Of a stretch of DNA of 64,000 bases, positions 1 through 64,000 are shown in pieces. Where the stretch lies: positions 2,984-66,983 of the IMG/VR virus record IMGVR_UViG_3300046522_000252. One strand, 5' to 3'. Position 1 is the stretch's first letter; every line of letters starts with the position of its first letter. Made by a program: the position numbers and the translations under genes. This DNA is from a virus. The notes under the pieces are model-generated. The model did not search any database. It was given only the letters and a program-made list of their open reading frames with translations, and was not told the DNA's origin.

Positions 1-243
1 CGTTACCCTGAACGTCATTTCGGGATGGTTGCGGGTAAACTTCAGAAACCTCACGACATAGGCTTCGATGAAATCCAGCGGCAGCGTGCGCAGGTTTTTG
101 TCCTTTGTAGGGATGGCGTAGCTTTTGCCCTGGAGCCCGTGCCCGTTGCCATAGATTGCGCCATGACGCTGCCGGGCATAGAGCGCGGCACCTTTCCCGT
201 GGCGCCCGGCAAGATTGCTGCCGAAAACGAAAATCTCGGTCAT
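1..243 (-). CDS. Macrodomain-like phage protein (A1S_2505-type), runs off the window edge
   Basis: Manual translation MTEIFVFGSNLAGRHGKGAALYARQRHGAIYGNGHGLQGKSYAIPTK; the FVFGSN..G.HG.GAA motif is typical of this family; not in the ORF track. Confidence 0.7.
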   Translation of the reverse strand, partial: MTEIFVFGSNLAGRHGKGAALYARQRHGAIYGNGHGLQGKSYAIPTKDKNLRTLPLDFIEAYVVRFLKFTRNHPEMTFRVT

Positions 244-422
244 TGCTCCGCCTCCGACAGCCGCGTCAGCGCCTCCCAAAAGCAGGTATCACACAGCGCC
301 TCTGTCTCGTCGGCTTTGTACGGTTTGCCGAATAATGCCTCGTATTCAGCCTTAGCCTCCTCGCCGGGCCAGATGGAGAGGAATTTCCCCTCGCACATGG
401 CGCACGTGTAGAAATCGCTCAT
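240..422 (-). CDS. Small Zn-finger protein (CxxC...CxxC); paralog of 5349-5546
   Basis: CAMC...CDTC; 4-nt overlaps with neighbours. Confidence 0.7.
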   Translation of the reverse strand: MSDFYTCAMCEGKFLSIWPGEEAKAEYEALFGKPYKADETEALCDTCFWEALTRLSEAEQ

Positions 423-634
423 AGCCAGACCTCCACTATCACCGGATCATCGTTGTGGCTCCGACTGAGGCAAACCAAGTCCATGCTTCTGAGTTGGACC
501 CGGATGGCGTGAAGGGTGTCGGCGCAAATCGTGTCGCCGGTTGCCGTCTCGCCAATCCACTTGCGGGCGATATAGCCGTCCGGCCAATCCTTCGGATGGT
601 CGTAAACCGTCCAAATTTCCAACTGCGCGCTCAT
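419..634 (-). CDS. Hypothetical phage protein
   Basis: 71 aa ORF, translationally coupled to neighbours. Confidence 0.65.
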   Translation of the reverse strand: MSAQLEIWTVYDHPKDWPDGYIARKWIGETATGDTICADTLHAIRVQLRSMDLVCLSRSHNDDPVIVEVWL

Positions 635-1008
635 CGTCGGCTAATCCTTGTCATCTTTCCGCAGTTTTGGCATTTCGTCCGGGTCCGCTCGTTCAATCGG
701 GCCATTTCGTCCTGATAGTGTTTGCGGGTTTCCTGCCAGTGGTTTTCCTCGATTGCGAGGATGCGCAAAACGAACATGGGGTCGATTCGCGCGTTGCACA
801 GACTGCATTCGACTTCGGTATCGCCTTCGCGGATCAGGTATTGCGCGTTGACCTTGCGGCTTCGGCCAATTTCAGTGCGGAAGGACCAGCGATGATTGCA
901 GCCGCCGGGATCGAACGAATGAACGACCTTGAGCATCGGCCCATCAGCCGAGGGCGGCTTCTTGAAACGAATAGGCAGCTTAGTGATTTTGTCGTCATCG
1001 TCGCTCAT
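631..1008 (-). CDS. Zn-ribbon protein
   Basis: CSLC and CQNC motifs; coupled ORF. Confidence 0.65.
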   Translation of the reverse strand: MSDDDDKITKLPIRFKKPPSADGPMLKVVHSFDPGGCNHRWSFRTEIGRSRKVNAQYLIREGDTEVECSLCNARIDPMFVLRILAIEENHWQETRKHYQDEMARLNERTRTKCQNCGKMTRISRR

Positions 1009-1315
1009 GTGCCTTGACCCTTTCCGGCGGGCCCGCTCGAAAGCGCTTGTTCATATCCACCCACGCCTTGCGCATCTTCCGCAAAAACGCCGTTTCGCCG
1101 ATGGTCACATATTCCGCGTCGGTGGGCTTCCGCAGGCCGCCAATCACCTTGGAGTCGAAGAACGCCCATTCGCCGCAGACGATGCACAGCGTTAAATCGC
1201 CATCCGTGGGCGTGTGCTGGGTTTTACCTCTTTCCGCGACGCCGGAGGCCATATCGTGCTTTTCCCCGCAAAAGGGACATTGGTTCGGGAATTCATTGTC
1301 GACCACCGGCATCAC
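995..1315 (-). CDS. Zn-finger hypothetical protein
   Basis: CPFC...CIVC. Confidence 0.6.
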   Translation of the reverse strand: MMPVVDNEFPNQCPFCGEKHDMASGVAERGKTQHTPTDGDLTLCIVCGEWAFFDSKVIGGLRKPTDAEYVTIGETAFLRKMRKAWVDMNKRFRAGPPERVKAHERR

Positions 1316-1830
1316 GTCACCAGAAGGTTAAACATGCGGCCTTCCACCTTGTATTCCATCATGGTCTCATCATCGCGCGGGCCAAGATAACTCAGGCCAT
1401 GTTTGCGGACGGTGACTAGGAAGCGAGTCCCGTCGAATTCGCCTTTCTGATCATAGGTGGAGATCAGCAGCACGTCGTCGCGCTTCTCTTTCTCGCTCGG
1501 CGGGACGGTGGTGTCGTCACCGTCAAAATAGCTGGCCATCCACGCCTCGGTGATGAACGAATAGGAGCGCGCGCCCATCGCCTTCATGGCTGCGCGAATG
1601 GCGGCGGTGGAGACGACTTTTTCGCGGTCGTCCTCCCACGGTGTTTCGATCCAGATTACATCGGGTCCGGTGCAGATGATCCACATACAAGGCGCCGCGC
1701 CCTTGCGCTCAAATTCGGCGACCGCGTAAGCGACCGCCATTTCGTGCAAGTCGTGGCGGGTGAGACCCGGCACAAAATCGGTTTTGTAGACTTTTGGGGC
1801 TGGCATGGGCGCACACTCATAGCCAGACAA
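1312..1830 (-). CDS. Hypothetical phage protein
   Basis: 172 aa ORF in a coupled operon. Confidence 0.6.
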   Translation of the reverse strand: MSGYECAPMPAPKVYKTDFVPGLTRHDLHEMAVAYAVAEFERKGAAPCMWIICTGPDVIWIETPWEDDREKVVSTAAIRAAMKAMGARSYSFITEAWMASYFDGDDTTVPPSEKEKRDDVLLISTYDQKGEFDGTRFLVTVRKHGLSYLGPRDDETMMEYKVEGRMFNLLVT

Positions 1831-2188
1831 TATGTTCGAACAGGACGGCGGGCCCGGCGATCCACGGCAACTCTTCTGGATTGGTATAACCCTGGTTCAG
1901 CAGCGCGTTGCGGCGATAGATTTTCGTCGCCGCCTCATTGCGCTGCATTGGCGGGTTTTCCAGATGGCCGTTTTCGTTCACGAACATGTCGGCGCGTTTG
2001 AAGTCGAAGCCGCCGGAGAAGTCGGCGAGCACGGTGACGTGCTCCAGCGGACGGCCGATGATCGGTTCCACGATTTGCTTGAGCGCCTGATAGGTCTTTT
2101 CGCTCCAGCGGTCGCCGTCTCCCGGCAATTCCACATCCCGCGTTTCGTGCGGTTGATCCGGGCGCATGATCAATATCCGTGTTTTCAT
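1817..2188 (-). CDS. DUF3846-like protein
   Basis: LKQIVEP..LEHV..MFVNENG..N..AT...IAGPAVL pattern; start MKTRIL after a GGAGG RBS. Confidence 0.6.
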   Translation of the reverse strand: MKTRILIMRPDQPHETRDVELPGDGDRWSEKTYQALKQIVEPIIGRPLEHVTVLADFSGGFDFKRADMFVNENGHLENPPMQRNEAATKIYRRNALLNQGYTNPEELPWIAGPAVLFEHIVWL

Positions 2189-2199
2189 GGCTTCCTCCC

Positions 2200-2730
2200 T
2201 TAACCGGCTCTGAGAACCGCCGCGATCTCGGCGGCGGTGTGTTGCTTCTCTTCGACGCCCGAGCCCTCCTCGTGCCATATCCCCTCGTCGGTGAGAGACG
2301 GCGGAAACAGCACGGTAGCCGTTGCGTTGTCATACCGGACAAGCGCGGCCATGCCACCGGAGCTTAGTGACTTTCGCTCGATGTAATCACGCAAGGCCGG
2401 ATCGCGGTGCGCGTCCGGGTATTTCGGATCGATCCAGATTTGCAGGACAGGCACCTGGCGCGGTGGCTTCCCATCGTGCTCGTCGATTTTGATAAAGTCC
2501 GGCATACAGTCGATCACATAGTGCGCCCGATCCGGGCGGCTGAGATCGGCGGTATCGTCACCATTCAGCCAACGGCACGACCAAGCCTTGCAACTGAGCG
2601 GATGATGGCCATAGATGGCGCATCCCTTATGCGAGCGCTGGTGGGCGCAACGCGCGCCCGCCAACTTGTCGAACTCCGGCACCGGCAGCAACTTGCAACA
2701 GAGCGTGCATTCGCCGCAACGCCGAGACAT
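2200..2730 (-). CDS. YkgJ-like cysteine-cluster (Zn/Fe-S) protein
   Basis: CGECTLCC...C...C.IY..HP..C..W.C. Confidence 0.65.
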   Translation of the reverse strand: MSRRCGECTLCCKLLPVPEFDKLAGARCAHQRSHKGCAIYGHHPLSCKAWSCRWLNGDDTADLSRPDRAHYVIDCMPDFIKIDEHDGKPPRQVPVLQIWIDPKYPDAHRDPALRDYIERKSLSSGGMAALVRYDNATATVLFPPSLTDEGIWHEEGSGVEEKQHTAAEIAAVLRAG

Positions 2731-3212
2731 CAGACTGCCGCCGCCAATTGCGGTTGCTGTTGATGGGCGAGACTGAAAAAGCGCTCTGTTCCGCGCTTCT
2801 CGCGGGTGATGAGCCCCGCCTGATGTAGCTCATACATCAGAGCATAGATCACTTGCTTGTCGGCCTGATCGGGGTTTTTCGGCCCAAACTGAGCGATCAG
2901 CTCTTTGGTCGACATTGCGTCACGCTGCCCAAGCAATTCAAGGACGCCCTCGCGCAGGCGCTTTTTTGCCTCGATATCGCGCAGGCGAGCCGTCCCGGTT
3001 TTTCGGTTGGCAGGAGTTTTCTTTGGCTGCTCGATCTGATGATGTTGCGGCTCTGCCACCTTGCGGATGGTGATCATGGGCGACGGTTTGGCGGCTTTGG
3101 CGGCTTTGCCGCCTCCGCCCATTTCCACGAACACCTGCAACGCCGATTCGAGCCGGAGGATTTCGGCGCGATGGTGGGCGATCTGATCTAGGATTTTCTC
3201 GGCGATATCCAT
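2730..3212 (-). CDS. Winged-helix DNA-binding protein
   Basis: C-terminal wHTH-like segment (MSTKELIAQ...YELHQAGLITREK). Confidence 0.55.
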   Translation of the reverse strand: MDIAEKILDQIAHHRAEILRLESALQVFVEMGGGGKAAKAAKPSPMITIRKVAEPQHHQIEQPKKTPANRKTGTARLRDIEAKKRLREGVLELLGQRDAMSTKELIAQFGPKNPDQADKQVIYALMYELHQAGLITREKRGTERFFSLAHQQQPQLAAAV

Positions 3213-3213
3213 G

Positions 3214-3492
3214 TCAGCCTCGGACGAAGACTTCGTAGCCGAGGGCTTTGAGAATGGACAGGACGGTTTGCGCGCGCGGCGATTTTGTCGTGCCGCTGGC
3301 TATATTCGAGACCGTCGCGGCGCAGACGCCGCTTTTATCGGCCAGCTTGGTATATTTCGTTTTCGAGGCGCGAATCTCTTTCGCCACGAATTCGCAAAGC
3401 TCATAGGCGTCGCGAAAACTGTACTCCTGGATTCCGATTTTCTCGCGTGCTGCCTTAAACCGCCGTGCTGATTCGAATTCAACGACCTGCAT
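3214..3492 (-). CDS. XRE-family HTH regulator
   Basis: TKLADKSGVCAATVSNIASG. Confidence 0.75.
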   Translation of the reverse strand: MQVVEFESARRFKAAREKIGIQEYSFRDAYELCEFVAKEIRASKTKYTKLADKSGVCAATVSNIASGTTKSPRAQTVLSILKALGYEVFVRG

Positions 3493-3644
3493 CTGCTTTT
3501 CCTCGCCTTAGTTGGGGGTTAACGCGGCTCGGAGCCCCGCTGTAGTTTCCTTTCATGACGCCACATTGGCGCGTCCCAAAGTTGCAGCCATATATCCGCC
3601 TGTCAATATTGAATTGCGCCAATTTGGCATTTACTATGCGTTGC

Positions 3645-3833
3645 ATGATGACAGTCAGCGAATACAAAGCGGCGCTCGCCGCCCTCGATTGGGATCACCG
3701 TAAAGCCGCCAAAGCGTTGGGGATCGGGCAAACTACGTCACGGCGCTACGCCGCCAAGGGCGCACCCAGGCATATCGCCCTGGCGCTGGAAGCGCTGATG
3801 AATCAAAAGCGCAAGAGGGAGAGAGCGGCATGA
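3645..3833 (+). CDS. Small HTH protein, divergent from the XRE gene
   Basis: HRKAAKALGIGQTTSRRY. Confidence 0.65.
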   Translation: MMTVSEYKAALAALDWDHRKAAKALGIGQTTSRRYAAKGAPRHIALALEALMNQKRKRERAA

Positions 3834-4087
3834 AAAGCCCACAAATCAACATACTGCCGAGGATCAACCAGGTCTGGATGGCCGTTTCCGTCGACGATGA
3901 CGGCAGTGAAGGGGTTTGCGCGATTCGGACAGACAACGGTTGGCTGCCTTTGGTGGCGGCCGATGAAAAACGCTTGGAATTCATCATTGAACAGGCCCGG
4001 TTTCTCGCTGAGGCCCAGCGCCGGATTATCCGCGTTGTGAAGATGTGCAGCCGCGAGGAGGTGGCCGTCATCGATGGCCGCAACTGA
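3830..4087 (+). CDS. Hypothetical protein
   Basis: 85 aa ORF with ATGA overlap. Confidence 0.6.
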   Translation: MKSPQINILPRINQVWMAVSVDDDGSEGVCAIRTDNGWLPLVAADEKRLEFIIEQARFLAEAQRRIIRVVKMCSREEVAVIDGRN

Positions 4088-4319
4088 AGTATATTTCAGT
4101 ATATCCTCCTAAACTAATGGAGACAGAGATGCTTACTCCTGGCGCCGGAATGAGCTATGTGATTAAGAAGTTACCGGGCGGCGGATCGCAGCCGAGCGTG
4201 GTGAAAACCTGCGAAGGAATGTCACGTGAGTTGGTTAAACGGCAGGGGAAATCCCACGTAGCCTGCCATCCCCGAAGGCGCGTTAGGGGACCAACTATGG
4301 TGCGCCCGGTAGCCACCTC

Positions 4320-4799
4320 ATGAGCAGTCTTGCTGTGAGTATTGAGAAAGCCGCCGAGCTTTCCGGCATCGGCCGGACCCGCCTTTATGACGCGATCAAG
4401 CGCGGCTCCCTTCGCGCCCGGAAAGATGGCCGCCGGACAATCATTCTGCTCGACGACCTGAACCTCTTTTTGGCGGCGTTGCCGGATGCCGGGGATAGTC
4501 CGTCAAGTGCGCCGGAGGATCAGCGAATCAAGTCACTGGAAAGCCAACTGGCGTTTCTGGCCGGTGCCGCGATGGCGGTTGTCCATGACAGCTACCGCAT
4601 CCACGACACCGAGCCGTGGCCGCTGAAATACCGGGCCCCGTTCGGACCGATTGCCAATCTCGCGCAAATCCTCGAATCACTGCCGTTTGTCAGGCAGCTC
4701 CCCACGGCCCGTCTATTCCTCGACGAATACGCCAAGGCCCGCCAGGAGGTGGACGACGAGAACGATGAGTTTCGGCGACGGCTGGGGCTGGAACCATGA
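4320..4799 (+). CDS. Excisionase-like HTH (HTH_17 type) protein with C-terminal extension
   Basis: SIEKAAELSGIGRTRLYDAIKRGSLRARKDGRRTII. Confidence 0.75.
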   Translation: MSSLAVSIEKAAELSGIGRTRLYDAIKRGSLRARKDGRRTIILLDDLNLFLAALPDAGDSPSSAPEDQRIKSLESQLAFLAGAAMAVVHDSYRIHDTEPWPLKYRAPFGPIANLAQILESLPFVRQLPTARLFLDEYAKARQEVDDENDEFRRRLGLEP

Positions 4800-4963
4800 G
4801 CGCCATGAAAGATCGTGTCGATCTAAGTGATGCAGACTTCCTGCGCGCACTCGCCCATCAGCTTGAGGTTCATCGCCGCTGCTCACCCTTCCCGCTCTGG
4901 ACCTCCGACACCGAGCGTCTTGAGCGGATTGCTGAGGCTATCAACGCGAAGGAAGTGACATGA
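4796..4963 (+). CDS. Small hypothetical protein (55 aa)
   Basis: Open frame checked by hand; ATGA overlaps at both ends. Confidence 0.5.
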   Translation: MSAMKDRVDLSDADFLRALAHQLEVHRRCSPFPLWTSDTERLERIAEAINAKEVT

Positions 4964-5352
4964 GCCTCCGCAATTTCCATTACATCCTCCTGCCAAATCA
5001 CCAGATTGCCGAGGCTGATCTGATGACGTGGGCGGAATGGTTTGAGACCGCCGACCGGCACGTCTCCGAGACCTTTACCCAGCTTTACTGGATCAGCACG
5101 GTTTTTCTCGGCATTAATCACCGCTTTGGAAGCGGCCCGCCGGTGCTGTTCGAAACGATGGTGTTTGAACGGGAAGGCTACGAGTCGTCGCTGATCAAAA
5201 GTTTCATCGTGCATGAGGACTTAGAATGTCACCGCTATTCGTCATGGGATGATGCCGAGGCCGGGCATGAGGCGACGGTGCGGCGCTACCTGAAAATGGA
5301 GGCTGACGCCACCGCTAGGATGATTGAGCGGGAGAAGGAAAAACATCGATGA
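4960..5352 (+). CDS. Conserved-looking phage hypothetical protein
   Basis: ISTVFLG.NH.F...PVLFETMVF...RYSSW..A..GH pattern. Confidence 0.65.
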   Translation: MSLRNFHYILLPNHQIAEADLMTWAEWFETADRHVSETFTQLYWISTVFLGINHRFGSGPPVLFETMVFEREGYESSLIKSFIVHEDLECHRYSSWDDAEAGHEATVRRYLKMEADATARMIEREKEKHR

Positions 5353-5546
5353 CGCACCCGGTCTATCGCTGCGCTAAGTGCGGCGAGGAATTCGAATCCG
5401 AATGGACACTTGAAGAAGCGTGCGCCGAATATGAGGCGATCTTCAACAGACCGTTCAACGCCGCCGAGGTCTCGGCGCTGTGCGACGATTGCTATGAGGA
5501 GGAGCTGGCGGCGATGGCAAAACCCGAAGGGGAACCCTTGCAATGA
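5349..5546 (+). CDS. Small Zn-finger protein; paralog of 240-422
   Basis: CAKC...EEACAEYEAIF...ALCDDC. Confidence 0.7.
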   Translation: MTHPVYRCAKCGEEFESEWTLEEACAEYEAIFNRPFNAAEVSALCDDCYEEELAAMAKPEGEPLQ

Positions 5547-5755
5547 ACGCACCATTCCGCCCGCCAGGGCCGGGCCGTGACCCGCGCCAGAGCCTTGAAA
5601 TGCTGATCGCCTATCAGGAGCAGCTCGCCTTGCGGATTAAGCGGGGCATCCGCACCATGCAATTGTGCATTGCCTTCAATCTGGTGCTGCTATCGATCAT
5701 CATCTTTTTGCAGATCGGGATGATCATTCGCGTCTGGAGCCTTTTTTTCCGATAA
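5543..5755 (+). CDS. Small membrane protein
   Basis: C-terminal hydrophobic helix. Confidence 0.55.
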   Translation: MNAPFRPPGPGRDPRQSLEMLIAYQEQLALRIKRGIRTMQLCIAFNLVLLSIIIFLQIGMIIRVWSLFFR

Positions 5756-5871
5756 GTGGCGGATTTCTCCCGGTTTTCCGGGGTTTGCGGGTTGCTTCTC
5801 AACCCATTATGACCTATATTTAGGACATAGACGGAAGGGCATAGGGCCCGCCGCGAACCGGGAGAGACCCG

Positions 5872-6114
5872 ATGTTTAAACTCCAAGCTACTCTTTCAGA
5901 CGGCTACACTGTTACGCTGGACGGGGAATTCCCGTCAGAAGCGGCGGCCAGCAGAGAGGCGGATAACTACATCCGCCACTATTCCGACCCATGCGGCCTG
6001 GGCGTTCACGTCTCTTACGTCTCCATCGTCGATATGCAGCTTGCGGAGGAGCAACGCCGCAAGGCGGAGGCCGACCAGCGCCGCGAGGTCGCCGCTATGC
6101 GGCGCCAGAAGTGA
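5872..6114 (+). CDS. Hypothetical protein
   Basis: ORF with GGAGA RBS after an AT-rich promoter-like gap. Confidence 0.6.
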   Translation: MFKLQATLSDGYTVTLDGEFPSEAAASREADNYIRHYSDPCGLGVHVSYVSIVDMQLAEEQRRKAEADQRREVAAMRRQK

Positions 6115-6125
6115 GGGCCGCCACG

Positions 6126-6368
6126 ATGACCAAGAAAACCCCTCACTCCGACGAACGCCACCTTGAAGCCCGCATGAACCGCCGCCTCGCCGCCGAAGAC
6201 CGCGCCCTGGCCCGGATCGAAAAACGGGAGGCCGCCGCAGAAGTCCAGATCGGCGAGCTGTGCCGCCAGGGCAAGCCGGTGTTCTACATCTGGCCGGTCG
6301 GCGGGAAGTACCGGGAGGGCACCCGCGCCGAGCTGATCGCCTTCCTGATCCGCAATAACTACGCCTGA
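6126..6368 (+). CDS. Hypothetical protein
   Basis: MTKKTPHS... with GAGG RBS. Confidence 0.6.
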   Translation: MTKKTPHSDERHLEARMNRRLAAEDRALARIEKREAAAEVQIGELCRQGKPVFYIWPVGGKYREGTRAELIAFLIRNNYA

Positions 6369-6413
6369 CCCACCGGCTGGGGATGAGCCCCGCCGCCAAC
6401 AAGGAGAAACGAC

Positions 6414-6689
6414 ATGGAATATCACTACATCGCTTTCGCCACGTATATCGTCCCGGCCGCGCGCCAGGATGCCAAGGAAGTGCTCAGGCAGATGCTTGTT
6501 TCCACCGGCGAGACAGAGGCGGAGGCGCGCGAATGCATCGTCGACCAGATAGAGACCCTGGCCCGGCCGGACCTGCCGGACGAGGACTATGACCCGGAAA
6601 ACTTCTACATCGTGATCCGCCGGTTGCACCTGCCTACGGGGCAAGCCGCCGACGTCGTTGCTGAGGGCGAGCGCGGCTGGTCTGATTGA
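6414..6689 (+). CDS. Hypothetical acidic protein
   Basis: AAGGAG RBS. Confidence 0.6.
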   Translation: MEYHYIAFATYIVPAARQDAKEVLRQMLVSTGETEAEARECIVDQIETLARPDLPDEDYDPENFYIVIRRLHLPTGQAADVVAEGERGWSD

Positions 6690-6775
6690 TTTCCGCATCC
6701 GCCCTCCGGGGCGGATTTGGAAAGTAATCACCGGCAGGGGATTGGCCCCGCCGGTCAACCGGGAAGGACCCGAAC

Positions 6776-7213
6776 ATGAACACCGACACACTCAAAATTC
6801 AGAACGGCATCGGCGACCTCTATGAGCGCGCACCAACCGGCGGCTGGTGTGATCACCGCCAGGCGGTCAAGCTGATCGACCATGAGCGCCTTGTGCTCCC
6901 GGTGCAGTCCCGCTTCGGCCACGGTCTGATTTACAACACGTACACAATCGGTTCCGTAGTCTCCGGCGCCCTGCGCGACGGCGATGATCCGGTGAAGGCG
7001 CTTGACCGGGCCCGGTCCTTCGGCCACGAATTGGTATTCATCTTCGCCAACGGCTCTTGCATCCACAACGGGCCGCGTTCGACCACGAAGCACGTGCTCA
7101 TCGAGATCGGGATGACGGTACGGTTTGAGGGCAATCTTTACACAATCGAAACGGCGCCGAATGACAATATCTGGCTCAAGCCCATTGTCGACGAAAGCGG
7201 AGCAACCGAATGA
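6776..7213 (+). CDS. Hypothetical protein
   Basis: AAGGA RBS, 145 aa. Confidence 0.6.
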   Translation: MNTDTLKIQNGIGDLYERAPTGGWCDHRQAVKLIDHERLVLPVQSRFGHGLIYNTYTIGSVVSGALRDGDDPVKALDRARSFGHELVFIFANGSCIHNGPRSTTKHVLIEIGMTVRFEGNLYTIETAPNDNIWLKPIVDESGATE

Positions 7214-7434
7214 CACCGAAACTGTTTCACGACGCCGGTGAGGCCCTTTATGGGCCTCGTTGGCAATCCGACATCGCCCGCGATCTCAACATGTCCGACC
7301 GGCACGTTCGCCGGTTGGCCTCCGGCGCCGCCGAGCTGTCACCGGGGATGGCGGCGGATTTGCAGCGCATCTGCGAGGAGCGCATGGCCTTGCTTGCCGA
7401 CGTGATCCGGCGGCTGAGCGCGGCGGCGGAATAG
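7210..7434 (+). CDS. Small HTH protein
   Basis: GEALYGPRWQSDIARDLNMSDRHVRRLASG. Confidence 0.7.
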   Translation: MTPKLFHDAGEALYGPRWQSDIARDLNMSDRHVRRLASGAAELSPGMAADLQRICEERMALLADVIRRLSAAAE

Positions 7435-7439
7435 CCGCC

Positions 7440-7619
7440 ATGCCGACGCCCAAAAAGACGCTGGCCGAAAGAATCGCCGAAGCGGACATGCGCGGCTCAC
7501 ACTGGCTTGCGGAAGCAAATGAGGCGGCTGAGCGCGGCGACCGTGAGCAGGCAGAAGTGCTTTACACCAAGAGCCAATTCTGGCTCGACCGTTCCAATAA
7601 GCTGAGAGGTGAAACATGA
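7440..7619 (+). CDS. Hypothetical protein
   Basis: Coupled small ORF. Confidence 0.5.
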   Translation: MPTPKKTLAERIAEADMRGSHWLAEANEAAERGDREQAEVLYTKSQFWLDRSNKLRGET

Positions 7620-7810
7620 ACGCCAATCACCGCAAGGACGCTGAGGTCCGAAACGATAGGTGCTTGATCGGGCGCGAAGCCTATGAGGCTTCCGTGGCCG
7701 CCGTGCCGCTCTATGACGATGGCACAAGACGCAAGCAATGGGCTGAGCTTGACGTATTCACTCAATGGACATGGACCCGGTTTTTCGATTATCGTCCAGA
7801 GGTGCGCTAG
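7616..7810 (+). CDS. Hypothetical protein
   Basis: GAGGT RBS, ATGA overlap. Confidence 0.55.
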   Translation: MNANHRKDAEVRNDRCLIGREAYEASVAAVPLYDDGTRRKQWAELDVFTQWTWTRFFDYRPEVR

Positions 7811-7871
7811 GATTCTGCGGGCCTTCGGGTCGTCGGCTCAGCCAACAGTCCGTGTAAGTCGGACCGCACAC

Positions 7872-7911
7872 GAAAAGCCCGCGCGGACCGGCTCCGTCAA
7901 GCGGGCTTTTC
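7872..7911. terminator. Bidirectional intrinsic terminator between convergent operons
   Basis: gaaaagcccgc...gcgggcttttc inverted repeat. Confidence 0.7.
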
Positions 7912-8404
7912 ACACTCCCCAAAACCCACTCGTAACGAGCGGATAAGCATCGGGGAAAAGCCCGTTGTCCCACAGCGACCGGAAGTCTGTGTCTGGGTTG
8001 ATCTCACGCGCCACTATCCCGTCGACGACCGCCTGTAGCCGCTCCTCGGCGGCGGCATTGCTGGCCGCCTTGAACTGGTAGGCGTAATTTGGCGGGGACA
8101 GGCGGTGAAGGGACTCCGTCGTCGGCACACTGCCCTTGGCAATCGGGTGCTCGGGATCGAGGGCATAGAGCATCATTTCATGGGTGGCGTCCTTCAAGTG
8201 CAGCTTCGGCGCCTCAACCGTCGGCGTGACAAGGTCGTAAAGGACCAGCACATATTGGTGCCAGAGCGGATGCGCCCACGGCGCGTTGATGAACCAGGTT
8301 AACGAGAATATCGGATGTGTCGGGTGCTCGACCTTCCAGGCATAGGTGGCCAGCGACGTTTTAGGTGTGGCGGCGGTGCTGTTGATTTTACGGGTCATGG
8401 TCAT
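7910..8404 (-). CDS. Hypothetical protein
   Basis: Start MTMTRK after a GAGGGA RBS. Confidence 0.6.
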   Translation of the reverse strand: MTMTRKINSTAATPKTSLATYAWKVEHPTHPIFSLTWFINAPWAHPLWHQYVLVLYDLVTPTVEAPKLHLKDATHEMMLYALDPEHPIAKGSVPTTESLHRLSPPNYAYQFKAASNAAAEERLQAVVDGIVAREINPDTDFRSLWDNGLFPDAYPLVTSGFWGV

Positions 8405-8747
8405 TCCCTCTCGTCTTGCGGAATCCCGCTCCCTTGATCTTAGCTTTTGACTTCGGCCATATGCCGAGGTGCTTCTTTCGGACCCTGTCAGCTTTGCCTT
8501 GCTCCGTCCGCTCAGCGGCCGACTTGTCTTTGTGAGGTTGGACCAGGACGGGCTGGAGGTTTGATTCGCGGTGCTCACCGCCCTTCCAGATAGCCTTGAT
8601 ATGGTCGAGCTGCCACGCCTCGCCGGGTCTGATCTTCCGTTTGGATAGTTGGCACGTTTCGTCAAACCGGGCGAACACGCGCAGCCTCACCCGGTCCGGG
8701 ATGGCTTGATCGTCGTGCGTCGCTATCCACTCGTCGACCTTCCTCAT
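8388..8747 (-). CDS. HNH endonuclease
   Basis: WQLDHIKAIWKGGEHRESNLQPVLVQPH. Confidence 0.85.
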   Translation of the reverse strand: MRKVDEWIATHDDQAIPDRVRLRVFARFDETCQLSKRKIRPGEAWQLDHIKAIWKGGEHRESNLQPVLVQPHKDKSAAERTEQGKADRVRKKHLGIWPKSKAKIKGAGFRKTRGNDHDP

Positions 8748-8755
8748 CGCTGTTG

Positions 8756-9046
8756 CTACCTTCCCGAGATCAGCCGTTTGTAGGCTTCCTGCCCATCAGG
8801 GCTGGCGGCCCATTCCTCGCTCTCCTCCATCGAGGCATCGAAATCACCGTTGTGGTGGCGGCTCCGCAAAACCGACGCCGCTTGGTTCCCCCTCGCCGCT
8901 GCCTTCTGCAGATCGGCGTCGAGCTGCAATTCGGGGAAGTCCAGGGGTGATAGAAAATCGTGATAGAACCCATCCCGCGCCTTGGCCGCCATTTCCGGCA
9001 GCCCGGCCCGTTCCAGTTCTTCGGCGAGTTTGTCTTTGGTGTGCAT
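8756..9046 (-). CDS. Hypothetical protein
   Basis: GGAGG RBS, 96 aa. Confidence 0.6.
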   Translation of the reverse strand: MHTKDKLAEELERAGLPEMAAKARDGFYHDFLSPLDFPELQLDADLQKAAARGNQAASVLRSRHHNGDFDASMEESEEWAASPDGQEAYKRLISGR

Positions 9047-9050
9047 CGGC

Positions 9051-9254
9051 TCAGTCCTCCATTGCAGCCTTTTCGGCGAGTGCTATGCACTCCCGGACTC
9101 CAGCAAGATATGCGGCGGCCTCTGATTCGGCTTTCCGCAATCCATCCAAAAACCTCTTATGGGCCGCCCGCGTCGAAAGCGGTGGGTCGTTGTTGATGAT
9201 CGCTTGTTTCACGAATTCAATTGTTTCGGCGAGTTCGAGGCGCGTCGTTGTCAT
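9051..9254 (-). CDS. Hypothetical protein
   Basis: Coupled ORF MTTTRL... Confidence 0.55.
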   Translation of the reverse strand: MTTTRLELAETIEFVKQAIINNDPPLSTRAAHKRFLDGLRKAESEAAAYLAGVRECIALAEKAAMED

Positions 9255-9655
9255 TTGGTTGGCCTTTCGGTTTTGTCGATAAAACAAAAATCCCACTCGT
9301 CGCATAGGTACTGCACCGCCGCCCGGCATCGTGCGTCCAGGGCAGACCAATCGCCACGAATCACGCCGTTCTGAAACTCGCCGATCCCATAGGCCCACAA
9401 CAGGTCGGTTGCGTCACGGTCATCCTCGAAAGACTGCGGCGGCCTTTCGAGATCGACTATCGTGTCGAAGATGCAGCTCAGGTCGGACAGCTTGATCTTG
9501 ACGTCGCTTCCTCCGATTTGCTTAACGGTGACAAATTCCGCACCCAGCGGCGCCTCCGCCAGGATGATGACGGCGAACGCGGCCATGGGCCGCAATGCGA
9601 TGAGCGCCCGCTCATGTTGGGTCCGCAAAGATTCCATGGCCGCACCCATCCTCAA
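9251..9655 (-). CDS. Hypothetical protein
   Basis: Coupled ORF. Confidence 0.55.
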   Translation of the reverse strand: MRMGAAMESLRTQHERALIALRPMAAFAVIILAEAPLGAEFVTVKQIGGSDVKIKLSDLSCIFDTIVDLERPPQSFEDDRDATDLLWAYGIGEFQNGVIRGDWSALDARCRAAVQYLCDEWDFCFIDKTERPTK

Positions 9656-9936
9656 GCCTCCCTTCGATCAGAACGCAGGCGGCGCTTTAGTTCACCGCAA
9701 ATGGCGATGATATCGAGCGCCAGGTTCTCCATGATGTTGACCCTGCGTAGATAGGTTTCCCGGACCTCCGCCGAGATCGGTGGCTTTCCGGGCGGCGGGT
9801 CTTCAACCGAAGCGAGGATGGCCAGGAGCGCATTAGGTATATTTTGCGGGTCCATGGCGGCCCCGCCTTTCTCGCGGCGGCTGACGATCTGGCGGAGAAG
9901 GTCCACCTCGCTCTTGCGCATGTTGGGCGTCTTCAT
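9652..9936 (-). CDS. Hypothetical protein
   Basis: Coupled ORF. Confidence 0.55.
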   Translation of the reverse strand: MKTPNMRKSEVDLLRQIVSRREKGGAAMDPQNIPNALLAILASVEDPPPGKPPISAEVRETYLRRVNIMENLALDIIAICGELKRRLRSDRREA

Positions 9937-10223
9937 CAGATCAGCCGCCGGATGTGGTCGATGAGCTGGCGCATGTTCGCGATTTCCGTCTCGATGTCGC
10001 GGGCCGTGGCATCGATCTGCGGAATCAAACCGTCCGGGCCCCTGACCGCCCTTTGTGTAGGCGCCTCCTGGTACTTATCGCCGGTCAGCGCGAGGGATAG
10101 CTCGCCGAGTGCCTTACTGAGCGACTGCGCCTCTCTCAGAGTTCGTTCCAACCGCGTCCGGGCCGGGCCTTGTTCCGTGATCAGCTTGAGGTGATGGCCG
10201 CTGTGTTGTCCTTCGATTGCCAT
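9936..10223 (-). CDS. Hypothetical coiled-coil protein
   Basis: AGGAG RBS. Confidence 0.55.
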   Translation of the reverse strand: MAIEGQHSGHHLKLITEQGPARTRLERTLREAQSLSKALGELSLALTGDKYQEAPTQRAVRGPDGLIPQIDATARDIETEIANMRQLIDHIRRLI

Positions 10224-10243
10224 GATGGTTTCTCCTGTTTCGG

Positions 10244-10516
10244 TTAGCGTTTTGGTGGGGCACGGTCGAAGCCCGCCATAGGGCTCGCGGCAGTGCCGTT
10301 GATGATCTCGACGAATGGCAACGTGTGATCAACCACAAGCCGCTGCTCGTCGATCCACTGGGAATCCTTCATGGCCCCGTCCGCTCCCACCTTCGGAGCC
10401 ACAAGCACCTGATTGCACCCAGTGATGTATTGGACAAAGCCAATCGCCACTCCTTGAAACCCGGTGATCCTGTCGGTGTAGGTTGCGCCGAGGACCGGCG
10501 GTGGATTGGTGCTCAT
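10244..10516 (-). CDS. Conserved-looking phage hypothetical protein
   Basis: DRITGFQGVA....YITGCNQ.LV.P...WIDEQRL. Confidence 0.7.
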   Translation of the reverse strand: MSTNPPPVLGATYTDRITGFQGVAIGFVQYITGCNQVLVAPKVGADGAMKDSQWIDEQRLVVDHTLPFVEIINGTAASPMAGFDRAPPKR

Positions 10517-10538
10517 GGTCTCCTTCTCCTGTTTCGGT

Positions 10539-11192
10539 TCAATGCGTGTATTTCCTGACGAGGGCTGAATTCACTAGCGCCTCGGACGGCTCGACAGGAT
10601 CATGGCTGTAATCAGGTGGATCATGGGTGGACGGCAGCGGCGTTGGCGCGCGCCTTCCAAGGGCGAGCGCGCCGATAGCCGCTAGGGCACTGCCGTTAAA
10701 AAATTGTTCTCCTATCCGCTGGGCTGATTGCCGTTCCTTTTCTTTTTCTTTTTCTTTTATTGGAGAAGGAGAAGGCGCGCGCGCGCGCGAGGATGTACCG
10801 GCCTTTGTTGATTTTGTTGCGTTTTTCGCTGCGTTTGGCTTCAACTTAGCGCCAACTTGAGCGCAACTTGAGCCCAACTTAGCGCCAACTTGAGCGCAAA
10901 CAGGCGAAATTTCCATTTGTTTATCGACGCGCGGGTTATGAAGGAATCCGTCAGTGTCGATATAAATTTTCTCCCGATCTATAAGTTTCTGGATTCGTTT
11001 TGCTACGTCCACTTTCCGGCATTCGAGCAGATGACGCAGCTTATCCGGGTTGAATTCGACGGTCCCGCCATTGTCGTACATGTGCGCCAGCAGCCGGATA
11101 TAGTCGCCGACTTCGGCGGCTGGCATGCCGCGCACACCGTCCAGAAAGTTGGTCGAATAGAAATCGAAGCGAGGATATTTCTTGCGCGGCAT
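10539..11192 (-). CDS. DUF1376/YdaU-type replication initiator
   Basis: FDFYSTNFLDGVRGM...GDYIRLLAHMY N-terminus; internal iteron-like repeats. Confidence 0.75.
   Translation of the reverse strand: MPRKKYPRFDFYSTNFLDGVRGMPAAEVGDYIRLLAHMYDNGGTVEFNPDKLRHLLECRKVDVAKRIQKLIDREKIYIDTDGFLHNPRVDKQMEISPVCAQVGAKLGSSCAQVGAKLKPNAAKNATKSTKAGTSSRARAPSPSPIKEKEKEKERQSAQRIGEQFFNGSALAAIGALALGRRAPTPLPSTHDPPDYSHDPVEPSEALVNSALVRKYTH
10842..10898. repeat. Five 11-bp tandem iteron-like repeats (putative replication origin)
   Basis: CAACTT at 10842, 10853, 10864, 10875, 10886; T-rich tract at about 10733-10761. Confidence 0.6.
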
Positions 11193-11253
11193 CAGTCGCC
11201 CTCCTCGTCGGTTGGCGGTTGCGCTGCTCTAATTCTGAGTTTCTTTCGGTTGG

Positions 11254-12078
11254 TCATACGCCGCACATCCCCTCACACTCATTGATGAAGAGGTTCAGTT
11301 GGCCGCGCTCCTCGGCAGTCGATAAATCAACCTCGTCAAGCGGCTTGAGCGATCTATGGATAAACACCTGGGAGCGTTTCACGCCGGGCATGTTGTCCCG
11401 AATAGCGTGGTCGACCGCGACGGCATCGGCGAACGAGGCGGCGTCATTGTCGCGAAGGTCGCGCCAACCGGCGTCGTTGCGATACGGGCAGAACGTACAG
11501 GCGGATTTTGCTGGCAGCGGGTAGTCGTGGGTTTCAAGCCACTTGAGGCAGTCCCGGCGCGTCATGCGCTTTTCGATCAGCGGCCAACGGTTCTCTATGT
11601 AGCGGTCGCGGGAGGGTTTCATGCGGGCGGCCTCGTCAAGGCTGATGCCTATCCACTGCTCAGCCGCGACCGTCTTTGGGCCGCGCTGGCCGGGCTCCAG
11701 GCCCAGCAACTCACGCATCTTCCTGCGGATTGGAGCGATCTTGAAATGCCGCGTGCATTGCCGATTGAGTGAACCAGGGGCGCCGTCATCGTTAACCGCG
11801 AAGAACGGCGGCCGACCATCGTTTCCGCTGACCCAGGCCGCGCGCCCCATAAGGACGTCGCGCAGGTTCCCGGCGGTGACAACATGCACCGGGAACGGCA
11901 GCACGTTTAAAGACATCATCCAAGCAAGGTGATCATAGACCGGCTGTGGCTCGGCGCCGGTGTCCGCGAAGATGGCGCAATCCGGCATGGGTCCGATTTC
12001 ACCATGCGCGGCCATGAGCGCCATTGTCGTCGACTGGACGCCAGCCCCCAAGGATATCACGCGCAGCTTGACGGTCAT
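11254..12078 (-). CDS. PAPS-reductase-like / adenine nucleotide alpha-hydrolase family protein
   Basis: ISLGAGVQST, FADTGAE, CT..FKI.PI, KSACTFCPY, ECEGMCGV. Confidence 0.75.
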   Translation of the reverse strand: MTVKLRVISLGAGVQSTTMALMAAHGEIGPMPDCAIFADTGAEPQPVYDHLAWMMSLNVLPFPVHVVTAGNLRDVLMGRAAWVSGNDGRPPFFAVNDDGAPGSLNRQCTRHFKIAPIRRKMRELLGLEPGQRGPKTVAAEQWIGISLDEAARMKPSRDRYIENRWPLIEKRMTRRDCLKWLETHDYPLPAKSACTFCPYRNDAGWRDLRDNDAASFADAVAVDHAIRDNMPGVKRSQVFIHRSLKPLDEVDLSTAEERGQLNLFINECEGMCGV

Positions 12079-12079
12079 C

Positions 12080-12373
12080 TCAATACCCCTTCGGAGGAGC
12101 AAAGAGGCAGAGCACGCGGCCACCGTCTTCACCTGCAACAGTGCAGAGATGAAACTTGCCGTCAGGGCTGTTTTTGACGCGCTTGTCCGTGAACGGAATC
12201 GTCTCGCTTTTGGTGACGTACCCGGCCGCCGTTTCCTTGAGGTCAGGCACCTCCCGGCAGTCCTGATCACTGCAACAGTTGAACGGATACGACCACCCGC
12301 TCGGGGCGTCATGCGCCATGGCGCCGGGGCTGAGAAGATGAAACGCGACTGCCGTGGCGACGAGCTTGATCAT
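12080..12373 (-). CDS. Small secreted cysteine-rich protein
   Basis: Signal peptide ending AMA, then HDAPSGWSYPFNCCSDQDC. Confidence 0.65.
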   Translation of the reverse strand: MIKLVATAVAFHLLSPGAMAHDAPSGWSYPFNCCSDQDCREVPDLKETAAGYVTKSETIPFTDKRVKNSPDGKFHLCTVAGEDGGRVLCLFAPPKGY

Positions 12374-12954
12374 TATGCCGCTCCCGCTAACCGAAGCCGG
12401 AATTGCTGCGAGCATGTCGCCGCCCACCGGGCGATACAGGCGGCCTCGGCTTCGTTCTCATTGTCGAAGCGAATGCCCAGCGTGTGGCAATATTCCTTCG
12501 CCCTGGCCTTCGCATCGAGGCGCGCTAGCTTGCCGCCACCACGGCCATAAAGCGCCGCCCGCCATGTGGCCGGTGACACCGATTCGAAGGGGATGCGATA
12601 GAGGATTGCCGACGCCCGGATCATGCCTTGTATCTCAGGGAGCAAGAGCTGGTCGGCGTTGACGGTCATGATAGCATCGCCGCTGAGCCCGAGCAGATCG
12701 GCGTTTGGTTTCTTTGGATAGGCAGAGATTTGGCGCTTGGCCTTTTCCCAGCAAATAAAATCCGGGCGGCTATCCTTCGGCCCGATCACCCGCTTGAGGT
12801 GGTAGCCGAAGAGATCGCATTTTGCCTCGGCGCCGTCGCCATCCGCGCAGGAGAACGAGCCGCATTTCATATGCCGCTCGTCACCAGGGTAGCAATAAAG
12901 CGCCCACCCGGTTTGCGTGATGGACTGATCGAGGCCGAGGATAAGCATCGTCAT
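12373..12954 (-). CDS. RuvC-like Holliday junction resolvase
   Basis: ILGLDQSITQTGWA, WE, PATWR, NENEAEAACIA. Confidence 0.8.
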   Translation of the reverse strand: MTMLILGLDQSITQTGWALYCYPGDERHMKCGSFSCADGDGAEAKCDLFGYHLKRVIGPKDSRPDFICWEKAKRQISAYPKKPNADLLGLSGDAIMTVNADQLLLPEIQGMIRASAILYRIPFESVSPATWRAALYGRGGGKLARLDAKARAKEYCHTLGIRFDNENEAEAACIARWAATCSQQFRLRLAGAA

Positions 12955-12963
12955 TTCCTCCGC

Positions 12964-13638
12964 CTACATCAACCTTGGCCGGTCGTCGGGTCGATCATCG
13001 CCGTCGCCTTCCGGGCGCGGGAGACGTTTCTTGTCCGACGCCACGAATTTTGCGACCTCACGCTGGATCGTGAGCAGGTCGGCATTGATCCGGTCAACGT
13101 GAAACTGGACCGTCGCCGAAAGGTCGTCGATGCTCCTGTCTAACAGGCTAATGCCCAGTTGCAGGCTCGGCGGGAGCGTCGTCGCGTCCGTCGACTTGCG
13201 CAGGTTTTTCAGGTTTTTCCGCTTGGTGTTGAGGAAGGAACCAACTTGGCTGGGCAGGATGGTTGCGTCATGTTCAAACGCCTCTCCGGTCGCCCGGACC
13301 AAATAATCTCGCCCTCTATTCCGCACCGCTATCTGAAACGCTGGCTTGTCCGACAAGGTCAGCCAGAGCGACCCGCGCGCAACTCGATTGATCTTCTGGC
13401 GCATCCCATAGCGCCGCGCGACGATAAGCGCCTGCTCACCCGCAAGGCTATATTCGTCATGATCTTCGGCAAATTTGTCGAGCGCGTGAACAGTGACCAA
13501 CGTTGGGTTTTCTGGATCACTGATCGGGAAGGCATCCGCAAAGGCTAGAGCCAGCTCGACCGCTTGCGTGGTTGATGAGAACATTGACATCGGTTCATCC
13601 TCCTTTTCAAAGCCTGATTTTTTCCTTGAGTTTGCCAA
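12964..13638 (-). CDS. Hypothetical protein downstream of the ParB-like gene
   Basis: 224 aa ORF. Confidence 0.6.
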   Translation of the reverse strand: MANSRKKSGFEKEDEPMSMFSSTTQAVELALAFADAFPISDPENPTLVTVHALDKFAEDHDEYSLAGEQALIVARRYGMRQKINRVARGSLWLTLSDKPAFQIAVRNRGRDYLVRATGEAFEHDATILPSQVGSFLNTKRKNLKNLRKSTDATTLPPSLQLGISLLDRSIDDLSATVQFHVDRINADLLTIQREVAKFVASDKKRLPRPEGDGDDRPDDRPRLM

Positions 13639-14833
13639 TCAGTTTTGCGGCGAGCGCCATGCGCTCGATTGCCGCCACATTCATCGGGAAGGGCTGGTCG
13701 TATTCCCACTTCGCCTCTTCTTCGGCGATCTGGCTGAGAAAGGTTTCGACCCGCGCAACAGTGGCGGCCAATTGCTTCCACTTGCCATTGACGCGCTCGA
13801 CGGCGCTCAGCGAGAGAAGGCGTTGTTTCTCCGCCGCATCGATTTCCTGTTGGGCGGTGATCGCCTGAGTTATGTGGTCGCCGACCATTTGCTTAATGGA
13901 GACGGAACCAAGATCGCGCCGCGTGCCGTGCTCGATTGCATCGATCTGCGCGCGGACATGCTGGGCGAGCGCCAAATGCTGTTCGAGGGCAATGAACCGG
14001 CGACCGTTCGGCGTGAGCACGGCTTCGCGGAATGCTGCCTCATGACTTGTGAGGCGGAAGACGTTGCCGCAGCGCATGTCATAGGTGGATTCCATTTCCT
14101 CCTGCGCCTTTATCGCTTCGCGTTCTTTGCGCCGCCGCTCGACCTCCACCTCTGTTTCCGCCTTGGCTAGTGCATCGACCGCCGCCGCCTTAGCTTTTGC
14201 GTCACGCTCGGCTCGGATTGTTTCGATTTCGGCATAAACCTTGGCGACGATCTTCCCCATGACGCCGCTGGCCTTGAGCGCAGCGAGTGTTTGGCTAATG
14301 GCGGTTTCGGTGATGATCTCGACGTCTTTCTTCTCGCCTCTCTCTTCGCGACCGAACCCGTTGATGGCCCGATAGAGCAAGGGCATTCCGGGACCGTCCT
14401 GGGCGACCTTGGCTTGGGTGCCTTCAAGGGCCCCGTTGCCAGCGGTCTCTAAAATCTTAGAGACCGTCCCCTCGCCGAGGAGCACCTGTTTCGTCACCAG
14501 CCGGGTATAGGCGGCAACGCTATCGAGGACCGCCGCCGCGTTTTTGCCGCGTTGCGTCAGGTTCTCCATCGACATGATCTGCACCATCTGCTGATCGTCG
14601 TAAGACTTAACGGTTGCCTCAATTTCCTTGAGCCCACTCCGGCGCGCCGCCTCGATGCGATGGTGGCCCGCCGCAAGCTCATAGCCGACGCCGTTCTTTC
14701 GTGCCGAAACACCAGCGAAAAAGCCCAGTTCATTGATTGACTGCGACAGGCGTTGAACCTGCTCGTCGTCGAGCGGGTATAGGTCGAAATCACGGAACGG
14801 ATTCGGCTTGAGCGTGGTGATGTCGATCTTCAT
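13607..14833 (-). CDS. ParB N-terminal domain protein with coiled-coil C-terminus
   Basis: LKPNPFR...LSQSINELGF...YELAAGHHRIEAA...MENL. Confidence 0.8.
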   Translation of the reverse strand: MKIDITTLKPNPFRDFDLYPLDDEQVQRLSQSINELGFFAGVSARKNGVGYELAAGHHRIEAARRSGLKEIEATVKSYDDQQMVQIMSMENLTQRGKNAAAVLDSVAAYTRLVTKQVLLGEGTVSKILETAGNGALEGTQAKVAQDGPGMPLLYRAINGFGREERGEKKDVEIITETAISQTLAALKASGVMGKIVAKVYAEIETIRAERDAKAKAAAVDALAKAETEVEVERRRKEREAIKAQEEMESTYDMRCGNVFRLTSHEAAFREAVLTPNGRRFIALEQHLALAQHVRAQIDAIEHGTRRDLGSVSIKQMVGDHITQAITAQQEIDAAEKQRLLSLSAVERVNGKWKQLAATVARVETFLSQIAEEEAKWEYDQPFPMNVAAIERMALAAKLIGKLKEKIRL

Positions 14834-15369
14834 TATTCTTCCTCCATTTGATTGTTTTCCACCCCCAGGGTGAGGCGGTTGTTGCGTGCAGCTTGCGGGA
14901 GTCGCATCGGCCTCAGCTCTGACTGAGGGACGAAATATGCGGCCGGGCGGCCACCATAGGCTTTCAGGAATTGCGGCAACTTCGCCGCGCCTCCCCATAT
15001 CCAGCCACGGAGCACGAGGGTTGGCGCGGAGCCTGTCACCAGGATAAATGCGTGGTCGTCGTGGTCGTCCTCACGCACAATCAAATCATAGTCGTGCCGG
15101 GACCGGGTTCGAACCTGAACGCGCTGGCCGATGTCCCCTGCCTTGAATGTGCAAGTGTCTCCGCCCCAGTATTGCCCGCTCCATTTGGCGACCGCTGCCT
15201 CGCCGCAGGCGCCTTCAATATGCAGGCAAAGACCGCTGACCTGATCCGGGGAGAGCCCGTGATTATCCTTTCGGCTATGCGTCACGCTTTCGTAGTAGCG
15301 CTTGGCTCCGATGAGGGCGGCGTGCTCCAGCTCTTGTTCGGTCAACGTCACGCGGACGAAGCTATCCAT
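14833..15369 (-). CDS. Hypothetical protein, possible PD-(D/E)xK-like fold
   Basis: GACGEAAVA...GDIG..VQVRT. Confidence 0.55.
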   Translation of the reverse strand: MDSFVRVTLTEQELEHAALIGAKRYYESVTHSRKDNHGLSPDQVSGLCLHIEGACGEAAVAKWSGQYWGGDTCTFKAGDIGQRVQVRTRSRHDYDLIVREDDHDDHAFILVTGSAPTLVLRGWIWGGAAKLPQFLKAYGGRPAAYFVPQSELRPMRLPQAARNNRLTLGVENNQMEEE

Positions 15370-15397
15370 CGCTTTTCATCCTCTTCGACCTTCGTGG

Positions 15398-15928
15398 TCA
15401 TGCCGCTACCCCCTGATTGCGCCCGACGAACACCGGCCCGCCGCTATGCTGCCAATCGAAGCGATACCAGGACGCATTGTCCTTGCCCGAGTGCTTGCTT
15501 CCGGGCATCCACTTGAGGCGGCCCACCGAGACGATCTTCGTGCAATGGTCGATCAGCGCTGACGCCTGTCTGGTGTGTGCCCAATCGGCGTCGAACAAGA
15601 GCCACGTCGGCCTGATGCCGGAAAAGCGCTCGATCATCGGGTGCAGCAATTGCCTTGTCCAAGGCGGGTTGGTGATGATCGCGTCGGCCTCGGCGAGCAG
15701 GTGCGGACTGCATGTCAGCGCGTCGAAGCCGTCCTTGAGATCGCGGGCGAAGCGACATTGCAGGCCGAAGCCGATCAGGTATTTGACCAGATAGCCGGTG
15801 CCGCAGCATGGTTCGACAAAGGTGAAAATCCGCTCAGCGAGCAGGTGCGGAATCACCGGCGGCACCGCCGGGAACGGCGTCGCGTAATCGTCCATAGCTC
15901 GGCGCGGAAAATCGCTGCGCTTTCCCAT
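15398..15928 (-). CDS. Amino-type (N6A/N4C) DNA methyltransferase-like protein
   Basis: DYATP, EPCCGTG (motif I), IITNPPW (motif IV). Confidence 0.8.
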   Translation of the reverse strand: MGKRSDFPRRAMDDYATPFPAVPPVIPHLLAERIFTFVEPCCGTGYLVKYLIGFGLQCRFARDLKDGFDALTCSPHLLAEADAIITNPPWTRQLLHPMIERFSGIRPTWLLFDADWAHTRQASALIDHCTKIVSVGRLKWMPGSKHSGKDNASWYRFDWQHSGGPVFVGRNQGVAA

Positions 15929-15929
15929 C

Positions 15930-16067
15930 TCATGCCGCCTTCCTGTCACCCGGCTTGACCTTCCTGACGTCGCCGCAGTCGTCGCAAAACTGTTCGACAT
16001 ACTCGGCGGCGCTCAGGTGCTTGCCGCAGCGTGGACACGTGATGCGCAGGGATTGGGGAAAGGTCAT
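15930..16067 (-). CDS. Small Zn-ribbon protein (45 aa)
   Basis: Manual translation MTFPQSLRITCPRCGKHLSAAEYVEQFCDDCGD. Confidence 0.5.
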   Translation of the reverse strand: MTFPQSLRITCPRCGKHLSAAEYVEQFCDDCGDVRKVKPGDRKAA

Positions 16068-16396
16068 TGGCTATCCTTTCCGCCGGGGAAGACGACTAGC
16101 TCGGCCTTGTGTTGCAACATGGGAAGCGGCGCGCTGCCGAGCGGCGGAAGAGGCCCGCCAAAGACCCACGCCTTAACCTGGGATTCGCGGACGAGGGCGT
16201 TTTGCGAACTGTAGTTCGTGCCGATGCGATGATAGCGGCGGCGTCCGTCGCCGCGTTCATACAGGTTCCAGTAACACGTCCTGTTTCCGCCGAGCGTGCG
16301 CCTGCCCGTCTCGTCGACGAGGTGTGTGGGCCCCTCGACGGTGCCGACCCAACGCCAGGTAAATCTGGCTTTCAATGCGGTGAGCCACTTCATCAT
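16064..16396 (-). CDS. Hypothetical protein
   Basis: Coupled ORF MMKWLT... Confidence 0.55.
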   Translation of the reverse strand: MMKWLTALKARFTWRWVGTVEGPTHLVDETGRRTLGGNRTCYWNLYERGDGRRRYHRIGTNYSSQNALVRESQVKAWVFGGPLPPLGSAPLPMLQHKAELVVFPGGKDSQ

Positions 16397-16842
16397 CGCG
16401 CGCCCGCCTTCACCCGAGAAGTGTGGCCAACATAGTTGTGATACGGACACCAGTTTTGATCGCGCGGTGTTTTGGCGCCGCAGAACAGATGGCCGCCCGG
16501 CGCGGTCCTATCCATCTCGATAGGCCAGTTGCATTCGTTCCGGTTCAAATCCATCAACGGCACCCGGCGCATATTCTCCGGCGGCGACGGCGGCGGGTCG
16601 TTGCGTGGTGCCGGTGGTGGCGAGGGCACGATCTTTAACCTTGGGGGTGTCGATGGCACGGATGTTCGCCTTTCCCTTGGTTTTGGTGGTGGTGGAGCGA
16701 TGGCCTTTAACTTTTTGTCGCGAAAAATCCGTCCGATGAAAGCATTCCGACCCATATGAAAAACGTCCGCGATCTGCCGCCTGGACAAACCGGCCTGGAT
16801 CATCCCGGTAATTCGTTCTCGCTCCTCGTCGGTGAACGGCAT
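16393..16842 (-). CDS. gcrA: GcrA-family cell-cycle regulator homolog
   Basis: N-terminal GLSRRQIA..MGRNAFIG HTH; C-terminal LMDL...CNWPI...FCG...WCPYH. Confidence 0.85.
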   Translation of the reverse strand: MPFTDEERERITGMIQAGLSRRQIADVFHMGRNAFIGRIFRDKKLKAIAPPPPKPRERRTSVPSTPPRLKIVPSPPPAPRNDPPPSPPENMRRVPLMDLNRNECNWPIEMDRTAPGGHLFCGAKTPRDQNWCPYHNYVGHTSRVKAGAR

Positions 16843-16854
16843 AGCCGTGTCCTC

Positions 16855-17418
16855 CTATGCGATCTCATCGTCATCGTCGGGATCATTGGCGCCGTCGTCA
16901 CCGGCGGCCGGGTCAGCGTCACTGGCGCGGGCAGCTTGTTTCTTTTCCATCGCCGCTTTCCAGTCGGCGAGCATTTGCGCCTGGGCCATCTGCCATTGAT
17001 CGAGCCATACCCGGCCCGGCTCGGAGCCTTCATCGTAGGGGCAAGCGTCGGCACTCTTCCCGGCAAACCCGGCCGCCTCGCCTTCACGGGCGGCCCGTTC
17101 GACAAGCGGCTCCCGGCTAAAGTCCAGCTCGGTCTGGGCGCCAATAGGCAGGGCGAAATAACGGCCGATCTCGGCCCGGCGCCGTTGTTCGTCGACGACG
17201 ATTTGCGGGTCTTCAATCGTTGCGCAGCGCAGGCCGAAATCGATGTCGGACAGGATCACGCCATCGGTCTTGGCAAGCTTTCGAAGGCGCAAGCGCTCGA
17301 CGTTCTCCATCTTGCAGATTTCCGTTTGCGCTTGGATCGCGCGGAAATGGTGCATGTAGAGCGCCTTGGCTTGGGCTGGTGTCAGATCGTGGGAATTGTC
17401 GCCGATGGTCGCGGGCAT
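16855..17418 (-). CDS. Hypothetical protein with C-terminal Rmf/CrpP-like motif
   Basis: EGEAAGFAGKSADACPY....WL..W. Confidence 0.55.
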   Translation of the reverse strand: MPATIGDNSHDLTPAQAKALYMHHFRAIQAQTEICKMENVERLRLRKLAKTDGVILSDIDFGLRCATIEDPQIVVDEQRRRAEIGRYFALPIGAQTELDFSREPLVERAAREGEAAGFAGKSADACPYDEGSEPGRVWLDQWQMAQAQMLADWKAAMEKKQAARASDADPAAGDDGANDPDDDDEIA

Positions 17419-17527
17419 GTGGTCTTCTCCTTTGGGGTTGGAGTGGCCACCGCGTTGCAGGTCCGATAAACGCGGTGGCCACTTTTCCCGCCGGTCTTTC
17501 GAGCCACGGGAAATCAGGCAGGCGACA

Positions 17528-17776
17528 TCATGCCGCCGCCTCTTTGCCGTCCGGCGCCGGGCCAAAGACATCCGGGCGGAGGCTGTAACGGGAAACGCCG
17601 CTCATCTTTTCGACCTCAAGGACGCGGGTCGCGGGGACGATCACCCATTGCATGACGGCCTGTCGCTTGATCCCAAGTCTGCTGGCCAGCGGCACCGGGC
17701 CGCCAGCCCGCGTCTTCGCAAGCTCACAAGCGATTGCGCGCGGGTCCGTCAGAAAGGTTTCTTTTCTCATATCCAT
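17528..17776 (-). CDS. cro: Cro-like (YdaS) regulator
   Basis: AGGPVPLASRLGIKRQAVMQW...VSRYSLRPDVFG; divergent from the repressor. Confidence 0.8.
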   Translation of the reverse strand: MDMRKETFLTDPRAIACELAKTRAGGPVPLASRLGIKRQAVMQWVIVPATRVLEVEKMSGVSRYSLRPDVFGPAPDGKEAAA

Positions 17777-17886
17777 GCCACAGTGTAAGCAAAGATTGCC
17801 CGGTTGCACAATGGGGGTTTACGAAAAATTATTGGCAAGGTTGTATTGCTTATGGCAAAGTTGTGAGAAGGTTAGGGAATAAACCA
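17777..17886. promoter_or_regulatory. Divergent cro/cI promoter-operator region
   Basis: AT-rich gap with several GCAA/TTGC half-sites. Confidence 0.5.
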
Positions 17887-18330
17887 ATGGCGAGAGGGAA
17901 ACCCTCGGACGCTGCGCCGGTGTTACGGCAAAAAAGAATGAGCACAGGGAAACACGAAAGGGATCAGCTCGCCGACCAGGAATTAGGTGAGCGCATCCAA
18001 TACCTTAGAACGGAAATCCTCGGTATCGGTCGCCAGGCCGACTTTGCCGAGCGTCTTGGTGTGACGCGCGGTGCTGTCGGTAACTGGGAGGTCGGGAAAG
18101 GGGTGAAGCGCGCGAACCTCGAACGGATCGCTCAAACATTCACTGTCTCCCTCGTGTGGCTGACCACTGGGGGCGGTGCACCAATTAGCAGGCAGAGCAT
18201 TGATGCGAGACTTGAGCTGCTGCCGCCTGAAGAATATGACCCGCTCTATGAACACTTCCAGGCAATGATAGATAATCGTATGCGATTCCTAGAGCGAAAA
18301 AAGGCGGAAGCGAAGAAGAAAAAGCCTTGA
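17887..18330 (+). CDS. cI: CI-like XRE repressor without an evident S24 peptidase domain
   Basis: QADFAERLGVTRGAVGNWEVG...WLTTG. Confidence 0.8.
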   Translation: MARGKPSDAAPVLRQKRMSTGKHERDQLADQELGERIQYLRTEILGIGRQADFAERLGVTRGAVGNWEVGKGVKRANLERIAQTFTVSLVWLTTGGGAPISRQSIDARLELLPPEEYDPLYEHFQAMIDNRMRFLERKKAEAKKKKP

Positions 18331-18349
18331 AACTATTGAGGAAACCACG

Positions 18350-18799
18350 ATGGGACGAAGTTTCTATGAACCGCTAGCGTCGATAGACAACTGTTCGAAC
18401 GTATCCCCGCTGGCGGACTTTCGCATTAACAGGATAGACAACCAGTCAATTATGTATGCGTCGACGGACGACGGGCAGCAACTCGCCGCTCACATCCGTT
18501 TCGTCGACGAAGCCGCCTGGGTGAACCACGAAGCCAGCGTCAACGCTGCCGCGATGGTTTTACAATTGAGGCTTTCGCCGGACTACGGCGCTGGCCAGAT
18601 CGCCCGGATGATGCGCCGGGGCGTCCGCCCCGACGTCGAACATAGCCACGTCAAGTATTATCCGGCGACGGATGAGTACGGCTATATTTTGCAGTTCTCC
18701 AATCACGGCCCCGTGCCGATCCTTTTGAAGCAATCCGACATTGACGCTTTCCGCGTCAAGGAATGGATCGCCCGCTCCGCCGCACGCGCCGGGCAGTGA
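18350..18799 (+). CDS. Hypothetical protein, likely co-transcribed with the repressor
   Basis: GAGG RBS; followed by hairpin gggaggcg...cgcctccc. Confidence 0.6.
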   Translation: MGRSFYEPLASIDNCSNVSPLADFRINRIDNQSIMYASTDDGQQLAAHIRFVDEAAWVNHEASVNAAAMVLQLRLSPDYGAGQIARMMRRGVRPDVEHSHVKYYPATDEYGYILQFSNHGPVPILLKQSDIDAFRVKEWIARSAARAGQ

Positions 18800-19076
18800 T
18801 CCATCCACGGGAGGCGTGACCGCCGCGCCTCCCGCCGGGAGTAAAAATTTTACCCGGCAAAACTCCCTCCTCAATCACATTTTGCAATTTTTTCTTACTA
18901 GCCACTTGTGCTCCTCAGCAATCTTTGCTTTCATGTGGGCCTCACCACCGCTTTTCGAAGTCCCGGACAGATCGACCAGGCATTCAAGCGGAAGTGGGTT
19001 TTCGGACGCCTGAACGCTGAACCGAAGGGCTGACCGGCGTGAATCGCCGGTCAGCTCAAGTAGGAGGCTATGGCAA

Positions 19077-19298
19077 ATGACTGGCTTTGTGTTCGCCATG
19101 GCGCCGTGCCTCGGCTGCAACCGGATTTTCAGTTTTAACCCGGCGTTGGTTCCTTCGCTGATGTTCGACGGGGAACGCAAGCCGCTATGCGAGAAGTGTT
19201 TCGCATACCTCAACCGGAGGCGCACAGCGCTTCACTTGCCGGTGTTTGTCGCCCCACCAGGCGCCTATCAGCCGATGCCAGAGGAGGAATTGCCGTGA
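19077..19298 (+). CDS. Small Zn-finger protein
   Basis: CLGC...CEKC; AGGAGG RBS. Confidence 0.65.
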   Translation: MTGFVFAMAPCLGCNRIFSFNPALVPSLMFDGERKPLCEKCFAYLNRRRTALHLPVFVAPPGAYQPMPEEELP

Positions 19299-19807
19299 GA
19301 CAGGAAACGGTGCTTGGCGTGAAGCTCGCTGAAAAAGGCTTTGTGCCGCGCAACATCAAATTCCAGATCGCGATTGCGCGATATCAGAATAGCGGCGGCG
19401 AGTACGGCGTGGCGCTTGCCATGTTGAACGCCGCTTTTGGACGGGGAAGCGAAGGCCAGAAGCCGGAAGCTGCCGACAAGGCCGGGAACCGTGAGCCCGA
19501 CGCTGCGGCACGCAAGATGCCAGGCCATGCCAGGCGCGGTGCCGCCGCAATCGGCGCGGTGCAGGGCACGATGCAAAAATCCTTGTTCGACTCCACGATC
19601 TTGCCCGATGGCCGCACGTTGCGCGAGGTCAAATGGAGCGAATGCCCGCGCCTTTCGCGTCGCTATCGCTACCTCTCCCGCGTGCTGATGGCGATCCACA
19701 ACGTCGGCATTCCCGCCGATCCCAACGACACAATCGACAACCTCGTCAATGAGGACGGGTTGAAGGAAATCATCTCAGCGGTGGAGCGGTTCAATGACAT
19801 TCACTGA
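19295..19807 (+). CDS. Hypothetical protein upstream of the Tas-like gene; contains a degenerate array unit and a spacer match
   Basis: GTG start after GAGGAGG; overlaps the Tas-like ORF start. Confidence 0.65.
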   Translation: MRQETVLGVKLAEKGFVPRNIKFQIAIARYQNSGGEYGVALAMLNAAFGRGSEGQKPEAADKAGNREPDAAARKMPGHARRGAAAIGAVQGTMQKSLFDSTILPDGRTLREVKWSECPRLSRRYRYLSRVLMAIHNVGIPADPNDTIDNLVNEDGLKEIISAVERFNDIH

Positions 19808-21392
19808 TCGAAAGAATGATGGCGAAACGGGCCACGACATCAACGCCGATAAGTCCAGTCTGGAATTGCCCGCCTCGCCATCGCCGAAAGACGGGAAGGG
19901 TCCGCTTGCTTTTGCCGACAAGGCCAATGGAGAAATGCCCAACCCGTCCCCCAATGGCGAAACGGTCCATCGAGTGAATGCCGCCGAAACGGCTGCAATC
20001 GGCTTGACTGTTTCGCCGCCGAAAGACGGAAAAGGTCGCCCCGCGCTTGCCGATAAGGCCAAGGTTTCGGTGCCTGATCCGTCCCCCAAAGATGACGCGG
20101 CGGGCCACCCCGACTCTGCCGCTGAGGCCGTTGCAAGTGTGCCCGCCGCGTCATCGCCGAAAGATGAGTTGGGCCATTCAGAGCGTGCCGAAGAGGCCGC
20201 AGACCCGATGCCCGACCCATCGCCGAATGATGGCGCGGCTGGCCGGAAAGCAAATGCAACATCCAGTGAAATGTTGCCCGCCGCGTCATCAGCTATGATC
20301 GACCATCTGGCCGAGCTTCAGGTCCGCCGAAAATTCTATATCGGCGTCGTCAATCGGCAGACGAATGCGGCCAAAGCCCTTGTCCGCCGCGCGCTGGGCT
20401 GGCGCTATGATGCCGAGGACGCCGGGCGGGAAAAGCTGAACGCCCGCGCCGCGCGGATCGTGGCCGCTGCTTTGGCCGGGAAAGAGCAAAAGGCCGAGGA
20501 TGCGGCAGCATTCGGCGCGCTGGCGTTCGATCTGGCGACCATCGCGGCGGCCATCGAGCCTTGCACGACCGCCCGGCATGAAATCGAACTGGAAATGAAG
20601 CGCACCGCCCGCAAGCTGCCGGTGTGGTTCGCGTGGGCGAAGGACGTTAAAGGGCTAGGGGAACTTGGCCTCGCGGCCATCATCGCCGAGGCTGGCGATC
20701 TTTCCGGCTACCCCAAGAAGGGCCACCTCTGGAAACGCCTCGGCCTCGCACCGCTCGACGGCAAAGCCTTTTCGACGTGGCGGATGAAAGGTGGGCTGAC
20801 CGCCGAACAATGGACAGACGCCGGTTATTCGCCGCGCCGCCGGGCTGAAATCTATGCGGTGATTTCGGAACCGCTATTCCGCGCGCAATCGGTCGCCAGT
20901 GGATCATACCGCGCGATCTATGATCGCCGCCGGGAGCATACCGCCGAGACGCACCCGGACTGGACCAAAGCGCACAGCCACATGGACGGGCTGCGGATCA
21001 TGACGAAATATTTAATTCGCGACCTTTGGGCCGCGTGGCGGGCCTTGCATGCCGTGCCTATTCAGGCCGCTTCACTCGTGCCCGCCAACCTATCCGAGAA
21101 TCGCCGGGAGGCCAAAATCTGTCACCCTGAAAGGGTCGGAGGACGCGTGCCGACCGGCGAACCGAACGAGCGGGAGGCCGGGCAGGTTCCGCCTGAAAAG
21201 GCCGGAGTTTTTGTGCCGACCGCTCACCCCAACCGCCGCCGGGAGGCTAACGGACGGATATCTGAAACGGCCGAAAAAAAATTGCCGACCGGCGGCGGCG
21301 CGGAGGCTATCCCAGTCATGCCCGAAAAAGGCCAAAAGACGGGTGCCTCCGCGCCATCATCCGCCACCCAAGATCAAAGAGGTGAACTATGA
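19794..21392 (+). CDS. TasA-like protein (coiled coil + IS110/Nop-type RNA-binding domain, no nuclease domain) with array-encoded low-complexity termini
   Basis: Core about 20295-21040: KGLGELGLAAIIAEAGDLSGYPKKGHLWKRLGLAP...YRAIYDRRR...AHSHMDGLRIMTKYLIRDLWAAWR; no DEDD RuvC or HNH seen; flanked by dual-spacer arrays. Confidence 0.8.
   Translation: MTFTDRKNDGETGHDINADKSSLELPASPSPKDGKGPLAFADKANGEMPNPSPNGETVHRVNAAETAAIGLTVSPPKDGKGRPALADKAKVSVPDPSPKDDAAGHPDSAAEAVASVPAASSPKDELGHSERAEEAADPMPDPSPNDGAAGRKANATSSEMLPAASSAMIDHLAELQVRRKFYIGVVNRQTNAAKALVRRALGWRYDAEDAGREKLNARAARIVAAALAGKEQKAEDAAAFGALAFDLATIAAAIEPCTTARHEIELEMKRTARKLPVWFAWAKDVKGLGELGLAAIIAEAGDLSGYPKKGHLWKRLGLAPLDGKAFSTWRMKGGLTAEQWTDAGYSPRRRAEIYAVISEPLFRAQSVASGSYRAIYDRRREHTAETHPDWTKAHSHMDGLRIMTKYLIRDLWAAWRALHAVPIQAASLVPANLSENRREAKICHPERVGGRVPTGEPNEREAGQVPPEKAGVFVPTAHPNRRREANGRISETAEKKLPTGGGAEAIPVMPEKGQKTGASAPSSATQDQRGEL
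19818..20290 (+). ncRNA. TIGR-like stem-loop guide-RNA array, 7 units
   Basis: Unit: stem-GGCC(A/G)-N9-TGCC..GGCC(A/G)-N9-TGCC-stem; spacer A starts at 19835, 19904, 19970, 20039, 20108, 20177, 20246. Confidence 0.85.
21036..21355 (+). ncRNA. TIGR-like stem-loop guide-RNA array, 5 units
   Basis: Same architecture; spacer A starts at 21046, 21115, 21181, 21250, 21310. Confidence 0.8.
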
Positions 21393-22393
21393 CCATCGTC
21401 GACCCTTGGGAAAACTGGCGGGCCGCATTGGAAAACCCGCGCAAGATTGGCAGCGGGAAACTCGTTGTTCATCCGGGCGGCACGCCGTGGACTGGATTTT
21501 TCCGGGTCCGCAAAAAGGATGGCGACTGGGAACCCGTGCAGTTCTGGCAGGACGATCTAGGCTTGTGGTACGCGACGCGCTCCGGCAAGCCGGTCGATCC
21601 TGACCGCATCCCTGATCTGTTTCTATGGGCGGTGCGCCAGCCGATCAGCGAATTGGCCTTCGACCGCGCCACGGCGGGCAACGGTTGGGCCGACGAACCG
21701 GAGCGGACGCCGGGCATCGGCGACAATTCCGGCGAGGCCGACCCCTTCGACGCTCTGAATATTGAGTGGCTGGGCGAGAAGGAGCTGGTCGAAGGCTTCC
21801 TCAAAATCCCGATCACCTCGAAGGACGAAGCTGACCGCGCAGCCATTTGGGCGACGCGCCTCAACGGCATTGCCAAGAGGGCGGACAAGCTCCACGGCGA
21901 CGAAAAGGCGCCGGTCCTCGTCGCAGGGCGGCGCGTCGACTCCAAGTGGCGGGAGCTGCGCGAGCAGCCGAGCGGAATGGCAATCCTTCTGAAACGGCAT
22001 CAGGACAAATGGTTGCGGGAGCAAGAGAGGCTGGAGCGTGAGCGCGTTGCCGCCGCCGCCGTGGAGGCTGAGCGCTTGCGGATCGAAGCCGAGGAGGCCG
22101 CCGCCAAGGCGCGGACGCCGGACGACGTGGCGGAGGCTGGCGCCAAGGTTGCCGCCGCCCAGGAAGCCGAGCGCGAAGCAACATATCAGCGCCCGCAAGC
22201 CGGGCGAACCGGCGCCAAGACATCGCTCCGCACGTTCCGAACCGGGAAGATTGTCGACTTCGATACTTTCCTGATGGCGGCCAAAGATCATGACGAGATC
22301 AGGGAGGCGGCACAGACCACCGCCAACCGCCTCGCGCGGGCCAAGGTCACGCTGGCGGGGATGGAAATCGTCGAGGAACAACGGACGGTTTGA
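21389..22393 (+). CDS. Coiled-coil phage protein preceding the recombinase
   Basis: 334 aa, AGAGGT RBS, ATGA overlap. Confidence 0.65.
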   Translation: MTIVDPWENWRAALENPRKIGSGKLVVHPGGTPWTGFFRVRKKDGDWEPVQFWQDDLGLWYATRSGKPVDPDRIPDLFLWAVRQPISELAFDRATAGNGWADEPERTPGIGDNSGEADPFDALNIEWLGEKELVEGFLKIPITSKDEADRAAIWATRLNGIAKRADKLHGDEKAPVLVAGRRVDSKWRELREQPSGMAILLKRHQDKWLREQERLERERVAAAAVEAERLRIEAEEAAAKARTPDDVAEAGAKVAAAQEAEREATYQRPQAGRTGAKTSLRTFRTGKIVDFDTFLMAAKDHDEIREAAQTTANRLARAKVTLAGMEIVEEQRTV

Positions 22394-22404
22394 AAGGCAC
22401 GGAT

Positions 22405-23352
22405 ATGAACCAGGCAGTCGCAAGAACCGTAACCCAGGAACAGCCGCCGCGTTCGGTCCTCCACGACATGGCAAGTCGCTTCGGCATGGAGCCAGGCCCG
22501 TTCGAGCTGACCGTTCGCGCGCAGTGCTCTCCGGCACCGAAGAAAGGTGAGAGTTTTCGACCTCTCAGCAAAGAGGAATTCGCCGCCTTCCTACTGGTGG
22601 CGCGTCAGTATGATCTCAATCCGATCACCCGCGAGATTTTCGCCTATCCGAAGCGCGGCGGCGGCGTTGTTCCCATCGTCTCGATTGACGGCTGGGTTAA
22701 CCTCGTCAACTCACACCCGGCCTGCGATGGCTTCGAATTCGATTGGGTCGAGGATGAAAAAGGTCGGCCGATCTCTTGCACCTGCATTATGCACCGCAAG
22801 GATCGCAGCCACCCGACATCCGTCACCGAGTATCTTTCCGAATGCTGGCGCGACACGGACCCGTGGAAAATGCCCCACCGGATGCTCCGTCACAAGGCGC
22901 TGATCCAGTGCGCCCGCTATGCGTTCGGCTTCGCCGGTATCTTTGATGAGGATGAAGGCCAGCGGATTATCGCCGCTACCGCTCTGGAGGCCGCCCCGGC
23001 GCCGAGACCTCCCCGGCCGGGACCGGCGCCCGTCTTCGATCAGGAAGACGCTGAGAGGCCACAGGAAGGCCAGGGAATGGTCATCGATCACGAAGCGGAG
23101 CCGGTTAGCGGCGACGAGGCGGATGATGCCGCGAGCGGCGGCGGTGGCGTTGACGCTCTTGATCTCGACGCCCTGGCCTACTTCGACGAGCTGCGCGACC
23201 GTCTGGCCGAAGCGCCGGACCTGGAAACCGTCGAAGAGGTCTGGACGAACCTTGACCCGATGGCGCGCTTCGAAGGCGACGATGGCGGCCAAGACCTTTG
23301 CCTGAACATCAAAGACCGGCGCGTCAAACAGCTTGAGGAGAAAAGCAAATGA
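22405..23352 (+). CDS. bet: Bet/RecT-family single-strand annealing protein
   Basis: FAAFLLVARQYDLNPITREIFAYP...IVSIDGW...HRMLRHKALIQCARYAFGFAGI. Confidence 0.9.
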   Translation: MNQAVARTVTQEQPPRSVLHDMASRFGMEPGPFELTVRAQCSPAPKKGESFRPLSKEEFAAFLLVARQYDLNPITREIFAYPKRGGGVVPIVSIDGWVNLVNSHPACDGFEFDWVEDEKGRPISCTCIMHRKDRSHPTSVTEYLSECWRDTDPWKMPHRMLRHKALIQCARYAFGFAGIFDEDEGQRIIAATALEAAPAPRPPRPGPAPVFDQEDAERPQEGQGMVIDHEAEPVSGDEADDAASGGGGVDALDLDALAYFDELRDRLAEAPDLETVEEVWTNLDPMARFEGDDGGQDLCLNIKDRRVKQLEEKSK

Positions 23353-23621
23353 AAAACCCGGCGGTTGTTCGATTAGAGCGGCGATTGGGATCGCTGCTAG
23401 AGGAGGAGCTGAGTCTATGCGCGACCGCGCTTGAGCAGCAAGTGCTTATCGAATTGGCGATCAAGATGTCCATTGGCGCCTGGACTATCCGCTATCGTCA
23501 GGAGTCGCCGGAGCTGAAAGAGAAGTGCCTCACGGCTCTTGAGGGCTTTACCGGCTTTGTCGTGGACACATACCGCACGGCGCTGTTTCACCCTGAAAAC
23601 ACGAAAGGATCACGCCAATGA
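23349..23621 (+). CDS. Hypothetical protein
   Basis: Coupled ORF. Confidence 0.55.
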   Translation: MKNPAVVRLERRLGSLLEEELSLCATALEQQVLIELAIKMSIGAWTIRYRQESPELKEKCLTALEGFTGFVVDTYRTALFHPENTKGSRQ

Positions 23622-23947
23622 AACCGATTTTCGACAACTCCAGCCTGATCGATTGGTTGTCCGGGAAGCACCGTGACGAGCGCTATGACTACCTCGACGG
23701 TCACGTCTGCCTGCTAGCGCAATATCTGAACTATCGCGGATTCAAGGGCGCCGTCGTCGATGCTGAAGTGGCAATCCTACCGGATCGAATGGCACCCTAT
23801 GCCCTGCCGCGCACTTGGAATGAGATTGCACGGGCGAGGCCGTGGACGTTCGGCGCCGCGCTTGATCGCGCTCGGGAGGCGTTGACGCCAGCAAAGCTGA
23901 CGGGCCGTAACGCCGTGCTGGTGTTGACCGATGGAGTCGACCGATGA
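23618..23947 (+). CDS. Hypothetical protein
   Basis: Coupled ORF. Confidence 0.6.
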   Translation: MKPIFDNSSLIDWLSGKHRDERYDYLDGHVCLLAQYLNYRGFKGAVVDAEVAILPDRMAPYALPRTWNEIARARPWTFGAALDRAREALTPAKLTGRNAVLVLTDGVDR

Positions 23948-24588
23948 GTAACCGCCCTCTCAACAACATGACCGCGCGCATTGATCGCCTTCCGCGAGAT
24001 GCGCGCGGCTACCCGGTTCCCAAGTTTGTTCACTGGAAAGACGGTGTGCCGGATTTCCGCATTATCGATCCGTACCACATGGACAAGTGCATCAAGCGCG
24101 ATGCCTGCTGGATTTGCGGCGATACGATGGGAACGCACAAGGCTTTCGTCATCGGTCCGATGTGCTGCATTAACCGGATATCGGCGGAGCCGCCAAGCCA
24201 CCGCGACTGCGCAATCTTCGCGGCGACGAACTGCCCTTTCCTGACGACGCCAGCGGCCAAGCGCAACGAACGCGACTTGCCGGACACCAGGTTTGTTGCC
24301 GGGAAGATGATCGAACGAAACCCCGGCGTCACGGCGCTCTGGATGACGCGCTCGTATCAGCTCATGCACGTCAAGCGCGGTGTCCTTTTTATCATCGGCG
24401 ACCCGGACTCGGTTGATTTCTATGCACGGGGTAGGACGGCCACGCGCGCTGAGATCGAAACGTCGGTGACATCCGGCTATCCGCTCCTGATGGAAGAGGC
24501 AAAGCGCGAAGGCCGGGATGCAATCGACGAACTGGCGCGGTTGCGGCGGCGCTTTGACAATCTTCTCGATGAGGCGGTGCCATCATGA
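23944..24588 (+). CDS. Cys/His-rich phage protein
   Basis: RGYPVP...CWICG...EPPSHRDC...CPFL. Confidence 0.7.
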   Translation: MSNRPLNNMTARIDRLPRDARGYPVPKFVHWKDGVPDFRIIDPYHMDKCIKRDACWICGDTMGTHKAFVIGPMCCINRISAEPPSHRDCAIFAATNCPFLTTPAAKRNERDLPDTRFVAGKMIERNPGVTALWMTRSYQLMHVKRGVLFIIGDPDSVDFYARGRTATRAEIETSVTSGYPLLMEEAKREGRDAIDELARLRRRFDNLLDEAVPS

Positions 24589-25406
24589 AGCATGAACTCC
24601 CTCCATTCCATATGACCGTTGGCACGGGCAAGCTCACGCCCGCCGATCCCTACACGGCGGAACGGCTGGACAGCTACCGCAATGGAACCGTCATGCTGTT
24701 TCAGCCGGTGGTCGACTCGCAAAGTTGGAAGCGCAAAAAATACTGGGCGATCTTGAACCGCGTCGTCGCCGATTGCCGAACCCCGTGGAAAAATTCGGCG
24801 GAGGCCAGCCAAGCGCTGAAACTCGCCCTCGGCATCGTCGACCAGGGCCTTACGATCAGCGGCGCCGTGGTGCGTTATCCGAAAAGCCTCAACGATCTCC
24901 AGGAACCGGATTTCGAGACGTTCTTCGAAGGCGCGATGTTACTGCTTTACCGCGTGACCGGCGTCGATCCCGAAACGCTCTGGAAAGAATCAGCCGGATC
25001 AGGCAAGGATCAAAAATCGTCGACCTCTTCCCCACGCTCAGAGGTCGACGAAGGCAGCGGTGACGAACTCCCCCGTACTGTCGCCGCTGCCGCCCCCAAT
25101 GAGACGGTGCCCGTCGCGTCAGCCGCTCAGCAGATTGCCGATAGGCCCGGCGGGTCCAATCCTCCGCCCGGACACCTCAACGACCTGAAAGCCGAGGCGA
25201 TCACCAAAATCCTGCAATATGCGACCGACCCGAACGTGTCGGCGGAGGCGTTGCTCGACAATCTTCTCGGCGTGCAAACCGGTTGGCTTGTCCACATGCC
25301 GAATAATTCGGCCTTCATCAAAACATGCTGCGAGACCGCCGCGAAGGTGATCCGGGGCGAGATCACACCCGACGCGGCGAGGAAATACCTGCTTTCGCTC
25401 AGTTAA
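24585..25406 (+). CDS. Hypothetical protein
   Basis: 273 aa coupled ORF. Confidence 0.6.
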   Translation: MKHELPPFHMTVGTGKLTPADPYTAERLDSYRNGTVMLFQPVVDSQSWKRKKYWAILNRVVADCRTPWKNSAEASQALKLALGIVDQGLTISGAVVRYPKSLNDLQEPDFETFFEGAMLLLYRVTGVDPETLWKESAGSGKDQKSSTSSPRSEVDEGSGDELPRTVAAAAPNETVPVASAAQQIADRPGGSNPPPGHLNDLKAEAITKILQYATDPNVSAEALLDNLLGVQTGWLVHMPNNSAFIKTCCETAAKVIRGEITPDAARKYLLSLS

Positions 25407-25417
25407 TGGAAGGGAGA

Positions 25418-25666
25418 ATGGTGATGACACAAGGTGCAGTAGAAGACCTATGGGAAAGCTACGTCGCCAAGGTCTATGAGGGCCCGCTTGAGGGCAGACA
25501 ATTGCTTGAGGTCCGGCGCGCATTTTATGCGGGCTGTTTCGGTCTCAAGGCGCTCCTGGACCGGCTTGCTTTGGCGTCCGACGCGGACAAGGCGGAGGTC
25601 CTGACAATCATGCTCGATAACGAATTGTTGGACTTTGCCGATGAAGTATTGGCGGGCCGGAAGTAA
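25418..25666 (+). CDS. Hypothetical protein
   Basis: RRAFYAG motif; purine-rich RBS. Confidence 0.6.
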   Translation: MVMTQGAVEDLWESYVAKVYEGPLEGRQLLEVRRAFYAGCFGLKALLDRLALASDADKAEVLTIMLDNELLDFADEVLAGRK

Positions 25667-25684
25667 ACAAAGGATGGGGAAGAA

Positions 25685-26149
25685 ATGACGAAGCGTGAGA
25701 AAACATCAGCCGAGGTGCTTGAGGCGGTCAGCGCCATTATCGATCAAATCAAACCGCACCTGTCCGGTCAGCACCCGGAAATTCAGGGCGCCGTGCTCGC
25801 CGATCTGATGGCAACGTGGCTGGCCGGGCACCCGCCGTTCATCCGTGAGTCCTTGCTCATGATGCACATGAACATGGTGCGCGAGCTGACCGTCGCCAAC
25901 GAAAATATTATGTTCGGCAAGGATGGCCATCCGCAGCAAGAGCAACCGGACTTCGATTATTTTGAGTGCCCGGAATGCGGTTTCGATTGCATCCAGCCCG
26001 CCGCGTTTGATGGTGACGAAACCTGCCCGCTTTGCGCCGGAGATAGCGGCCATGATGTGCAGATGCACCGGCGGACGGCGATAACCACTGACAAGCCCGA
26101 GGGCATCGACGCCCGCAAGATGAAGGCGGCCCCGCCGGACGTCCAATGA
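25685..26149 (+). CDS. Hypothetical protein with C-terminal Zn ribbon
   Basis: CPEC...CPLC. Confidence 0.6.
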   Translation: MTKREKTSAEVLEAVSAIIDQIKPHLSGQHPEIQGAVLADLMATWLAGHPPFIRESLLMMHMNMVRELTVANENIMFGKDGHPQQEQPDFDYFECPECGFDCIQPAAFDGDETCPLCAGDSGHDVQMHRRTAITTDKPEGIDARKMKAAPPDVQ

Positions 26150-26367
26150 CGGATACGGTCCCCAACATCCCGACCGACCGCCTTGAGGCGGTATGCAAGA
26201 TGGGAGGCGGCGCCGAATGTTGCCGCTTCATTGTCGCCGGGCGCGAAGGCATCGGCTGCGCCAAGCACGAGCCCGAGCTGGCGTCTCAAATCAACTGGCG
26301 CGTCGCCTTCGGAGCGTTCGTCGCCGTGGGTGATAATTGCGAGGGGCTGCGACATGACGAAGCATAG
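26146..26367 (+). CDS. Small Cys-rich protein
   Basis: Coupled ORF. Confidence 0.55.
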   Translation: MTDTVPNIPTDRLEAVCKMGGGAECCRFIVAGREGIGCAKHEPELASQINWRVAFGAFVAVGDNCEGLRHDEA

Positions 26368-26620
26368 CCACCCCCTCGGCCTGACGGCCTACGAATGGAG
26401 CGTCATCGTTGATTGCCTCAACGCTTACAAGCGCGTCCCGAATGGCCATTTCCTGCCAGCCTTCGCGAAATTCGCGGCGGCCCGGCGGATGGCCGAGCAA
26501 GGCTATCTGACCCTCGTCGACGAGTTGCAGCCCGGCGGGTGGCCCGTCGTCAAGATCACGGAAAAGAACATCGAGTTTTATAATTCCCAACTGCAGAAGG
26601 TCATGGAGGTGGCGAGATGA
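26354..26620 (+). CDS. Hypothetical protein
   Basis: GAGG RBS, MTKHSHP... Confidence 0.55.
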   Translation: MTKHSHPLGLTAYEWSVIVDCLNAYKRVPNGHFLPAFAKFAAARRMAEQGYLTLVDELQPGGWPVVKITEKNIEFYNSQLQKVMEVAR

Positions 26621-26748
26621 CGCTTAGACCCGATCCCCTCTCCTATCCGCCGCGTGGCCTCAGCCGCGACGATGCCGCGCGCTACGTCGGTGCAGGGCGG
26701 CACTTATTCGATGAGATGGTGGCAGAGCCAGAGGAGACGCTCAAATGA
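26617..26748 (+). pseudogene. Truncated excisionase/AlpA-like paralog (43 aa)
   Basis: PPRGLSRDDAARYVGAGRHLFDEMV then early stop; homologous to the next gene. Confidence 0.6.
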
Positions 26749-26990
26749 AATCCATCTTAGATTTTGGCTGGCCTCGCGGCTTATCCCGCGAGCAAGCCGC
26801 GTCCTATATCGGCGTCGGCACCACCAAGTTTGACGACATGGTCGCCGCGCATGAAATGCCAGATGCGCGGGTCATGGGCGGCCGGGTCGTTTGGGACCGG
26901 GCCGAACTGGATAGCGCCTTTTGCAATCTGCCGCACCGCGCCGAAAAGACGAAAGCGCAAATAGCCCTTGAAAAGTTTGAGCGCAGTTAG
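26745..26990 (+). CDS. AlpA/excisionase-like HTH protein
   Basis: PRGLSREQAASYIGVGTTKFDDMV...RVVWDRAELD; upstream of the integrase. Confidence 0.8.
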   Translation: MKSILDFGWPRGLSREQAASYIGVGTTKFDDMVAAHEMPDARVMGGRVVWDRAELDSAFCNLPHRAEKTKAQIALEKFERS

Positions 26991-27057
26991 TGCGCATATT
27001 GCGGCCTGCGCATTTTGCGTCTATAAACCATCCTGCACTGAAAAAGGAGTTTTACAG

Positions 27058-27300
27058 ATGCAGGAAAAAACGGACTTGGCCACATTCCTCAAGGAGTGGC
27101 GAAAAGAACACGGATTGACACAGGCCGTCGCAGCCAAAGAACTTGGTATCGTGCTCCCGACCTATCGCGGGTTGGAGCAAGGCCGCCTCACCCCATATGC
27201 GCAAGTGGTTAGGATGGCGACCAAGGGTTGGGAAGCCGATGGCGGCCCCTTGCGCATGTTGCTTGAAGCAAGCGGGAGGGCCGATCATGGCCAAGCTTGA
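27058..27300 (+). CDS. XRE-family HTH protein
   Basis: LKEWRKEHGLTQAVAAKELGI..TYRGLEQG. Confidence 0.75.
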   Translation: MQEKTDLATFLKEWRKEHGLTQAVAAKELGIVLPTYRGLEQGRLTPYAQVVRMATKGWEADGGPLRMLLEASGRADHGQA

Positions 27301-28495
27301 GGGTTACAACAACGTCACTTCGTTTATCAAGAGCGGCAAAATGCGCTGGCGCTGGCGGGAAGAAGGCCGGGGCGGAAGGCAAGTCAATCTTCCGGGCAAG
27401 CCGGGCGAACCGGCGTTCGAAAAAGCCTACCGCGAATGCACGAAGGGTGAGACCCCCGAGCAAAAGGCGCGAGTCACCAGCATCTTCGATGCCAAGACCG
27501 TCAACGCCTGCTATCGCCGCCTGTTGCGCACCGCCGAATGGGACGAACTGGACCCACAGACGCAGGACAAGAACAACCGGATGCTGAAAGCCTTCATGAA
27601 GCTCACGGTCGCAGACGATATGGATGTGACATGGGCCGACATGCCGATGGCAGACATCAAGACCAAACATCTGCGCAAGCTGCTTGACGGCATCCGACTC
27701 AATGCTCCGACCGCCGCCAAACACATGCTGGTCGCCATCCGCAAGCTGACCAGGATTGCCATCGAGCAGGAGTGGATTGAGTATGATCCGACCTTCACCC
27801 TTGAAGCCCCGGTGCCGAAGACATTGGGCCATCGCAAGTGGCCGGACGAAATGATAGCCAAGTACCGCGAACGTCATGCGGTCGGTAGTGCCGCCCGGAC
27901 CTGCTTCGAACTGGCCATCTGGCTTGGCAACCGGCGCAGCGACATCGCCCGGCTGACATGGGGCAATCTCATCACCGAAGCGGTCGAGGTCGAGGGTGTC
28001 GACCGCGAAATGACCGCCTTTGCCTTCCGCCAGAAGAAAAATAGCAAGCGCACCGGCGGTAAGGAAATGTTCCTGCCGGTGCGCAAGCAACTGGCCGTGG
28101 CGCTGGAGCCGCTAGACCATGACAGCGAATACGTCCTGCTCACCGGGTACGGCAAGCCGTTCTCTGAAAAGAGCCTGACCGGCATGATGGCCCATTGGTG
28201 CAGGCAGGCGGGGATTCCGGTCAGCAATAAAAAGGAGGGCACGGTCGGCTACACCATCCACGGGCTGCGCAGGAATTTTGGCACCAAGCTCGCCCTCGAC
28301 GGCGCGACGGGTCCGCAAATCATGACCTCGATGGGCCATTCATCGGTTCGCGAAGCCGATCCGTACTTGCAGGAAGCGAATCGCAAGCGTCTCGTTTCCG
28401 ATGCCTTCCTCGAAGGCGAACGGCGCGATGCCGAACGGCTGGCAGCAAAACACCGGGCCGGTTTCAAGGTGGTGAATGGGACGGGCCCAACATGA
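27287..28495 (+). CDS. int: Tyrosine integrase
   Basis: GNRRSD (R), HGLR, MGH, Y catalytic set. Confidence 0.92.
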   Translation: MAKLEGYNNVTSFIKSGKMRWRWREEGRGGRQVNLPGKPGEPAFEKAYRECTKGETPEQKARVTSIFDAKTVNACYRRLLRTAEWDELDPQTQDKNNRMLKAFMKLTVADDMDVTWADMPMADIKTKHLRKLLDGIRLNAPTAAKHMLVAIRKLTRIAIEQEWIEYDPTFTLEAPVPKTLGHRKWPDEMIAKYRERHAVGSAARTCFELAIWLGNRRSDIARLTWGNLITEAVEVEGVDREMTAFAFRQKKNSKRTGGKEMFLPVRKQLAVALEPLDHDSEYVLLTGYGKPFSEKSLTGMMAHWCRQAGIPVSNKKEGTVGYTIHGLRRNFGTKLALDGATGPQIMTSMGHSSVREADPYLQEANRKRLVSDAFLEGERRDAERLAAKHRAGFKVVNGTGPT

Positions 28496-28666
28496 TGTTG
28501 GGCCCATGTTGGGCCAAAGCCGGATTATTCAATAAAATCAAATAGATTGGTAGGCCCGGAGGGCCCGCCATCCTCCCATGTTTTTATTGAGTTTTTGTTG
28601 GGCCTTTTTGGCCAATGTTCCCGCCCCGTTCCTGAATGGGCCCAACCGCAACAAACGGTTGGGCCC
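28482..28666. other. attP: tRNA 3'-end core at 28548-28563 flanked by arm-type repeats
   Basis: Reverse complement CCCTCCGGGCCTACCA; multiple GTTGGGCC(C)/GGGCCCAAC copies on both sides; directly after int. Confidence 0.7.
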
Positions 28667-28777
28667 TCTTCCCTGCCCCTCCAGTTCCGCCCACAACGCG
28701 CGATGTCGGGGCGCCGCGCGTAAGCGTACCGGCGGACACGAAACGCGCGTCAGCGGCCTCCTATGGCCACAAAACGC

Positions 28778-28812
28778 AAAAAGCCCCGCCGAGGCCGAAG
28801 CCAAGGCGGGGC
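28778..28812 (-). terminator. Intrinsic terminator at the end of the late/lysis operon
   Basis: gccccgcc...ggcggggc hairpin with A-tract on its left (U-tract on the minus strand). Confidence 0.65.
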
Positions 28813-28858
28813 AGTTTTACAACGCGGGCCCAGGAGAAACGGAAGCCCGCGAGGAAAT

Positions 28859-29185
28859 TCAAAGGCTGCTCGGCGGAATGGTGATACCGGCCCTTGCCAG
28901 TCTCTCTTCCAAGATTGAAATCTGGCGACGCATTCGGCGGATGAGCGCCTCTTGTTTATGGCTCAGCTTCTCGGCGTCATTGAGATCGCCGCGCTGCCGC
29001 TTGATGATGTCGCTTAGTTGGTTGCGCTCCTCCTGGAGCTGATCGGTCAACTCGCGAAAGCCGGTCGTGATCGAAGCGCCGATGTCGGCCCTCGTCCTGG
29101 AGCGGGCGACATAGATGGTGCCGATAACGGTGATGATCGCCGTCAAGACGGCCCCGCCAAAGGTGAGCAATGGCGCGAGGTCCAC
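28859..29185 (-). CDS. Single-TM coiled-coil protein (lysis region)
   Basis: N-terminal TM helix plus coiled coil. Confidence 0.65.
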   Translation of the reverse strand: MDLAPLLTFGGAVLTAIITVIGTIYVARSRTRADIGASITTGFRELTDQLQEERNQLSDIIKRQRGDLNDAEKLSHKQEALIRRMRRQISILEERLARAGITIPPSSL

Positions 29186-29188
29186 AGT

Positions 29189-29380
29189 TCATTCCTTGCT
29201 TTCCGATTTCACCGCCTGGACGAATTCCTTGTGGTCGACATGCATCTGCTGGATATGTGCTTCGAAGGCTTCGGCGATTTCCTTCTTGGCCTGCCGAATT
29301 GATATCCGATAAGTGGCCATGCCGCAGCCGATGGCCACGGCAACCGTGGCGGCGACGGTCACGTAAGCCTCGATATCCAT
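29189..29380 (-). CDS. Small single-TM protein
   Basis: MDIEAYVTVAATVAVAIGCGM... Confidence 0.6.
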   Translation of the reverse strand: MDIEAYVTVAATVAVAIGCGMATYRISIRQAKKEIAEAFEAHIQQMHVDHKEFVQAVKSESKE

Positions 29381-29381
29381 C

Positions 29382-29762
29382 TCACCCGGTCCTCCGCTCC
29401 CGGCGCCCGGCGGCATAGTCGGAGACAACCGCGATGGCGGTGACAACCGAGACGGCGGCCATGGCGGCACGCACAAGAATGTCGAGGCGATAGACGCCGG
29501 AGAACAATGTAATGACCGAGGTCAGGTGTGACAGGCCGCACAGAAAAATGAACGCCCCGAACAGTAGCCGCATGGTCGGCCTGACCCGCCCCGGCGGCAC
29601 CTGGCCGATAAACAGCAAGGCGAGGCCGATGGCGAAATAGGCGGCGAAGGTGGAAAGATCGGCGAGCACGTAAAGGAAGATCATCACCGGATCATTCGTC
29701 AGGCAAATCGAATGCTGGCTGTAGCGCTCGGCACCGAAGAAATTCAGGATATCAGTCCACAT
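29382..29762 (-). CDS. Stand-alone ethylene-receptor-like 3-TM domain
   Basis: ADLSTFAAYFAI...LFGAFIFLCGLSHL compared with ETR1 SDFFIAIAYFSI...QFGAFIVLCGATHL. Confidence 0.75.
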   Translation of the reverse strand: MWTDILNFFGAERYSQHSICLTNDPVMIFLYVLADLSTFAAYFAIGLALLFIGQVPPGRVRPTMRLLFGAFIFLCGLSHLTSVITLFSGVYRLDILVRAAMAAVSVVTAIAVVSDYAAGRRERRTG

Positions 29763-30216
29763 TGGCCGTCACCTCGAACGGGAACTGCGCCGTCACGTCC
29801 TGCTGGGATCGCGTCGGGCACGTGCTGTCGATCACCGAGCGATACAGCCACCGGCCCGGATAGACGTTTTCAGGAAGCTGCAAATAGACGGTGGCGTCGT
29901 CTGTCCTCTTGATCTCGGTCGACATGATCGGGCGGCTGAGCAGGACACTGACCGGCGGGCCACCGCCTTGCGAAATGAAGGTGGCAATCACCGTGCCGGG
30001 ACAAGAGGCGTTGCGCTTGGTCGATATGCGATAGGAGAGCGTGCCCTTGTAAGGCACCGTCGTCGAGATATTGCTCGGCCCCTCGGTCGTCTCGACCACC
30101 GGCCCATCGACTGAAAACATATGCAGGACGCCGTAGGAGATCGACCCGGCAATGAGCAGGACGCCCGCAACCTGGGAGAAGCCAAACCAGATCGAGGCGA
30201 TGATGGCGCGGGTCAT
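29752..30216 (-). CDS. Membrane-anchored periplasmic protein
   Basis: N-terminal TM helix, beta-rich C-terminal domain with two Cys. Confidence 0.6.
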   Translation of the reverse strand: MTRAIIASIWFGFSQVAGVLLIAGSISYGVLHMFSVDGPVVETTEGPSNISTTVPYKGTLSYRISTKRNASCPGTVIATFISQGGGPPVSVLLSRPIMSTEIKRTDDATVYLQLPENVYPGRWLYRSVIDSTCPTRSQQDVTAQFPFEVTANVD

Positions 30217-30431
30217 TTCCAGCATTTCTGCGCCCGCCCGAAAGCATTGTGCCCGGCGACGCCTTGGCCGGTCGGGTTAAGATCGGGATCGCTGGCGAGC
30301 TTAACGGCTGCGCCCGGTGCGACGGCGATCTTCTTCCACCCCGCGCAATTGGTCGCATTCTGGGTGTTGCACCCCGCCGCCGAGAAGCTCATTGCAAAGA
30401 GCAATGCCATCGAGGCCCATGATACGTTCAT
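30213..30431 (-). CDS. Putative o-spanin (Rz1-like lipoprotein)
   Basis: Lipobox-like SAAGC; overlaps the upstream TM gene after the endolysin. Confidence 0.65.
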   Translation of the reverse strand: MNVSWASMALLFAMSFSAAGCNTQNATNCAGWKKIAVAPGAAVKLASDPDLNPTGQGVAGHNAFGRAQKCWK

Positions 30432-30591
30432 CGATTTTCTCCCGCTTTTCGATTGCGGCGATAGTGTCTTTCAGTTGATCGGCCCGGCTATCCGCCCGGC
30501 CTTTCCAATAGCCGGAGCCAAACAGGGCGACGACGATCAACACTCCGCCGATCCATTTGCCGAGCGGCCCGGTCAGGAGCGCAATTATCAT
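30301..30591 (-). CDS. Putative i-spanin (Rz-like)
   Basis: N-terminal TM plus helical domain, overlapping the lipoprotein gene. Confidence 0.6.
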   Translation of the reverse strand: MIIALLTGPLGKWIGGVLIVVALFGSGYWKGRADSRADQLKDTIAAIEKREKIDERIMGLDGIALCNELLGGGVQHPECDQLRGVEEDRRRTGRSR

Positions 30592-31448
30592 ACCGGCACC
30601 TCGTCGAGCGCGTCAGCAATCCGTGCCTGCTGGCGGTTGGCGTACCAGCGATAGCCGATACCGCCCACGGCGAGCACGGCGCCGCCCACGGCCAAGCCGA
30701 CGACAAGATTGCCGATCCAGTCGCCCGCCGCGCTAAATGGCGTCAATTGCTCCTGCAAGCCCTGCAACGTGGCCGAGATGCCGCCCGCGCCGATGCCGCC
30801 GCCGGTCGCAGCATCGGCGGGTGCCTTGGACGGTGCTTTGCGCGCGTCCTCGATAGGTGCCTTAGCCTCGGAGCCCGGCACGGCGACGACCTCGACCACC
30901 TCGGCGTCCATCTTGCTATCGGCCATGGCCTGGCCGACCGCCCGGACGCCAGCGACGCGCGCCGTCCAGCCGCGCCCGAAATCCCGCCACGTATCCAGCG
31001 CCCGCAGATAGATCATGCGCCGGGCGCAAATCCGGTCGATCAGCGCATCAAGGTTTTCCGTCTCCTCAAGCGCGGCAAAGGTGGCAAGGCCGATCACGCC
31101 GTCAATGGTGCCGCGATAGGCCGCGCCGAGCGAGCGCTGTAGCCACTTGATCGATTGCTTCGGGCCGGAATGTACCGCGCCGTCGAACAGCACATAATCG
31201 ACGCCCTCGGGCAGCTTGTCGCCTTGCACTGCGTCCCAATACTGGTGGCGATAGATCGCGTCGCGTTCCGGTGCCACCAGTGAGCGGACATTCCGGGTGC
31301 GCAGTTTCTTGCCGCGCCGATAGGCGTCATAGGTCCGCTGGGTTATGCCCTGATTGGTCGCGCCGCCTTTGTCTCTCGGGTGGTCCGAAAAGCCGCCCTC
31401 ATGTACGAGCACTCGGGCGAGTGCCGCCTTGAAACTGCTGGCCACCAT
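30588..31448 (-). CDS. Endolysin, glycoside hydrolase family 108, with PG-binding domain and C-terminal TM segment
   Basis: HEGGFSDHPRDKGGATNQGIT...FDGAVHSG...FGRGWTAR. Confidence 0.9.
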   Translation of the reverse strand: MVASSFKAALARVLVHEGGFSDHPRDKGGATNQGITQRTYDAYRRGKKLRTRNVRSLVAPERDAIYRHQYWDAVQGDKLPEGVDYVLFDGAVHSGPKQSIKWLQRSLGAAYRGTIDGVIGLATFAALEETENLDALIDRICARRMIYLRALDTWRDFGRGWTARVAGVRAVGQAMADSKMDAEVVEVVAVPGSEAKAPIEDARKAPSKAPADAATGGGIGAGGISATLQGLQEQLTPFSAAGDWIGNLVVGLAVGGAVLAVGGIGYRWYANRQQARIADALDEVPV

Positions 31449-31463
31449 GACTGGCGCTCCTGA

Positions 31464-32402
31464 TTAATGATAGTTGACGTTCTGGACGCGGCGCGGGCGT
31501 CCGGTATCCGGCACGCCCTGAAGGATGTCGTAGCGGGAAAACTTCGTGACCGAGACCGTGCCGACAGCCATGAGCACGTCATAACGGGAAAGTTTCGTGG
31601 CGCTGATCGCCGCATCGTTCGACTGCATGACGTCGTATCGCGACAGCTTCGACGCCTGAAGGGCCGAGCCTGCCGAATATACGCTTTTGAAAGATGCCAC
31701 GATCATAACGTGGCGAGAATTTACGTTGGCCGTTGCCCGCAACTCTCCCGTCGCCGACGCCGCCGTCTTGGTCGCGTCTGCTACCGCGATAGATGTATCC
31801 GCACCTGTGACCGTGAAACTGTCGTGTCGCTCGGTCCAAACTTGTTCATTGCCGCTATCAAGCGTATCTGTAGCACCACTTCCGCTTGTTGGGTCAGTCA
31901 CCGCACGGAAGTCCGACACGGTCATGGCATCAGAGCCAGCGACCATCGCGACAAGTAGTTCTTCTTCCGTGGTGGTGGTTATTGTGCCCGTTGCGGCTGT
32001 AACAGAATTAGAGCCCGCAGTGGCCGAACTGTGCACGTTCAACGCGCCGGAGCTTTTTTGCCCCTTGTAGACCATGAGAACGCCGCGCGCGACGTCACCC
32101 GCTGTTCGGGTGAATACAAGGCTCGGCGCTGACGCTGGCCATGATTCACAAACCATCATCACGCCGGACGCAATAGATGTCGTCGGGTCGGTGTTTGTGT
32201 TTCCGCTAGTCTGCTGCTCGACTATCGACCAGCTAGCATCCGGCGCAGCGAACGCCGCGTTGCCGCGCGCAGCGATACACGCGATAACCAAATCACCCGT
32301 TTGGATCGTGACGCCGGTCGTGACGAGCGTCAGGTTTCCGCTGGCAACTTCGGCTGCGTTCGATACGCCGACAAACGTGAAAGGTGACGGATATGTCGCC
32401 AT
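31464..32402 (-). CDS. Putative tail fiber-associated/virion protein
   Basis: Thr/Ala/Ser-rich, beta-rich; C-terminal repeated SKLSRYD motif; in the tail block. Confidence 0.55.
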   Translation of the reverse strand: MATYPSPFTFVGVSNAAEVASGNLTLVTTGVTIQTGDLVIACIAARGNAAFAAPDASWSIVEQQTSGNTNTDPTTSIASGVMMVCESWPASAPSLVFTRTAGDVARGVLMVYKGQKSSGALNVHSSATAGSNSVTAATGTITTTTEEELLVAMVAGSDAMTVSDFRAVTDPTSGSGATDTLDSGNEQVWTERHDSFTVTGADTSIAVADATKTAASATGELRATANVNSRHVMIVASFKSVYSAGSALQASKLSRYDVMQSNDAAISATKLSRYDVLMAVGTVSVTKFSRYDILQGVPDTGRPRRVQNVNYH

Positions 32403-32403
32403 A

Positions 32404-33393
32404 CTAAGCCACCGACTTTGCGCCGTATTCAGCCGCGTTGATTTCGGCTATCGACCACGCCGCGCTTGTCGCCGGGTTTGTATTCATTACCGCTTGCCGG
32501 GTGCCATAGGCGGTATTGATGCCCGCGATGTTGCTTGTGGTGAAATCCGAACCGCTCTGCCGGACGACGCCCTGCATATTTTGCGGGCCGGTTGCGCCGC
32601 GCCTAGTGCGGGTCGAAAGAATGACCGCGCGCGGGACATAAGCCGCAAGATCGGTGTGCACGTCATCCATGACGTATGTTTCAAGTTGCGCCGCCGCGCC
32701 GGACTCGATGAAGGTGTTGTCGTTTCGATCTAGCTTCGTGACGTCGGCATAAGCCCCGGTCCACGCCGTGTTCGCGCCGTTAGCGGTTGCTTGACCTTGA
32801 TGGAATACCATTGACCGGGTGTCTTCGTCGGCAATGATGAGCGCGGAATAATTAAGTTCCCCGTTGCCAAGGCCGCTGGGGTTTGGGGTCATAAGCTCAA
32901 TCGTGTCGAGTGTTGTCGCGGCGGTAAAGATAGTGTCGCCTGTCATCTCATGAATAAGGGCATCATTCACATAGACGCGCACATAGCCCGCTGAATTATC
33001 CATTTTGAATTGGACGTCGACCTTAAAGCGGGCAGCGCTGAACGTGGTAGCTTCGCTGACTTCGACAAAAGCGCTACCGTTCCAGTATTCAAGGGCTTGC
33101 CCCGCGACGCCGTCGAATTCAATTTGGAACAACACTTGACCAGTTTCTCCACTTTTGAGGCGGAGCATTTTTTCGGCTGAACTGCCCCCGACGGAGGTAT
33201 TGAAATTAACATGGAATTGTATCCATCCTTCGGACATAGCGCTGGGAAACAGGAAACGCGCATAACTCGTATCGCCGGTAATGGTAATGCCCTCTTTGGC
33301 ATAAGGCGCGATTTTGGCCGCCGTCGTTATGGCTGCGGTTGTGCCGACTGTATAGAAATCGGCGCGGGATGTTGCTGCCGCAAGGATACTCAT
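32404..33393 (-). CDS. Putative tail/receptor-binding protein
   Basis: Beta-rich virion-like composition; position in the tail block. Confidence 0.55.
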   Translation of the reverse strand: MSILAAATSRADFYTVGTTAAITTAAKIAPYAKEGITITGDTSYARFLFPSAMSEGWIQFHVNFNTSVGGSSAEKMLRLKSGETGQVLFQIEFDGVAGQALEYWNGSAFVEVSEATTFSAARFKVDVQFKMDNSAGYVRVYVNDALIHEMTGDTIFTAATTLDTIELMTPNPSGLGNGELNYSALIIADEDTRSMVFHQGQATANGANTAWTGAYADVTKLDRNDNTFIESGAAAQLETYVMDDVHTDLAAYVPRAVILSTRTRRGATGPQNMQGVVRQSGSDFTTSNIAGINTAYGTRQAVMNTNPATSAAWSIAEINAAEYGAKSVA

Positions 33394-34211
33394 GTCAAAT
33401 CTCCGAGCATGGTAATGGATACATCGGCGAGGGTGGCGTCGGGCGAAGCGGGCGCGACGACGGTCAGGATATCGCCTGCGGTCATAGCCGTAGGTGATGC
33501 CATCGCCAGCGTCGCCGTGGTGCCCGCCGCCGACCATGTGGCCGACCCGACCGAGCTACCGTTTTTCTTGATCGATAGCGCCGGTGTGCCGGTCGCCGCC
33601 CCGCCGGATGATCCGCGTGAGCCGGTCATGCCTGCCGGGATGGTGAAATCTTCGGTCGCCTCATAGCGAAAGATGACCTCACTTGCATCGAGCGTGCCGC
33701 CCGCGAAAAACGAAAGGGCGATTTTCGTGATGCCCGGCACAGCCTCCCACGCGGCGTCTTTGCGGCCATAGATGGTCCCGTCACTCGGCGCATCGGCTAT
33801 CCCGGCATCAGGCACAGCCTCCCACGCAGCATCCTTCCGGCCATAGATTGTACCGTCACTAGGCGCATCGGCTATACCGGCTGTAAGCCCCACCCAATCG
33901 GTACCGTTGAATTGGACGTTTTCATTGGCGTCGGCGACATAGGCGGTAAAGCCCTCGGCGGGGACGATATAGACCCACGCGCCATTGTCGCGGATGGCGA
34001 TCTCGTTGGGATTACTCCCGGCGTCGGACGGGACAATGTAAATATCGCCGTCCGTCGGTGAACCAGGTAGCGCCGTCGTCCGGCTGATCACGCGCGGCTG
34101 GACGAGCGCGGACAGGAGCCGCAGGTTGATGTCATTGGCAGTATTCCAGCCGTTGTATCCCAGGTCCCAAAAGCCGGTGAGGCCAAGGCCGGGAAGTGTT
34201 CTTTCAGCCAT
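33390..34211 (-). CDS. DUF2793-domain tail fiber protein
   Basis: PGSPTDGDIYIVP...NEIA...W.YIVPAEG; duplicated IADAPSDGTIYGRKDAAWEAVP. Confidence 0.75.
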   Translation of the reverse strand: MAERTLPGLGLTGFWDLGYNGWNTANDINLRLLSALVQPRVISRTTALPGSPTDGDIYIVPSDAGSNPNEIAIRDNGAWVYIVPAEGFTAYVADANENVQFNGTDWVGLTAGIADAPSDGTIYGRKDAAWEAVPDAGIADAPSDGTIYGRKDAAWEAVPGITKIALSFFAGGTLDASEVIFRYEATEDFTIPAGMTGSRGSSGGAATGTPALSIKKNGSSVGSATWSAAGTTATLAMASPTAMTAGDILTVVAPASPDATLADVSITMLGDLT

Positions 34212-37200
34212 CAGCTTCCTCCATAATCCAAGCCGTAGCCGTAGCCGTAGCCGGTCGTCACAACGACTTGAATTTGATGCGCTTGCAGAGAAATCAGCCC
34301 GTCGCGCTTTGAGCTAACCCGGATATAACCGCCCGTCTCTCCGGCAAACGATGCGACCGGCACGTCATAGCTGGTGCCCGGCAAATCATCGTGGGTGGTC
34401 AGCACGGCTTCGGCGAGGTCGAGGACTTCAATCCGGGTCGTCTGATCGTCCTCCGGCGTTACGTCCGCCGAGTTCCAGGCCAGGATGACCGCGTCTTCAG
34501 TGAGCCGGTTGCGGTTGGCCCATGTGACCGGGATCGGGTCAACGCCATCACAATCAACCACGCCGCTAAAACCGTCGTCGCCGTTGACTTTCACGTCGGC
34601 GGGGCGGAGCGGCAAATGCGGGCGCGCCGTGAGGGTCTCGGTGACAGTGGGTGCGGCACCGAAGGCCAGCAGACCGAGCGACGTGCGTGTCAGCACTTTA
34701 TATTCGACGACTTCGGCTTCCGATCTCACGGTGTCGTCGCTGTTTTCCAGATTGCCGTCGAGGAACCATACCGGCGTCCCGGACGGCCAGGCGCGCGGCA
34801 CGGTATCGAGCACGCCGCGCTTGACCGTATAGCCGAGACTGTCGGCCGCCGTGATCTCGCACAACTCAACATCGGTTTCGTCGGTGCCCTCAATCAGGAT
34901 CAAACCGCCAAGCACGGGCGCGTTGCCTTGCGTCCGGTCGGGGAAGGTCGGCAGCTCGGTTTCGATCTCAGCATCGATCCCGGCGGCCAGCTCGGCGCGG
35001 CTAACAATGGTCTTGGTGCCAAGGTCGCTGCCGCCGGAATTGTAAAGCTCGAATTCCGCCGTGTCCTGGCCGCCCTCGGCCGCGAGCACCCCGGCGAAGA
35101 CCTCGGGGTATTCGACGCCCAGCGCCAGCACGGTAGGATCGACTTCGTTTACGACCATGTAGTACGGGAGGGTGAAAACGAGGGTATCGTCGGCGGGCGA
35201 CGGCTCCTCCGATACCGGCACCCATTCGGTGTCAGGCGGAATATCGTAGTCGGCCAGCGGCAGCGAGAAGATATCCTCGACGAGTTGGACTTTTACCGTG
35301 GGGTCGCCGGGCTTGCCGTAGTCGACCGGGCCCACGCGCATGACGATACTGTCTATGCCGTCCTCCGGTGAATTGAGAACGATCACGTCACCGGGCAATA
35401 GATTCCATGCTTCGCGGTTGACCTCCATATCGCCGGATGCAAGCGGGGTGGAAGCGGCGCGCAGATCGCGCTGGGCGAGCTTCATGGCCAAGCCACGGAC
35501 CCGCACGCCGTAGTAATTCCGGCCATCCGATACAATGCCGCCTTGCGCTTCGATGTTGGCGTTGTCCTGCGCAATGACGGTTTGTTCTTCCTCGTTCCTC
35601 GGATTGGTCCACGTCACGACGATTTCGTTGATCGTCTCGCCCCATAGCTTGCGCCCGAATTTGGTGACGACGGAATTGTCCGGCGTGAATACCGGCAAGT
35701 CATCGACCTCATAATCATCGCGGATCAGCTTGAGGGTCAGCAGGCCGTCCATCGGATTGACGAATAGCACCGCCTCGATGTGGTCGAGCACTTCGCTGAT
35801 GAAACTTTCGATGGTCGATTGTTTCGTCCAGATCATCGACAGGCCGAAATCCTCGTCATAGAGCACCGCCGCCGCGCTTTCGAAACTGGCGATATTGATT
35901 GCCGTGCCCGGCGCGCCCATGCCCCAGTCGGTGTTGGTCAGGCAGTCGTAAATGATATGCGACGGGTTGCTGTCGAATTCACCCGGCAAGAGCAACACAT
36001 GCGCGCCGGTCGTGCCCGGCGAAACCGAATCGAAGATGACGAAGGCCCGCTCCTGTTCGGAAAAGGCGGCCTCACCCTGCCATGAGTCTTCGATCTCCCA
36101 TTCGGTCAGGTAGAGGCGTTGTGATTCATTGCCGGATGAAACGTCGTAAAACCAGACGGATTGCGTGTCGACGTTGCCGGTATACTGGAAAAACGCGGCG
36201 GTGCCCGGCCCGTCGAGCAGTCGGCGCGATTGAACCGCATAGCGGGGCGACAAGCCACCCCAATCGCCGGTTTCGTCCGACGAGACGACGGCGGTCAGAT
36301 CGGAATTCAGCGCGGCGAAATGACCGTTGGGGCCAACAAAAATCCACTGATCGGTGCCCTCGTCATAGGTCACGCTATTCAGTGGGTCCGACGATGTGAC
36401 GGCCCATCCGAGCAGCCCGGCGAAATCAACCGCGACGGCATCCGTGCCAAGGGCGGTAGGCGTCCAGCTAACCCGATAGACTGCACCCGACGCGAATTTG
36501 ATCGTTAGATATGTCGGCCCGGCGGCAATCACTATCGACGACGTGCCAAGGACGCCCCAATCCCAGCCGGTCCAAAGATACTCCCAGCCGCCGCCGTCAT
36601 TGGACATGCAAACGATCTGATACCAGAGCGAGAAAAACAGATACGTCGTGCCGCCGACTACAAATTCGGTCGGCGATCCACTCAAGGCCAAATAGCTGTC
36701 GTCGCCACCGCCTAGCCTCGGGTCGCCCCAACCTGATACGCTCCCTTTGAATGTGCCGTGCAGCAGATCATAGGTGTGCAAAACGCCGAGGTTATCGGCG
36801 ACGAGCAACTCGCTTTGCGACGGCGAAATGTAGAGCCAGAACGGCGTATAGGAGATCGGGATTGTCGCCCGCACATCGCCCGTGCGCAAATCCTCGATGA
36901 TGATCTCAGAGAAGTCCTCGGAGAAATGCGCGATGGTCGAATTATAAGCATCAAACAGCTTCCAGCCGCCGGTGTTCGCCGGATCGAGGCCGACGTCTTC
37001 AACGTCGCGGGACTCGCGCAATTTGCCGGAGCGATAGATGCGGGCATAGTCCTCACCCAAGTGCGTCGAGGCGCGCGCCGCCTTGATCCAGACTCCCGGC
37101 AGGTATGGCGAATTGGCGGACCAGTAGAAACCCTCCTGACCCTGGCCGTCGTGGAAGAAGGCGGTGGCAATGCCGCGATAGGCGGGCATGGTCGCCGTCG

Positions 37201-37483
37201 TCCTGCCGTGCTTGGCGGCGATGTCTTCCGGGATGGTCTGCGTCGCGCCGCCGGGCAAATAGTAGGCAACACCAACGGCGCCTCCCTCTTTCTTCACGCC
37301 GCCAAAAAGCTCCGGCTTGTTGATGCTGATTCCGCCCTGGATGGTCTTCGTGCCCTCCCACGCGGTCTTTTCGTTGATGATAATCTCCGAAATATAATCG
37401 AGTGGGCCGTGGCAAATGCCGAAGTGCTCGGACATGTAATAGAGGTTCACCTCTTGCTTCGGCTTGTCGCTCTTACCGCCCAC
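34211..37483 (-). CDS. Tail tip / central fiber (host specificity) protein
   Basis: HFGICHGP, NPSHIIYDCLTN..WGMG, LKLIR motifs; GTG start. Confidence 0.8.
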   Translation of the reverse strand: MGGKSDKPKQEVNLYYMSEHFGICHGPLDYISEIIINEKTAWEGTKTIQGGISINKPELFGGVKKEGGAVGVAYYLPGGATQTIPEDIAAKHGRTTATMPAYRGIATAFFHDGQGQEGFYWSANSPYLPGVWIKAARASTHLGEDYARIYRSGKLRESRDVEDVGLDPANTGGWKLFDAYNSTIAHFSEDFSEIIIEDLRTGDVRATIPISYTPFWLYISPSQSELLVADNLGVLHTYDLLHGTFKGSVSGWGDPRLGGGDDSYLALSGSPTEFVVGGTTYLFFSLWYQIVCMSNDGGGWEYLWTGWDWGVLGTSSIVIAAGPTYLTIKFASGAVYRVSWTPTALGTDAVAVDFAGLLGWAVTSSDPLNSVTYDEGTDQWIFVGPNGHFAALNSDLTAVVSSDETGDWGGLSPRYAVQSRRLLDGPGTAAFFQYTGNVDTQSVWFYDVSSGNESQRLYLTEWEIEDSWQGEAAFSEQERAFVIFDSVSPGTTGAHVLLLPGEFDSNPSHIIYDCLTNTDWGMGAPGTAINIASFESAAAVLYDEDFGLSMIWTKQSTIESFISEVLDHIEAVLFVNPMDGLLTLKLIRDDYEVDDLPVFTPDNSVVTKFGRKLWGETINEIVVTWTNPRNEEEQTVIAQDNANIEAQGGIVSDGRNYYGVRVRGLAMKLAQRDLRAASTPLASGDMEVNREAWNLLPGDVIVLNSPEDGIDSIVMRVGPVDYGKPGDPTVKVQLVEDIFSLPLADYDIPPDTEWVPVSEEPSPADDTLVFTLPYYMVVNEVDPTVLALGVEYPEVFAGVLAAEGGQDTAEFELYNSGGSDLGTKTIVSRAELAAGIDAEIETELPTFPDRTQGNAPVLGGLILIEGTDETDVELCEITAADSLGYTVKRGVLDTVPRAWPSGTPVWFLDGNLENSDDTVRSEAEVVEYKVLTRTSLGLLAFGAAPTVTETLTARPHLPLRPADVKVNGDDGFSGVVDCDGVDPIPVTWANRNRLTEDAVILAWNSADVTPEDDQTTRIEVLDLAEAVLTTHDDLPGTSYDVPVASFAGETGGYIRVSSKRDGLISLQAHQIQVVVTTGYGYGYGLDYGGS

Positions 37484-37679
37484 GGGCGCGATTCCTTTCA
37501 CGCTTGTGCTCGATGACCTGGACGGCAAGGGCGTCGCCGGTCGCGAGTAATTCCTCTTCGGAGATGCCGTCTTTCAGGAAGGCGCGAAAATCGAACCCAT
37601 GCCGTTCGAACCACGTGCGGGCGCCGCGCGCGCAGTGGCCCGCCGCGCGGATGTCGGTGATCGTGATGCGGAGGCTCAC
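37473..37679 (-). CDS. Small tail assembly protein
   Basis: ITDIRAAGHCARGARTWF...FLKDGI. Confidence 0.65.
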   Translation of the reverse strand: MSLRITITDIRAAGHCARGARTWFERHGFDFRAFLKDGISEEELLATGDALAVQVIEHKRERNRARGR

Positions 37680-37903
37680 GCCGAGACCTTCTTGGTCTCT
37701 TTCAGCTTGTCGCCGTACCAAAGGACATTCAGCCCCTTGATCGTGATCGTGCCAAACACGACCGGGATCGGCCGCCCGGCGTCCGCCGATGGATTGTCTA
37801 GGTCTTTCGCTTCCGGTGGTTTTTGCTTCTTCGGCTTCGGCGCCAGCAGATAGGCGATGACATTGAAGATGATCGCCAGCAGGAGTGGAATGAACCAGGC
37901 CAT
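37676..37903 (-). CDS. Small tail assembly protein
   Basis: LLAPKPK...GRPIPVVFGT...NVLWYGD. Confidence 0.7.
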   Translation of the reverse strand: MAWFIPLLLAIIFNVIAYLLAPKPKKQKPPEAKDLDNPSADAGRPIPVVFGTITIKGLNVLWYGDKLKETKKVSA

Positions 37904-37915
37904 AGGTCTGAACCC

Positions 37916-38752
37916 TCAATAATAATTGTTGTGAATGCCGATGGGGTTTTTCGTCGGAATCCAGGGGCACCCGCCGAAGTTTTGGATGTTGTCGAAAAGG
38001 TCCTGGCAGTCGGTCATTTGGTGGTTGCAGCCAAGGCTGGCGGTCACGGTCTCTCCGGCCGTGAGGTCGCGGAGCAAGCCGCCAACGCGAAGCGCGTTGG
38101 TCGCCACCCGAAGGATTTTTCGCCGCTCGGTGCCGCCTGCGTCGTTGGTCCACTCGATCATGCCTTCGCGAAACTTCGTGGTGTCAAAGGCGCCGTTCCA
38201 CCCGTCGACCATTATGACTTGCGTGCCGGAAATGCTGGCGACTTCCGCCGTGACCGAGTGCGTTGCCTTGACCGCCTTGCAATGCGGGCCATAGAGCTGG
38301 TGCGGGCAACCGAGCTGATAGTGTCTGCGCAGGCCGGGGCGCCGGAGCGAGGACGAAATAGGTTCGCAGGAGACGACGCACTCTTCGCCCTCGCGGCCGA
38401 CCGAAAGGACACGCCCGGACCAGACGACAAGAAACTGAGGCGTCGGGGTGGTATCGGTTAGGTGGCCCTGGCGGATGATCAGCGCGACGACCTGCGCGGG
38501 CGGATAGACCCGGAACAATTCGGACAGCTCGACATCGCGCGGCATTCGGACCGCGAGCGCGGACTTGTCCAGGGTGCCCGATGCCGTCACAGCGTCACGC
38601 ATGATCGGTATAGGTTCGTAAGTGATACCGGCGTGGGTGATTTCTTGCTCGGCGTCGGTGTACGCGAAGTTGGCTGTTTCGCTGTAACGGAAGCGATAGA
38701 GCGTGACCGGCTCACCCTTCTGGCGGCTAGTTTCAAATGCTTGAAAGGTCAT
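37916..38752 (-). CDS. BR0599-type tail protein
   Basis: CPHQLYGPHC...GCNHQMTDC..F.NI.NFGG.PWIP. Confidence 0.8.
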   Translation of the reverse strand: MTFQAFETSRQKGEPVTLYRFRYSETANFAYTDAEQEITHAGITYEPIPIMRDAVTASGTLDKSALAVRMPRDVELSELFRVYPPAQVVALIIRQGHLTDTTPTPQFLVVWSGRVLSVGREGEECVVSCEPISSSLRRPGLRRHYQLGCPHQLYGPHCKAVKATHSVTAEVASISGTQVIMVDGWNGAFDTTKFREGMIEWTNDAGGTERRKILRVATNALRVGGLLRDLTAGETVTASLGCNHQMTDCQDLFDNIQNFGGCPWIPTKNPIGIHNNYY

Positions 38753-38806
38753 GATTAATCCCGTAAAGCCCACTTCGTTTCGGGCCGTTAACTGGAGGGC
38801 AGACAG

Positions 38807-39013
38807 ATGATTGAGCGTGACGCTGAGCTGTTGCGGATCACCCGCGAGTTCCTGAAAGGCTGCTCATGCGCGCCGCCGGGGCGGCCTTACGAGTGCTCGG
38901 ATTGCACCGAGGCTTTCGTGAAATATGCGATTGAGTCCGAGGTCCGGCACGGCGCCAAGGTCGGAAGTGGCGGCGGTGAGATTGACCACCTTTGCCTGCC
39001 GTTCATGCGTTAA
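38807..39013 (+). CDS. Small Cys-rich moron-like gene opposite the tail operon
   Basis: GGAGG RBS; CSC...CSDC. Confidence 0.55.
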   Translation: MIERDAELLRITREFLKGCSCAPPGRPYECSDCTEAFVKYAIESEVRHGAKVGSGGGEIDHLCLPFMR

Positions 39014-39193
39014 ACCACTGTTTCCCCACGCATTTTTGCGTTCGGCGCCGGTGCGAAAAAGTGGTGTGCCGCGCATTTGCCCGTGGAAGGCCGTGGACGC
39101 GCGTTCGCCTCTTCCCGGTATTTCCGGGCGGCTGAAGGCGCCGACGCATTTGTTCTCTTTCCGTTGCTATGAACAATCTGGCGGGACTGTTTA

Positions 39194-40384
39194 CTATTCC
39201 GCCGTAAGGTTCTCGATCATCTGGAGAGCCAGGCGCATTTCGGCGACGTCCTCGCGCGCCCAACTCGTGCTCAGGATGTCGGAGGAGAACCGCCAAACCG
39301 GCAGCCAGGACACCATGTCGATGTCGGCGACCGCGACGTTTTCACCCCATGCGGCGCTGATCGTGAGGGCGCTGTTGGTGCCGCCGGAAGGCGCGATGCT
39401 CGACACGGTGCGCAACAGCCAGGAGCCGTTTTTCTTCCTCACGCCGATAGCCTTGAACACGGTGTCGCCGCTGTAGGCTTGGGCGCCGGTGCCCTCGACG
39501 GTGATCGTCGTTCCGGCCGATGTCAGTGCAGCGAGCGGCACCAAATCCCGTTGCCACGTCGGCATGTAGAACTCACCGCGCCTGCCTTGCATCCGGTCGA
39601 AGAATTGCCGGATGGTGTCGGCGTGGTCGAAATCACAGCCGGTATAGTCGGCCTCCCACAACCGTGTTGCGAACTCGATGGGGAAGAACCGGCGGACCCG
39701 GCCGAAGCCAAAATCGACATCGGCGGCGGCGTCTTGCTTCCGGTTGAGAGAGATTTGGCGCCAGCGGTTGGGCCGGGTTAGGAACGCCTCGCGGGAGGCG
39801 AACGTCACCGGCGCCGTTCCGATGTCCTCCGGCGGTTCCTCGCCGGGATCGACTTCAAAGACGACGGACACATTGACGACACCACGCGGCGAGACCAGCG
39901 GCGCCGTGATGTTGGCATTGAGAAAACCATGGAGGGAGGGATGAAGGCGGGTGCCAGCGGGCCATGATGCCGCTTCGGTTTCGACAAACGTCACCGTCGT
40001 TCCGACGACGCTTTCGACGGTCCGGGCGGCAACGCGGGAGCCGGACACCAGGAGCAATTCAGCGTCGGCGACGATCCAGGACGGAACCGGGCTGATGACG
40101 ACCGTATCGACGGAGCCGCCGAGGCCGGAGGCCAGTCTGACGAATCGTACCCTATCCGGGATGGCGAGCTGTTCGCGCTGGGCCGTCTTCATGGACAGGT
40201 CAAAGTCGCGCAGGCAGTCGCCACCAACGCCGGTCAGATACTCGATGCGCTTGCGTGGCGTCTGACGCAGGGCGCGCCGTTGCTCTTTCCCGGACCGGGA
40301 CACGATGATGTCGGTTCGATACTCCCGCGCGACGACAAAAGCCTCACGACGGATGTTCGGCAGAAACGGCCAGACGGTTGCCAC
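39194..40384 (-). CDS. Distal tail-like protein
   Basis: SGKEQRRALR..P, FFDRMQGRRGEFYMPTW; follows the tape measure gene. Confidence 0.7.
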   Translation of the reverse strand: MATVWPFLPNIRREAFVVAREYRTDIIVSRSGKEQRRALRQTPRKRIEYLTGVGGDCLRDFDLSMKTAQREQLAIPDRVRFVRLASGLGGSVDTVVISPVPSWIVADAELLLVSGSRVAARTVESVVGTTVTFVETEAASWPAGTRLHPSLHGFLNANITAPLVSPRGVVNVSVVFEVDPGEEPPEDIGTAPVTFASREAFLTRPNRWRQISLNRKQDAAADVDFGFGRVRRFFPIEFATRLWEADYTGCDFDHADTIRQFFDRMQGRRGEFYMPTWQRDLVPLAALTSAGTTITVEGTGAQAYSGDTVFKAIGVRKKNGSWLLRTVSSIAPSGGTNSALTISAAWGENVAVADIDMVSWLPVWRFSSDILSTSWAREDVAEMRLALQMIENLTAE

Positions 40385-40387
40385 GGT

Positions 40388-43300
40388 TCACCCTTGCATG
40401 GCCGCCCGGAAGGCGGCGGGCTGTGATTTGATTGCGTTGAGGATGACCTTGGCGCCCGCTGGCTGGGCCATCGCTTCCGATAGGAACGAGGCGGCGTCAA
40501 AGCGGTTGATGACGGTCGTTCGCGCATCGACGTTCGGCGTGGCGGACTGCGCTTGCGGCCTGACGGCGATGCCGTTGATCCGAGGCAGCACAAAGCCGCC
40601 CTGCGCATAACCGCGCTTAGCTGCCGCGTGCATGGCGTCGAGGTGGCGGCGGCCGATCCGGCTTGTCGCCTTTTTCGAGAAGACATATTCCCCGCCGTGG
40701 ACGGTGCCCTTCGGCTCATTCGTGCCGCCGTCTCCGGTATAGCCGCCACCAGCGAAGCCGAGCCCGCTAAACAGCGCACCAAACAAGCCGCCTCCGGCCC
40801 CGGCGCCGGTCGTCGACGGAGTGAACAGGGATTTGAAAATCTGATCGAGGGCAATATCGAGCAGCCGGTCGGCAAGCTGAGACACGGCATTGTAGAGCGC
40901 TTCCGTCGCCGTCTTGCCATGCACCATGTCGGAAATGAACGACTTCATCGCGCCCTGGAAGGCGTAAGACGTGTCCTGCTGGAGCTGCTGGAGGTCTTCC
41001 TGCTTTTGCTTCAGCCGTTCGGCGGCCTGTTCGGCGGCATCATAGGCCGCCACCGTGCTATAGCGCGCGTTGGCTTCCGCCTCGATGGCGGCGCGCATTT
41101 CGTCAGTGACTGTGATGCCCGCCTTCTGCAATTCGAGGATTTTTTCGCGGACAATTCGCTCGCGCTCGCGCTGTGCATTCGTTGCGCCCAGCATCGTAGT
41201 TTCGGCGGCAATGGCTGCTGTTTCCTCACGGATGGAGGCGAGCACATCGTCATAGACCTTTTTCTGTTCGCGTTTCAGGGTGATGTCCTCGCGGACGCCT
41301 TCCGGCGCCCCGGACAGAAATTGCTCGGCCTCGCTGTTGCGGCGGGTGCGATTGACGCCACTGTTGTCGCTGCCAAGGCCGCGAATGGCGTTGTAAACGT
41401 CCTCGGTCGTGCCTTCCTTGACCGCTTTGATAATCCGATCCGGTAGCGAGCCGTAATTGTAGGCGATGCTGGTCAACACCGCCTGTTGATCAGCATTGAA
41501 TGAGGCAAATCGTTCCGCGCCGATGTCTCTCTTTACCCCCGGCATGAATTCCGTTTCGATACGGTGTTCCAGGTTGCTGGTAGCATTCGCAAGCGTGGTC
41601 GATATGCCTTCGGTGACTTTCTGAATGCTGCCGTCGTCAAGCGTAACGGTGCCCGATCCGAAGCCGACGCGATAGCCGCTGTTGACCCGCTCACCATTGC
41701 GCATTGTCCAATCTTTATAGGCGTTCGGCCTGAATTTCTCATAGCCCGCGATCAGATCGAATGCCTTCTTGGTGCTGGCCGACCGCGTTTCCGCCGTCTC
41801 GCGATTTTCCAACTGCCGCCGCGCCGATGCTGCGGCCTCGGCTTCGGTGATCGCCTTGCCCGCTTCCTTGGCGTCTTTCATGATCTTTTCAGTAAGCTCG
41901 GCGAGTTCCTTTTCTTTCGCCGTGCGCAATTCCAGCAGTTCGCGCTCGGTCAGGTATGCGGAGGCGGAACGCCTGCGCGTCTCCTCCTGCGCGCCCTCGC
42001 GCATAAAGCCGGGAGGCGTGTTTGCGCCCGGCATAGTAAAGCCCGCCGCCTTCGTCTGGAATTCGTCCATGGCGGTGATTGCCTTGGCGAACATATCCAG
42101 CACCGGCTGGAAAGCGCTGGCGATGGCCTGGAATTGGTAGTTCTCGCTCGCCAGCCTTTGCAGCGCCGCCTTGGCCTCGTCGGCGCCGGTTGTGCCCTCG
42201 GCCAATCCGTCCCGCAGGTCTTCAAGTTGCTGCAACTGTTCTGGCGAAACGGTCTTGCGATCTATCGAGCGCAGGGCGTGATCGAACAGCGCAACAACCT
42301 CGTCGCGCGCCTTTTTGACGGCGGCGCGGTAGCGGTCCAATTCGGCTGTATCCCCCAGCGCGGTAGAGGCGATTTGCGTAGCGCGAAATGTCTTGATGGT
42401 TTCGGCAAGCTCCTTATTCAGTTTAAGGACCGGCTCGCTGATTTCCGTTTTCGCCATTTCCTCAAGCGTGGCGAGCGCCGCTTCTGCCGATATATTGCTG
42501 TCGCGGAAGCCGTCAGCAAGATTGGCAATGGTCTCGCGCGCCGCCTTGTCGATATCCGATGTCGAAAATATGCCGACAAGGCCGCGCATTCCCTGCCGCG
42601 CCTTTTCGGCAATGGAGCCGAGTTCGTCCCCAAGGCTCCCGCCAGTGCCGCCGCCGCGCAAGCGTTCCAGTTCATCATTAAATTCTTTCAGTTGCCGCGC
42701 CTTGGCACCCTTAGAAAGTTTGTCGACGGACGCGGCAGCCTCGTCGACACCATCCGCCGCCTTCGGGGCAAGGAGGCCCATTTTTTCCAATTCGGCGTTA
42801 ACGCGCGCGGCTTGGGCGGCGGCCTTGTCCGCTTGCTGCTGGAAGGTGATCAGGGCTGCGGTTACAGCAAGCGCACCGAGGCCCGCCAATGCCCCAAGCG
42901 GCCCGGCGGCGGCGCCAAGGCTCGCCAACGCGCCGCCGGTGGACGCGGCGGCTATTTGCACCCCGCGCATCGCCCGGACAAAGTTATTCAGCGCGCCGAT
43001 CCCCAAGCCAATATTCTTGAGCATTATCCCAATCGAGCGACCAAGAAGCCCGGCAGCAAGGATGCTGGCGAAAGCAATGGCGATATCAGCGGTCGCGTCG
43101 AAATTATTTGCCAGCGCTTCCAGCCCGGCAATCAACCGCCGCGATGCGCCGAGGCTTTCGTCGGTCTGGCCGATGTATTTGGTGAAGGCGTTTTCGATCT
43201 TCTGGAACGCCTGCCCGAATGTCGTCGATGCCTGCGCTGCCTGCGATGCGAGCCCCTTCGATCCTTTCAAAAATCCCTCGAAAAAGGCTTTCGAGGTCAG

Positions 43301-43957
43301 TTCACCTGCAAGGACCATCTTGCGCAGCTTCGAGATGGAGCCGCCCGTCGAGTCAATACCAGCAGCGACCGCTTGCAGGATTGGCCGGGCGCCCTCCATG
43401 ATCGAATTGAATTCTTCCGCCCGGACGATGTCGCCACCGAGCGCTTGGCTCAATTGCAGCAACGCGCCGCTGGCCGACGCAGCGTCGGTCCCGGCGACCT
43501 TCAGGGCATCGCCGACGCCTTTGGTGAATTGAAAAAGCTGCTCCTGATTGGCGCCAAGCTCGTTTGCGGATTGGGAAAGGCGGGAAAACAGGGTGACTGT
43601 CGCGCCGAGATCGGCGCCCGCGCCCTGCGCGATATCGAACAGCCGGTCAAGCGTGCCCGCGAGCTGGTCCGCCGGAACGCCAGAGACTTTGAGGGCGTTA
43701 CCAGCCTGTTTCCAGGCATCGGCATATTTGATGACCTCCGCAACGCTGAACGCCGCCGCCACACCCGCCAACGGTGCAGCCAGGCCGCGCCCGAACCCGC
43801 TGCCGATGTTGTTGAGGCTCTGGTTCATCGTCTTGGCGCGTCGCTCGATGGCGGTAAATTCGCGGTTCGTCACGCCGCGTGCGCGGCCTATCGCCCGCTC
43901 ATAGGTCTTCACGTCCGCGCTAAGCTGGACGACCAGGCGCTCAAGATCGGTTGCCAT
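40388..43957 (-). CDS. Tape measure protein with internal lysozyme-like domain
   Basis: LLQLSQALGGDIVRAEEFNSI tape-measure motif; LIAGYEKF..AY.D..GFG..AYNYG..RRNSEAEQF. Confidence 0.9.
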   Translation of the reverse strand: MATDLERLVVQLSADVKTYERAIGRARGVTNREFTAIERRAKTMNQSLNNIGSGFGRGLAAPLAGVAAAFSVAEVIKYADAWKQAGNALKVSGVPADQLAGTLDRLFDIAQGAGADLGATVTLFSRLSQSANELGANQEQLFQFTKGVGDALKVAGTDAASASGALLQLSQALGGDIVRAEEFNSIMEGARPILQAVAAGIDSTGGSISKLRKMVLAGELTSKAFFEGFLKGSKGLASQAAQASTTFGQAFQKIENAFTKYIGQTDESLGASRRLIAGLEALANNFDATADIAIAFASILAAGLLGRSIGIMLKNIGLGIGALNNFVRAMRGVQIAAASTGGALASLGAAAGPLGALAGLGALAVTAALITFQQQADKAAAQAARVNAELEKMGLLAPKAADGVDEAAASVDKLSKGAKARQLKEFNDELERLRGGGTGGSLGDELGSIAEKARQGMRGLVGIFSTSDIDKAARETIANLADGFRDSNISAEAALATLEEMAKTEISEPVLKLNKELAETIKTFRATQIASTALGDTAELDRYRAAVKKARDEVVALFDHALRSIDRKTVSPEQLQQLEDLRDGLAEGTTGADEAKAALQRLASENYQFQAIASAFQPVLDMFAKAITAMDEFQTKAAGFTMPGANTPPGFMREGAQEETRRRSASAYLTERELLELRTAKEKELAELTEKIMKDAKEAGKAITEAEAAASARRQLENRETAETRSASTKKAFDLIAGYEKFRPNAYKDWTMRNGERVNSGYRVGFGSGTVTLDDGSIQKVTEGISTTLANATSNLEHRIETEFMPGVKRDIGAERFASFNADQQAVLTSIAYNYGSLPDRIIKAVKEGTTEDVYNAIRGLGSDNSGVNRTRRNSEAEQFLSGAPEGVREDITLKREQKKVYDDVLASIREETAAIAAETTMLGATNAQRERERIVREKILELQKAGITVTDEMRAAIEAEANARYSTVAAYDAAEQAAERLKQKQEDLQQLQQDTSYAFQGAMKSFISDMVHGKTATEALYNAVSQLADRLLDIALDQIFKSLFTPSTTGAGAGGGLFGALFSGLGFAGGGYTGDGGTNEPKGTVHGGEYVFSKKATSRIGRRHLDAMHAAAKRGYAQGGFVLPRINGIAVRPQAQSATPNVDARTTVINRFDAASFLSEAMAQPAGAKVILNAIKSQPAAFRAAMQG

Positions 43958-43972
43958 TCGGTGGGGAAATCC

Positions 43973-44129
43973 TCAGTGTTTGGTTTGCATCCAGTTCCAG
44001 AGGTCATCGGCCTCTGCTGGCGATAGTTCCTTGGCGGCGTCGGGATCATGCGCCTTGGCAAAACCGTCGCAGGCTTGGACGAATTGCCAGACGCTCATGC
44101 GGTCGATCTCGGAGGGCGTGAAGCCCATC
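43973..44129 (-). CDS. Tail chaperone C-terminal (T-like) segment reached by -1 frameshift
   Basis: MGFTPSEIDRMSVWQF...; frame is open back to the A9 run at 44209-44217. Confidence 0.7.
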
Positions 44130-44541
44130 ACTGCGCCCGTTCCGTAGACGGCTCCAAATCGAAATTTTCCATTTGGGAGGTCATCGAGCCGGTCGCCGTC
44201 GTCTCGTCTTTTTTTTTAACGTCGTCCTCATCCGGCGCGCCCATCAGGCCGACGTGCAGAATGGCAATCGCGGTTAGGAGGTTTTCAATCGGTGGGCGGC
44301 TTTCGACATAACCCCGCGTCAACTTCAAAGCCTTGGCGGGCTCAAGCCCGCCGCCGATCAAACCGAGGCGGATAACCGAAGAAATATCCTCGATCCGCCA
44401 CGTGTTGTTTTGCAGCCGGTCCAGGACGACGTAAGGCCCGGCGTCCGTGGCCTCCTGCAATTTGGCGAGTTCCCCCCAGGCCAGACGGAAAGTGTAATCC
44501 CCGTCTGCCCAGGTGAGGGTGATCGAAGCGTCGCGGCTCAC
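44128..44541 (-). CDS. Tail assembly chaperone (GTA gp10-like)
   Basis: TWADGDYTFRL..GEL..LQE...IRLGLIGGG. Confidence 0.8.
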   Translation of the reverse strand: MSRDASITLTWADGDYTFRLAWGELAKLQEATDAGPYVVLDRLQNNTWRIEDISSVIRLGLIGGGLEPAKALKLTRGYVESRPPIENLLTAIAILHVGLMGAPDEDDVKKKDETTATGSMTSQMENFDLEPSTERAQ

Positions 44542-44981
44542 GTGGTTTCCATGCTCCGAACGAGTTCACCGTCGCTCTGCATTTCGACGTTGTTGGTGAC
44601 TCGGCCACCTTGCTCGGCGCCGAGCGTCATCGAAGCGATGTGCATTTTGCCGGTGTAGACGTAAGTCACGAGCGGAAACTCGATTTCAACCTTGACGCTG
44701 ATCGAATCGACACTCTCATAAGCGGCCATCCAGTCAGGAGCGGATTCCGCCGCCATGACACCTTCGCCGGTGATTGAAGCCGTCAGACTTTCAACATCGC
44801 GGCCGACCCATGCCGGAGCATCCGGGTCGTCGCAATCCGGGAGGTTCACGTCGGTCAGGTTCTTGGACAGGACGAGTGACTTCGAAGTGAAGCCGCAAGG
44901 TGCGGTGAATTCTTCCGGGGAATCGCCGTCGCCGAGGAGAACCCGGAATTTCCCAAAGCGGGCAGTGGTAGGAGCGGCCAT
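44538..44981 (-). CDS. Major tail tube protein
   Basis: GDGDSPEEFTAPCGFTSKS...PDCDDPD. Confidence 0.85.
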   Translation of the reverse strand: MAAPTTARFGKFRVLLGDGDSPEEFTAPCGFTSKSLVLSKNLTDVNLPDCDDPDAPAWVGRDVESLTASITGEGVMAAESAPDWMAAYESVDSISVKVEIEFPLVTYVYTGKMHIASMTLGAEQGGRVTNNVEMQSDGELVRSMETT

Positions 44982-45067
44982 TGGTGGTTTTCCTTTCGTG
45001 GCAGCGGGAAGCACCCCGTCATTGCTGGCGGGGATCGGTGGATTTCTGGATCGGGGTTTGCGGTGGT

Positions 45068-45472
45068 TTACGGCGCTTCGACGAAGGCCGAGAAGGTCAT
45101 CGCGGCGTGCGATGTCAGCCCGTCAGGATCGCGGAAGAACCGCGTCTGACGGTGCTCGAAAGAAACAAGGGCATTGGTGGTCAGTTCGAAATCGTAGCCG
45201 TGGATCGACTCGCGAACCGCGTCGGCCAATTGCCGGACCTGTGGAAAGCCGACCGTGCGCGAAAAGCAGTCAATCTGAAACGCGATCTCGAAAGCCGTGA
45301 TGCAGTCGGCGTCGTCACTCGTCTCGTCGCTTGGGCCCAGCGCGGTATAGGGAAAGGTCGCGCCTTGCGGCACGCTGTCATAGACGCGGGCGCCGACGAT
45401 TGCGGCGGTCGCGTTGTCGGCTTTGAGGCGCTGGATGATGCGCGCCTGCAATTCGAGCGTCGGCGATGTCAT
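45068..45472 (-). CDS. DUF3168 tail terminator
   Basis: LQARI..RL...RVYDSVP...FPY...RDPDGLTSHA. Confidence 0.85.
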   Translation of the reverse strand: MTSPTLELQARIIQRLKADNATAAIVGARVYDSVPQGATFPYTALGPSDETSDDADCITAFEIAFQIDCFSRTVGFPQVRQLADAVRESIHGYDFELTTNALVSFEHRQTRFFRDPDGLTSHAAMTFSAFVEAP

Positions 45473-45888
45473 TGAGCGGCAACCTTTTGCGCGGCCTTAC
45501 GGGTGGCGGAGCTGATACGGCGCTTGGCCGATTTCTTGTGAGCGCGGTAGGAAACGAAGAAATATGGTTGCGCCGTTTGGTTGGCCGTGCCGAATTCCTG
45601 CCAGCGGGCATAAAACGCCTTGGCGTTGCCCGCATAGATCGTCAACGTCAATTCACCGCCGAGCCGGGCCTTGGCTTGAGCGACTATCCCGGCGCCTTTC
45701 GGCGCCTTGCCCCAGGTCCAGCCGATGCTATCGCGCAGGGCGCCGCTATCGACTGGAACAAGGTTTTTCATGGTCGCCACCATGTCGTTCGCGGCGGCTT
45801 CCATGGCCGTTTTGATTTCGACTTTCACCGCATGAGGCAGGAGGCTCAGCTTCCTATTGAGCTTTGCCAGGCCGAGGATTTTTGCCAT
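45469..45888 (-). CDS. HK97 gp10-family protein
   Basis: VPVDSGALRDSI...YARWQEFGT...AQPYF. Confidence 0.85.
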   Translation of the reverse strand: MAKILGLAKLNRKLSLLPHAVKVEIKTAMEAAANDMVATMKNLVPVDSGALRDSIGWTWGKAPKGAGIVAQAKARLGGELTLTIYAGNAKAFYARWQEFGTANQTAQPYFFVSYRAHKKSAKRRISSATRKAAQKVAAQ

Positions 45889-46079
45889 TACTCTTCGATG
45901 GGAAGCTCGACCGGCTCGGAATTTTTGCCCGTCTTTTTCACTCGGACAGCCGCACCAGCACTGACGGCGCGGTCAGCGCAGGCCGACTTGACGTTGAGGG
46001 TGCTACCCGCCTTGTAGGCGATAGTTACCTGCCTCGTCGGCTTCCAGTCAAAATTGCGTTTGAACCGTACCCAAGCCAT
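45888..46079 (-). CDS. Small virion-associated protein
   Basis: WVRFKRNFDWKP...AYKAG. Confidence 0.6.
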   Translation of the reverse strand: MAWVRFKRNFDWKPTRQVTIAYKAGSTLNVKSACADRAVSAGAAVRVKKTGKNSEPVELPIEE

Positions 46080-46091
46080 GCGCCTTCCCCT

Positions 46092-46472
46092 TTATGCCGC
46101 GACGCCGCGCTCGACCAGGACGTCGATCCACGCGCGATCCGGCGTTTCGGCAGTTGAACGAACCGCATAAATTGGGCCGCTCCAGACCGTCTCGTCGCTG
46201 TCGGTCCATGCCCCGTTCTGCAAATCGCGCATCCGCCATTCCGGCTCGATTTGCCGCGTCTCGGTCGTCGCGCGGACCCGCACAACAATCGGCTGCTTGC
46301 CCTCTAGCCGGGAGGCAATCACCGCCTCGGAGCCGCGCAGATAGGTGAACCCGGCGCGGCAGGCGAGCACCTGCGCGAATCCGCCCTCGACATTGCCGTA
46401 GCCATCGCTGGCCGCTTGGCGCTCGTCGAAGGCGACATATTCGTAAAGCTGGCCCGCGCTCCGCTTCGCCAT
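46092..46472 (-). CDS. Head-tail adaptor / head closure protein
   Basis: AGQL...F...DGYGN..G..LRGSEAV.A.RL. Confidence 0.8.
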   Translation of the reverse strand: MAKRSAGQLYEYVAFDERQAASDGYGNVEGGFAQVLACRAGFTYLRGSEAVIASRLEGKQPIVVRVRATTETRQIEPEWRMRDLQNGAWTDSDETVWSGPIYAVRSTAETPDRAWIDVLVERGVAA

Positions 46473-47035
46473 CAGAGCCTCGCAAACCAGGTAAAGTTGG
46501 CGTCGGTCTCGATGGCGCGGCCGGTCGCTTCCGCCCATTCATCAACGGCCCTGGCGACCTCGAACTTGAAGGCCGGGTCCGGGTTGTTGTAGTCGTGGCC
46601 GCCAATCCAGCCGCCCGGCTTGATCTTCGGGCGCCATGCTCTGAGGTCCGCCTTGACGCCGAGATAGCTGTGATCTGCATCGACAAAAACGAGATCGAGG
46701 GAAGCGTGGGGAAACAGTTCCGCCGCCTCAACCGATGTCATCGCCATGACGCGGGCGCGGCCGGGGAAGTGCCTGGCGCGGTTTTCCGCCTCGGCGCGGT
46801 GAGCGCGGACGCGGGCCGGATCAAAATGATTGGCATGGGTGTCGCCGGTGGCGCGATAGTGCTCGGGCTGTTTGTCCGCCGTCTGCCAGCTATCGACCAT
46901 GTAAAGGGTGAGGTCTTTCCGGCGACGGAGGAGATATTCCGACATAACGCCGGTCAGAACGCCCACCTCGACGACCTTCGCCTTCGGCGGCAACCGCCGG
47001 ATAATCGCTTTCCCGCGCTGCTCGAACGGCTTCAT
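46472..47035 (-). CDS. Class I SAM methyltransferase (Methyltransf_24-like)
   Basis: VEVGVLTG, DLVFVDADHSY, KPGGWIGGHDY. Confidence 0.85.
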   Translation of the reverse strand: MKPFEQRGKAIIRRLPPKAKVVEVGVLTGVMSEYLLRRRKDLTLYMVDSWQTADKQPEHYRATGDTHANHFDPARVRAHRAEAENRARHFPGRARVMAMTSVEAAELFPHASLDLVFVDADHSYLGVKADLRAWRPKIKPGGWIGGHDYNNPDPAFKFEVARAVDEWAEATGRAIETDANFTWFARL

Positions 47036-47223
47036 TCGATGATCTCCGACAGGACGTCGAGCGAAATGCCGTCGTCGAGGATCAGCACCGGCACGCCCGG
47101 CGCAAAACCCGCCATGGTGGCTTTGATGCGCTCACACGCTTCCATCGAAATGCGCCCGGCAACGCGCAGAACCAGCCGGTCGCCCGGCCTGAATTCAATG
47201 CGCCGGATATCTTCGATGTTCAT
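47032..47223 (-). CDS. Small hypothetical protein
   Basis: ATGA-coupled ORF MNIEDIRR... Confidence 0.55.
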   Translation of the reverse strand: MNIEDIRRIEFRPGDRLVLRVAGRISMEACERIKATMAGFAPGVPVLILDDGISLDVLSEIIE

Positions 47224-47741
47224 GCAATCCACCATGCCTTTCTTCCCGCCGTATCCGGGGCGCGCCCGATCCCGGCGGCGAAGTCGTTGATGGCTCCGGC
47301 CGCCAGCCAATCACGGCCCTCAAACCAATCGTCGCAACAGACAATCCCGCCCGGAATCATCCGGCCCCATATCCATTGCAGTGCAGCAAGGGTCGGGCCG
47401 TATTGATCCATATCCAGGTGCGCGAAGCCGAACCCGGACTCGGTGATCGCCGGAAGAATGTCCGGCACAAACCCTTTCAACAGCCGCGCTTGGGGCGCCG
47501 CCCGTTGCGCGTCACGCATCGGCGCGGATAGGCGGCCCAGCGGATAGGGCGTCCATCCATCCTTGGTGTCCCGCCGCCCCGGTGCGGCCATCCCGGCAAA
47601 GCTGTCGACGCCTATCGTGAGGCCGGGATGCTTTGCGATTAGGCGCAATGTGGCGCCGCGAAAGACGCCAAATTCGATCCGTGGGCCAATGGGGCATTTC
47701 CCCAGCAATCCGACGAAGGCCGCGTGCTCTTGCGGCGTCAT
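47220..47741 (-). CDS. TylF/MycF-like sugar O-methyltransferase
   Basis: EFGVFRG, DSFAG, FAHLDMDQY, PGGIVCCDDW. Confidence 0.8.
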   Translation of the reverse strand: MTPQEHAAFVGLLGKCPIGPRIEFGVFRGATLRLIAKHPGLTIGVDSFAGMAAPGRRDTKDGWTPYPLGRLSAPMRDAQRAAPQARLLKGFVPDILPAITESGFGFAHLDMDQYGPTLAALQWIWGRMIPGGIVCCDDWFEGRDWLAAGAINDFAAGIGRAPDTAGRKAWWIA

Positions 47742-48340
47742 CACCAGCCCACGTCCCATGGACGGGGTTTACCGTGAAACACCACTACGGACGTTCCGGC
47801 CGGGGCTTTGCCGGTGCGCCGGACATCGGCCTTGAACGAACACAACTGACCGGGGCAAACGTCCTGCCACAACCGCCAACCGGCGCCCCTGCCGTGCGCC
47901 TCAAGGAACGCCTGGTCGCCGCCCCGCGCGAATTCCCTCATGTGTTTTGCGGGCGATGCCGTGAAGGCGTTCCAGATGGGCGCCTTCATCGCCTGTGGGA
48001 TGGCCATGACGCTGCTTTGCCAGCCGGAGGGCCGGTATACGTCTCGCATGATCATCGGCGCCCTGACCGCCTCCAGGACCGCAAGACTGCCGATAATTGC
48101 ACTATCCAAATCAAAATAGAGCCAGTCGACGGCGAGCACCGGGTTGAATAGCTCCATCTTCGCCCACCAGCCCGGCCAGCTATATTGAAGCGGGATGATG
48201 TTGACGCCGGGCACGGCTAGATCAGTCAGGCACCAAAACCCGGCGCCGGGCAGATGCTTGGCCACCTGATCGCGCAGGCGGGTCACATGCGCTGGCTTGT
48301 ATTCGCCGCCGGATCGCAGGACGCAGGCCACCGCTTTCAT
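47741..48340 (-). CDS. GT-A fold glycosyltransferase
   Basis: CLTD, WWAKMELF, YFDLD, GDQAFL, VVFHGKPRPW. Confidence 0.8.
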   Translation of the reverse strand: MKAVACVLRSGGEYKPAHVTRLRDQVAKHLPGAGFWCLTDLAVPGVNIIPLQYSWPGWWAKMELFNPVLAVDWLYFDLDSAIIGSLAVLEAVRAPMIMRDVYRPSGWQSSVMAIPQAMKAPIWNAFTASPAKHMREFARGGDQAFLEAHGRGAGWRLWQDVCPGQLCSFKADVRRTGKAPAGTSVVVFHGKPRPWDVGW

Positions 48341-48963
48341 ACCGCTAGCGCATCCTCAAACGACATCTTCGGATAGTTTTCCAGCCTCGAAACGGGCGAG
48401 CAGTTAATGACCCGGATACCCATCGGCTCGATAACCTTTGCCGCCGCGTCCACTGCCCGGCGCCAGCGGTCGACGTTGCCCTGTTTCGGGTTGTTCATGT
48501 TTGACGGATGGGCGCCGTGCCAATGAAGGCCGTTCGCCACGGTCATATCGTAGCCGATCAGGATGATTTTCCGGGCACCGAACTGCACCGCAAGATTAAG
48601 GCAATGAAACCCGCTATTGCCGCCCCAGCCGACCGTGCCGAGCGGTTTCAAAACAATCCGGTCATCGGCCTTCCGGCACTCGACGAGGTGGATGTCCTCG
48701 TATTTCCTGGAGGCGTTCCGGTCGATGGTGATCTTCATACCTTCGAAGTCAGGGCAACCGTGCGCGTGGTTCCACCATGCCACGTCGCAGGCGAAGAGGA
48801 TGTCCGCCCACGGGCAAAGCTGCCACGAGGTGTTGATCGCGATAAACTTTGCCCGGCCGAGCGCCATCTCAAGCGGCGCATCCTTCGCGGTCGGCCCCGA
48901 TGCAACGATCACGCACGTCTCACCTGACCAGTCAGGGAACCACTCTGGCCGGTCCCTCCTCAT
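48337..48963 (-). CDS. MAF/MptE-like (glycosyltransferase-related) protein
   Basis: IVASGPT, IAIN, NSG..LNLA...GA.KIILIGYD, VINCS. Confidence 0.7.
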   Translation of the reverse strand: MRRDRPEWFPDWSGETCVIVASGPTAKDAPLEMALGRAKFIAINTSWQLCPWADILFACDVAWWNHAHGCPDFEGMKITIDRNASRKYEDIHLVECRKADDRIVLKPLGTVGWGGNSGFHCLNLAVQFGARKIILIGYDMTVANGLHWHGAHPSNMNNPKQGNVDRWRRAVDAAAKVIEPMGIRVINCSPVSRLENYPKMSFEDALAV

Positions 48964-49295
48964 GCAAGCGCGGGATCACGCAACGGATAGAGCAAGGCTG
49001 TGACCGGGCGAGGCAGATAGCCTTGCTCAAAGGCGCGGTCGGTGTCGCCGTCCGGCTCCCGGTAAAAATGCCCGACGAGGATGATCGTGGCGATTTCTAT
49101 TGCCGGAGGAACCTCGGTGCCGGACGGCATGTCGCCGCCGGTGTCGAGATCGAGCAGCGCATCGGCCTGGCCCTTGAGATAGGCGACGACCGCCGCCGAC
49201 GCGGCGTGGATGTAAGCGGTCAGGAGCGCATCGTCCATGTCGGTATCGATGCGCAGCGCGCTCTTGACGCGCTCAAGCGTGACAAGCGCGATCAT
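48960..49295 (-). CDS. Head-tail connector (gp6-like)
   Basis: TLERVKSALRID..DDALL..YI.AA...LVGHFY. Confidence 0.85.
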   Translation of the reverse strand: MIALVTLERVKSALRIDTDMDDALLTAYIHAASAAVVAYLKGQADALLDLDTGGDMPSGTEVPPAIEIATIILVGHFYREPDGDTDRAFEQGYLPRPVTALLYPLRDPALA

Positions 49296-50602
49296 CAGTC
49301 GCCTTCCTTCGACGGCACGCCGACGCGGATGGGCACGTTCGGCCTTTCGGCCTTCATGACTCCGTCCTTGCCGTCTCGGCCGCGTTTCACGGCCAGGCGC
49401 CAGCCCTTGCCGCCCTCTGGCTTTTCATCCGTCGTCGCCTGGGCAATCCAGAACGAACCGCCGTAAGAAACCCCGTCGCCGGTCTGATAAGCGCAACCGC
49501 TTTTGTAGACGCCCCGGTCAAGCACCACGGCAAGCGCGTGTCGGAATTCCTTCACCCGCTCGCCCTTTATGTACCGGGTGATGATCGTCCGGCCATCGTC
49601 GGCCAGCTCCTCGGTTAGATCGTCGAAGCCGAAACCGTCAGCGCCCGGCTTGCCCGGTTCGCCATCCTTGCCACAGACCATGCCTAGATCGCGCACGGTG
49701 CCATCGGTCAGCGTGAAATTCAGATGGCCGTCGCGGTCGATGATGCCACCGGCCAGCCCGACGCCATCCTTGCCCGGTGCCCCATCTTTGCCCGGTTCGC
49801 CATCCTTGCCCGGCGCGCCGTCTTTGCCGTCCTTGCCGTCTTTCGGCACGGGGATGGCGGCTAGGCCCTTAGCGATCTGTTCCTCGATCATCGGGCTTAC
49901 GTCATCGACGGTCACGTCTTTTGGTAGTTCGATGATCTCGGCGACCATTGCGGCCCACTCGCGGATTTGCTCCGGTGACGGCGTGTAGTTGATTTCCATC
50001 GGCTCCGGCGCGGGCTGCGCTTCGATCACCTCGGCGATGAGCACCTTCATCCCGTCCGGGCTGATCGGGTCCGGGATCGCCGCCACGGCCATTTCGATCA
50101 TACCGGAGACGTCAGGCATTTCCGGCGCGGGCGGCAGCACGATAATCGCGCCGTCAATCATCCCCTTGATTTTGTCCTCGCTGATCGGTGCCGGGATCGC
50201 GTCCACGGCGAGCTTGATCATGCCCGCTACGTCCGGCAGCTCCGGCGCGGGAGGCAGCGCGGCAATCGCACCGTCGACTATGCCTTTGATCCCATCTTCG
50301 CTGAGAGGCGCCGGAATGGCGGCCACGGCTTCCTCGATCATGCCTGCGATGTTAGGCAGCTCCGGCGCGGGTTGGATGGCGTCCAAGGCGGTCTGCATTT
50401 TGGCGAGGTCCGCCTTTATCTCTCCCGCCACCATAGAGGCGACGAGGCGCGGGTCGGCGTCCTCGCCGTCCTTCGGTGTCGGCATTTCCGCCAAACGCTT
50501 CTCCAACGCTTCGACGCGGGCAAGCACGGGCGAAAGTTGATTCTCAAGGTAGCTTTTGACGACGCCGACGATCTCGACGCCGAATGCCTTCCCGTCGAAC
50601 AT
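49295..50602 (-). CDS. Repeat- and collagen-containing protein downstream of the portal
   Basis: GKDG(A/E)P Gly-X-Y repeats; PAPELP.(V/I)AGMI repeats; WRLAVKRGRDGKD. Confidence 0.7.
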   Translation of the reverse strand: MFDGKAFGVEIVGVVKSYLENQLSPVLARVEALEKRLAEMPTPKDGEDADPRLVASMVAGEIKADLAKMQTALDAIQPAPELPNIAGMIEEAVAAIPAPLSEDGIKGIVDGAIAALPPAPELPDVAGMIKLAVDAIPAPISEDKIKGMIDGAIIVLPPAPEMPDVSGMIEMAVAAIPDPISPDGMKVLIAEVIEAQPAPEPMEINYTPSPEQIREWAAMVAEIIELPKDVTVDDVSPMIEEQIAKGLAAIPVPKDGKDGKDGAPGKDGEPGKDGAPGKDGVGLAGGIIDRDGHLNFTLTDGTVRDLGMVCGKDGEPGKPGADGFGFDDLTEELADDGRTIITRYIKGERVKEFRHALAVVLDRGVYKSGCAYQTGDGVSYGGSFWIAQATTDEKPEGGKGWRLAVKRGRDGKDGVMKAERPNVPIRVGVPSKEGD

Positions 50603-51948
50603 CAGCGGAGTCCCTTCAAGATTTCGATGAGGGCGGCGCTTGCCTCCGCCTCAACTTCATTATCGTTGGCAGGCGGCGGCGCCGGTTCCGGCTTGGCCGT
50701 GCCGAACGGGTCGGCCTGCGCGTCGCGCTTTGCCAGCGCCTCCAGGCTGAAGTTTTGCTGTTGAAGCATGGGGCTGTCGCCGCCGGTCTTCGGCCGCAGG
50801 TCAAGTTTCTTGCGCTGCTCGTTCGGGGACATGATCCCCTTGGATTTGTCGAGGACGTCCATCTGCGTCACGCTGTCCATGCGCAGGAGATTTTCGGTAT
50901 CGAATTCGGTGCCACGCCCTTCTCCGGTGCCGAGCCCTTCGTCAAGGCACAGCTCAGCGTCCTCGATCAGCTTTTGCAAGCACTGCGAATAGTATTCGAC
51001 GTTCAAGCTCTGGATGTTGTTATAGGTGGGCATCGGGCCGACGCCGATCTTGTAAGGTGGGACGTGAAACGTCGAGCACACGACTTCGGCCGTCCACCGC
51101 AACTGCTCAATCAACTGGCTATCGTGGGCGGAGATCGCCAGCGGCTTGTAATCCAGGCCGTCACCGACGACGGCGATCTTGCCCGCGTTCTGTCCGGTAT
51201 AGCCAGCCTCCCACGCGGTCTTGAGGCGCGCGGCGGTTTCGTCGGAGATCGCACCCGGCGCCACCAGGATACCGCCCGGCTGGCTTTGGTTGCCGAAGAA
51301 CTGCGCCGAATTGTTCTGAATGCGGATACCCTGCGTCGCCGCGACACCGGCCGCCAGGATCGGCGATGTTCCCACGAGTGGGTGATAAAGGCAGTTCATC
51401 CGGTCGTGGATGATCTCACGCGCCGGGACGACAATATCGCTTTCGATGGCCGCCATGTTGTCGGTCATCAGTTGATAGAACACCTCGCCGGTATCAGCCA
51501 CGAGCGGCGTGACGCGGGTCGGGTCCAGGACAAACATTTGGACGACGACGCCCCGGTTATCGCGCGCCTTGAGAACATAGGTGTTACCGCGAATCAGCTT
51601 CGACAAAATCCAGCTTTCCATGAACTGGATGCGGTTCTGGTACGGATTGGGTTTGCGCAGGACCGGCGAAAAGGCCGCGTTCTTGATCTCGCTCCAAATC
51701 CCGTCCACGTCTTGCTCGACGAGCTTAATGCGCAGCTTCGAAATGTCGGCGGCGATCAGCGTCATGCAGGCATAGACGGCGTGGTAGGACAGAACCAGGT
51801 CACGGTCGACCGTGATGTTGCGCTGCCATGCGCCCGCGAAACTCTCAAAAAGCCGAAACCATCCGCTCCGGTTTTCGGTAACGGATGAAAGCGCCTTCTC
51901 TTGCTCGCGCACGGCGGTAAACGGGACCTGGAAACCTAGAAGGCGCAC
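50602..51948 (-). CDS. HK97-family portal protein
   Basis: VYACMTLIAADISKL, KPNPYQ, GNTY, FHVPPYKIG, MSPNEQR. Confidence 0.92.
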   Translation of the reverse strand: MRLLGFQVPFTAVREQEKALSSVTENRSGWFRLFESFAGAWQRNITVDRDLVLSYHAVYACMTLIAADISKLRIKLVEQDVDGIWSEIKNAAFSPVLRKPNPYQNRIQFMESWILSKLIRGNTYVLKARDNRGVVVQMFVLDPTRVTPLVADTGEVFYQLMTDNMAAIESDIVVPAREIIHDRMNCLYHPLVGTSPILAAGVAATQGIRIQNNSAQFFGNQSQPGGILVAPGAISDETAARLKTAWEAGYTGQNAGKIAVVGDGLDYKPLAISAHDSQLIEQLRWTAEVVCSTFHVPPYKIGVGPMPTYNNIQSLNVEYYSQCLQKLIEDAELCLDEGLGTGEGRGTEFDTENLLRMDSVTQMDVLDKSKGIMSPNEQRKKLDLRPKTGGDSPMLQQQNFSLEALAKRDAQADPFGTAKPEPAPPPANDNEVEAEASAALIEILKGLR

Positions 51949-51954
51949 AGCGGG

Positions 51955-52290
51955 TCAGTCCTTGTTGGCTTTTTTGAAGTCGGCGATGCGCTTGTGAATT
52001 TCGGCGACATCCCAGCCGTTGAAGGGCCTTTTGCCCGTCACCCGCTCGTATTCCTCACGGGCCGCTTTCAATTGCTGGCCGAGATTATCCGGCGGGCCAT
52101 CGTCCTCGTCGTCGATTGGCGGGGCGACGACGACAGGCGGCTCCACGACGGGCGGCGGGTCAGGCAGCGGCGCTGGAATGACCGGCGGCGCGGCTGGCGT
52201 GTCACCGTAGCCGCCCAGCTTGATTAGGATTTGGAGGTAGCGCGGGTCGGACGACCGCAGTGCGCGGGTCATGTAACTTTGGGATCGCAT
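51955..52290 (-). CDS. Proline-rich small virion-associated protein
   Basis: MRSQSYMTRALRSSDPRY...; C-terminal YERVTGKRPFNGW. Confidence 0.6.
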   Translation of the reverse strand: MRSQSYMTRALRSSDPRYLQILIKLGGYGDTPAAPPVIPAPLPDPPPVVEPPVVVAPPIDDEDDGPPDNLGQQLKAAREEYERVTGKRPFNGWDVAEIHKRIADFKKANKD

Positions 52291-52328
52291 AATGATGAAC
52301 CTTTTTGGGAGGGGACAGCGGCCCCCAC

Positions 52329-52952
52329 TTATTCGACCAGCCCACTGCCTATCAGAAGGAAAGTGCCTGCCACGAATGTGTTCGACGAGGGCACGTCGAA
52401 GAATGTGTAGGGCGCAATGCGCAGTAGATTTTGCCGCCCTGTGGCGGCCAAGAGCCACACATAGCCACGGCATGCATGCTTTCCGTTCTCGGGATGCCAT
52501 GACATTACAGATGCATCCATGGAGGGGCCGTTATCGTCGCCGCCAGGATAAATATTCATGGTCGCCCTTTGTACGCGGAGGACGCTGTCCGGACCGATAC
52601 CGCCACTATTGTTGGTGCCGGAGTCTACGGTGGGACCGTTATTGTTGCGCCAATACTCGTTGTCGTAAGCGGCATAGGTGCCGTTGCCGGAGCCTAGCGC
52701 ACCGTCGCTGTCACTGTGCCACGTCGTTCCGCCATCGGGGGAGAAGTCGAGGGCCAAGAATTCTGGGGCGTTTAGTTCCAACGCGAGGATGACAACACGG
52801 AAATCAAGGTAGTTCTCTGGCAACACCAGATCGACATACTCGACCGGCGTGGTGATCACCGTCTTCTGTAAAATCGTTTGTCCAGCCAGATTGGAAAAGG
52901 CGGCTTGCAGGTCTGCGCTGTTTGATCCGGGGTTTTCGAGGTCAATGCCCAT
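52329..52952 (-). CDS. Hypothetical beta-rich protein, possible head decoration
   Basis: 207 aa ORF between the capsid and portal genes. Confidence 0.55.
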   Translation of the reverse strand: MGIDLENPGSNSADLQAAFSNLAGQTILQKTVITTPVEYVDLVLPENYLDFRVVILALELNAPEFLALDFSPDGGTTWHSDSDGALGSGNGTYAAYDNEYWRNNNGPTVDSGTNNSGGIGPDSVLRVQRATMNIYPGGDDNGPSMDASVMSWHPENGKHACRGYVWLLAATGRQNLLRIAPYTFFDVPSSNTFVAGTFLLIGSGLVE

Positions 52953-52953
52953 G

Positions 52954-53133
52954 TCAGGCTCCTAATGTGAGGTAGTCGCCATTCAACGTGAGCGGTTGCC
53001 CATTCAGCGTCAGGGCGTTGGAGGGCACCGCGACGCCGGATGGCGGCATCGGCCAGCCGAGACTTGTCAGGATGAAAGCAAAACGCGGGTCCGCTGATCG
53101 CAGCGCGCGGATCATGTAGCTCACGGACTTCAT
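52954..53133 (-). CDS. Small protein sharing an N-terminal motif with 51955-52290
   Basis: MKSVSYMIRALRSADPRF...LTLNGQPLTLNGDYLTL. Confidence 0.55.
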   Translation of the reverse strand: MKSVSYMIRALRSADPRFAFILTSLGWPMPPSGVAVPSNALTLNGQPLTLNGDYLTLGA

Positions 53134-53157
53134 GACGGTAGGCCCTTTCAAACGACG

Positions 53158-53190
53158 AAAAGGCCCGGCCGCGAAACCGCGACCGGGCTA
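53158..53190 (-). terminator. Intrinsic terminator after the major capsid gene
   Basis: gcccggccgcg-aaac-cgcgaccgggc hairpin with U-tract on the minus strand. Confidence 0.7.
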
Positions 53191-53199
53191 AAGCTGAGA

Positions 53200-55176
53200 T
53201 CAGGAACCGGGAACGCCCCAGTTAACCTCGTCCAGCAGGGCGACCGCCGTGGCACGGCGCTTCGCCCAGTTGATCGTGCGTTCCGCCAGGAAGCCCACGG
53301 TGTTGGTCTGCCAGAGCGAGACCAGCGACGCGCCGGTGCCCGCTGTCGCATCCTGCGTCAGGCCGCTATCCTTCATTTCGAGCGAAGCCTCGCGGCTCAT
53401 GTCGACCCGAATGCCGCCGTCGTCGGCGAGATAGATGTCCTGAGCATTGACCAGTGCCACGAACCCGCCCGCCGAGACCGGCGCGAAGTATTCGGACACA
53501 ATCACCGGCAGCCCTTCGAAGTCACCACCCAGCATAGTGATGCCAGGGAATTCCTTCTGGCCGAGCGGATTGCGCATTTGGGACAGCGCAAGCGCGGTCG
53601 TTGCGGACATGATCCACACGCCGGAGGTCGGGGCATTGTTCGCCGCAATGAATACGCCGAACAGGAGGCGGATATCTTCGCGGATCGCGTCGGCGTCATT
53701 GCCGGTGGATGCGATGGCGGAGACGCCATTAGTGACCGACGCAGGAGAAATCCCTGCCGATGCGGCCTTGGCCGGATCGATAAAGTCGGTGTCGAGACGT
53801 TCGCGCAGGGCCGCAGCCAGGCTGTCGCGGACGATCATTTCGGCGGACGGGCTGGAATCGCGCAGCACCTCGTCGGTGACGACCGCGATATTCGCGACCT
53901 TCAACGGCTCAAGCGTCGTGCGATTGAAGTCGAACGCGGTCAGGGGCTTGGGCTTGCCTTCCCCGACCCAGTAGGCGTTGCCGCCGGAGGTCTGGCCGAT
54001 CAGCGCAGCCCGGAACGGCACCTGCCGAAGCGACGGCACGCCATTGTTGCCGAACTTGCCGAGGATGGTCTGCGGACGCAGAAATTCCACGAAATCCGCA
54101 AAGGCCGTGGTTTCCTCGCCGACCAGGGCACCGGCCCAAGTCGCATCACTGACCGTACCGGCAGCGACCGCCGCCTTCAGGGCGTTGATGACGCTATCGT
54201 CGTTCGGATAGCGCTGTTGCGCCATTTCCAGCGCTTCGCGCCGGTTGCCCTGGGCCATACCGAGGCACTTGACGACGCGGGCGAAGCCAATGCCGGGCTT
54301 GGTGTCGGTCCGGGTTTTGACGACAACGCCAGCGCGGGCCTGCGTTCCGTCGTTTTCACGCTCAGTAATAACCGGCACCGGCTTTGCCGAGACGGCCTTA
54401 GCGCGCTCCAGCGACCGCAGCCGCTTGAGGTCATGGTCGATTGCCTCGACCTCGCTTTCGAGCGTGTCGAATTCTTCCTGCTCGGCCTCATCGGACGAGC
54501 GGCCCTCTTCGATGCTCTTTTGCATAACCTCTTCCATGCGGGAGGTGTTCGCCGCCCGCTTGGCTTCAAGCGCGGCGATCTGTTCTGCAAGCGTCTTCAT
54601 TTTCTTAGCGTCCTTGGGGCGCGTAGTTACGGGTTGAGATTTTCCCGTGACGCCGGGTGCAACAGGCCGATCAGACGCCTTTGGCTCTTTGCCGGACGCG
54701 GCGAGCAAAGGACGGTCTATCGACTTGATTTCGGAAATGGTGGCCTCGGCCTGTGCCGGGATCGTAACCAGCGACAGCTCCATGACTTCGGTTTCGAGGA
54801 AGTGGATGCCGTTGGTCTTGTCGATCCATGCATATTCGATGGCGTTGAAACCAATCGAGACGGCAGCGACGAGGCCCGCCTTGACCGATTGCCAAGCCTC
54901 GTCGATCCGCTCTTTCAGCGTGCCAGGCTCGTCGATCTTCGGCAGCTTCGCCTCAAAGGTGATGCCGTCTTTGGTGGGCTTGTCGAACGTCACCGTGCCG
55001 ACCGGCTTGTCGGTCTTGTGCTGCCAGAGAAGCGGCATCGGGTTTTTGAATTTGACGCCCAACGGTTCGACGATATCGCCGAGGCGATCCGGCGTCGGCG
55101 TGGTGGCCGTGCCCCGGATAATGCGCTGCTCGTCCTCGACCGCCTTCACGGTCAGGATTGAATATGCCCTGTTCAT
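53200..55176 (-). CDS. Fused prohead protease / HK97-fold major capsid protein
   Basis: PLLWQH, VSIGF, ELSLVTIPA protease motifs followed by capsid motifs (AYWVGEG, LWQTN...AER). Confidence 0.9.
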   Translation of the reverse strand: MNRAYSILTVKAVEDEQRIIRGTATTPTPDRLGDIVEPLGVKFKNPMPLLWQHKTDKPVGTVTFDKPTKDGITFEAKLPKIDEPGTLKERIDEAWQSVKAGLVAAVSIGFNAIEYAWIDKTNGIHFLETEVMELSLVTIPAQAEATISEIKSIDRPLLAASGKEPKASDRPVAPGVTGKSQPVTTRPKDAKKMKTLAEQIAALEAKRAANTSRMEEVMQKSIEEGRSSDEAEQEEFDTLESEVEAIDHDLKRLRSLERAKAVSAKPVPVITERENDGTQARAGVVVKTRTDTKPGIGFARVVKCLGMAQGNRREALEMAQQRYPNDDSVINALKAAVAAGTVSDATWAGALVGEETTAFADFVEFLRPQTILGKFGNNGVPSLRQVPFRAALIGQTSGGNAYWVGEGKPKPLTAFDFNRTTLEPLKVANIAVVTDEVLRDSSPSAEMIVRDSLAAALRERLDTDFIDPAKAASAGISPASVTNGVSAIASTGNDADAIREDIRLLFGVFIAANNAPTSGVWIMSATTALALSQMRNPLGQKEFPGITMLGGDFEGLPVIVSEYFAPVSAGGFVALVNAQDIYLADDGGIRVDMSREASLEMKDSGLTQDATAGTGASLVSLWQTNTVGFLAERTINWAKRRATAVALLDEVNWGVPGS

Positions 55177-55200
55177 TTTCGTGATCCTTGTGGACGGTGG

Positions 55201-56895
55201 TCAGGCGGCCCCGACGAACAACATTTGATAGGTCGGTTCCCGGCGCCGCTGAGGGTCGCGGCTCATCAGCATGGCCGCGTCAAACGCCGCCACGAGCGGA
55301 TCAATCTTGGCTTTGCCTGCCGCCTGCTTGGTGATCAGCACGGCGTTGCCGCGTTGCTCGACCTTGGCGTTACCGACGCACCACGCCATCAGCGGCGAGC
55401 CGTCGTGCCAGAGGGTGCCGTCTTTCAGCTTGCGCTCCATACCCCACACGGCGCCGGAGAGCCGGTAGCCTTGAGCGACGGCAACAACCTGATCGCCGGT
55501 GATGTCGCGCGCGGCCAGCTCGTCGACCATGGCGGCAACTCCAACCGGGTCCAGGCCGACACCGGCCTTTTCCGGGAGGAGCCCGGCGTCGCGGACCCGC
55601 TCAATGATGTCGGCGACATCGCGGATATCCTGCGTCGGTGTTTGGCAAATGGTCAGGTCGCCGTCCGCTTCGAAATCGCGGAGCCGGTCGGCAATCTCCA
55701 GACGGTTCGTGAGAACGTCCGGGTGCGCCCAGGCGTGGGTCCAGAGCCGCCAGTCGCGGGTGATCTTGTCGCGGCCGATGGCGGCAAGGCCGAAGAGGTC
55801 GTCGAGGCCGCCGCCGTCGATCCCCATAACTATCACATCGGAATCGGCGATCAGGCTGTCCAGCGTGATCGTCTTGTCGGCGGCGGAAAGCCAATAGTCA
55901 GCGCCAAGCCAGCGGTCGCTATGTAGCGCCAGGCCGATCTCGACGTTAAGGTGTTGGCTGGCCCACCGGCGTTCTTCCTCGTCGCCCTTGGCCCGCGCCG
56001 AGGCATAATCAGCAACCAGCCGGTTGAGGGTGATCGACCGGCCAAGATTGGGAAGCACCAGCGGCCAATTGCCCGGCTCCCGCCAGGAGGCGTTCGCCTG
56101 CATGGCCTTCGGGAATTCATAGAGGATCGGCAGGACTTCGCCTTTGATGGTCCCGTCCCGGATGCCCCGCGCATAATTCAGCTCAGCCTTGAACACCCCG
56201 GCTGGCGGTTCGTCGCTTTGCGTCGTGATCATGATCAGCACGGCTTCGGGGTTCGGCAGAAGCCCGCCCCGTATCTGGCCGATGATGCGCGCGGCGCCGC
56301 TGATCGTCGCCATAAGGTGCAGCTCGTCGAGCAAGACAAACGCCGGTTTCGAGCCGGTGATGACTTTCATGTCGAAGGTTTTGACCTTGAGCCGCGCCTT
56401 GTTCCGCCGGTCCGTGATCGTTTTCGTGTGGTGCGCGATGTGGAAGCGCTGAACCAGGTAGTCGTCGGCCTCGATCATGCCGACGGTTTGCTGAAAGGCG
56501 AGGTCCGCAACTTCGTGCGTCGGGCCGATGTAAATGAACTCGGCGCGCGGCCGGACATTCATCAATAGCCCGGTCAGCGTGATCGCCGCGCCCATTGTCG
56601 TTTTCGACGATTTCTTCGGCACCATGCAGAACACACCCGGCACCATGCGGGCGCCGTCGACGAGTGAGCCGAAGATTGTTCGCACGATATCCCGCTGCCA
56701 GGGCCCGGCCGCCTCTTTCATGGCGGGCTGGCCCGGAACGTCCGGGAGGCGCAACTTGTCGAAGATGGCGACCGCGCGCCCCGCTTCCGCCTCATCCAGC
56801 GGCAAGTCTGGAATCAGCGATCTCCCGTCCAGGAGCCGTTGCTCCCAGTCCGGGCAAGCGAAGTCCCACGGGATCACTGCAGGAGCGTGCTCCAC
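55201..56895 (-). CDS. terL: Terminase large subunit
   Basis: VPKKSSKTT (Walker A), LLDELH (Walker B), ITT, GIDGGGLDDL, KIDPLVA. Confidence 0.93.
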   Translation of the reverse strand: MEHAPAVIPWDFACPDWEQRLLDGRSLIPDLPLDEAEAGRAVAIFDKLRLPDVPGQPAMKEAAGPWQRDIVRTIFGSLVDGARMVPGVFCMVPKKSSKTTMGAAITLTGLLMNVRPRAEFIYIGPTHEVADLAFQQTVGMIEADDYLVQRFHIAHHTKTITDRRNKARLKVKTFDMKVITGSKPAFVLLDELHLMATISGAARIIGQIRGGLLPNPEAVLIMITTQSDEPPAGVFKAELNYARGIRDGTIKGEVLPILYEFPKAMQANASWREPGNWPLVLPNLGRSITLNRLVADYASARAKGDEEERRWASQHLNVEIGLALHSDRWLGADYWLSAADKTITLDSLIADSDVIVMGIDGGGLDDLFGLAAIGRDKITRDWRLWTHAWAHPDVLTNRLEIADRLRDFEADGDLTICQTPTQDIRDVADIIERVRDAGLLPEKAGVGLDPVGVAAMVDELAARDITGDQVVAVAQGYRLSGAVWGMERKLKDGTLWHDGSPLMAWCVGNAKVEQRGNAVLITKQAAGKAKIDPLVAAFDAAMLMSRDPQRRREPTYQMLFVGAA

Positions 56896-57275
56896 TCGGT
56901 GCGCTCGTGGCCGGTCTCAGCCGCAATTTGCTGCATTTCCTTTTTGCCCAGCGGACGCTCTCGCTCGGTCTGATGCGGTGCCGGACGCGGCACATACTGA
57001 GACCAGCCGAAACGACAAGCCAAGACGAATTGGATCGCCTTCAAGGCGGTGGCGTCTTTGCGATCCGCAATGGTCAACAGGTTGCTGACGAGCTTGGCTT
57101 CGACCATGGCGCCGCCCCGGTCCAGCTCGCGCCGGTAGTGTTTCCGCAGCGTCGCTTTCGTGATGTCCAGGACGTCGGCGATCTTTTCACTTGGGATTGC
57201 CATCCCGGCGAGGACTTCGACCATGCGACGGTTAGGGGCGGTCGGGTTGTGTGGTGGTCGACCGTTCTTTGACAT
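56874..57275 (-). CDS. terS: Terminase small subunit (HTH)
   Basis: GRPPH...IADVLDITKATLRKHY; directly upstream of terL. Confidence 0.75.
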   Translation of the reverse strand: MSKNGRPPHNPTAPNRRMVEVLAGMAIPSEKIADVLDITKATLRKHYRRELDRGGAMVEAKLVSNLLTIADRKDATALKAIQFVLACRFGWSQYVPRPAPHQTERERPLGKKEMQQIAAETGHERTEWSTLLQ

Positions 57276-57521
57276 GCAACTTCCTCTTGCACACGTAACG
57301 CACTTGCGTTACTGTATTTTTGCGGGGAGAGATAAAGTCACCTGTCCCCTCAATGGGTTACGGATATTTTGCATTTTCAACGATCACTTTCATCTTTCGG
57401 GGAACCAGCATGACACTTCAGTTTCTTCCACTTGGAATCACCTTTCTTGCCTTCTGCCTCGCCTACTACTTCCGCGACATTTACCTCGACTGAAAGCAAC
57501 CAAAAACAGGAGAAAAACCCC

Positions 57522-57911
57522 ATGACGAAGCACAAAACGATCACCGGCTTCCTAGTGAACGCCGCCGCCCGGACAATCCGCCCGGTGACGCTGCCGTTTG
57601 CGTGCAGCGCGCAGATGCAAAAAATGTATGAGCTTATCGAATGCGACACATTCGATGTTGTCCGGCTCCCGGATGAAAACACAGCCTGGGTCGATGACAA
57701 CGGCCTTGTGAATGACCCTCAGCATTTCGTCTTCATCAATGGCGGGCATCCTGACCCGCTCGCCGGGAACGTGCTTTTCCTCGGCCCGGCTGATCGGGAT
57801 GGCAATTCGCTTTCCTGCACCGCAACCGGCGAATTCCTCATGGCGCGGGTTTACTGCGGAACCATCGGCCAACCCGGCTGGCATCACATAAGCGCGGTCG
57901 AGGAGGTCTGA
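57522..57911 (+). CDS. DUF3846-like protein
   Basis: MYELIEC..FDVV...WVDDNGL...LAGN.LF.G. Confidence 0.65.
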   Translation: MTKHKTITGFLVNAAARTIRPVTLPFACSAQMQKMYELIECDTFDVVRLPDENTAWVDDNGLVNDPQHFVFINGGHPDPLAGNVLFLGPADRDGNSLSCTATGEFLMARVYCGTIGQPGWHHISAVEEV

Positions 57912-57914
57912 CCC

Positions 57915-58430
57915 ATGGCAAAGCATTATTTCACCAGCACCGGCGACGCTTACGACGCTTGCCAGACTGACGAAGGCATCAAAAACGGTGATTTGCTGAT
58001 CGTCACCGAAACCGCCGACGACGGCACCGAGCAAATCGTGATCGGCCTTGCCGGTGCATGGCCGGTCGCCGTTGGCTGCGCCTCCGGCAATTTCCATCAA
58101 GTCACGGCGGGCGCCGACATCCGCAGGCTCGCCGCCGATTTTGAGTGGACGGACGAGCAGATCAACGCGGCAATCGCTGAGGCGAAAACGCGCGGCCTGC
58201 CCATTTGCCCGGCCTTCGCCCGCTGGGCGCCCACCGCCCCGGCTCCGGCCATGGTAACGGTCATGGCCGACTACCTGACGAAGCTGGAGGCGGCCATCTT
58301 GGACGCCGAATGGTGGTTGGCCGATCCGCAAGTTGCCCAGCGCAAGGATATGCGCGGAGAACGGAAGCGGGTGATTTTTGCCGCCGCCGATCTCGTCCGT
58401 CAGCGCCAGTTGGAGGCGCATGACCGATGA
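57915..58430 (+). CDS. Hypothetical protein
   Basis: GGAGG RBS. Confidence 0.6.
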   Translation: MAKHYFTSTGDAYDACQTDEGIKNGDLLIVTETADDGTEQIVIGLAGAWPVAVGCASGNFHQVTAGADIRRLAADFEWTDEQINAAIAEAKTRGLPICPAFARWAPTAPAPAMVTVMADYLTKLEAAILDAEWWLADPQVAQRKDMRGERKRVIFAAADLVRQRQLEAHDR

Positions 58431-58684
58431 GCGGCAATGGCTATCGCTTTGCCGTCTGGCTCGACACCTTCGTCGAGGAGAAGGGTTTTGACACCGAACG
58501 GCTTTTCGAGGTCGAAGGGCCGTCCGGTCTGAACATCATCCCGCTCGGCGTCGTCCTCGCCGCCATCAAAACAACCTCAAGCCGCGAACAAGAGGCCATT
58601 CAAAAGACGCTCGTCCAGATCGATTTCCTGAACGGTGACTGCAACCACTTCTTCGCGCATCTAGCAAAGGCTTTGGCAATATGA
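58427..58684 (+). CDS. Hypothetical protein
   Basis: Coupled ORF. Confidence 0.6.
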   Translation: MSGNGYRFAVWLDTFVEEKGFDTERLFEVEGPSGLNIIPLGVVLAAIKTTSSREQEAIQKTLVQIDFLNGDCNHFFAHLAKALAI

Positions 58685-58847
58685 CCCACTTCACAATCTG
58701 CTTTTGCGCCGTGATCGTCACGGCCATCGCGGTTTATTTTTTCTGGCAGGATCGATCCGACAGAGCGCTTTACACCATGAGCAAAACCGAGAAACGGGTG
58801 GAAAGCGTGAACCGCGCCCTTGAAGAAATGGGGCTTTGGAAACGTCC

Positions 58848-59063
58848 ATGACCGGCGCCGAATTCAAGATCATCCGCCAGCAGCTCGGGCTCACGCAAGG
58901 CGAGCTGGCCGCCGTCCTCGACTACGCCTCGGCGGTGCGCGTCTCGGAATTCGAGCGCTCCGCCAACCCCCGCGATATCCCGTCGCACGTCGCCCGGATC
59001 ATGCGGGCATACGCCGCCGGTTATCGTCCCAACGACTGGCCCAAAAAAGGAGACAAGCTATGA
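58848..59063 (+). CDS. XRE-family HTH protein
   Basis: FKIIRQQLGLTQGELAAVL...VSEFE. Confidence 0.75.
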   Translation: MTGAEFKIIRQQLGLTQGELAAVLDYASAVRVSEFERSANPRDIPSHVARIMRAYAAGYRPNDWPKKGDKL

Positions 59064-59242
59064 ACGTGCGCCCATGCCCGTGTGGTTCCGGCAAGGATAG
59101 CCGGTGGCAATACGACGCCAGAGGCATTGAACTATGCCGGACCTGTTCCGCCTGCCATAAAACGAAGATGGCCCAGTATCGGCCGGAGGTTCTCGCCAAC
59201 CCCGGCTATGAGGCCGACGAGGCGATAGAGGAGGACGAATGA
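59060..59242 (+). CDS. Small Zn-finger (SEC-C-like) protein
   Basis: PCPCGSGK...CSAC. Confidence 0.6.
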   Translation: MNVRPCPCGSGKDSRWQYDARGIELCRTCSACHKTKMAQYRPEVLANPGYEADEAIEEDE

Positions 59243-59625
59243 TGCCGAAGTTCACGATACAGGTTCGCGCCATCCGCCACCTGACCGCCGAGCTTTCAGT
59301 CGAGGCGGAAACCGAAGAAGCGGCGAGGAAAGCGGCGCAAAGCCGTATCGGCTCAATCGATATGATGTGGGACGAGAGCGACCCCGAAGACGAGCAAATC
59401 GAGACGATAGAGGAGGACGAATGATGGTTGACCCTCGCAAGGAAAAGCGGTTCTTCCGCAAAAACGGCATGGATCATCCGGTGTATGTGGCTTGGCTTGA
59501 GGGCGGGGCCGCCGCCGACGACCGCAAGTCGAAGTGCAATCCGTATCCCGCCGGGCGACGCCACGATGAATGGGAGCGCGGCTATCAAGTCGCCACTGAG
59601 GACCGACGAAACGATAGAGGAGGAC
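59223..59625 (+). repeat. Three copies of CGATAGAGGAGGAC(GAATGATG) at gene junctions
   Basis: Copies at 59223, 59405 and 59612. Confidence 0.75.
59239..59424 (+). CDS. Small acidic protein
   Basis: Coupled ORF. Confidence 0.6.
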   Translation: MMPKFTIQVRAIRHLTAELSVEAETEEAARKAAQSRIGSIDMMWDESDPEDEQIETIEEDE

Positions 59626-59636
59626 TGACCCGATGA
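59421..59636 (+). CDS. Rmf/CrpP-like small protein
   Basis: AWLEG..A....CNPY....WERGY. Confidence 0.55.
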   Translation: MMVDPRKEKRFFRKNGMDHPVYVAWLEGGAAADDRKSKCNPYPAGRRHDEWERGYQVATEDRRNDRGGLTR

Positions 59637-59875
59637 ATTGGGATGATCCAGCAGCCCGCGCCCACCTGATCGACCGGGTAGGCCCACAAGAATATAACCG
59701 GCAATTAGAGGCGCACCTTGCCGCCTCGGTTGTCTCCACTGTCAACGGCCATAAAATCCGCCCGGTCGGATCACGATTCGGGCGGCTTTTTATGGTCGGC
59801 AAAACCGGCAACGCTTTTCACACACTCGCCGAGGCTGAGACATTCGCAGCAAAAGAGCCACCCGCTGACAGTTAG
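59633..59875 (+). CDS. Hypothetical protein
   Basis: Coupled ORF. Confidence 0.6.
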   Translation: MNWDDPAARAHLIDRVGPQEYNRQLEAHLAASVVSTVNGHKIRPVGSRFGRLFMVGKTGNAFHTLAEAETFAAKEPPADS

Positions 59876-59877
59876 GT

Positions 59878-60417
59878 TTACTTGGCCGCTACTACCGTCG
59901 GGGCGCCATCGAGGATGTGGGCGCCCTTGACGTATTCAAGCAACCGCTTGAGCGTGCTTGCCGGGTTTAGCATGATGTTGTGATCGATTGACGCGGTGAC
60001 ATTCCATGCCCCGGTGTTGTCCTTGTGGAATACCTGGTGAGGCGAATGGGTGTCGAGGATGTAGAACGTGCCGCGTCTCAGCATGGTCTCCTCGCGGTCG
60101 AAGCCGCGCACATAGATTCCGGTGTCGACGCGAACCTTGAGCTGGTGCGAAAAGCGCGGGTAGCGCGGGTCGACATGCAGCGGCGTTCCGCCGCGCACCG
60201 CCAGCCAGTGCGGATCATTCAGCACCCTTTTCTTGCCGTCGCTGTCGGCGCTCCGGTTCCAGGTTTGCAGCCGGTAGCCAGCGCCGCGAAAAATCTGCTC
60301 AAGCTCCGCATCGGTCGGCACAGCAACGCCATGCTCGTCGAGGTCCACCAGCTCGATATGCATAACCGGGTTGCTCCGCTGATCCGGCTTGAGCGGCTTG
60401 TCCCAACTCCAGTCCAT
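59878..60417 (-). CDS. Putative cupin / Fe(II)-2OG oxygenase-like protein
   Basis: PLHVD (HxD) ... DTHSPHQV (distal H). Confidence 0.55.
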   Translation of the reverse strand: MDWSWDKPLKPDQRSNPVMHIELVDLDEHGVAVPTDAELEQIFRGAGYRLQTWNRSADSDGKKRVLNDPHWLAVRGGTPLHVDPRYPRFSHQLKVRVDTGIYVRGFDREETMLRRGTFYILDTHSPHQVFHKDNTGAWNVTASIDHNIMLNPASTLKRLLEYVKGAHILDGAPTVVAAK

Positions 60418-61079
60418 CAGGCCGCCGCGCCGTTGCTGTTGAATTTGCGGCGGATTTGCATCTGGCGCCGCGTCATCCAAGCCCGCTTGTATTCCACATC
60501 CTTGAACAGCTTCGAAAAGCCGGTGATGTGCTTGAGCCGCAAAACTTCCTCCGGTTCCATCCCCAACTCGTTGCAGATGGCCGCCTCGTCCCACCCGTTG
60601 TCGAGCATCTGGAAAACCATGTTCGCCATGCCGTCGACTGAGTGTTTGCCGCGCGCCCGGTTATGCCGGATGGTCGAGGCCATGCGGTCGTTGATTGACT
60701 TATCGATCACGACAACCGGGAGGAGGCCCTTGCTCCTGGCGAAAATGTCCGGGTTATTCTTGCACACGAAATAGCGGTGGAAGCCGTCGACGATCACATA
60801 TTGATCGTTCTCTTCATCATAGATCGTCACGACCGGCTGGGTGTAGCCGTCGTGGGCGATAGACGTGTACAGGAGCTTCATTTCGATCTTGGCAACGGAA
60901 TTCGGATTGTAGTCGTTCGGCGTCACCTTCTCCAAGGGAACCCACTGTACGTTGTCGACCGGCTGACCGGCCAGCGGGGAAAACCCATGCAGAAAATCGC
61001 GCAGCTCATTGATGACGGCCTGGGGATCATCCGCCGCCTCGACGGCGGCGCGGATCGCGTCTTTAGTTGCGCAGTCCAT
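60417..61079 (-). CDS. ibrB: IbrB-like ParB-domain protein
   Basis: PNDYNPNSVA..EM.LL..SI..DGYTQPVV, VDGFHR, RMASTIRHNRARGKH. Confidence 0.85.
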   Translation of the reverse strand: MDCATKDAIRAAVEAADDPQAVINELRDFLHGFSPLAGQPVDNVQWVPLEKVTPNDYNPNSVAKIEMKLLYTSIAHDGYTQPVVTIYDEENDQYVIVDGFHRYFVCKNNPDIFARSKGLLPVVVIDKSINDRMASTIRHNRARGKHSVDGMANMVFQMLDNGWDEAAICNELGMEPEEVLRLKHITGFSKLFKDVEYKRAWMTRRQMQIRRKFNSNGAAA

Positions 61080-62190
61080 CGACGAACCTCCCGCCCTTTG
61101 TCCCGGCGTTTTTGCTGAACCTCCCGTGAGAGGCGGCAAAGACCGTCAATTTTGTGCCCTCATAGTCGTTCGCCAGGATCGCGCCGATTTGCGTCCTGAC
61201 GAGTTGCGGCTGGATTTCTTCCACATAGCGCGCATCCCAGGCGGCGAAGGATCGCCGCATTTGTTCGCGGTGCTCGTCAGGCACGAGGTTTTCCAGCAGA
61301 TGGTCGCGATATTCGTACCAGTCCGCGAACATGGGCGGCAGGTCTTTTGGCTTGAAGAATTTGTCCTGGAGCTGCCCGGCGGTGTTAATGCCGGAGATGC
61401 GCGAGGTGATCCGGTTCCAGGTATCGCCCTCGATCTCCTGGAGAAAAAAGAGCTGGCGGACGGCGGTCTCATGGTGGACGTTGGAAACGCGCATGTTCGG
61501 AACCGGGACGCCATACTGGTACATGTAGTCATAGAGCTTGCAATAGGGCCAACGGTTGTCGTGAATGGCCTTCCAGACATCCGTGTAGGACCAATCATAG
61601 ATCGGGTACATGGTGAAGTGCTGGCGCCGCTTGTCTTCGACCTTGCCCCACGTCTCGCCCTTGTACGTCTCGTAAGATGTCAGGCCCTTCATTCTCGCTG
61701 GGCTTTCCTCCGCCCGGACACCGGCGATGTGGATCGCCGGAGAATCCGGGAAGTAGTAGCGGAACACCGCCCCGAACATTTCGTGGAAGCGATCCGTTCC
61801 GAACGGGTTTTCCCGGATGCTGATCGGCTCTTTGTCGCGGACCCATTCCCGGCCGGGCTCCCAGCAGTACAGCCACGGCTCTCTTGTCGAGGTGGCGTTG
61901 AAAATCTTGAACGGCACTTGCAGCCACATCGGCTTAATGCGCGGGTCGGTCATCACGACGCGGATATAGTCAATCACGTTTTGCCACTCGGCCTCCTGAT
62001 CGAGAAACAGGACCGGAAGCGGCAGGCGGCCTTTTTCCTCGGCGACGGCCAGCGCTAGGTTCAGGCAAACCGTGCTGTCCTTGCCGCCGGAGAAGTTGAC
62101 GACGATGTTTTCGAATTCGTCGAACAGCCAGCGAAAGCGGGTCATGGCCGCGTCGAAAACATTCTCTTCCCGGTAAAATTTCAGAGACAT
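61063..62190 (-). CDS. ibrA: IbrA-like PAPS-reductase family protein
   Basis: NFSGGKDS, FLDQEAE, GVRAEES..R, YPIYDW...DVW. Confidence 0.85.
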   Translation of the reverse strand: MSLKFYREENVFDAAMTRFRWLFDEFENIVVNFSGGKDSTVCLNLALAVAEEKGRLPLPVLFLDQEAEWQNVIDYIRVVMTDPRIKPMWLQVPFKIFNATSTREPWLYCWEPGREWVRDKEPISIRENPFGTDRFHEMFGAVFRYYFPDSPAIHIAGVRAEESPARMKGLTSYETYKGETWGKVEDKRRQHFTMYPIYDWSYTDVWKAIHDNRWPYCKLYDYMYQYGVPVPNMRVSNVHHETAVRQLFFLQEIEGDTWNRITSRISGINTAGQLQDKFFKPKDLPPMFADWYEYRDHLLENLVPDEHREQMRRSFAAWDARYVEEIQPQLVRTQIGAILANDYEGTKLTVFAASHGRFSKNAGTKGGRFVDGLRN

Positions 62191-62741
62191 CAGGCGCCGC
62201 CTTGGAACGTCTTGCTGACGCGCCGGGAGCTGCGCCGAGGATTGATCAGGCTCGGGCCCACCCGGTGGTCGACGAGGTTTGGGACGTTTACCCAATACGG
62301 CTCCCGTCGCAGCCGGAGCCAGTCGCCTATCATGATGTCAAAGCCGGTCGGGTGCTCATGCCGGGCTGGCCAGTCCGGGTGATAGGCGCGCAACGCTGCC
62401 GAATAACCGGCGGGCAGATAGAAGCATTGGGTCATCATAAAATTGCGGTCCAGGCGACTGCCGATGTCTAAATCCGCCTTCCGCATGGAGAAAAACTGGA
62501 TGACGGTGTTCGGCCGCTGCATGACGGCCCACGCCGCGCGGGCAAGAAAATGCTCGCACAGCACCACGTCATCTTCCATGTGCAGGGCCGGACCGTCGCC
62601 CGCCATATCGAGCGCCCGAAGAAAAGTGTCCATCGCGTCGCGCTTCTCGTCGAAGCACCATTCCGCCGTTGGCAATGCCCTGGTGAGATAGTCTATGAAT
62701 TCCCGGCGGTCACGGACCGCGCGGATGATTGGACGGATCAC
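62190..62741 (-). CDS. GT-A fold glycosyltransferase-like protein
   Basis: LHMEDD, VPNLVDHR..SL. Confidence 0.65.
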   Translation of the reverse strand: MIRPIIRAVRDRREFIDYLTRALPTAEWCFDEKRDAMDTFLRALDMAGDGPALHMEDDVVLCEHFLARAAWAVMQRPNTVIQFFSMRKADLDIGSRLDRNFMMTQCFYLPAGYSAALRAYHPDWPARHEHPTGFDIMIGDWLRLRREPYWVNVPNLVDHRVGPSLINPRRSSRRVSKTFQGGA

Positions 62742-63553
62742 GACCGCAGCACCATGAAATTGCCGAGCTTGCTCACCCGTGCGTCAGGCAGGTAGTTGGC
62801 GGCGTTGCGCCAATTATGGAAAGGGATGTCCTGACCGAGGTGCTCCTCCGGCCTGTAATCCTGCCCGTAGAACATCAGGAAATATCGGCCGCCCGGCGCC
62901 AGGAGAGACGGCAGGCGGGCAAGCGCGTTGGGCTCGATGTAGCTCGGTGAGCCGAACAGCCCCACGATGATATCGAACCGCCGACGCCCCGCGTAAAAGG
63001 CTTCAAATTTAGCGTGAATGGTTTCCGCCAGCGGATGTTTCCGTTTGAGCGTGTCGAGCATCCCTTGGCTGGGATCGATCCCTAAATATTCGTCCGGCGC
63101 GATCAGGTCGAGCAGAAGGCCGGTGCCACAGCCGATGTCCAGGACGCTGCCGCCGGAATAGTTGAGCGCGTCCGCCACCGCCCGCGTTTCCGACGCTGCC
63201 ACCGGCGTATCCCGCAACGCCTCATAGACCGGCGCGATTGCATCGTAAGGTTCCGGCCGGTCGATCTCGGCGCGGTTGATCAGGATAATCGGAGGCGCCA
63301 TTGTCCAATACTTGAAATTGTTGACATCCAACCGGGTGAACCACGTCCGCCCGAACTTCTCCCGGTAGCCGTTATCCCGGATGTATTGAACCAGAGGTTC
63401 CCAGGGGACGGGAGACGCCCACTCTTTCCGCAGCGTGTAAAAGTGCGGACACTCGGGCATGGTTTTCGCGTAAATCCACCGGCTCTGTTCGAGCGCTTCC
63501 GCCACGTCTTCAAAATTCAAACTCGCGGCGATTTCCTTAACGGTGAGGGTCAC
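62738..63553 (-). CDS. Class I SAM methyltransferase with extra N-terminal domain
   Basis: VLDIGCGTG, GIDPSQGML, LAPGG. Confidence 0.8.
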   Translation of the reverse strand: MTLTVKEIAASLNFEDVAEALEQSRWIYAKTMPECPHFYTLRKEWASPVPWEPLVQYIRDNGYREKFGRTWFTRLDVNNFKYWTMAPPIILINRAEIDRPEPYDAIAPVYEALRDTPVAASETRAVADALNYSGGSVLDIGCGTGLLLDLIAPDEYLGIDPSQGMLDTLKRKHPLAETIHAKFEAFYAGRRRFDIIVGLFGSPSYIEPNALARLPSLLAPGGRYFLMFYGQDYRPEEHLGQDIPFHNWRNAANYLPDARVSKLGNFMVLRS

Positions 63554-64000
63554 AGTGTATCCCTGTTGAGCCCGAACGTTTCACCGCAATGCGGACAAGC
63601 AACGGGGATGATATTTTGCTTCCCCTTCTCGGTGAAATTGTTCTCAAGGCCATCCTTGGTCTTTGCGACATCCTCCGCCGTAACAGTCCCGGCGGCAGAA
63701 TCCGGCGTTAGGTTCGGGGCAAAGATACCGCCCAAATCCATTTCCGGGAAGCCCAAAAGGTCGATGTCGAATCCAGCCAGGTTAAGCTCACCGAGCTGCA
63801 CCGCCAGCAGGTTTTCGTCCCATTCGCTGTTGGCGCTGATTTGATTGTCCGCCAGCAGGTAGGCTTGCTTCTGCGCTTTCGTCCACCCGGCCGCGACGAT
63901 CACCGGCACCTCGACGACGCCGAGGAGCTGCGCCGCCTGCAATCGACCGTGCCCAGCAAGCACGCCGCCCTTCGGATCGATCAGGATCGGTTGCGTCCAG
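63550..64000 (-). CDS. ParB N-terminal domain protein (5' end outside the window)
   Basis: LAGHGRLQAA, YLLADNQI...WD; C-terminal CPHCG. Confidence 0.8.
   Translation of the reverse strand, partial: WTQPILIDPKGGVLAGHGRLQAAQLLGVVEVPVIVAAGWTKAQKQAYLLADNQISANSEWDENLLAVQLGELNLAGFDIDLLGFPEMDLGGIFAPNLTPDSAAGTVTAEDVAKTKDGLENNFTEKGKQNIIPVACPHCGETFGLNRDTL

Follow-up and report, generated by a model that had tools for sequence, protein, structure and literature searches.

What role does the membrane domain of an ethylene receptor play in a bacteriophage when it is encoded alone, with nothing to pass a signal to, next to the lysis genes? The question is raised by an open reading frame at 29382..29762 on the minus strand of the stretch analyzed here (the window, 64,000 nucleotides at its full length), which is a complete temperate siphovirus. 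An earlier note, made from the letters of the DNA, had described the product as a 126-aa protein with three transmembrane (TM) helices resembling the ethylene-binding domain of plant receptors, and the ORF, a TM scan, and an AlphaFold2 model agree on that size and layout. We refer to the protein as EBD; its annotation as a stand-alone ETR1_N protein draws on these three lines together with Pfam, residue conservation, and dN/dS. The Pfam family ETR1_N (PF25487) matched it with an E-value of 2.4e-18 and 66.6 bits against a curated cut-off of 27, with EBD residues 27-113 covering profile positions 2-88 of 97, and the result was reproduced when the phage's own genome was searched. EBD genuinely belongs to the ethylene-binding-domain family, as a stand-alone member, and its likeness to that family is far greater than expected by chance. 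Its stop codon falls 13 residues past the third hydrophobic segment, which leaves no room for an output domain, and the ATG of the next gene follows at once; neither in the ORF nor in the neighboring genes did Pfam and PHROG reveal such a domain, as the earlier note had also read.

The hydrophobic segments found in a Kyte-Doolittle scan (residues 32-50, 66-84, and 95-113) lie within the helices of the AlphaFold2 model (25-52, 62-88, and 91-125; pLDDT 80.9, pTM 0.68). Helix 1 carries D35 and Y42, with six residues between them, and I45, while helix 2 carries I72, C75, and H79 within FGAFIFLCGLSHL (residues 68-80), so that both patterns first noticed by eye, the D......Y of helix 1 and the motif of helix 2, are in place. 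The N-terminus contains an H17/C20/D24 motif and the C-terminal tail is basic (RRERR); the distribution of charges suggests that the N-terminus faces out and the C-terminus in. Structural searches were less telling than the profile. A search of PDB chains with the EBD sequence returned a single irrelevant match (E 0.086), Foldseek found nothing in the PDB at an E-value of 0.001 or better, and a wider structure search with the model gave generic helical bundles only (best Z 8.9). The top Foldseek match in BFVD was a 289-aa viral protein (TMq 0.75, E 2.4e-3); entries named "Holin" in the same database scored E 1.5-2.0 and were rejected as not significant. In the phage record collection, neither a DNA nor a protein match was found.

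According to a study on ETR1, Cys65 and His69 are the Cu(I) ligands and the Asp of helix 1 supports high-affinity ethylene binding (PMC10266040); a second paper counts seven residues as required for ethylene binding (PMC11819568). Asp25, the Asp in question, modulates the binding of copper and ethylene. To follow these positions we compared the EBD of the window with 98 short homologues. Among these 99 sequences, C75 is kept in 99 and H79 in 98, both at Cu-ligand positions, I72 in 99, C20 in 95, and Y42 in 94, while D35, present in the EBD of the window, is kept in 87, and position 46 is Gly in 91. The Cys and His on whose conservation among phage homologues the earlier note had staked its proposal are therefore retained. 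We take the rest of the seven binding residues to be Tyr32, Ile35, Pro36, and Ile62, which correspond here to Y42, I45, G46, and I72. A smaller alignment of 18 sequences, comprising phage EBDs, a 525-aa ORF of Azospirillum brasilense Sp7 (L096), and other sensors, showed C20, Y42, I45, F71, I72, C75, G76, H79, Y91, and S105 to be invariant (18/18). In the same alignment, position 46 is Gly or Ser in the phage EBDs, with Gly in that of the window, but Pro in the cellular ones, and some members of the phage clade lack the Asp, which is replaced by Tyr in L007, Asn in L008, Gly in L006, and His in L010, L013, and L014. Since the Asp is replaced in some phage homologues, high-affinity ethylene binding may not be a general property of the group. 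EBD is under purifying selection, with a dN/dS of 0.08-0.10 (about 0.1) and a value of 0.25 for the closest pair.

Relatives of EBD were drawn from the best 80 of 348 confirmed metagenome matches and the best 80 of 240 genome matches; one locus, L114, was left out as its ORF is ambiguous. Among the matches listed, all relatives at least 43% identical to EBD are about 120-170 aa long, and most of the cellular relatives that are farther away are sensors 370-1286 aa in length. In a tree, the phage EBDs form a clade of their own that includes no fused proteins. Short EBD-only ORFs also occur in cells, directly upstream of HisKA/HATPase or HWE kinase genes (L059, L062, L176, L189, and L190), and these cluster with the fused sensors; they share the EBD-only ORF with the phage genes, but theirs adjoins a kinase gene whereas the phage EBD has no signaling gene nearby. 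As the cellular relatives are sensors, either fused or split beside kinase genes, a signal-reading role is the ancestral one. The Azospirillum ORF L096, which has the length and comes from the strain of AzoEtr1, is 29% identical to the EBD of the window in the alignment and 29.8% over residues 1-94 by tblastn; residues 1-130 of AzoEtr1 are reported to bind 14C-ethylene (PMC11819568). With Arabidopsis ETR1, Synechocystis SynEtr1, and AzoEtr1, the phage protein shares PF25487, the three TM helices, the Cys/His pair of helix 2, and the Asp/Tyr pair of helix 1, and like the bacterial EBDs it has one N-terminal Cys. Unlike the ETR1-type receptors, which carry GAF, kinase, GGDEF, or other output domains, it has none and sits in a lysis operon.

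The operon follows a late module running from terminase to tail, and its order is endolysin, spanins, p157, EBD, p64, p108, and terminator, all on the minus strand. The endolysin (30588..31448) combines GH108 and PG_binding_3 domains (Pfam E 1.2e-26 and 2.6e-7; phrog_315, E 1.7e-51), and the TM scan found a C-terminal hydrophobic segment at residues 248-266. A 96-aa i-spanin candidate (30301..30591; phrog_12535, E 1.9e-12; phrog_8821, Rz-like spanin, E 4.4e-5) has an N-terminal TM segment and then a helical periplasmic part by the same scan. The gene of a 72-aa o-spanin candidate (30213..30431; phrog_37499, E 3.8e-6), with a lipobox-like AAGC seen by inspection, lies across it in a different reading frame and shares its last 13 nt with the start of p157. 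From endolysin to p108, the genes are joined by start/stop overlaps or gaps of 1-3 nt, which makes EBD translationally coupled to its neighbors. A stem-loop with a T-rich tail (28782..28802), 57 nt past the p108 stop, probably marks the end of the late/lysis operon; no terminator-like site was found between endolysin and p108, in a scan that as a whole was no richer than shuffled sequence, and no promoter-like site was found upstream of p157 or EBD. A tyrosine integrase (27290..28495, plus strand; phrog_1, E 1.6e-23) is convergent with the operon, and attP presumably lies between the two. None of the sequencing runs carrying this stretch is listed as an RNA run.

In line with the earlier note, which had failed to identify a clear holin, the window yielded no match to a known holin family, either in Pfam or PHROGs or among the small TM ORFs. 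A match of a 56-aa ORF at 58681-58851 to phrog_1296 ("holin") had an E-value of 0.02 and was discarded as not significant. EBD is the sole ORF of up to 260 aa in the window that has at least three predicted TM segments and does not run antisense to a large gene; another holin candidate is a distant 68-aa ORF with two TM segments that lies outside the window.

Three small proteins surround EBD. The earlier note had placed the domain between the spanins and two TM/coiled-coil genes; p64 and p108 do follow it, but p157 lies directly upstream and the spanins beyond. The 157-aa p157 (29752..30225, minus strand), whose last 11 nt are shared with the start of EBD, consists of an N-terminal TM helix and a beta-sandwich of about 115 aa (AlphaFold2 pLDDT 90), with SCPG and CP motifs that are invariant in the alignment. 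It has no family in Pfam or PHROG, and a fold search gave generic Ig-like matches only (best Z 9.1). An Atlas lead naming it LydB scored 0.86, below the trusted level, and was not adopted. Next to a cellular EBD in L036 stands SCO1/SenC; by analogy, and given the invariant Cys-Pro motifs, p157 might be a periplasmic Cu chaperone, which we offer as an idea. The 63-aa p64 (29189..29380, minus strand), whose ATG is one base past the EBD stop, has a single hydrophobic segment near its N-terminus and, after it, a hydrophilic helix-like tail; it had no match in Pfam or PHROG and, of 22 related loci, occurs in just 7, those of the nearest relatives. The operon closes with the gene for p108 (28859..29185, minus strand; 108 aa), which has 33 homologues, one N-terminal TM segment, a coiled-coil-like hydrophilic tail, and a match to phrog_2658, "hol-like chemotaxis" (E 1.4e-9). 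No homology was detectable between p108 and the TM/coiled-coil proteins that adjoin the EBDs of clade B and L012.

The earlier note had called for a survey of the gene in phage lysis cassettes. We counted its surroundings in 23 clade-A loci, which come from related phages and are not independent; among the loci compared, L116 is apparently the same phage as L003. The gene for p157 lies upstream of EBD in 17 of the 23 (two as fragments only), and that for p108 downstream in 19. Recognized lysis genes are present in 13, namely a recognized endolysin nearby in 11, from the four families GH108, PF11860, GH19, and PF18013, and a holin only in L019 and L125; many of the remaining loci are short contigs. 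They are also found in L009, a low-GC locus of a separate lineage with a GH108 endolysin two genes from EBD. The placement in a lysis cassette holds for this phage and for related and unrelated ones. The order varies: EBD comes after the endolysin in the window and in L007, and before it in L008, and in these three the endolysin carries a hydrophobic segment of its own. The Chelatococcus prophage L017 has a muramidase, a lipoprotein, Phage_holin_10, p157, EBD, and p108 in succession. In L125, the stop of a LydA-type holin gene (PF16083, E 9e-13) overlaps the likely EBD start, and L019 is a decayed copy of this holin-adjacent arrangement. In the lydA-lydB pair of P1, the antiholin gene sits directly after the holin gene; by analogy, EBD of L125 would occupy the place of the antiholin gene. 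One locus, L126, has moron-like surroundings, with an Acb2/Tad1-type gene and a gene for an outer-membrane beta-barrel.

The suggestion that the host might be plant-associated is plausible. The named homologues of EBD belong to Rhizobium, Mesorhizobium, Methylobacterium, and Chelatococcus, and just two runs contain at least half of the sampled words, one of them a rhizosphere metagenome that may be the source itself, the other a root metagenome.

Taken with the operon and its recurrence, the family assignment suggests that EBD is probably part of the lysis machinery and most likely a late-expressed membrane protein of lysis control. For its function there, we tentatively favor an antiholin-like regulator of hole formation over a holin, the reading we rank second. 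The basis of the regulator reading is the family, the ligand residues, the low dN/dS, the operon, the repeated occurrence beside lysis genes, the holin genes directly upstream in L017 and L125, and the sensor nature of the cellular relatives. As the searches of the window brought up no known holin family, it needs p157, p64, p108, or the 68-aa ORF to act as the holin. On the other side stand the Asp replacements, Gly or Ser at position 46, the moron-like surroundings of L126, and the fact that lysis genes were recognized in only 13 of the 23 loci. That EBD itself is the holin or a pinholin, making a hole or ion lesion that frees or activates a membrane-tethered endolysin while the Cu site is structural or gating, seems doubtful. 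Class I holins have three TM helices and a charged C-terminal tail and are encoded in the lysis cassette, all of which applies to EBD with its basic RRERR tail; it is the only non-antisense ORF of its size range and TM number in the window, where the small TM ORFs yielded no known holin family, and the membrane-segment endolysins of the window, L007, and L008 may need depolarization only. Nevertheless, L017 and L125 already have a Pfam-recognized holin directly upstream, a plain hole-former would not require invariance of the Cu ligands across lineages, EBD matches no holin family of Pfam or PHROG, and the 68-aa two-TM ORF is a competing candidate. With lambda S105 and other class I holins, EBD shares the size (about 100-130 aa for the holins), the three TM helices, the charged tail, and the location, but it has no holin-family match, we saw no dual-start motif, and it is conserved with a cellular sensor domain. 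A further point for a holin is that cation conduction has been reported for plant EBD receptors, with currents that are enhanced by ethylene and need the N-terminal cysteines but not Cys65 (PMC13261662; bioRxiv 10.1101/2025.10.20.683334). The phage EBD has in C20 the equivalent of the N-terminal Cys that OsERS1 needs for channel activity. However, the reported channels (OsERS1/2 and ETR1/ERS1) are full-length eukaryotic receptors in oocytes, and the preprint states that bacterial homologues remain to be tested for channel activity (bioRxiv 10.1101/2025.10.20.683334).

We consider it unlikely that EBD is a moron or lysogenic-conversion gene that binds ethylene or copper, or acts as a decoy for host EBD kinases, and so alters the ethylene response rather than lysis. 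It does lie where the late operon ends, beside the integrase gene, a common site of cargo genes; accessory-type genes neighbor it in L126, its named relatives are rhizobial and its habitat is rhizosphere or root, and such hosts own EBD kinases, for example the EBD histidine kinase of 412 aa that a Rhizobium plasmid encodes (L097). But EBD is only 34% identical to the EBD of this kinase and is therefore not a recent copy fit for heterodimerizing, and a promoter of its own would not fit between genes that overlap by 11 and 13 nt or stand 1-3 nt apart. Moreover, no promoter-like site was found before p157 or EBD and no terminator precedes them, the module occurs with four endolysin families and two holin families, and in L008, L009, and L017 EBD lies between lysis genes, not at the operon end. 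Less probable still is that p157, EBD, p64, and p108 form a prophage exclusion or abortive-infection module, with EBD as a membrane effector or sensor that depolarizes the cell upon superinfection, much as lambda RexB does. That small membrane proteins without a known family are conserved as a set, the possible channel capacity, and the defense and anti-defense genes close by in L126 would suit such a module, yet the operon structure ties it to the lysis genes, as it does against a moron, and tight linkage to endolysins and holins is unexpected for defense.

Under the regulator reading, phages would have taken a bare ethylene-binding domain into their lysis cassette, where it would be made late, along with the endolysin and spanins. 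EBD would insert in the inner membrane, N-terminus out and C-terminus in, load Cu(I) on C75 and H79, and probably dimerize via C20 on the periplasmic side, a mode suggested for the EBDs of cyanobacteria. It may regulate the formation of holes in the membrane jointly with p157 and p108, as an antiholin-like protein or a co-holin, and the moment of permeabilization would be set by its metal/ligand site in response to ethylene, another small ligand, copper supply, or redox state. A more specific version, that root-zone phages time lysis by a Cu(I)-loaded, kinase-less EBD gating a holin or being the channel, seems to us improbable. In T4, where RI acts on the holin T, the timing of lysis is set by sensor-like input. 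EBD resembles antiholins such as P1 LydB, T4 RI, and lambda S107 in being a small membrane protein, in its position by or after the holin in L125 and L017, and in its presumed co-transcription with the lysis genes, but it is not related to them in sequence, and we know of no antiholin with a metal or gas site as its input.

In the receptors of plants, cyanobacteria, and Azospirillum, the EBD is known to serve as the input module; here it occurs without an output, in a stand-alone family carried largely by phages and built into lysis operons. We found no link between an ethylene-binding domain and phages or holins in the searchable literature. If EBD controls hole formation, it would give phage lysis timing a testable small-molecule or metal input, and plant signaling or the copper/redox state would be linked to prophage behavior in the rhizosphere. 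Were lysis indeed gated by ethylene, copper, or redox, the phage would provide the first example of a holin or antiholin gated by a ligand, and also of a virus using the ethylene-receptor fold. As a natural minimal domain of 126 aa, EBD is also attractive for the structure of the ethylene-binding site, which is still unsolved, and it could serve to test the channel activity recently claimed for the fold. Genetics are feasible, as there are two cultured carriers: Chelatococcus reniformis (such as CGMCC 1.12919), whose prophage L017 has the full cassette, and Rhizobium ruizarguesonis, with the adjacent locus tags ELH77_19485, 19490, and 19500.

The minus-strand ORF at 29382..29762, which the earlier note had read as a 126-aa protein with three transmembrane (TM) segments, is present and gives a 126-aa translation; a hydropathy scan places the segments at residues 32-50, 66-84 and 95-113. 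The residues it had pointed out are there as well: D35 and Y42, with six residues between them, lie in the first hydrophobic stretch, and FGAFIFLCGLSHL occupies residues 68-80, in the second. The protein scored 66.6 bits (E 2.4e-18) against Pfam PF25487 (ETR1_N, 'Ethylene receptor 1-like, N-terminal domain'), for which the curated cut-off is 27 bits, with residues 27-113 aligned to profile positions 2-88 (of 97), a strong profile match by which we call it an ethylene-binding-domain protein (EBD). An AlphaFold2 model with 40 homologues as input (pLDDT 80.9, pTM 0.68) has long helices at 25-52, 62-88 and 91-125, with two short N-terminal helices ahead of them. Because the protein stops 13 residues past the third hydrophobic segment, it has no output domain and is indeed stand-alone.

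A word-indexed protein search with the EBD yielded 236 candidates, 98 of them at E 0.001 or better. These relatives are 75-162 aa long (median 125), PF25487 is the sole domain in nearly all of them, and the named ones belong to Rhizobium ruizarguesonis, Mesorhizobium, Chelatococcus reniformis, Methylobacterium oryzisoli and Methylorubrum extorquens. When the window EBD was counted with them (n = 99), the Cys and His singled out in the earlier note proved conserved (C75 in 99/99, H79 in 98/99), as were F71 and I72 (99/99 each), C20 and H17 (95/99 each), Y42 (94/99; 2 Phe, 3 gaps), G46 (91/99), I45 (90/99) and D35 (87/99; 4 Asn, 3 Glu, 3 His, 2 gaps). We also aligned 18 sequences: the window EBD, a 525-aa Azospirillum brasilense Sp7 plasmid ORF, a 412-aa Rhizobium EBD histidine kinase, six further fused sensors and nine further phage or prophage forms. 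The Sp7 ORF has the length and strain stated in PMC11819568 for the Azospirillum ethylene receptor AzoEtr1, whose residues 1-130 bind 14C-ethylene according to the same text. C20, Y42, I45, F71, I72, C75, G76, H79, Y91 and S105 are invariant in all 18 rows. The Cu(I) ligands Cys65 and His69 described in PMC10266040 correspond to C75 and H79, and Asp25 of the same paper to D35; C20 agrees with the situation in cyanobacterial EBDs, where one N-terminal Cys stands in for the plant disulfide pair (PMC6682694). Unlike in the cellular sensors, the Asp position in this alignment is Y, N and G in phage loci L007, L008 and L006, respectively, and H in L010, L013 and L014; at position 46, the window's own clade (clade A) has Gly or Ser and the remaining aligned sequences have Pro. 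Comparing the window and four close phage copies pair by pair gave dN/dS values of 0.08-0.10, a rough figure since dS exceeds 1, and 0.25 for the closest pair, which indicates purifying selection on the EBD.

The window runs from base 2984 to base 66983 of a virus record that is 66,983 bases long and has a completeness rating of 100%, and PHROG scans indicate that the genome is that of a temperate siphovirus. Its minus strand carries the terminase (55201-56895), the major head protein (53200-55176), the tape measure (40388-43957) and the portal, tail tube, tail proteins and fibres; the integrase (27290-28495) and a RecT-type recombination module with other early genes are on the plus strand. 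The late operon, also on the minus strand, ends with an endolysin (GH108/PG_binding_3 by Pfam, phrog_315; 30588-31448), an overlapping i-spanin-like/o-spanin-like pair found by PHROG scan (30301-30591 / 30213-30431), p157 (29752-30225), the EBD, p64 (29189-29380) and, as its last gene, p108 (28859-29185), the p-names giving approximate lengths in aa. From endolysin to p108, the junctions are overlaps of 4, 13 and 11 nt or gaps of 1-3 nt. The single terminator-like site of the region lies 57 nt past p108 (consensus scan, total sites no more numerous than in shuffles), no promoter-like site was found upstream of p157 or EBD in a consensus scan that is weak, being overall no richer than shuffles, and a Shine-Dalgarno-like GAGG stands ~9 nt ahead of the EBD start. 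Taken together, these features lead us to predict that the EBD belongs to the lysis operon and is translationally coupled within it.

Two scans of the viral collection returned 19 distinct contigs besides the window, and the placement of the EBD in phage lysis cassettes extends to part of them: within the locus DNA examined, a recognised endolysin is near the EBD in 9 of the 20 viral loci, window counted. It is of the GH108 family in the window, L002-L005 and L009 (a 38% GC phage), a PF11860 muramidase in L006, GH19 in L007 and PF18013 in L008. The EBD-adjoining endolysins of the window, L007 (3993-5285) and L008 (4766-6133), from three catalytic families, each have a hydrophobic segment of their own (residues 248-266 of 286, ~354-372 of 430 and ~229-247 of 455, respectively) and look membrane-tethered.

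For clade A we pooled 23 loci (the window, L002-L008, L016-L019, L115-L119 and L121-L126); L120 was left out because it duplicates the L006 contig, as was L127, the other copy present on the L126 contig, and L116, whose scores are identical to those of L003, is probably the same phage. By uniform tblastn, a p157-like gene lies directly upstream of the EBD in 17 of the 23 (in L018 and L019 as fragments only) and a p108-like gene downstream in 19; a recognised endolysin was counted in 11, p64-like and spanin-like genes in 8 each and a convergent downstream integrase in 5, several of the 23 being contigs too short to judge lysis context. The Chelatococcus reniformis contig L017 reads muramidase (PF11860 + PG_binding_1), lipoprotein, Phage_holin_10 (PF23987, E 2.3e-11), p157, EBD, p108, and in L125 the stop of a LydA-type holin gene (PF16083, E 9.3e-13) overlaps the likely EBD start. 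The adjacency is borne out by NCBI locus tags of cultured strains, in Rhizobium ruizarguesonis (ELH77_19485, 19490, 19500) and likewise in Mesorhizobium (EOA88_00400, 00405). A second C. reniformis locus (L019:5727-6273), with fragments of Phage_holin_10 and p157 and a truncated 93-aa EBD among ordinary metabolic genes, represents the L017 cassette in decayed form. The neighbourhood of L126, a contig that carries the EBD region twice, counts against the lysis-cassette pattern: genes for an Acb2/Tad1-hairpin protein (anti-defence sponge type) and an outer-membrane beta-barrel lie upstream of a clade-A EBD (L126:3771-5378). L122 and L124 count against it too, since no recognisable lysis gene was found in the locus DNA examined for them. 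In a second phage clade (L010, L011, L013, L014) the EBD comes after GTA-like tail genes, and downstream of it lie genes for conserved multi-TM proteins and for a TM/coiled-coil protein; the locus DNA examined showed no recognised endolysin.

A full HMMER profile pass over 1.84 billion representatives gave 8029 clusters at E<=0.001 and 5318 at E<=1e-10; the best 25 are all at most 166 aa, and long proteins dominate thereafter. Pattern matches were confirmed for 240 of 250 in the genome collection and 348 of 543 in the metagenome collection, and the best 80 of each confirmed set were used. Every ORF at least 43% identical to the window EBD is short, from 87 (open-ended) to 169 aa, or 202 aa for L017 if counted from an upstream start; this applies to L115-L127 and, read in the same way, to L002-L008 and L016-L019. 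The lower-identity loci among the best 80 per collection have ORFs of mostly 370-1286 aa. Short cellular ORFs directly beside kinase or GGDEF genes (L043, L059, L062, L176, L189, L190) are split or frameshifted sensors. In the gammaproteobacterial L036, the gene immediately upstream of a short cellular EBD, and overlapping it, encodes a SCO1/SenC copper chaperone (5385-5990 / 5902-6399), with a GGDEF-EAL response regulator nearby, a hint that copper may be supplied to EBDs by dedicated partners. Fused forms also occur on contigs classed as viral, a 352-aa EBD-STAS protein (L015:5884-6942) and, on a contig of 279 kb, a 371-aa EBD-HWE kinase (L104:4974-6089); these contigs may be host DNA or large-phage cargo.

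A quick maximum-likelihood tree was built from 79 hand-picked rows and 135 columns; the window and the two plasmid ORFs were joined by 44 of the 80 loci from the genome collection, 15 of the 98 short relatives and 17 loci from viral contigs. The window's clade holds 22 rows, all stand-alone proteins (SH-aLRT 90), with three Chelatococcus rows beside it; L010, L013 and L014 form the second phage clade (support 99), long branches lead to L009 and L112, and fused sensors surround L012 and L103. This low-resolution, unrooted tree suggests that the bare EBDs of phages belong to more than one lineage.

Profile scans assigned p157 to no Pfam or PHROG family. Its model (pLDDT 90) has a long TM helix and an eight-strand beta-sandwich with generic Ig-like structural matches only, SCPG and a second Cys-Pro are among its invariant residues, and its Atlas clusters have a viral share of 73-82%. 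In p108, a single TM segment is followed by a coiled-coil-like tail; the protein matches phrog_2658 'hol-like chemotaxis' (1.4e-9); its counterpart in L008 has a weak Rz-like spanin PHROG match (1e-4). The EBDs of L009, L012, L112 and L113 have a C-terminal coiled-coil-like tail of their own.

As the earlier note had remarked, the window has no clear holin: its small TM ORFs matched no holin family in Pfam or PHROG, and the best-scoring one, a 56-aa ORF far from the cassette, reached only E 0.02 (phrog_1296) and was rejected. The EBD is the only window ORF of up to 260 aa with at least three predicted TM segments, excluding those antisense to large genes. The 3 kb of the record beyond the window (L195) contain, downstream of a gene for an HNH endonuclease, a 68-aa two-TM ORF and a 47-aa one-TM ORF (G000:C1:91-297(-) / 294-437(-)), neither with a PHROG match; the former, ~31 kb from the cassette, is a possible alternative small holin-like candidate.

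We consider it likely that the EBD belongs to the lysis machinery, given its predicted co-transcription with the endolysin and spanins, its purifying selection and its joint movement with p157 and p108 across cassettes with four endolysin families and two holin families. Poor fit to this operon structure makes a moron or decoy improbable and a Rex-like exclusion function more improbable still. Within a lysis role, we tentatively favour a regulator of hole formation, because the EBD sits just after the known holin where one is present, because the domain was ancestrally a sensor and because its metal-ligand residues do not vary, a constraint that a plain hole-former would have no need of. That the EBD is itself a holin or pinholin seems rather unlikely to us, with several observations in its favour: no other holin is recognised in this phage, the EBD has a class I-like layout, and the endolysins of the window, L007 and L008 have their own hydrophobic segment, so that depolarisation alone may suffice. 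Moreover, plant EBD receptors are reported, in PMC13261662 and bioRxiv 10.1101/2025.10.20.683334, to conduct cations, with ethylene raising the current and the N-terminal cysteines required. As to the ligand, the common denominator of the phage copies may be copper or redox state and not high-affinity ethylene binding, because the Asp is replaced in other phage copies, although the window EBD keeps it.

The domain family is already known. A bare, phage-borne, lysis-linked EBD appears to be undescribed, and the reviews of non-plant ethylene receptors by Carlew et al. and by Papon and Binder may mention EBD-only proteins. Searches of the available literature found nothing linking 'ethylene-binding domain' to phage or holin and, judged by title, nothing relevant for 'ethylene receptor' with 'prophage' or for 'PF25487' or 'ETR1_N'; PHROGs v4 has no family for the EBD, and the phage record collection gave no EBD match.

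At least half of the sampled words of 28500-34500 occur in two runs, one from a rhizosphere metagenome, possibly the source of this DNA itself, and one from a root metagenome of a separate study; together with the rhizobial relatives, they support the plant-associated host proposed in the earlier note. Elsewhere in the window, two PAPS-reductase-like genes (11254-12312(-), 61063-62295(-); phrog_424 and phrog_2302), each near ParB-like or DNA-methyltransferase-like genes, may form a DNA-modification module, and methyltransferase-, glycosyltransferase- and sialyltransferase-like genes within the head-tail structural module (47220-48963(-)) hint at virion glycosylation.
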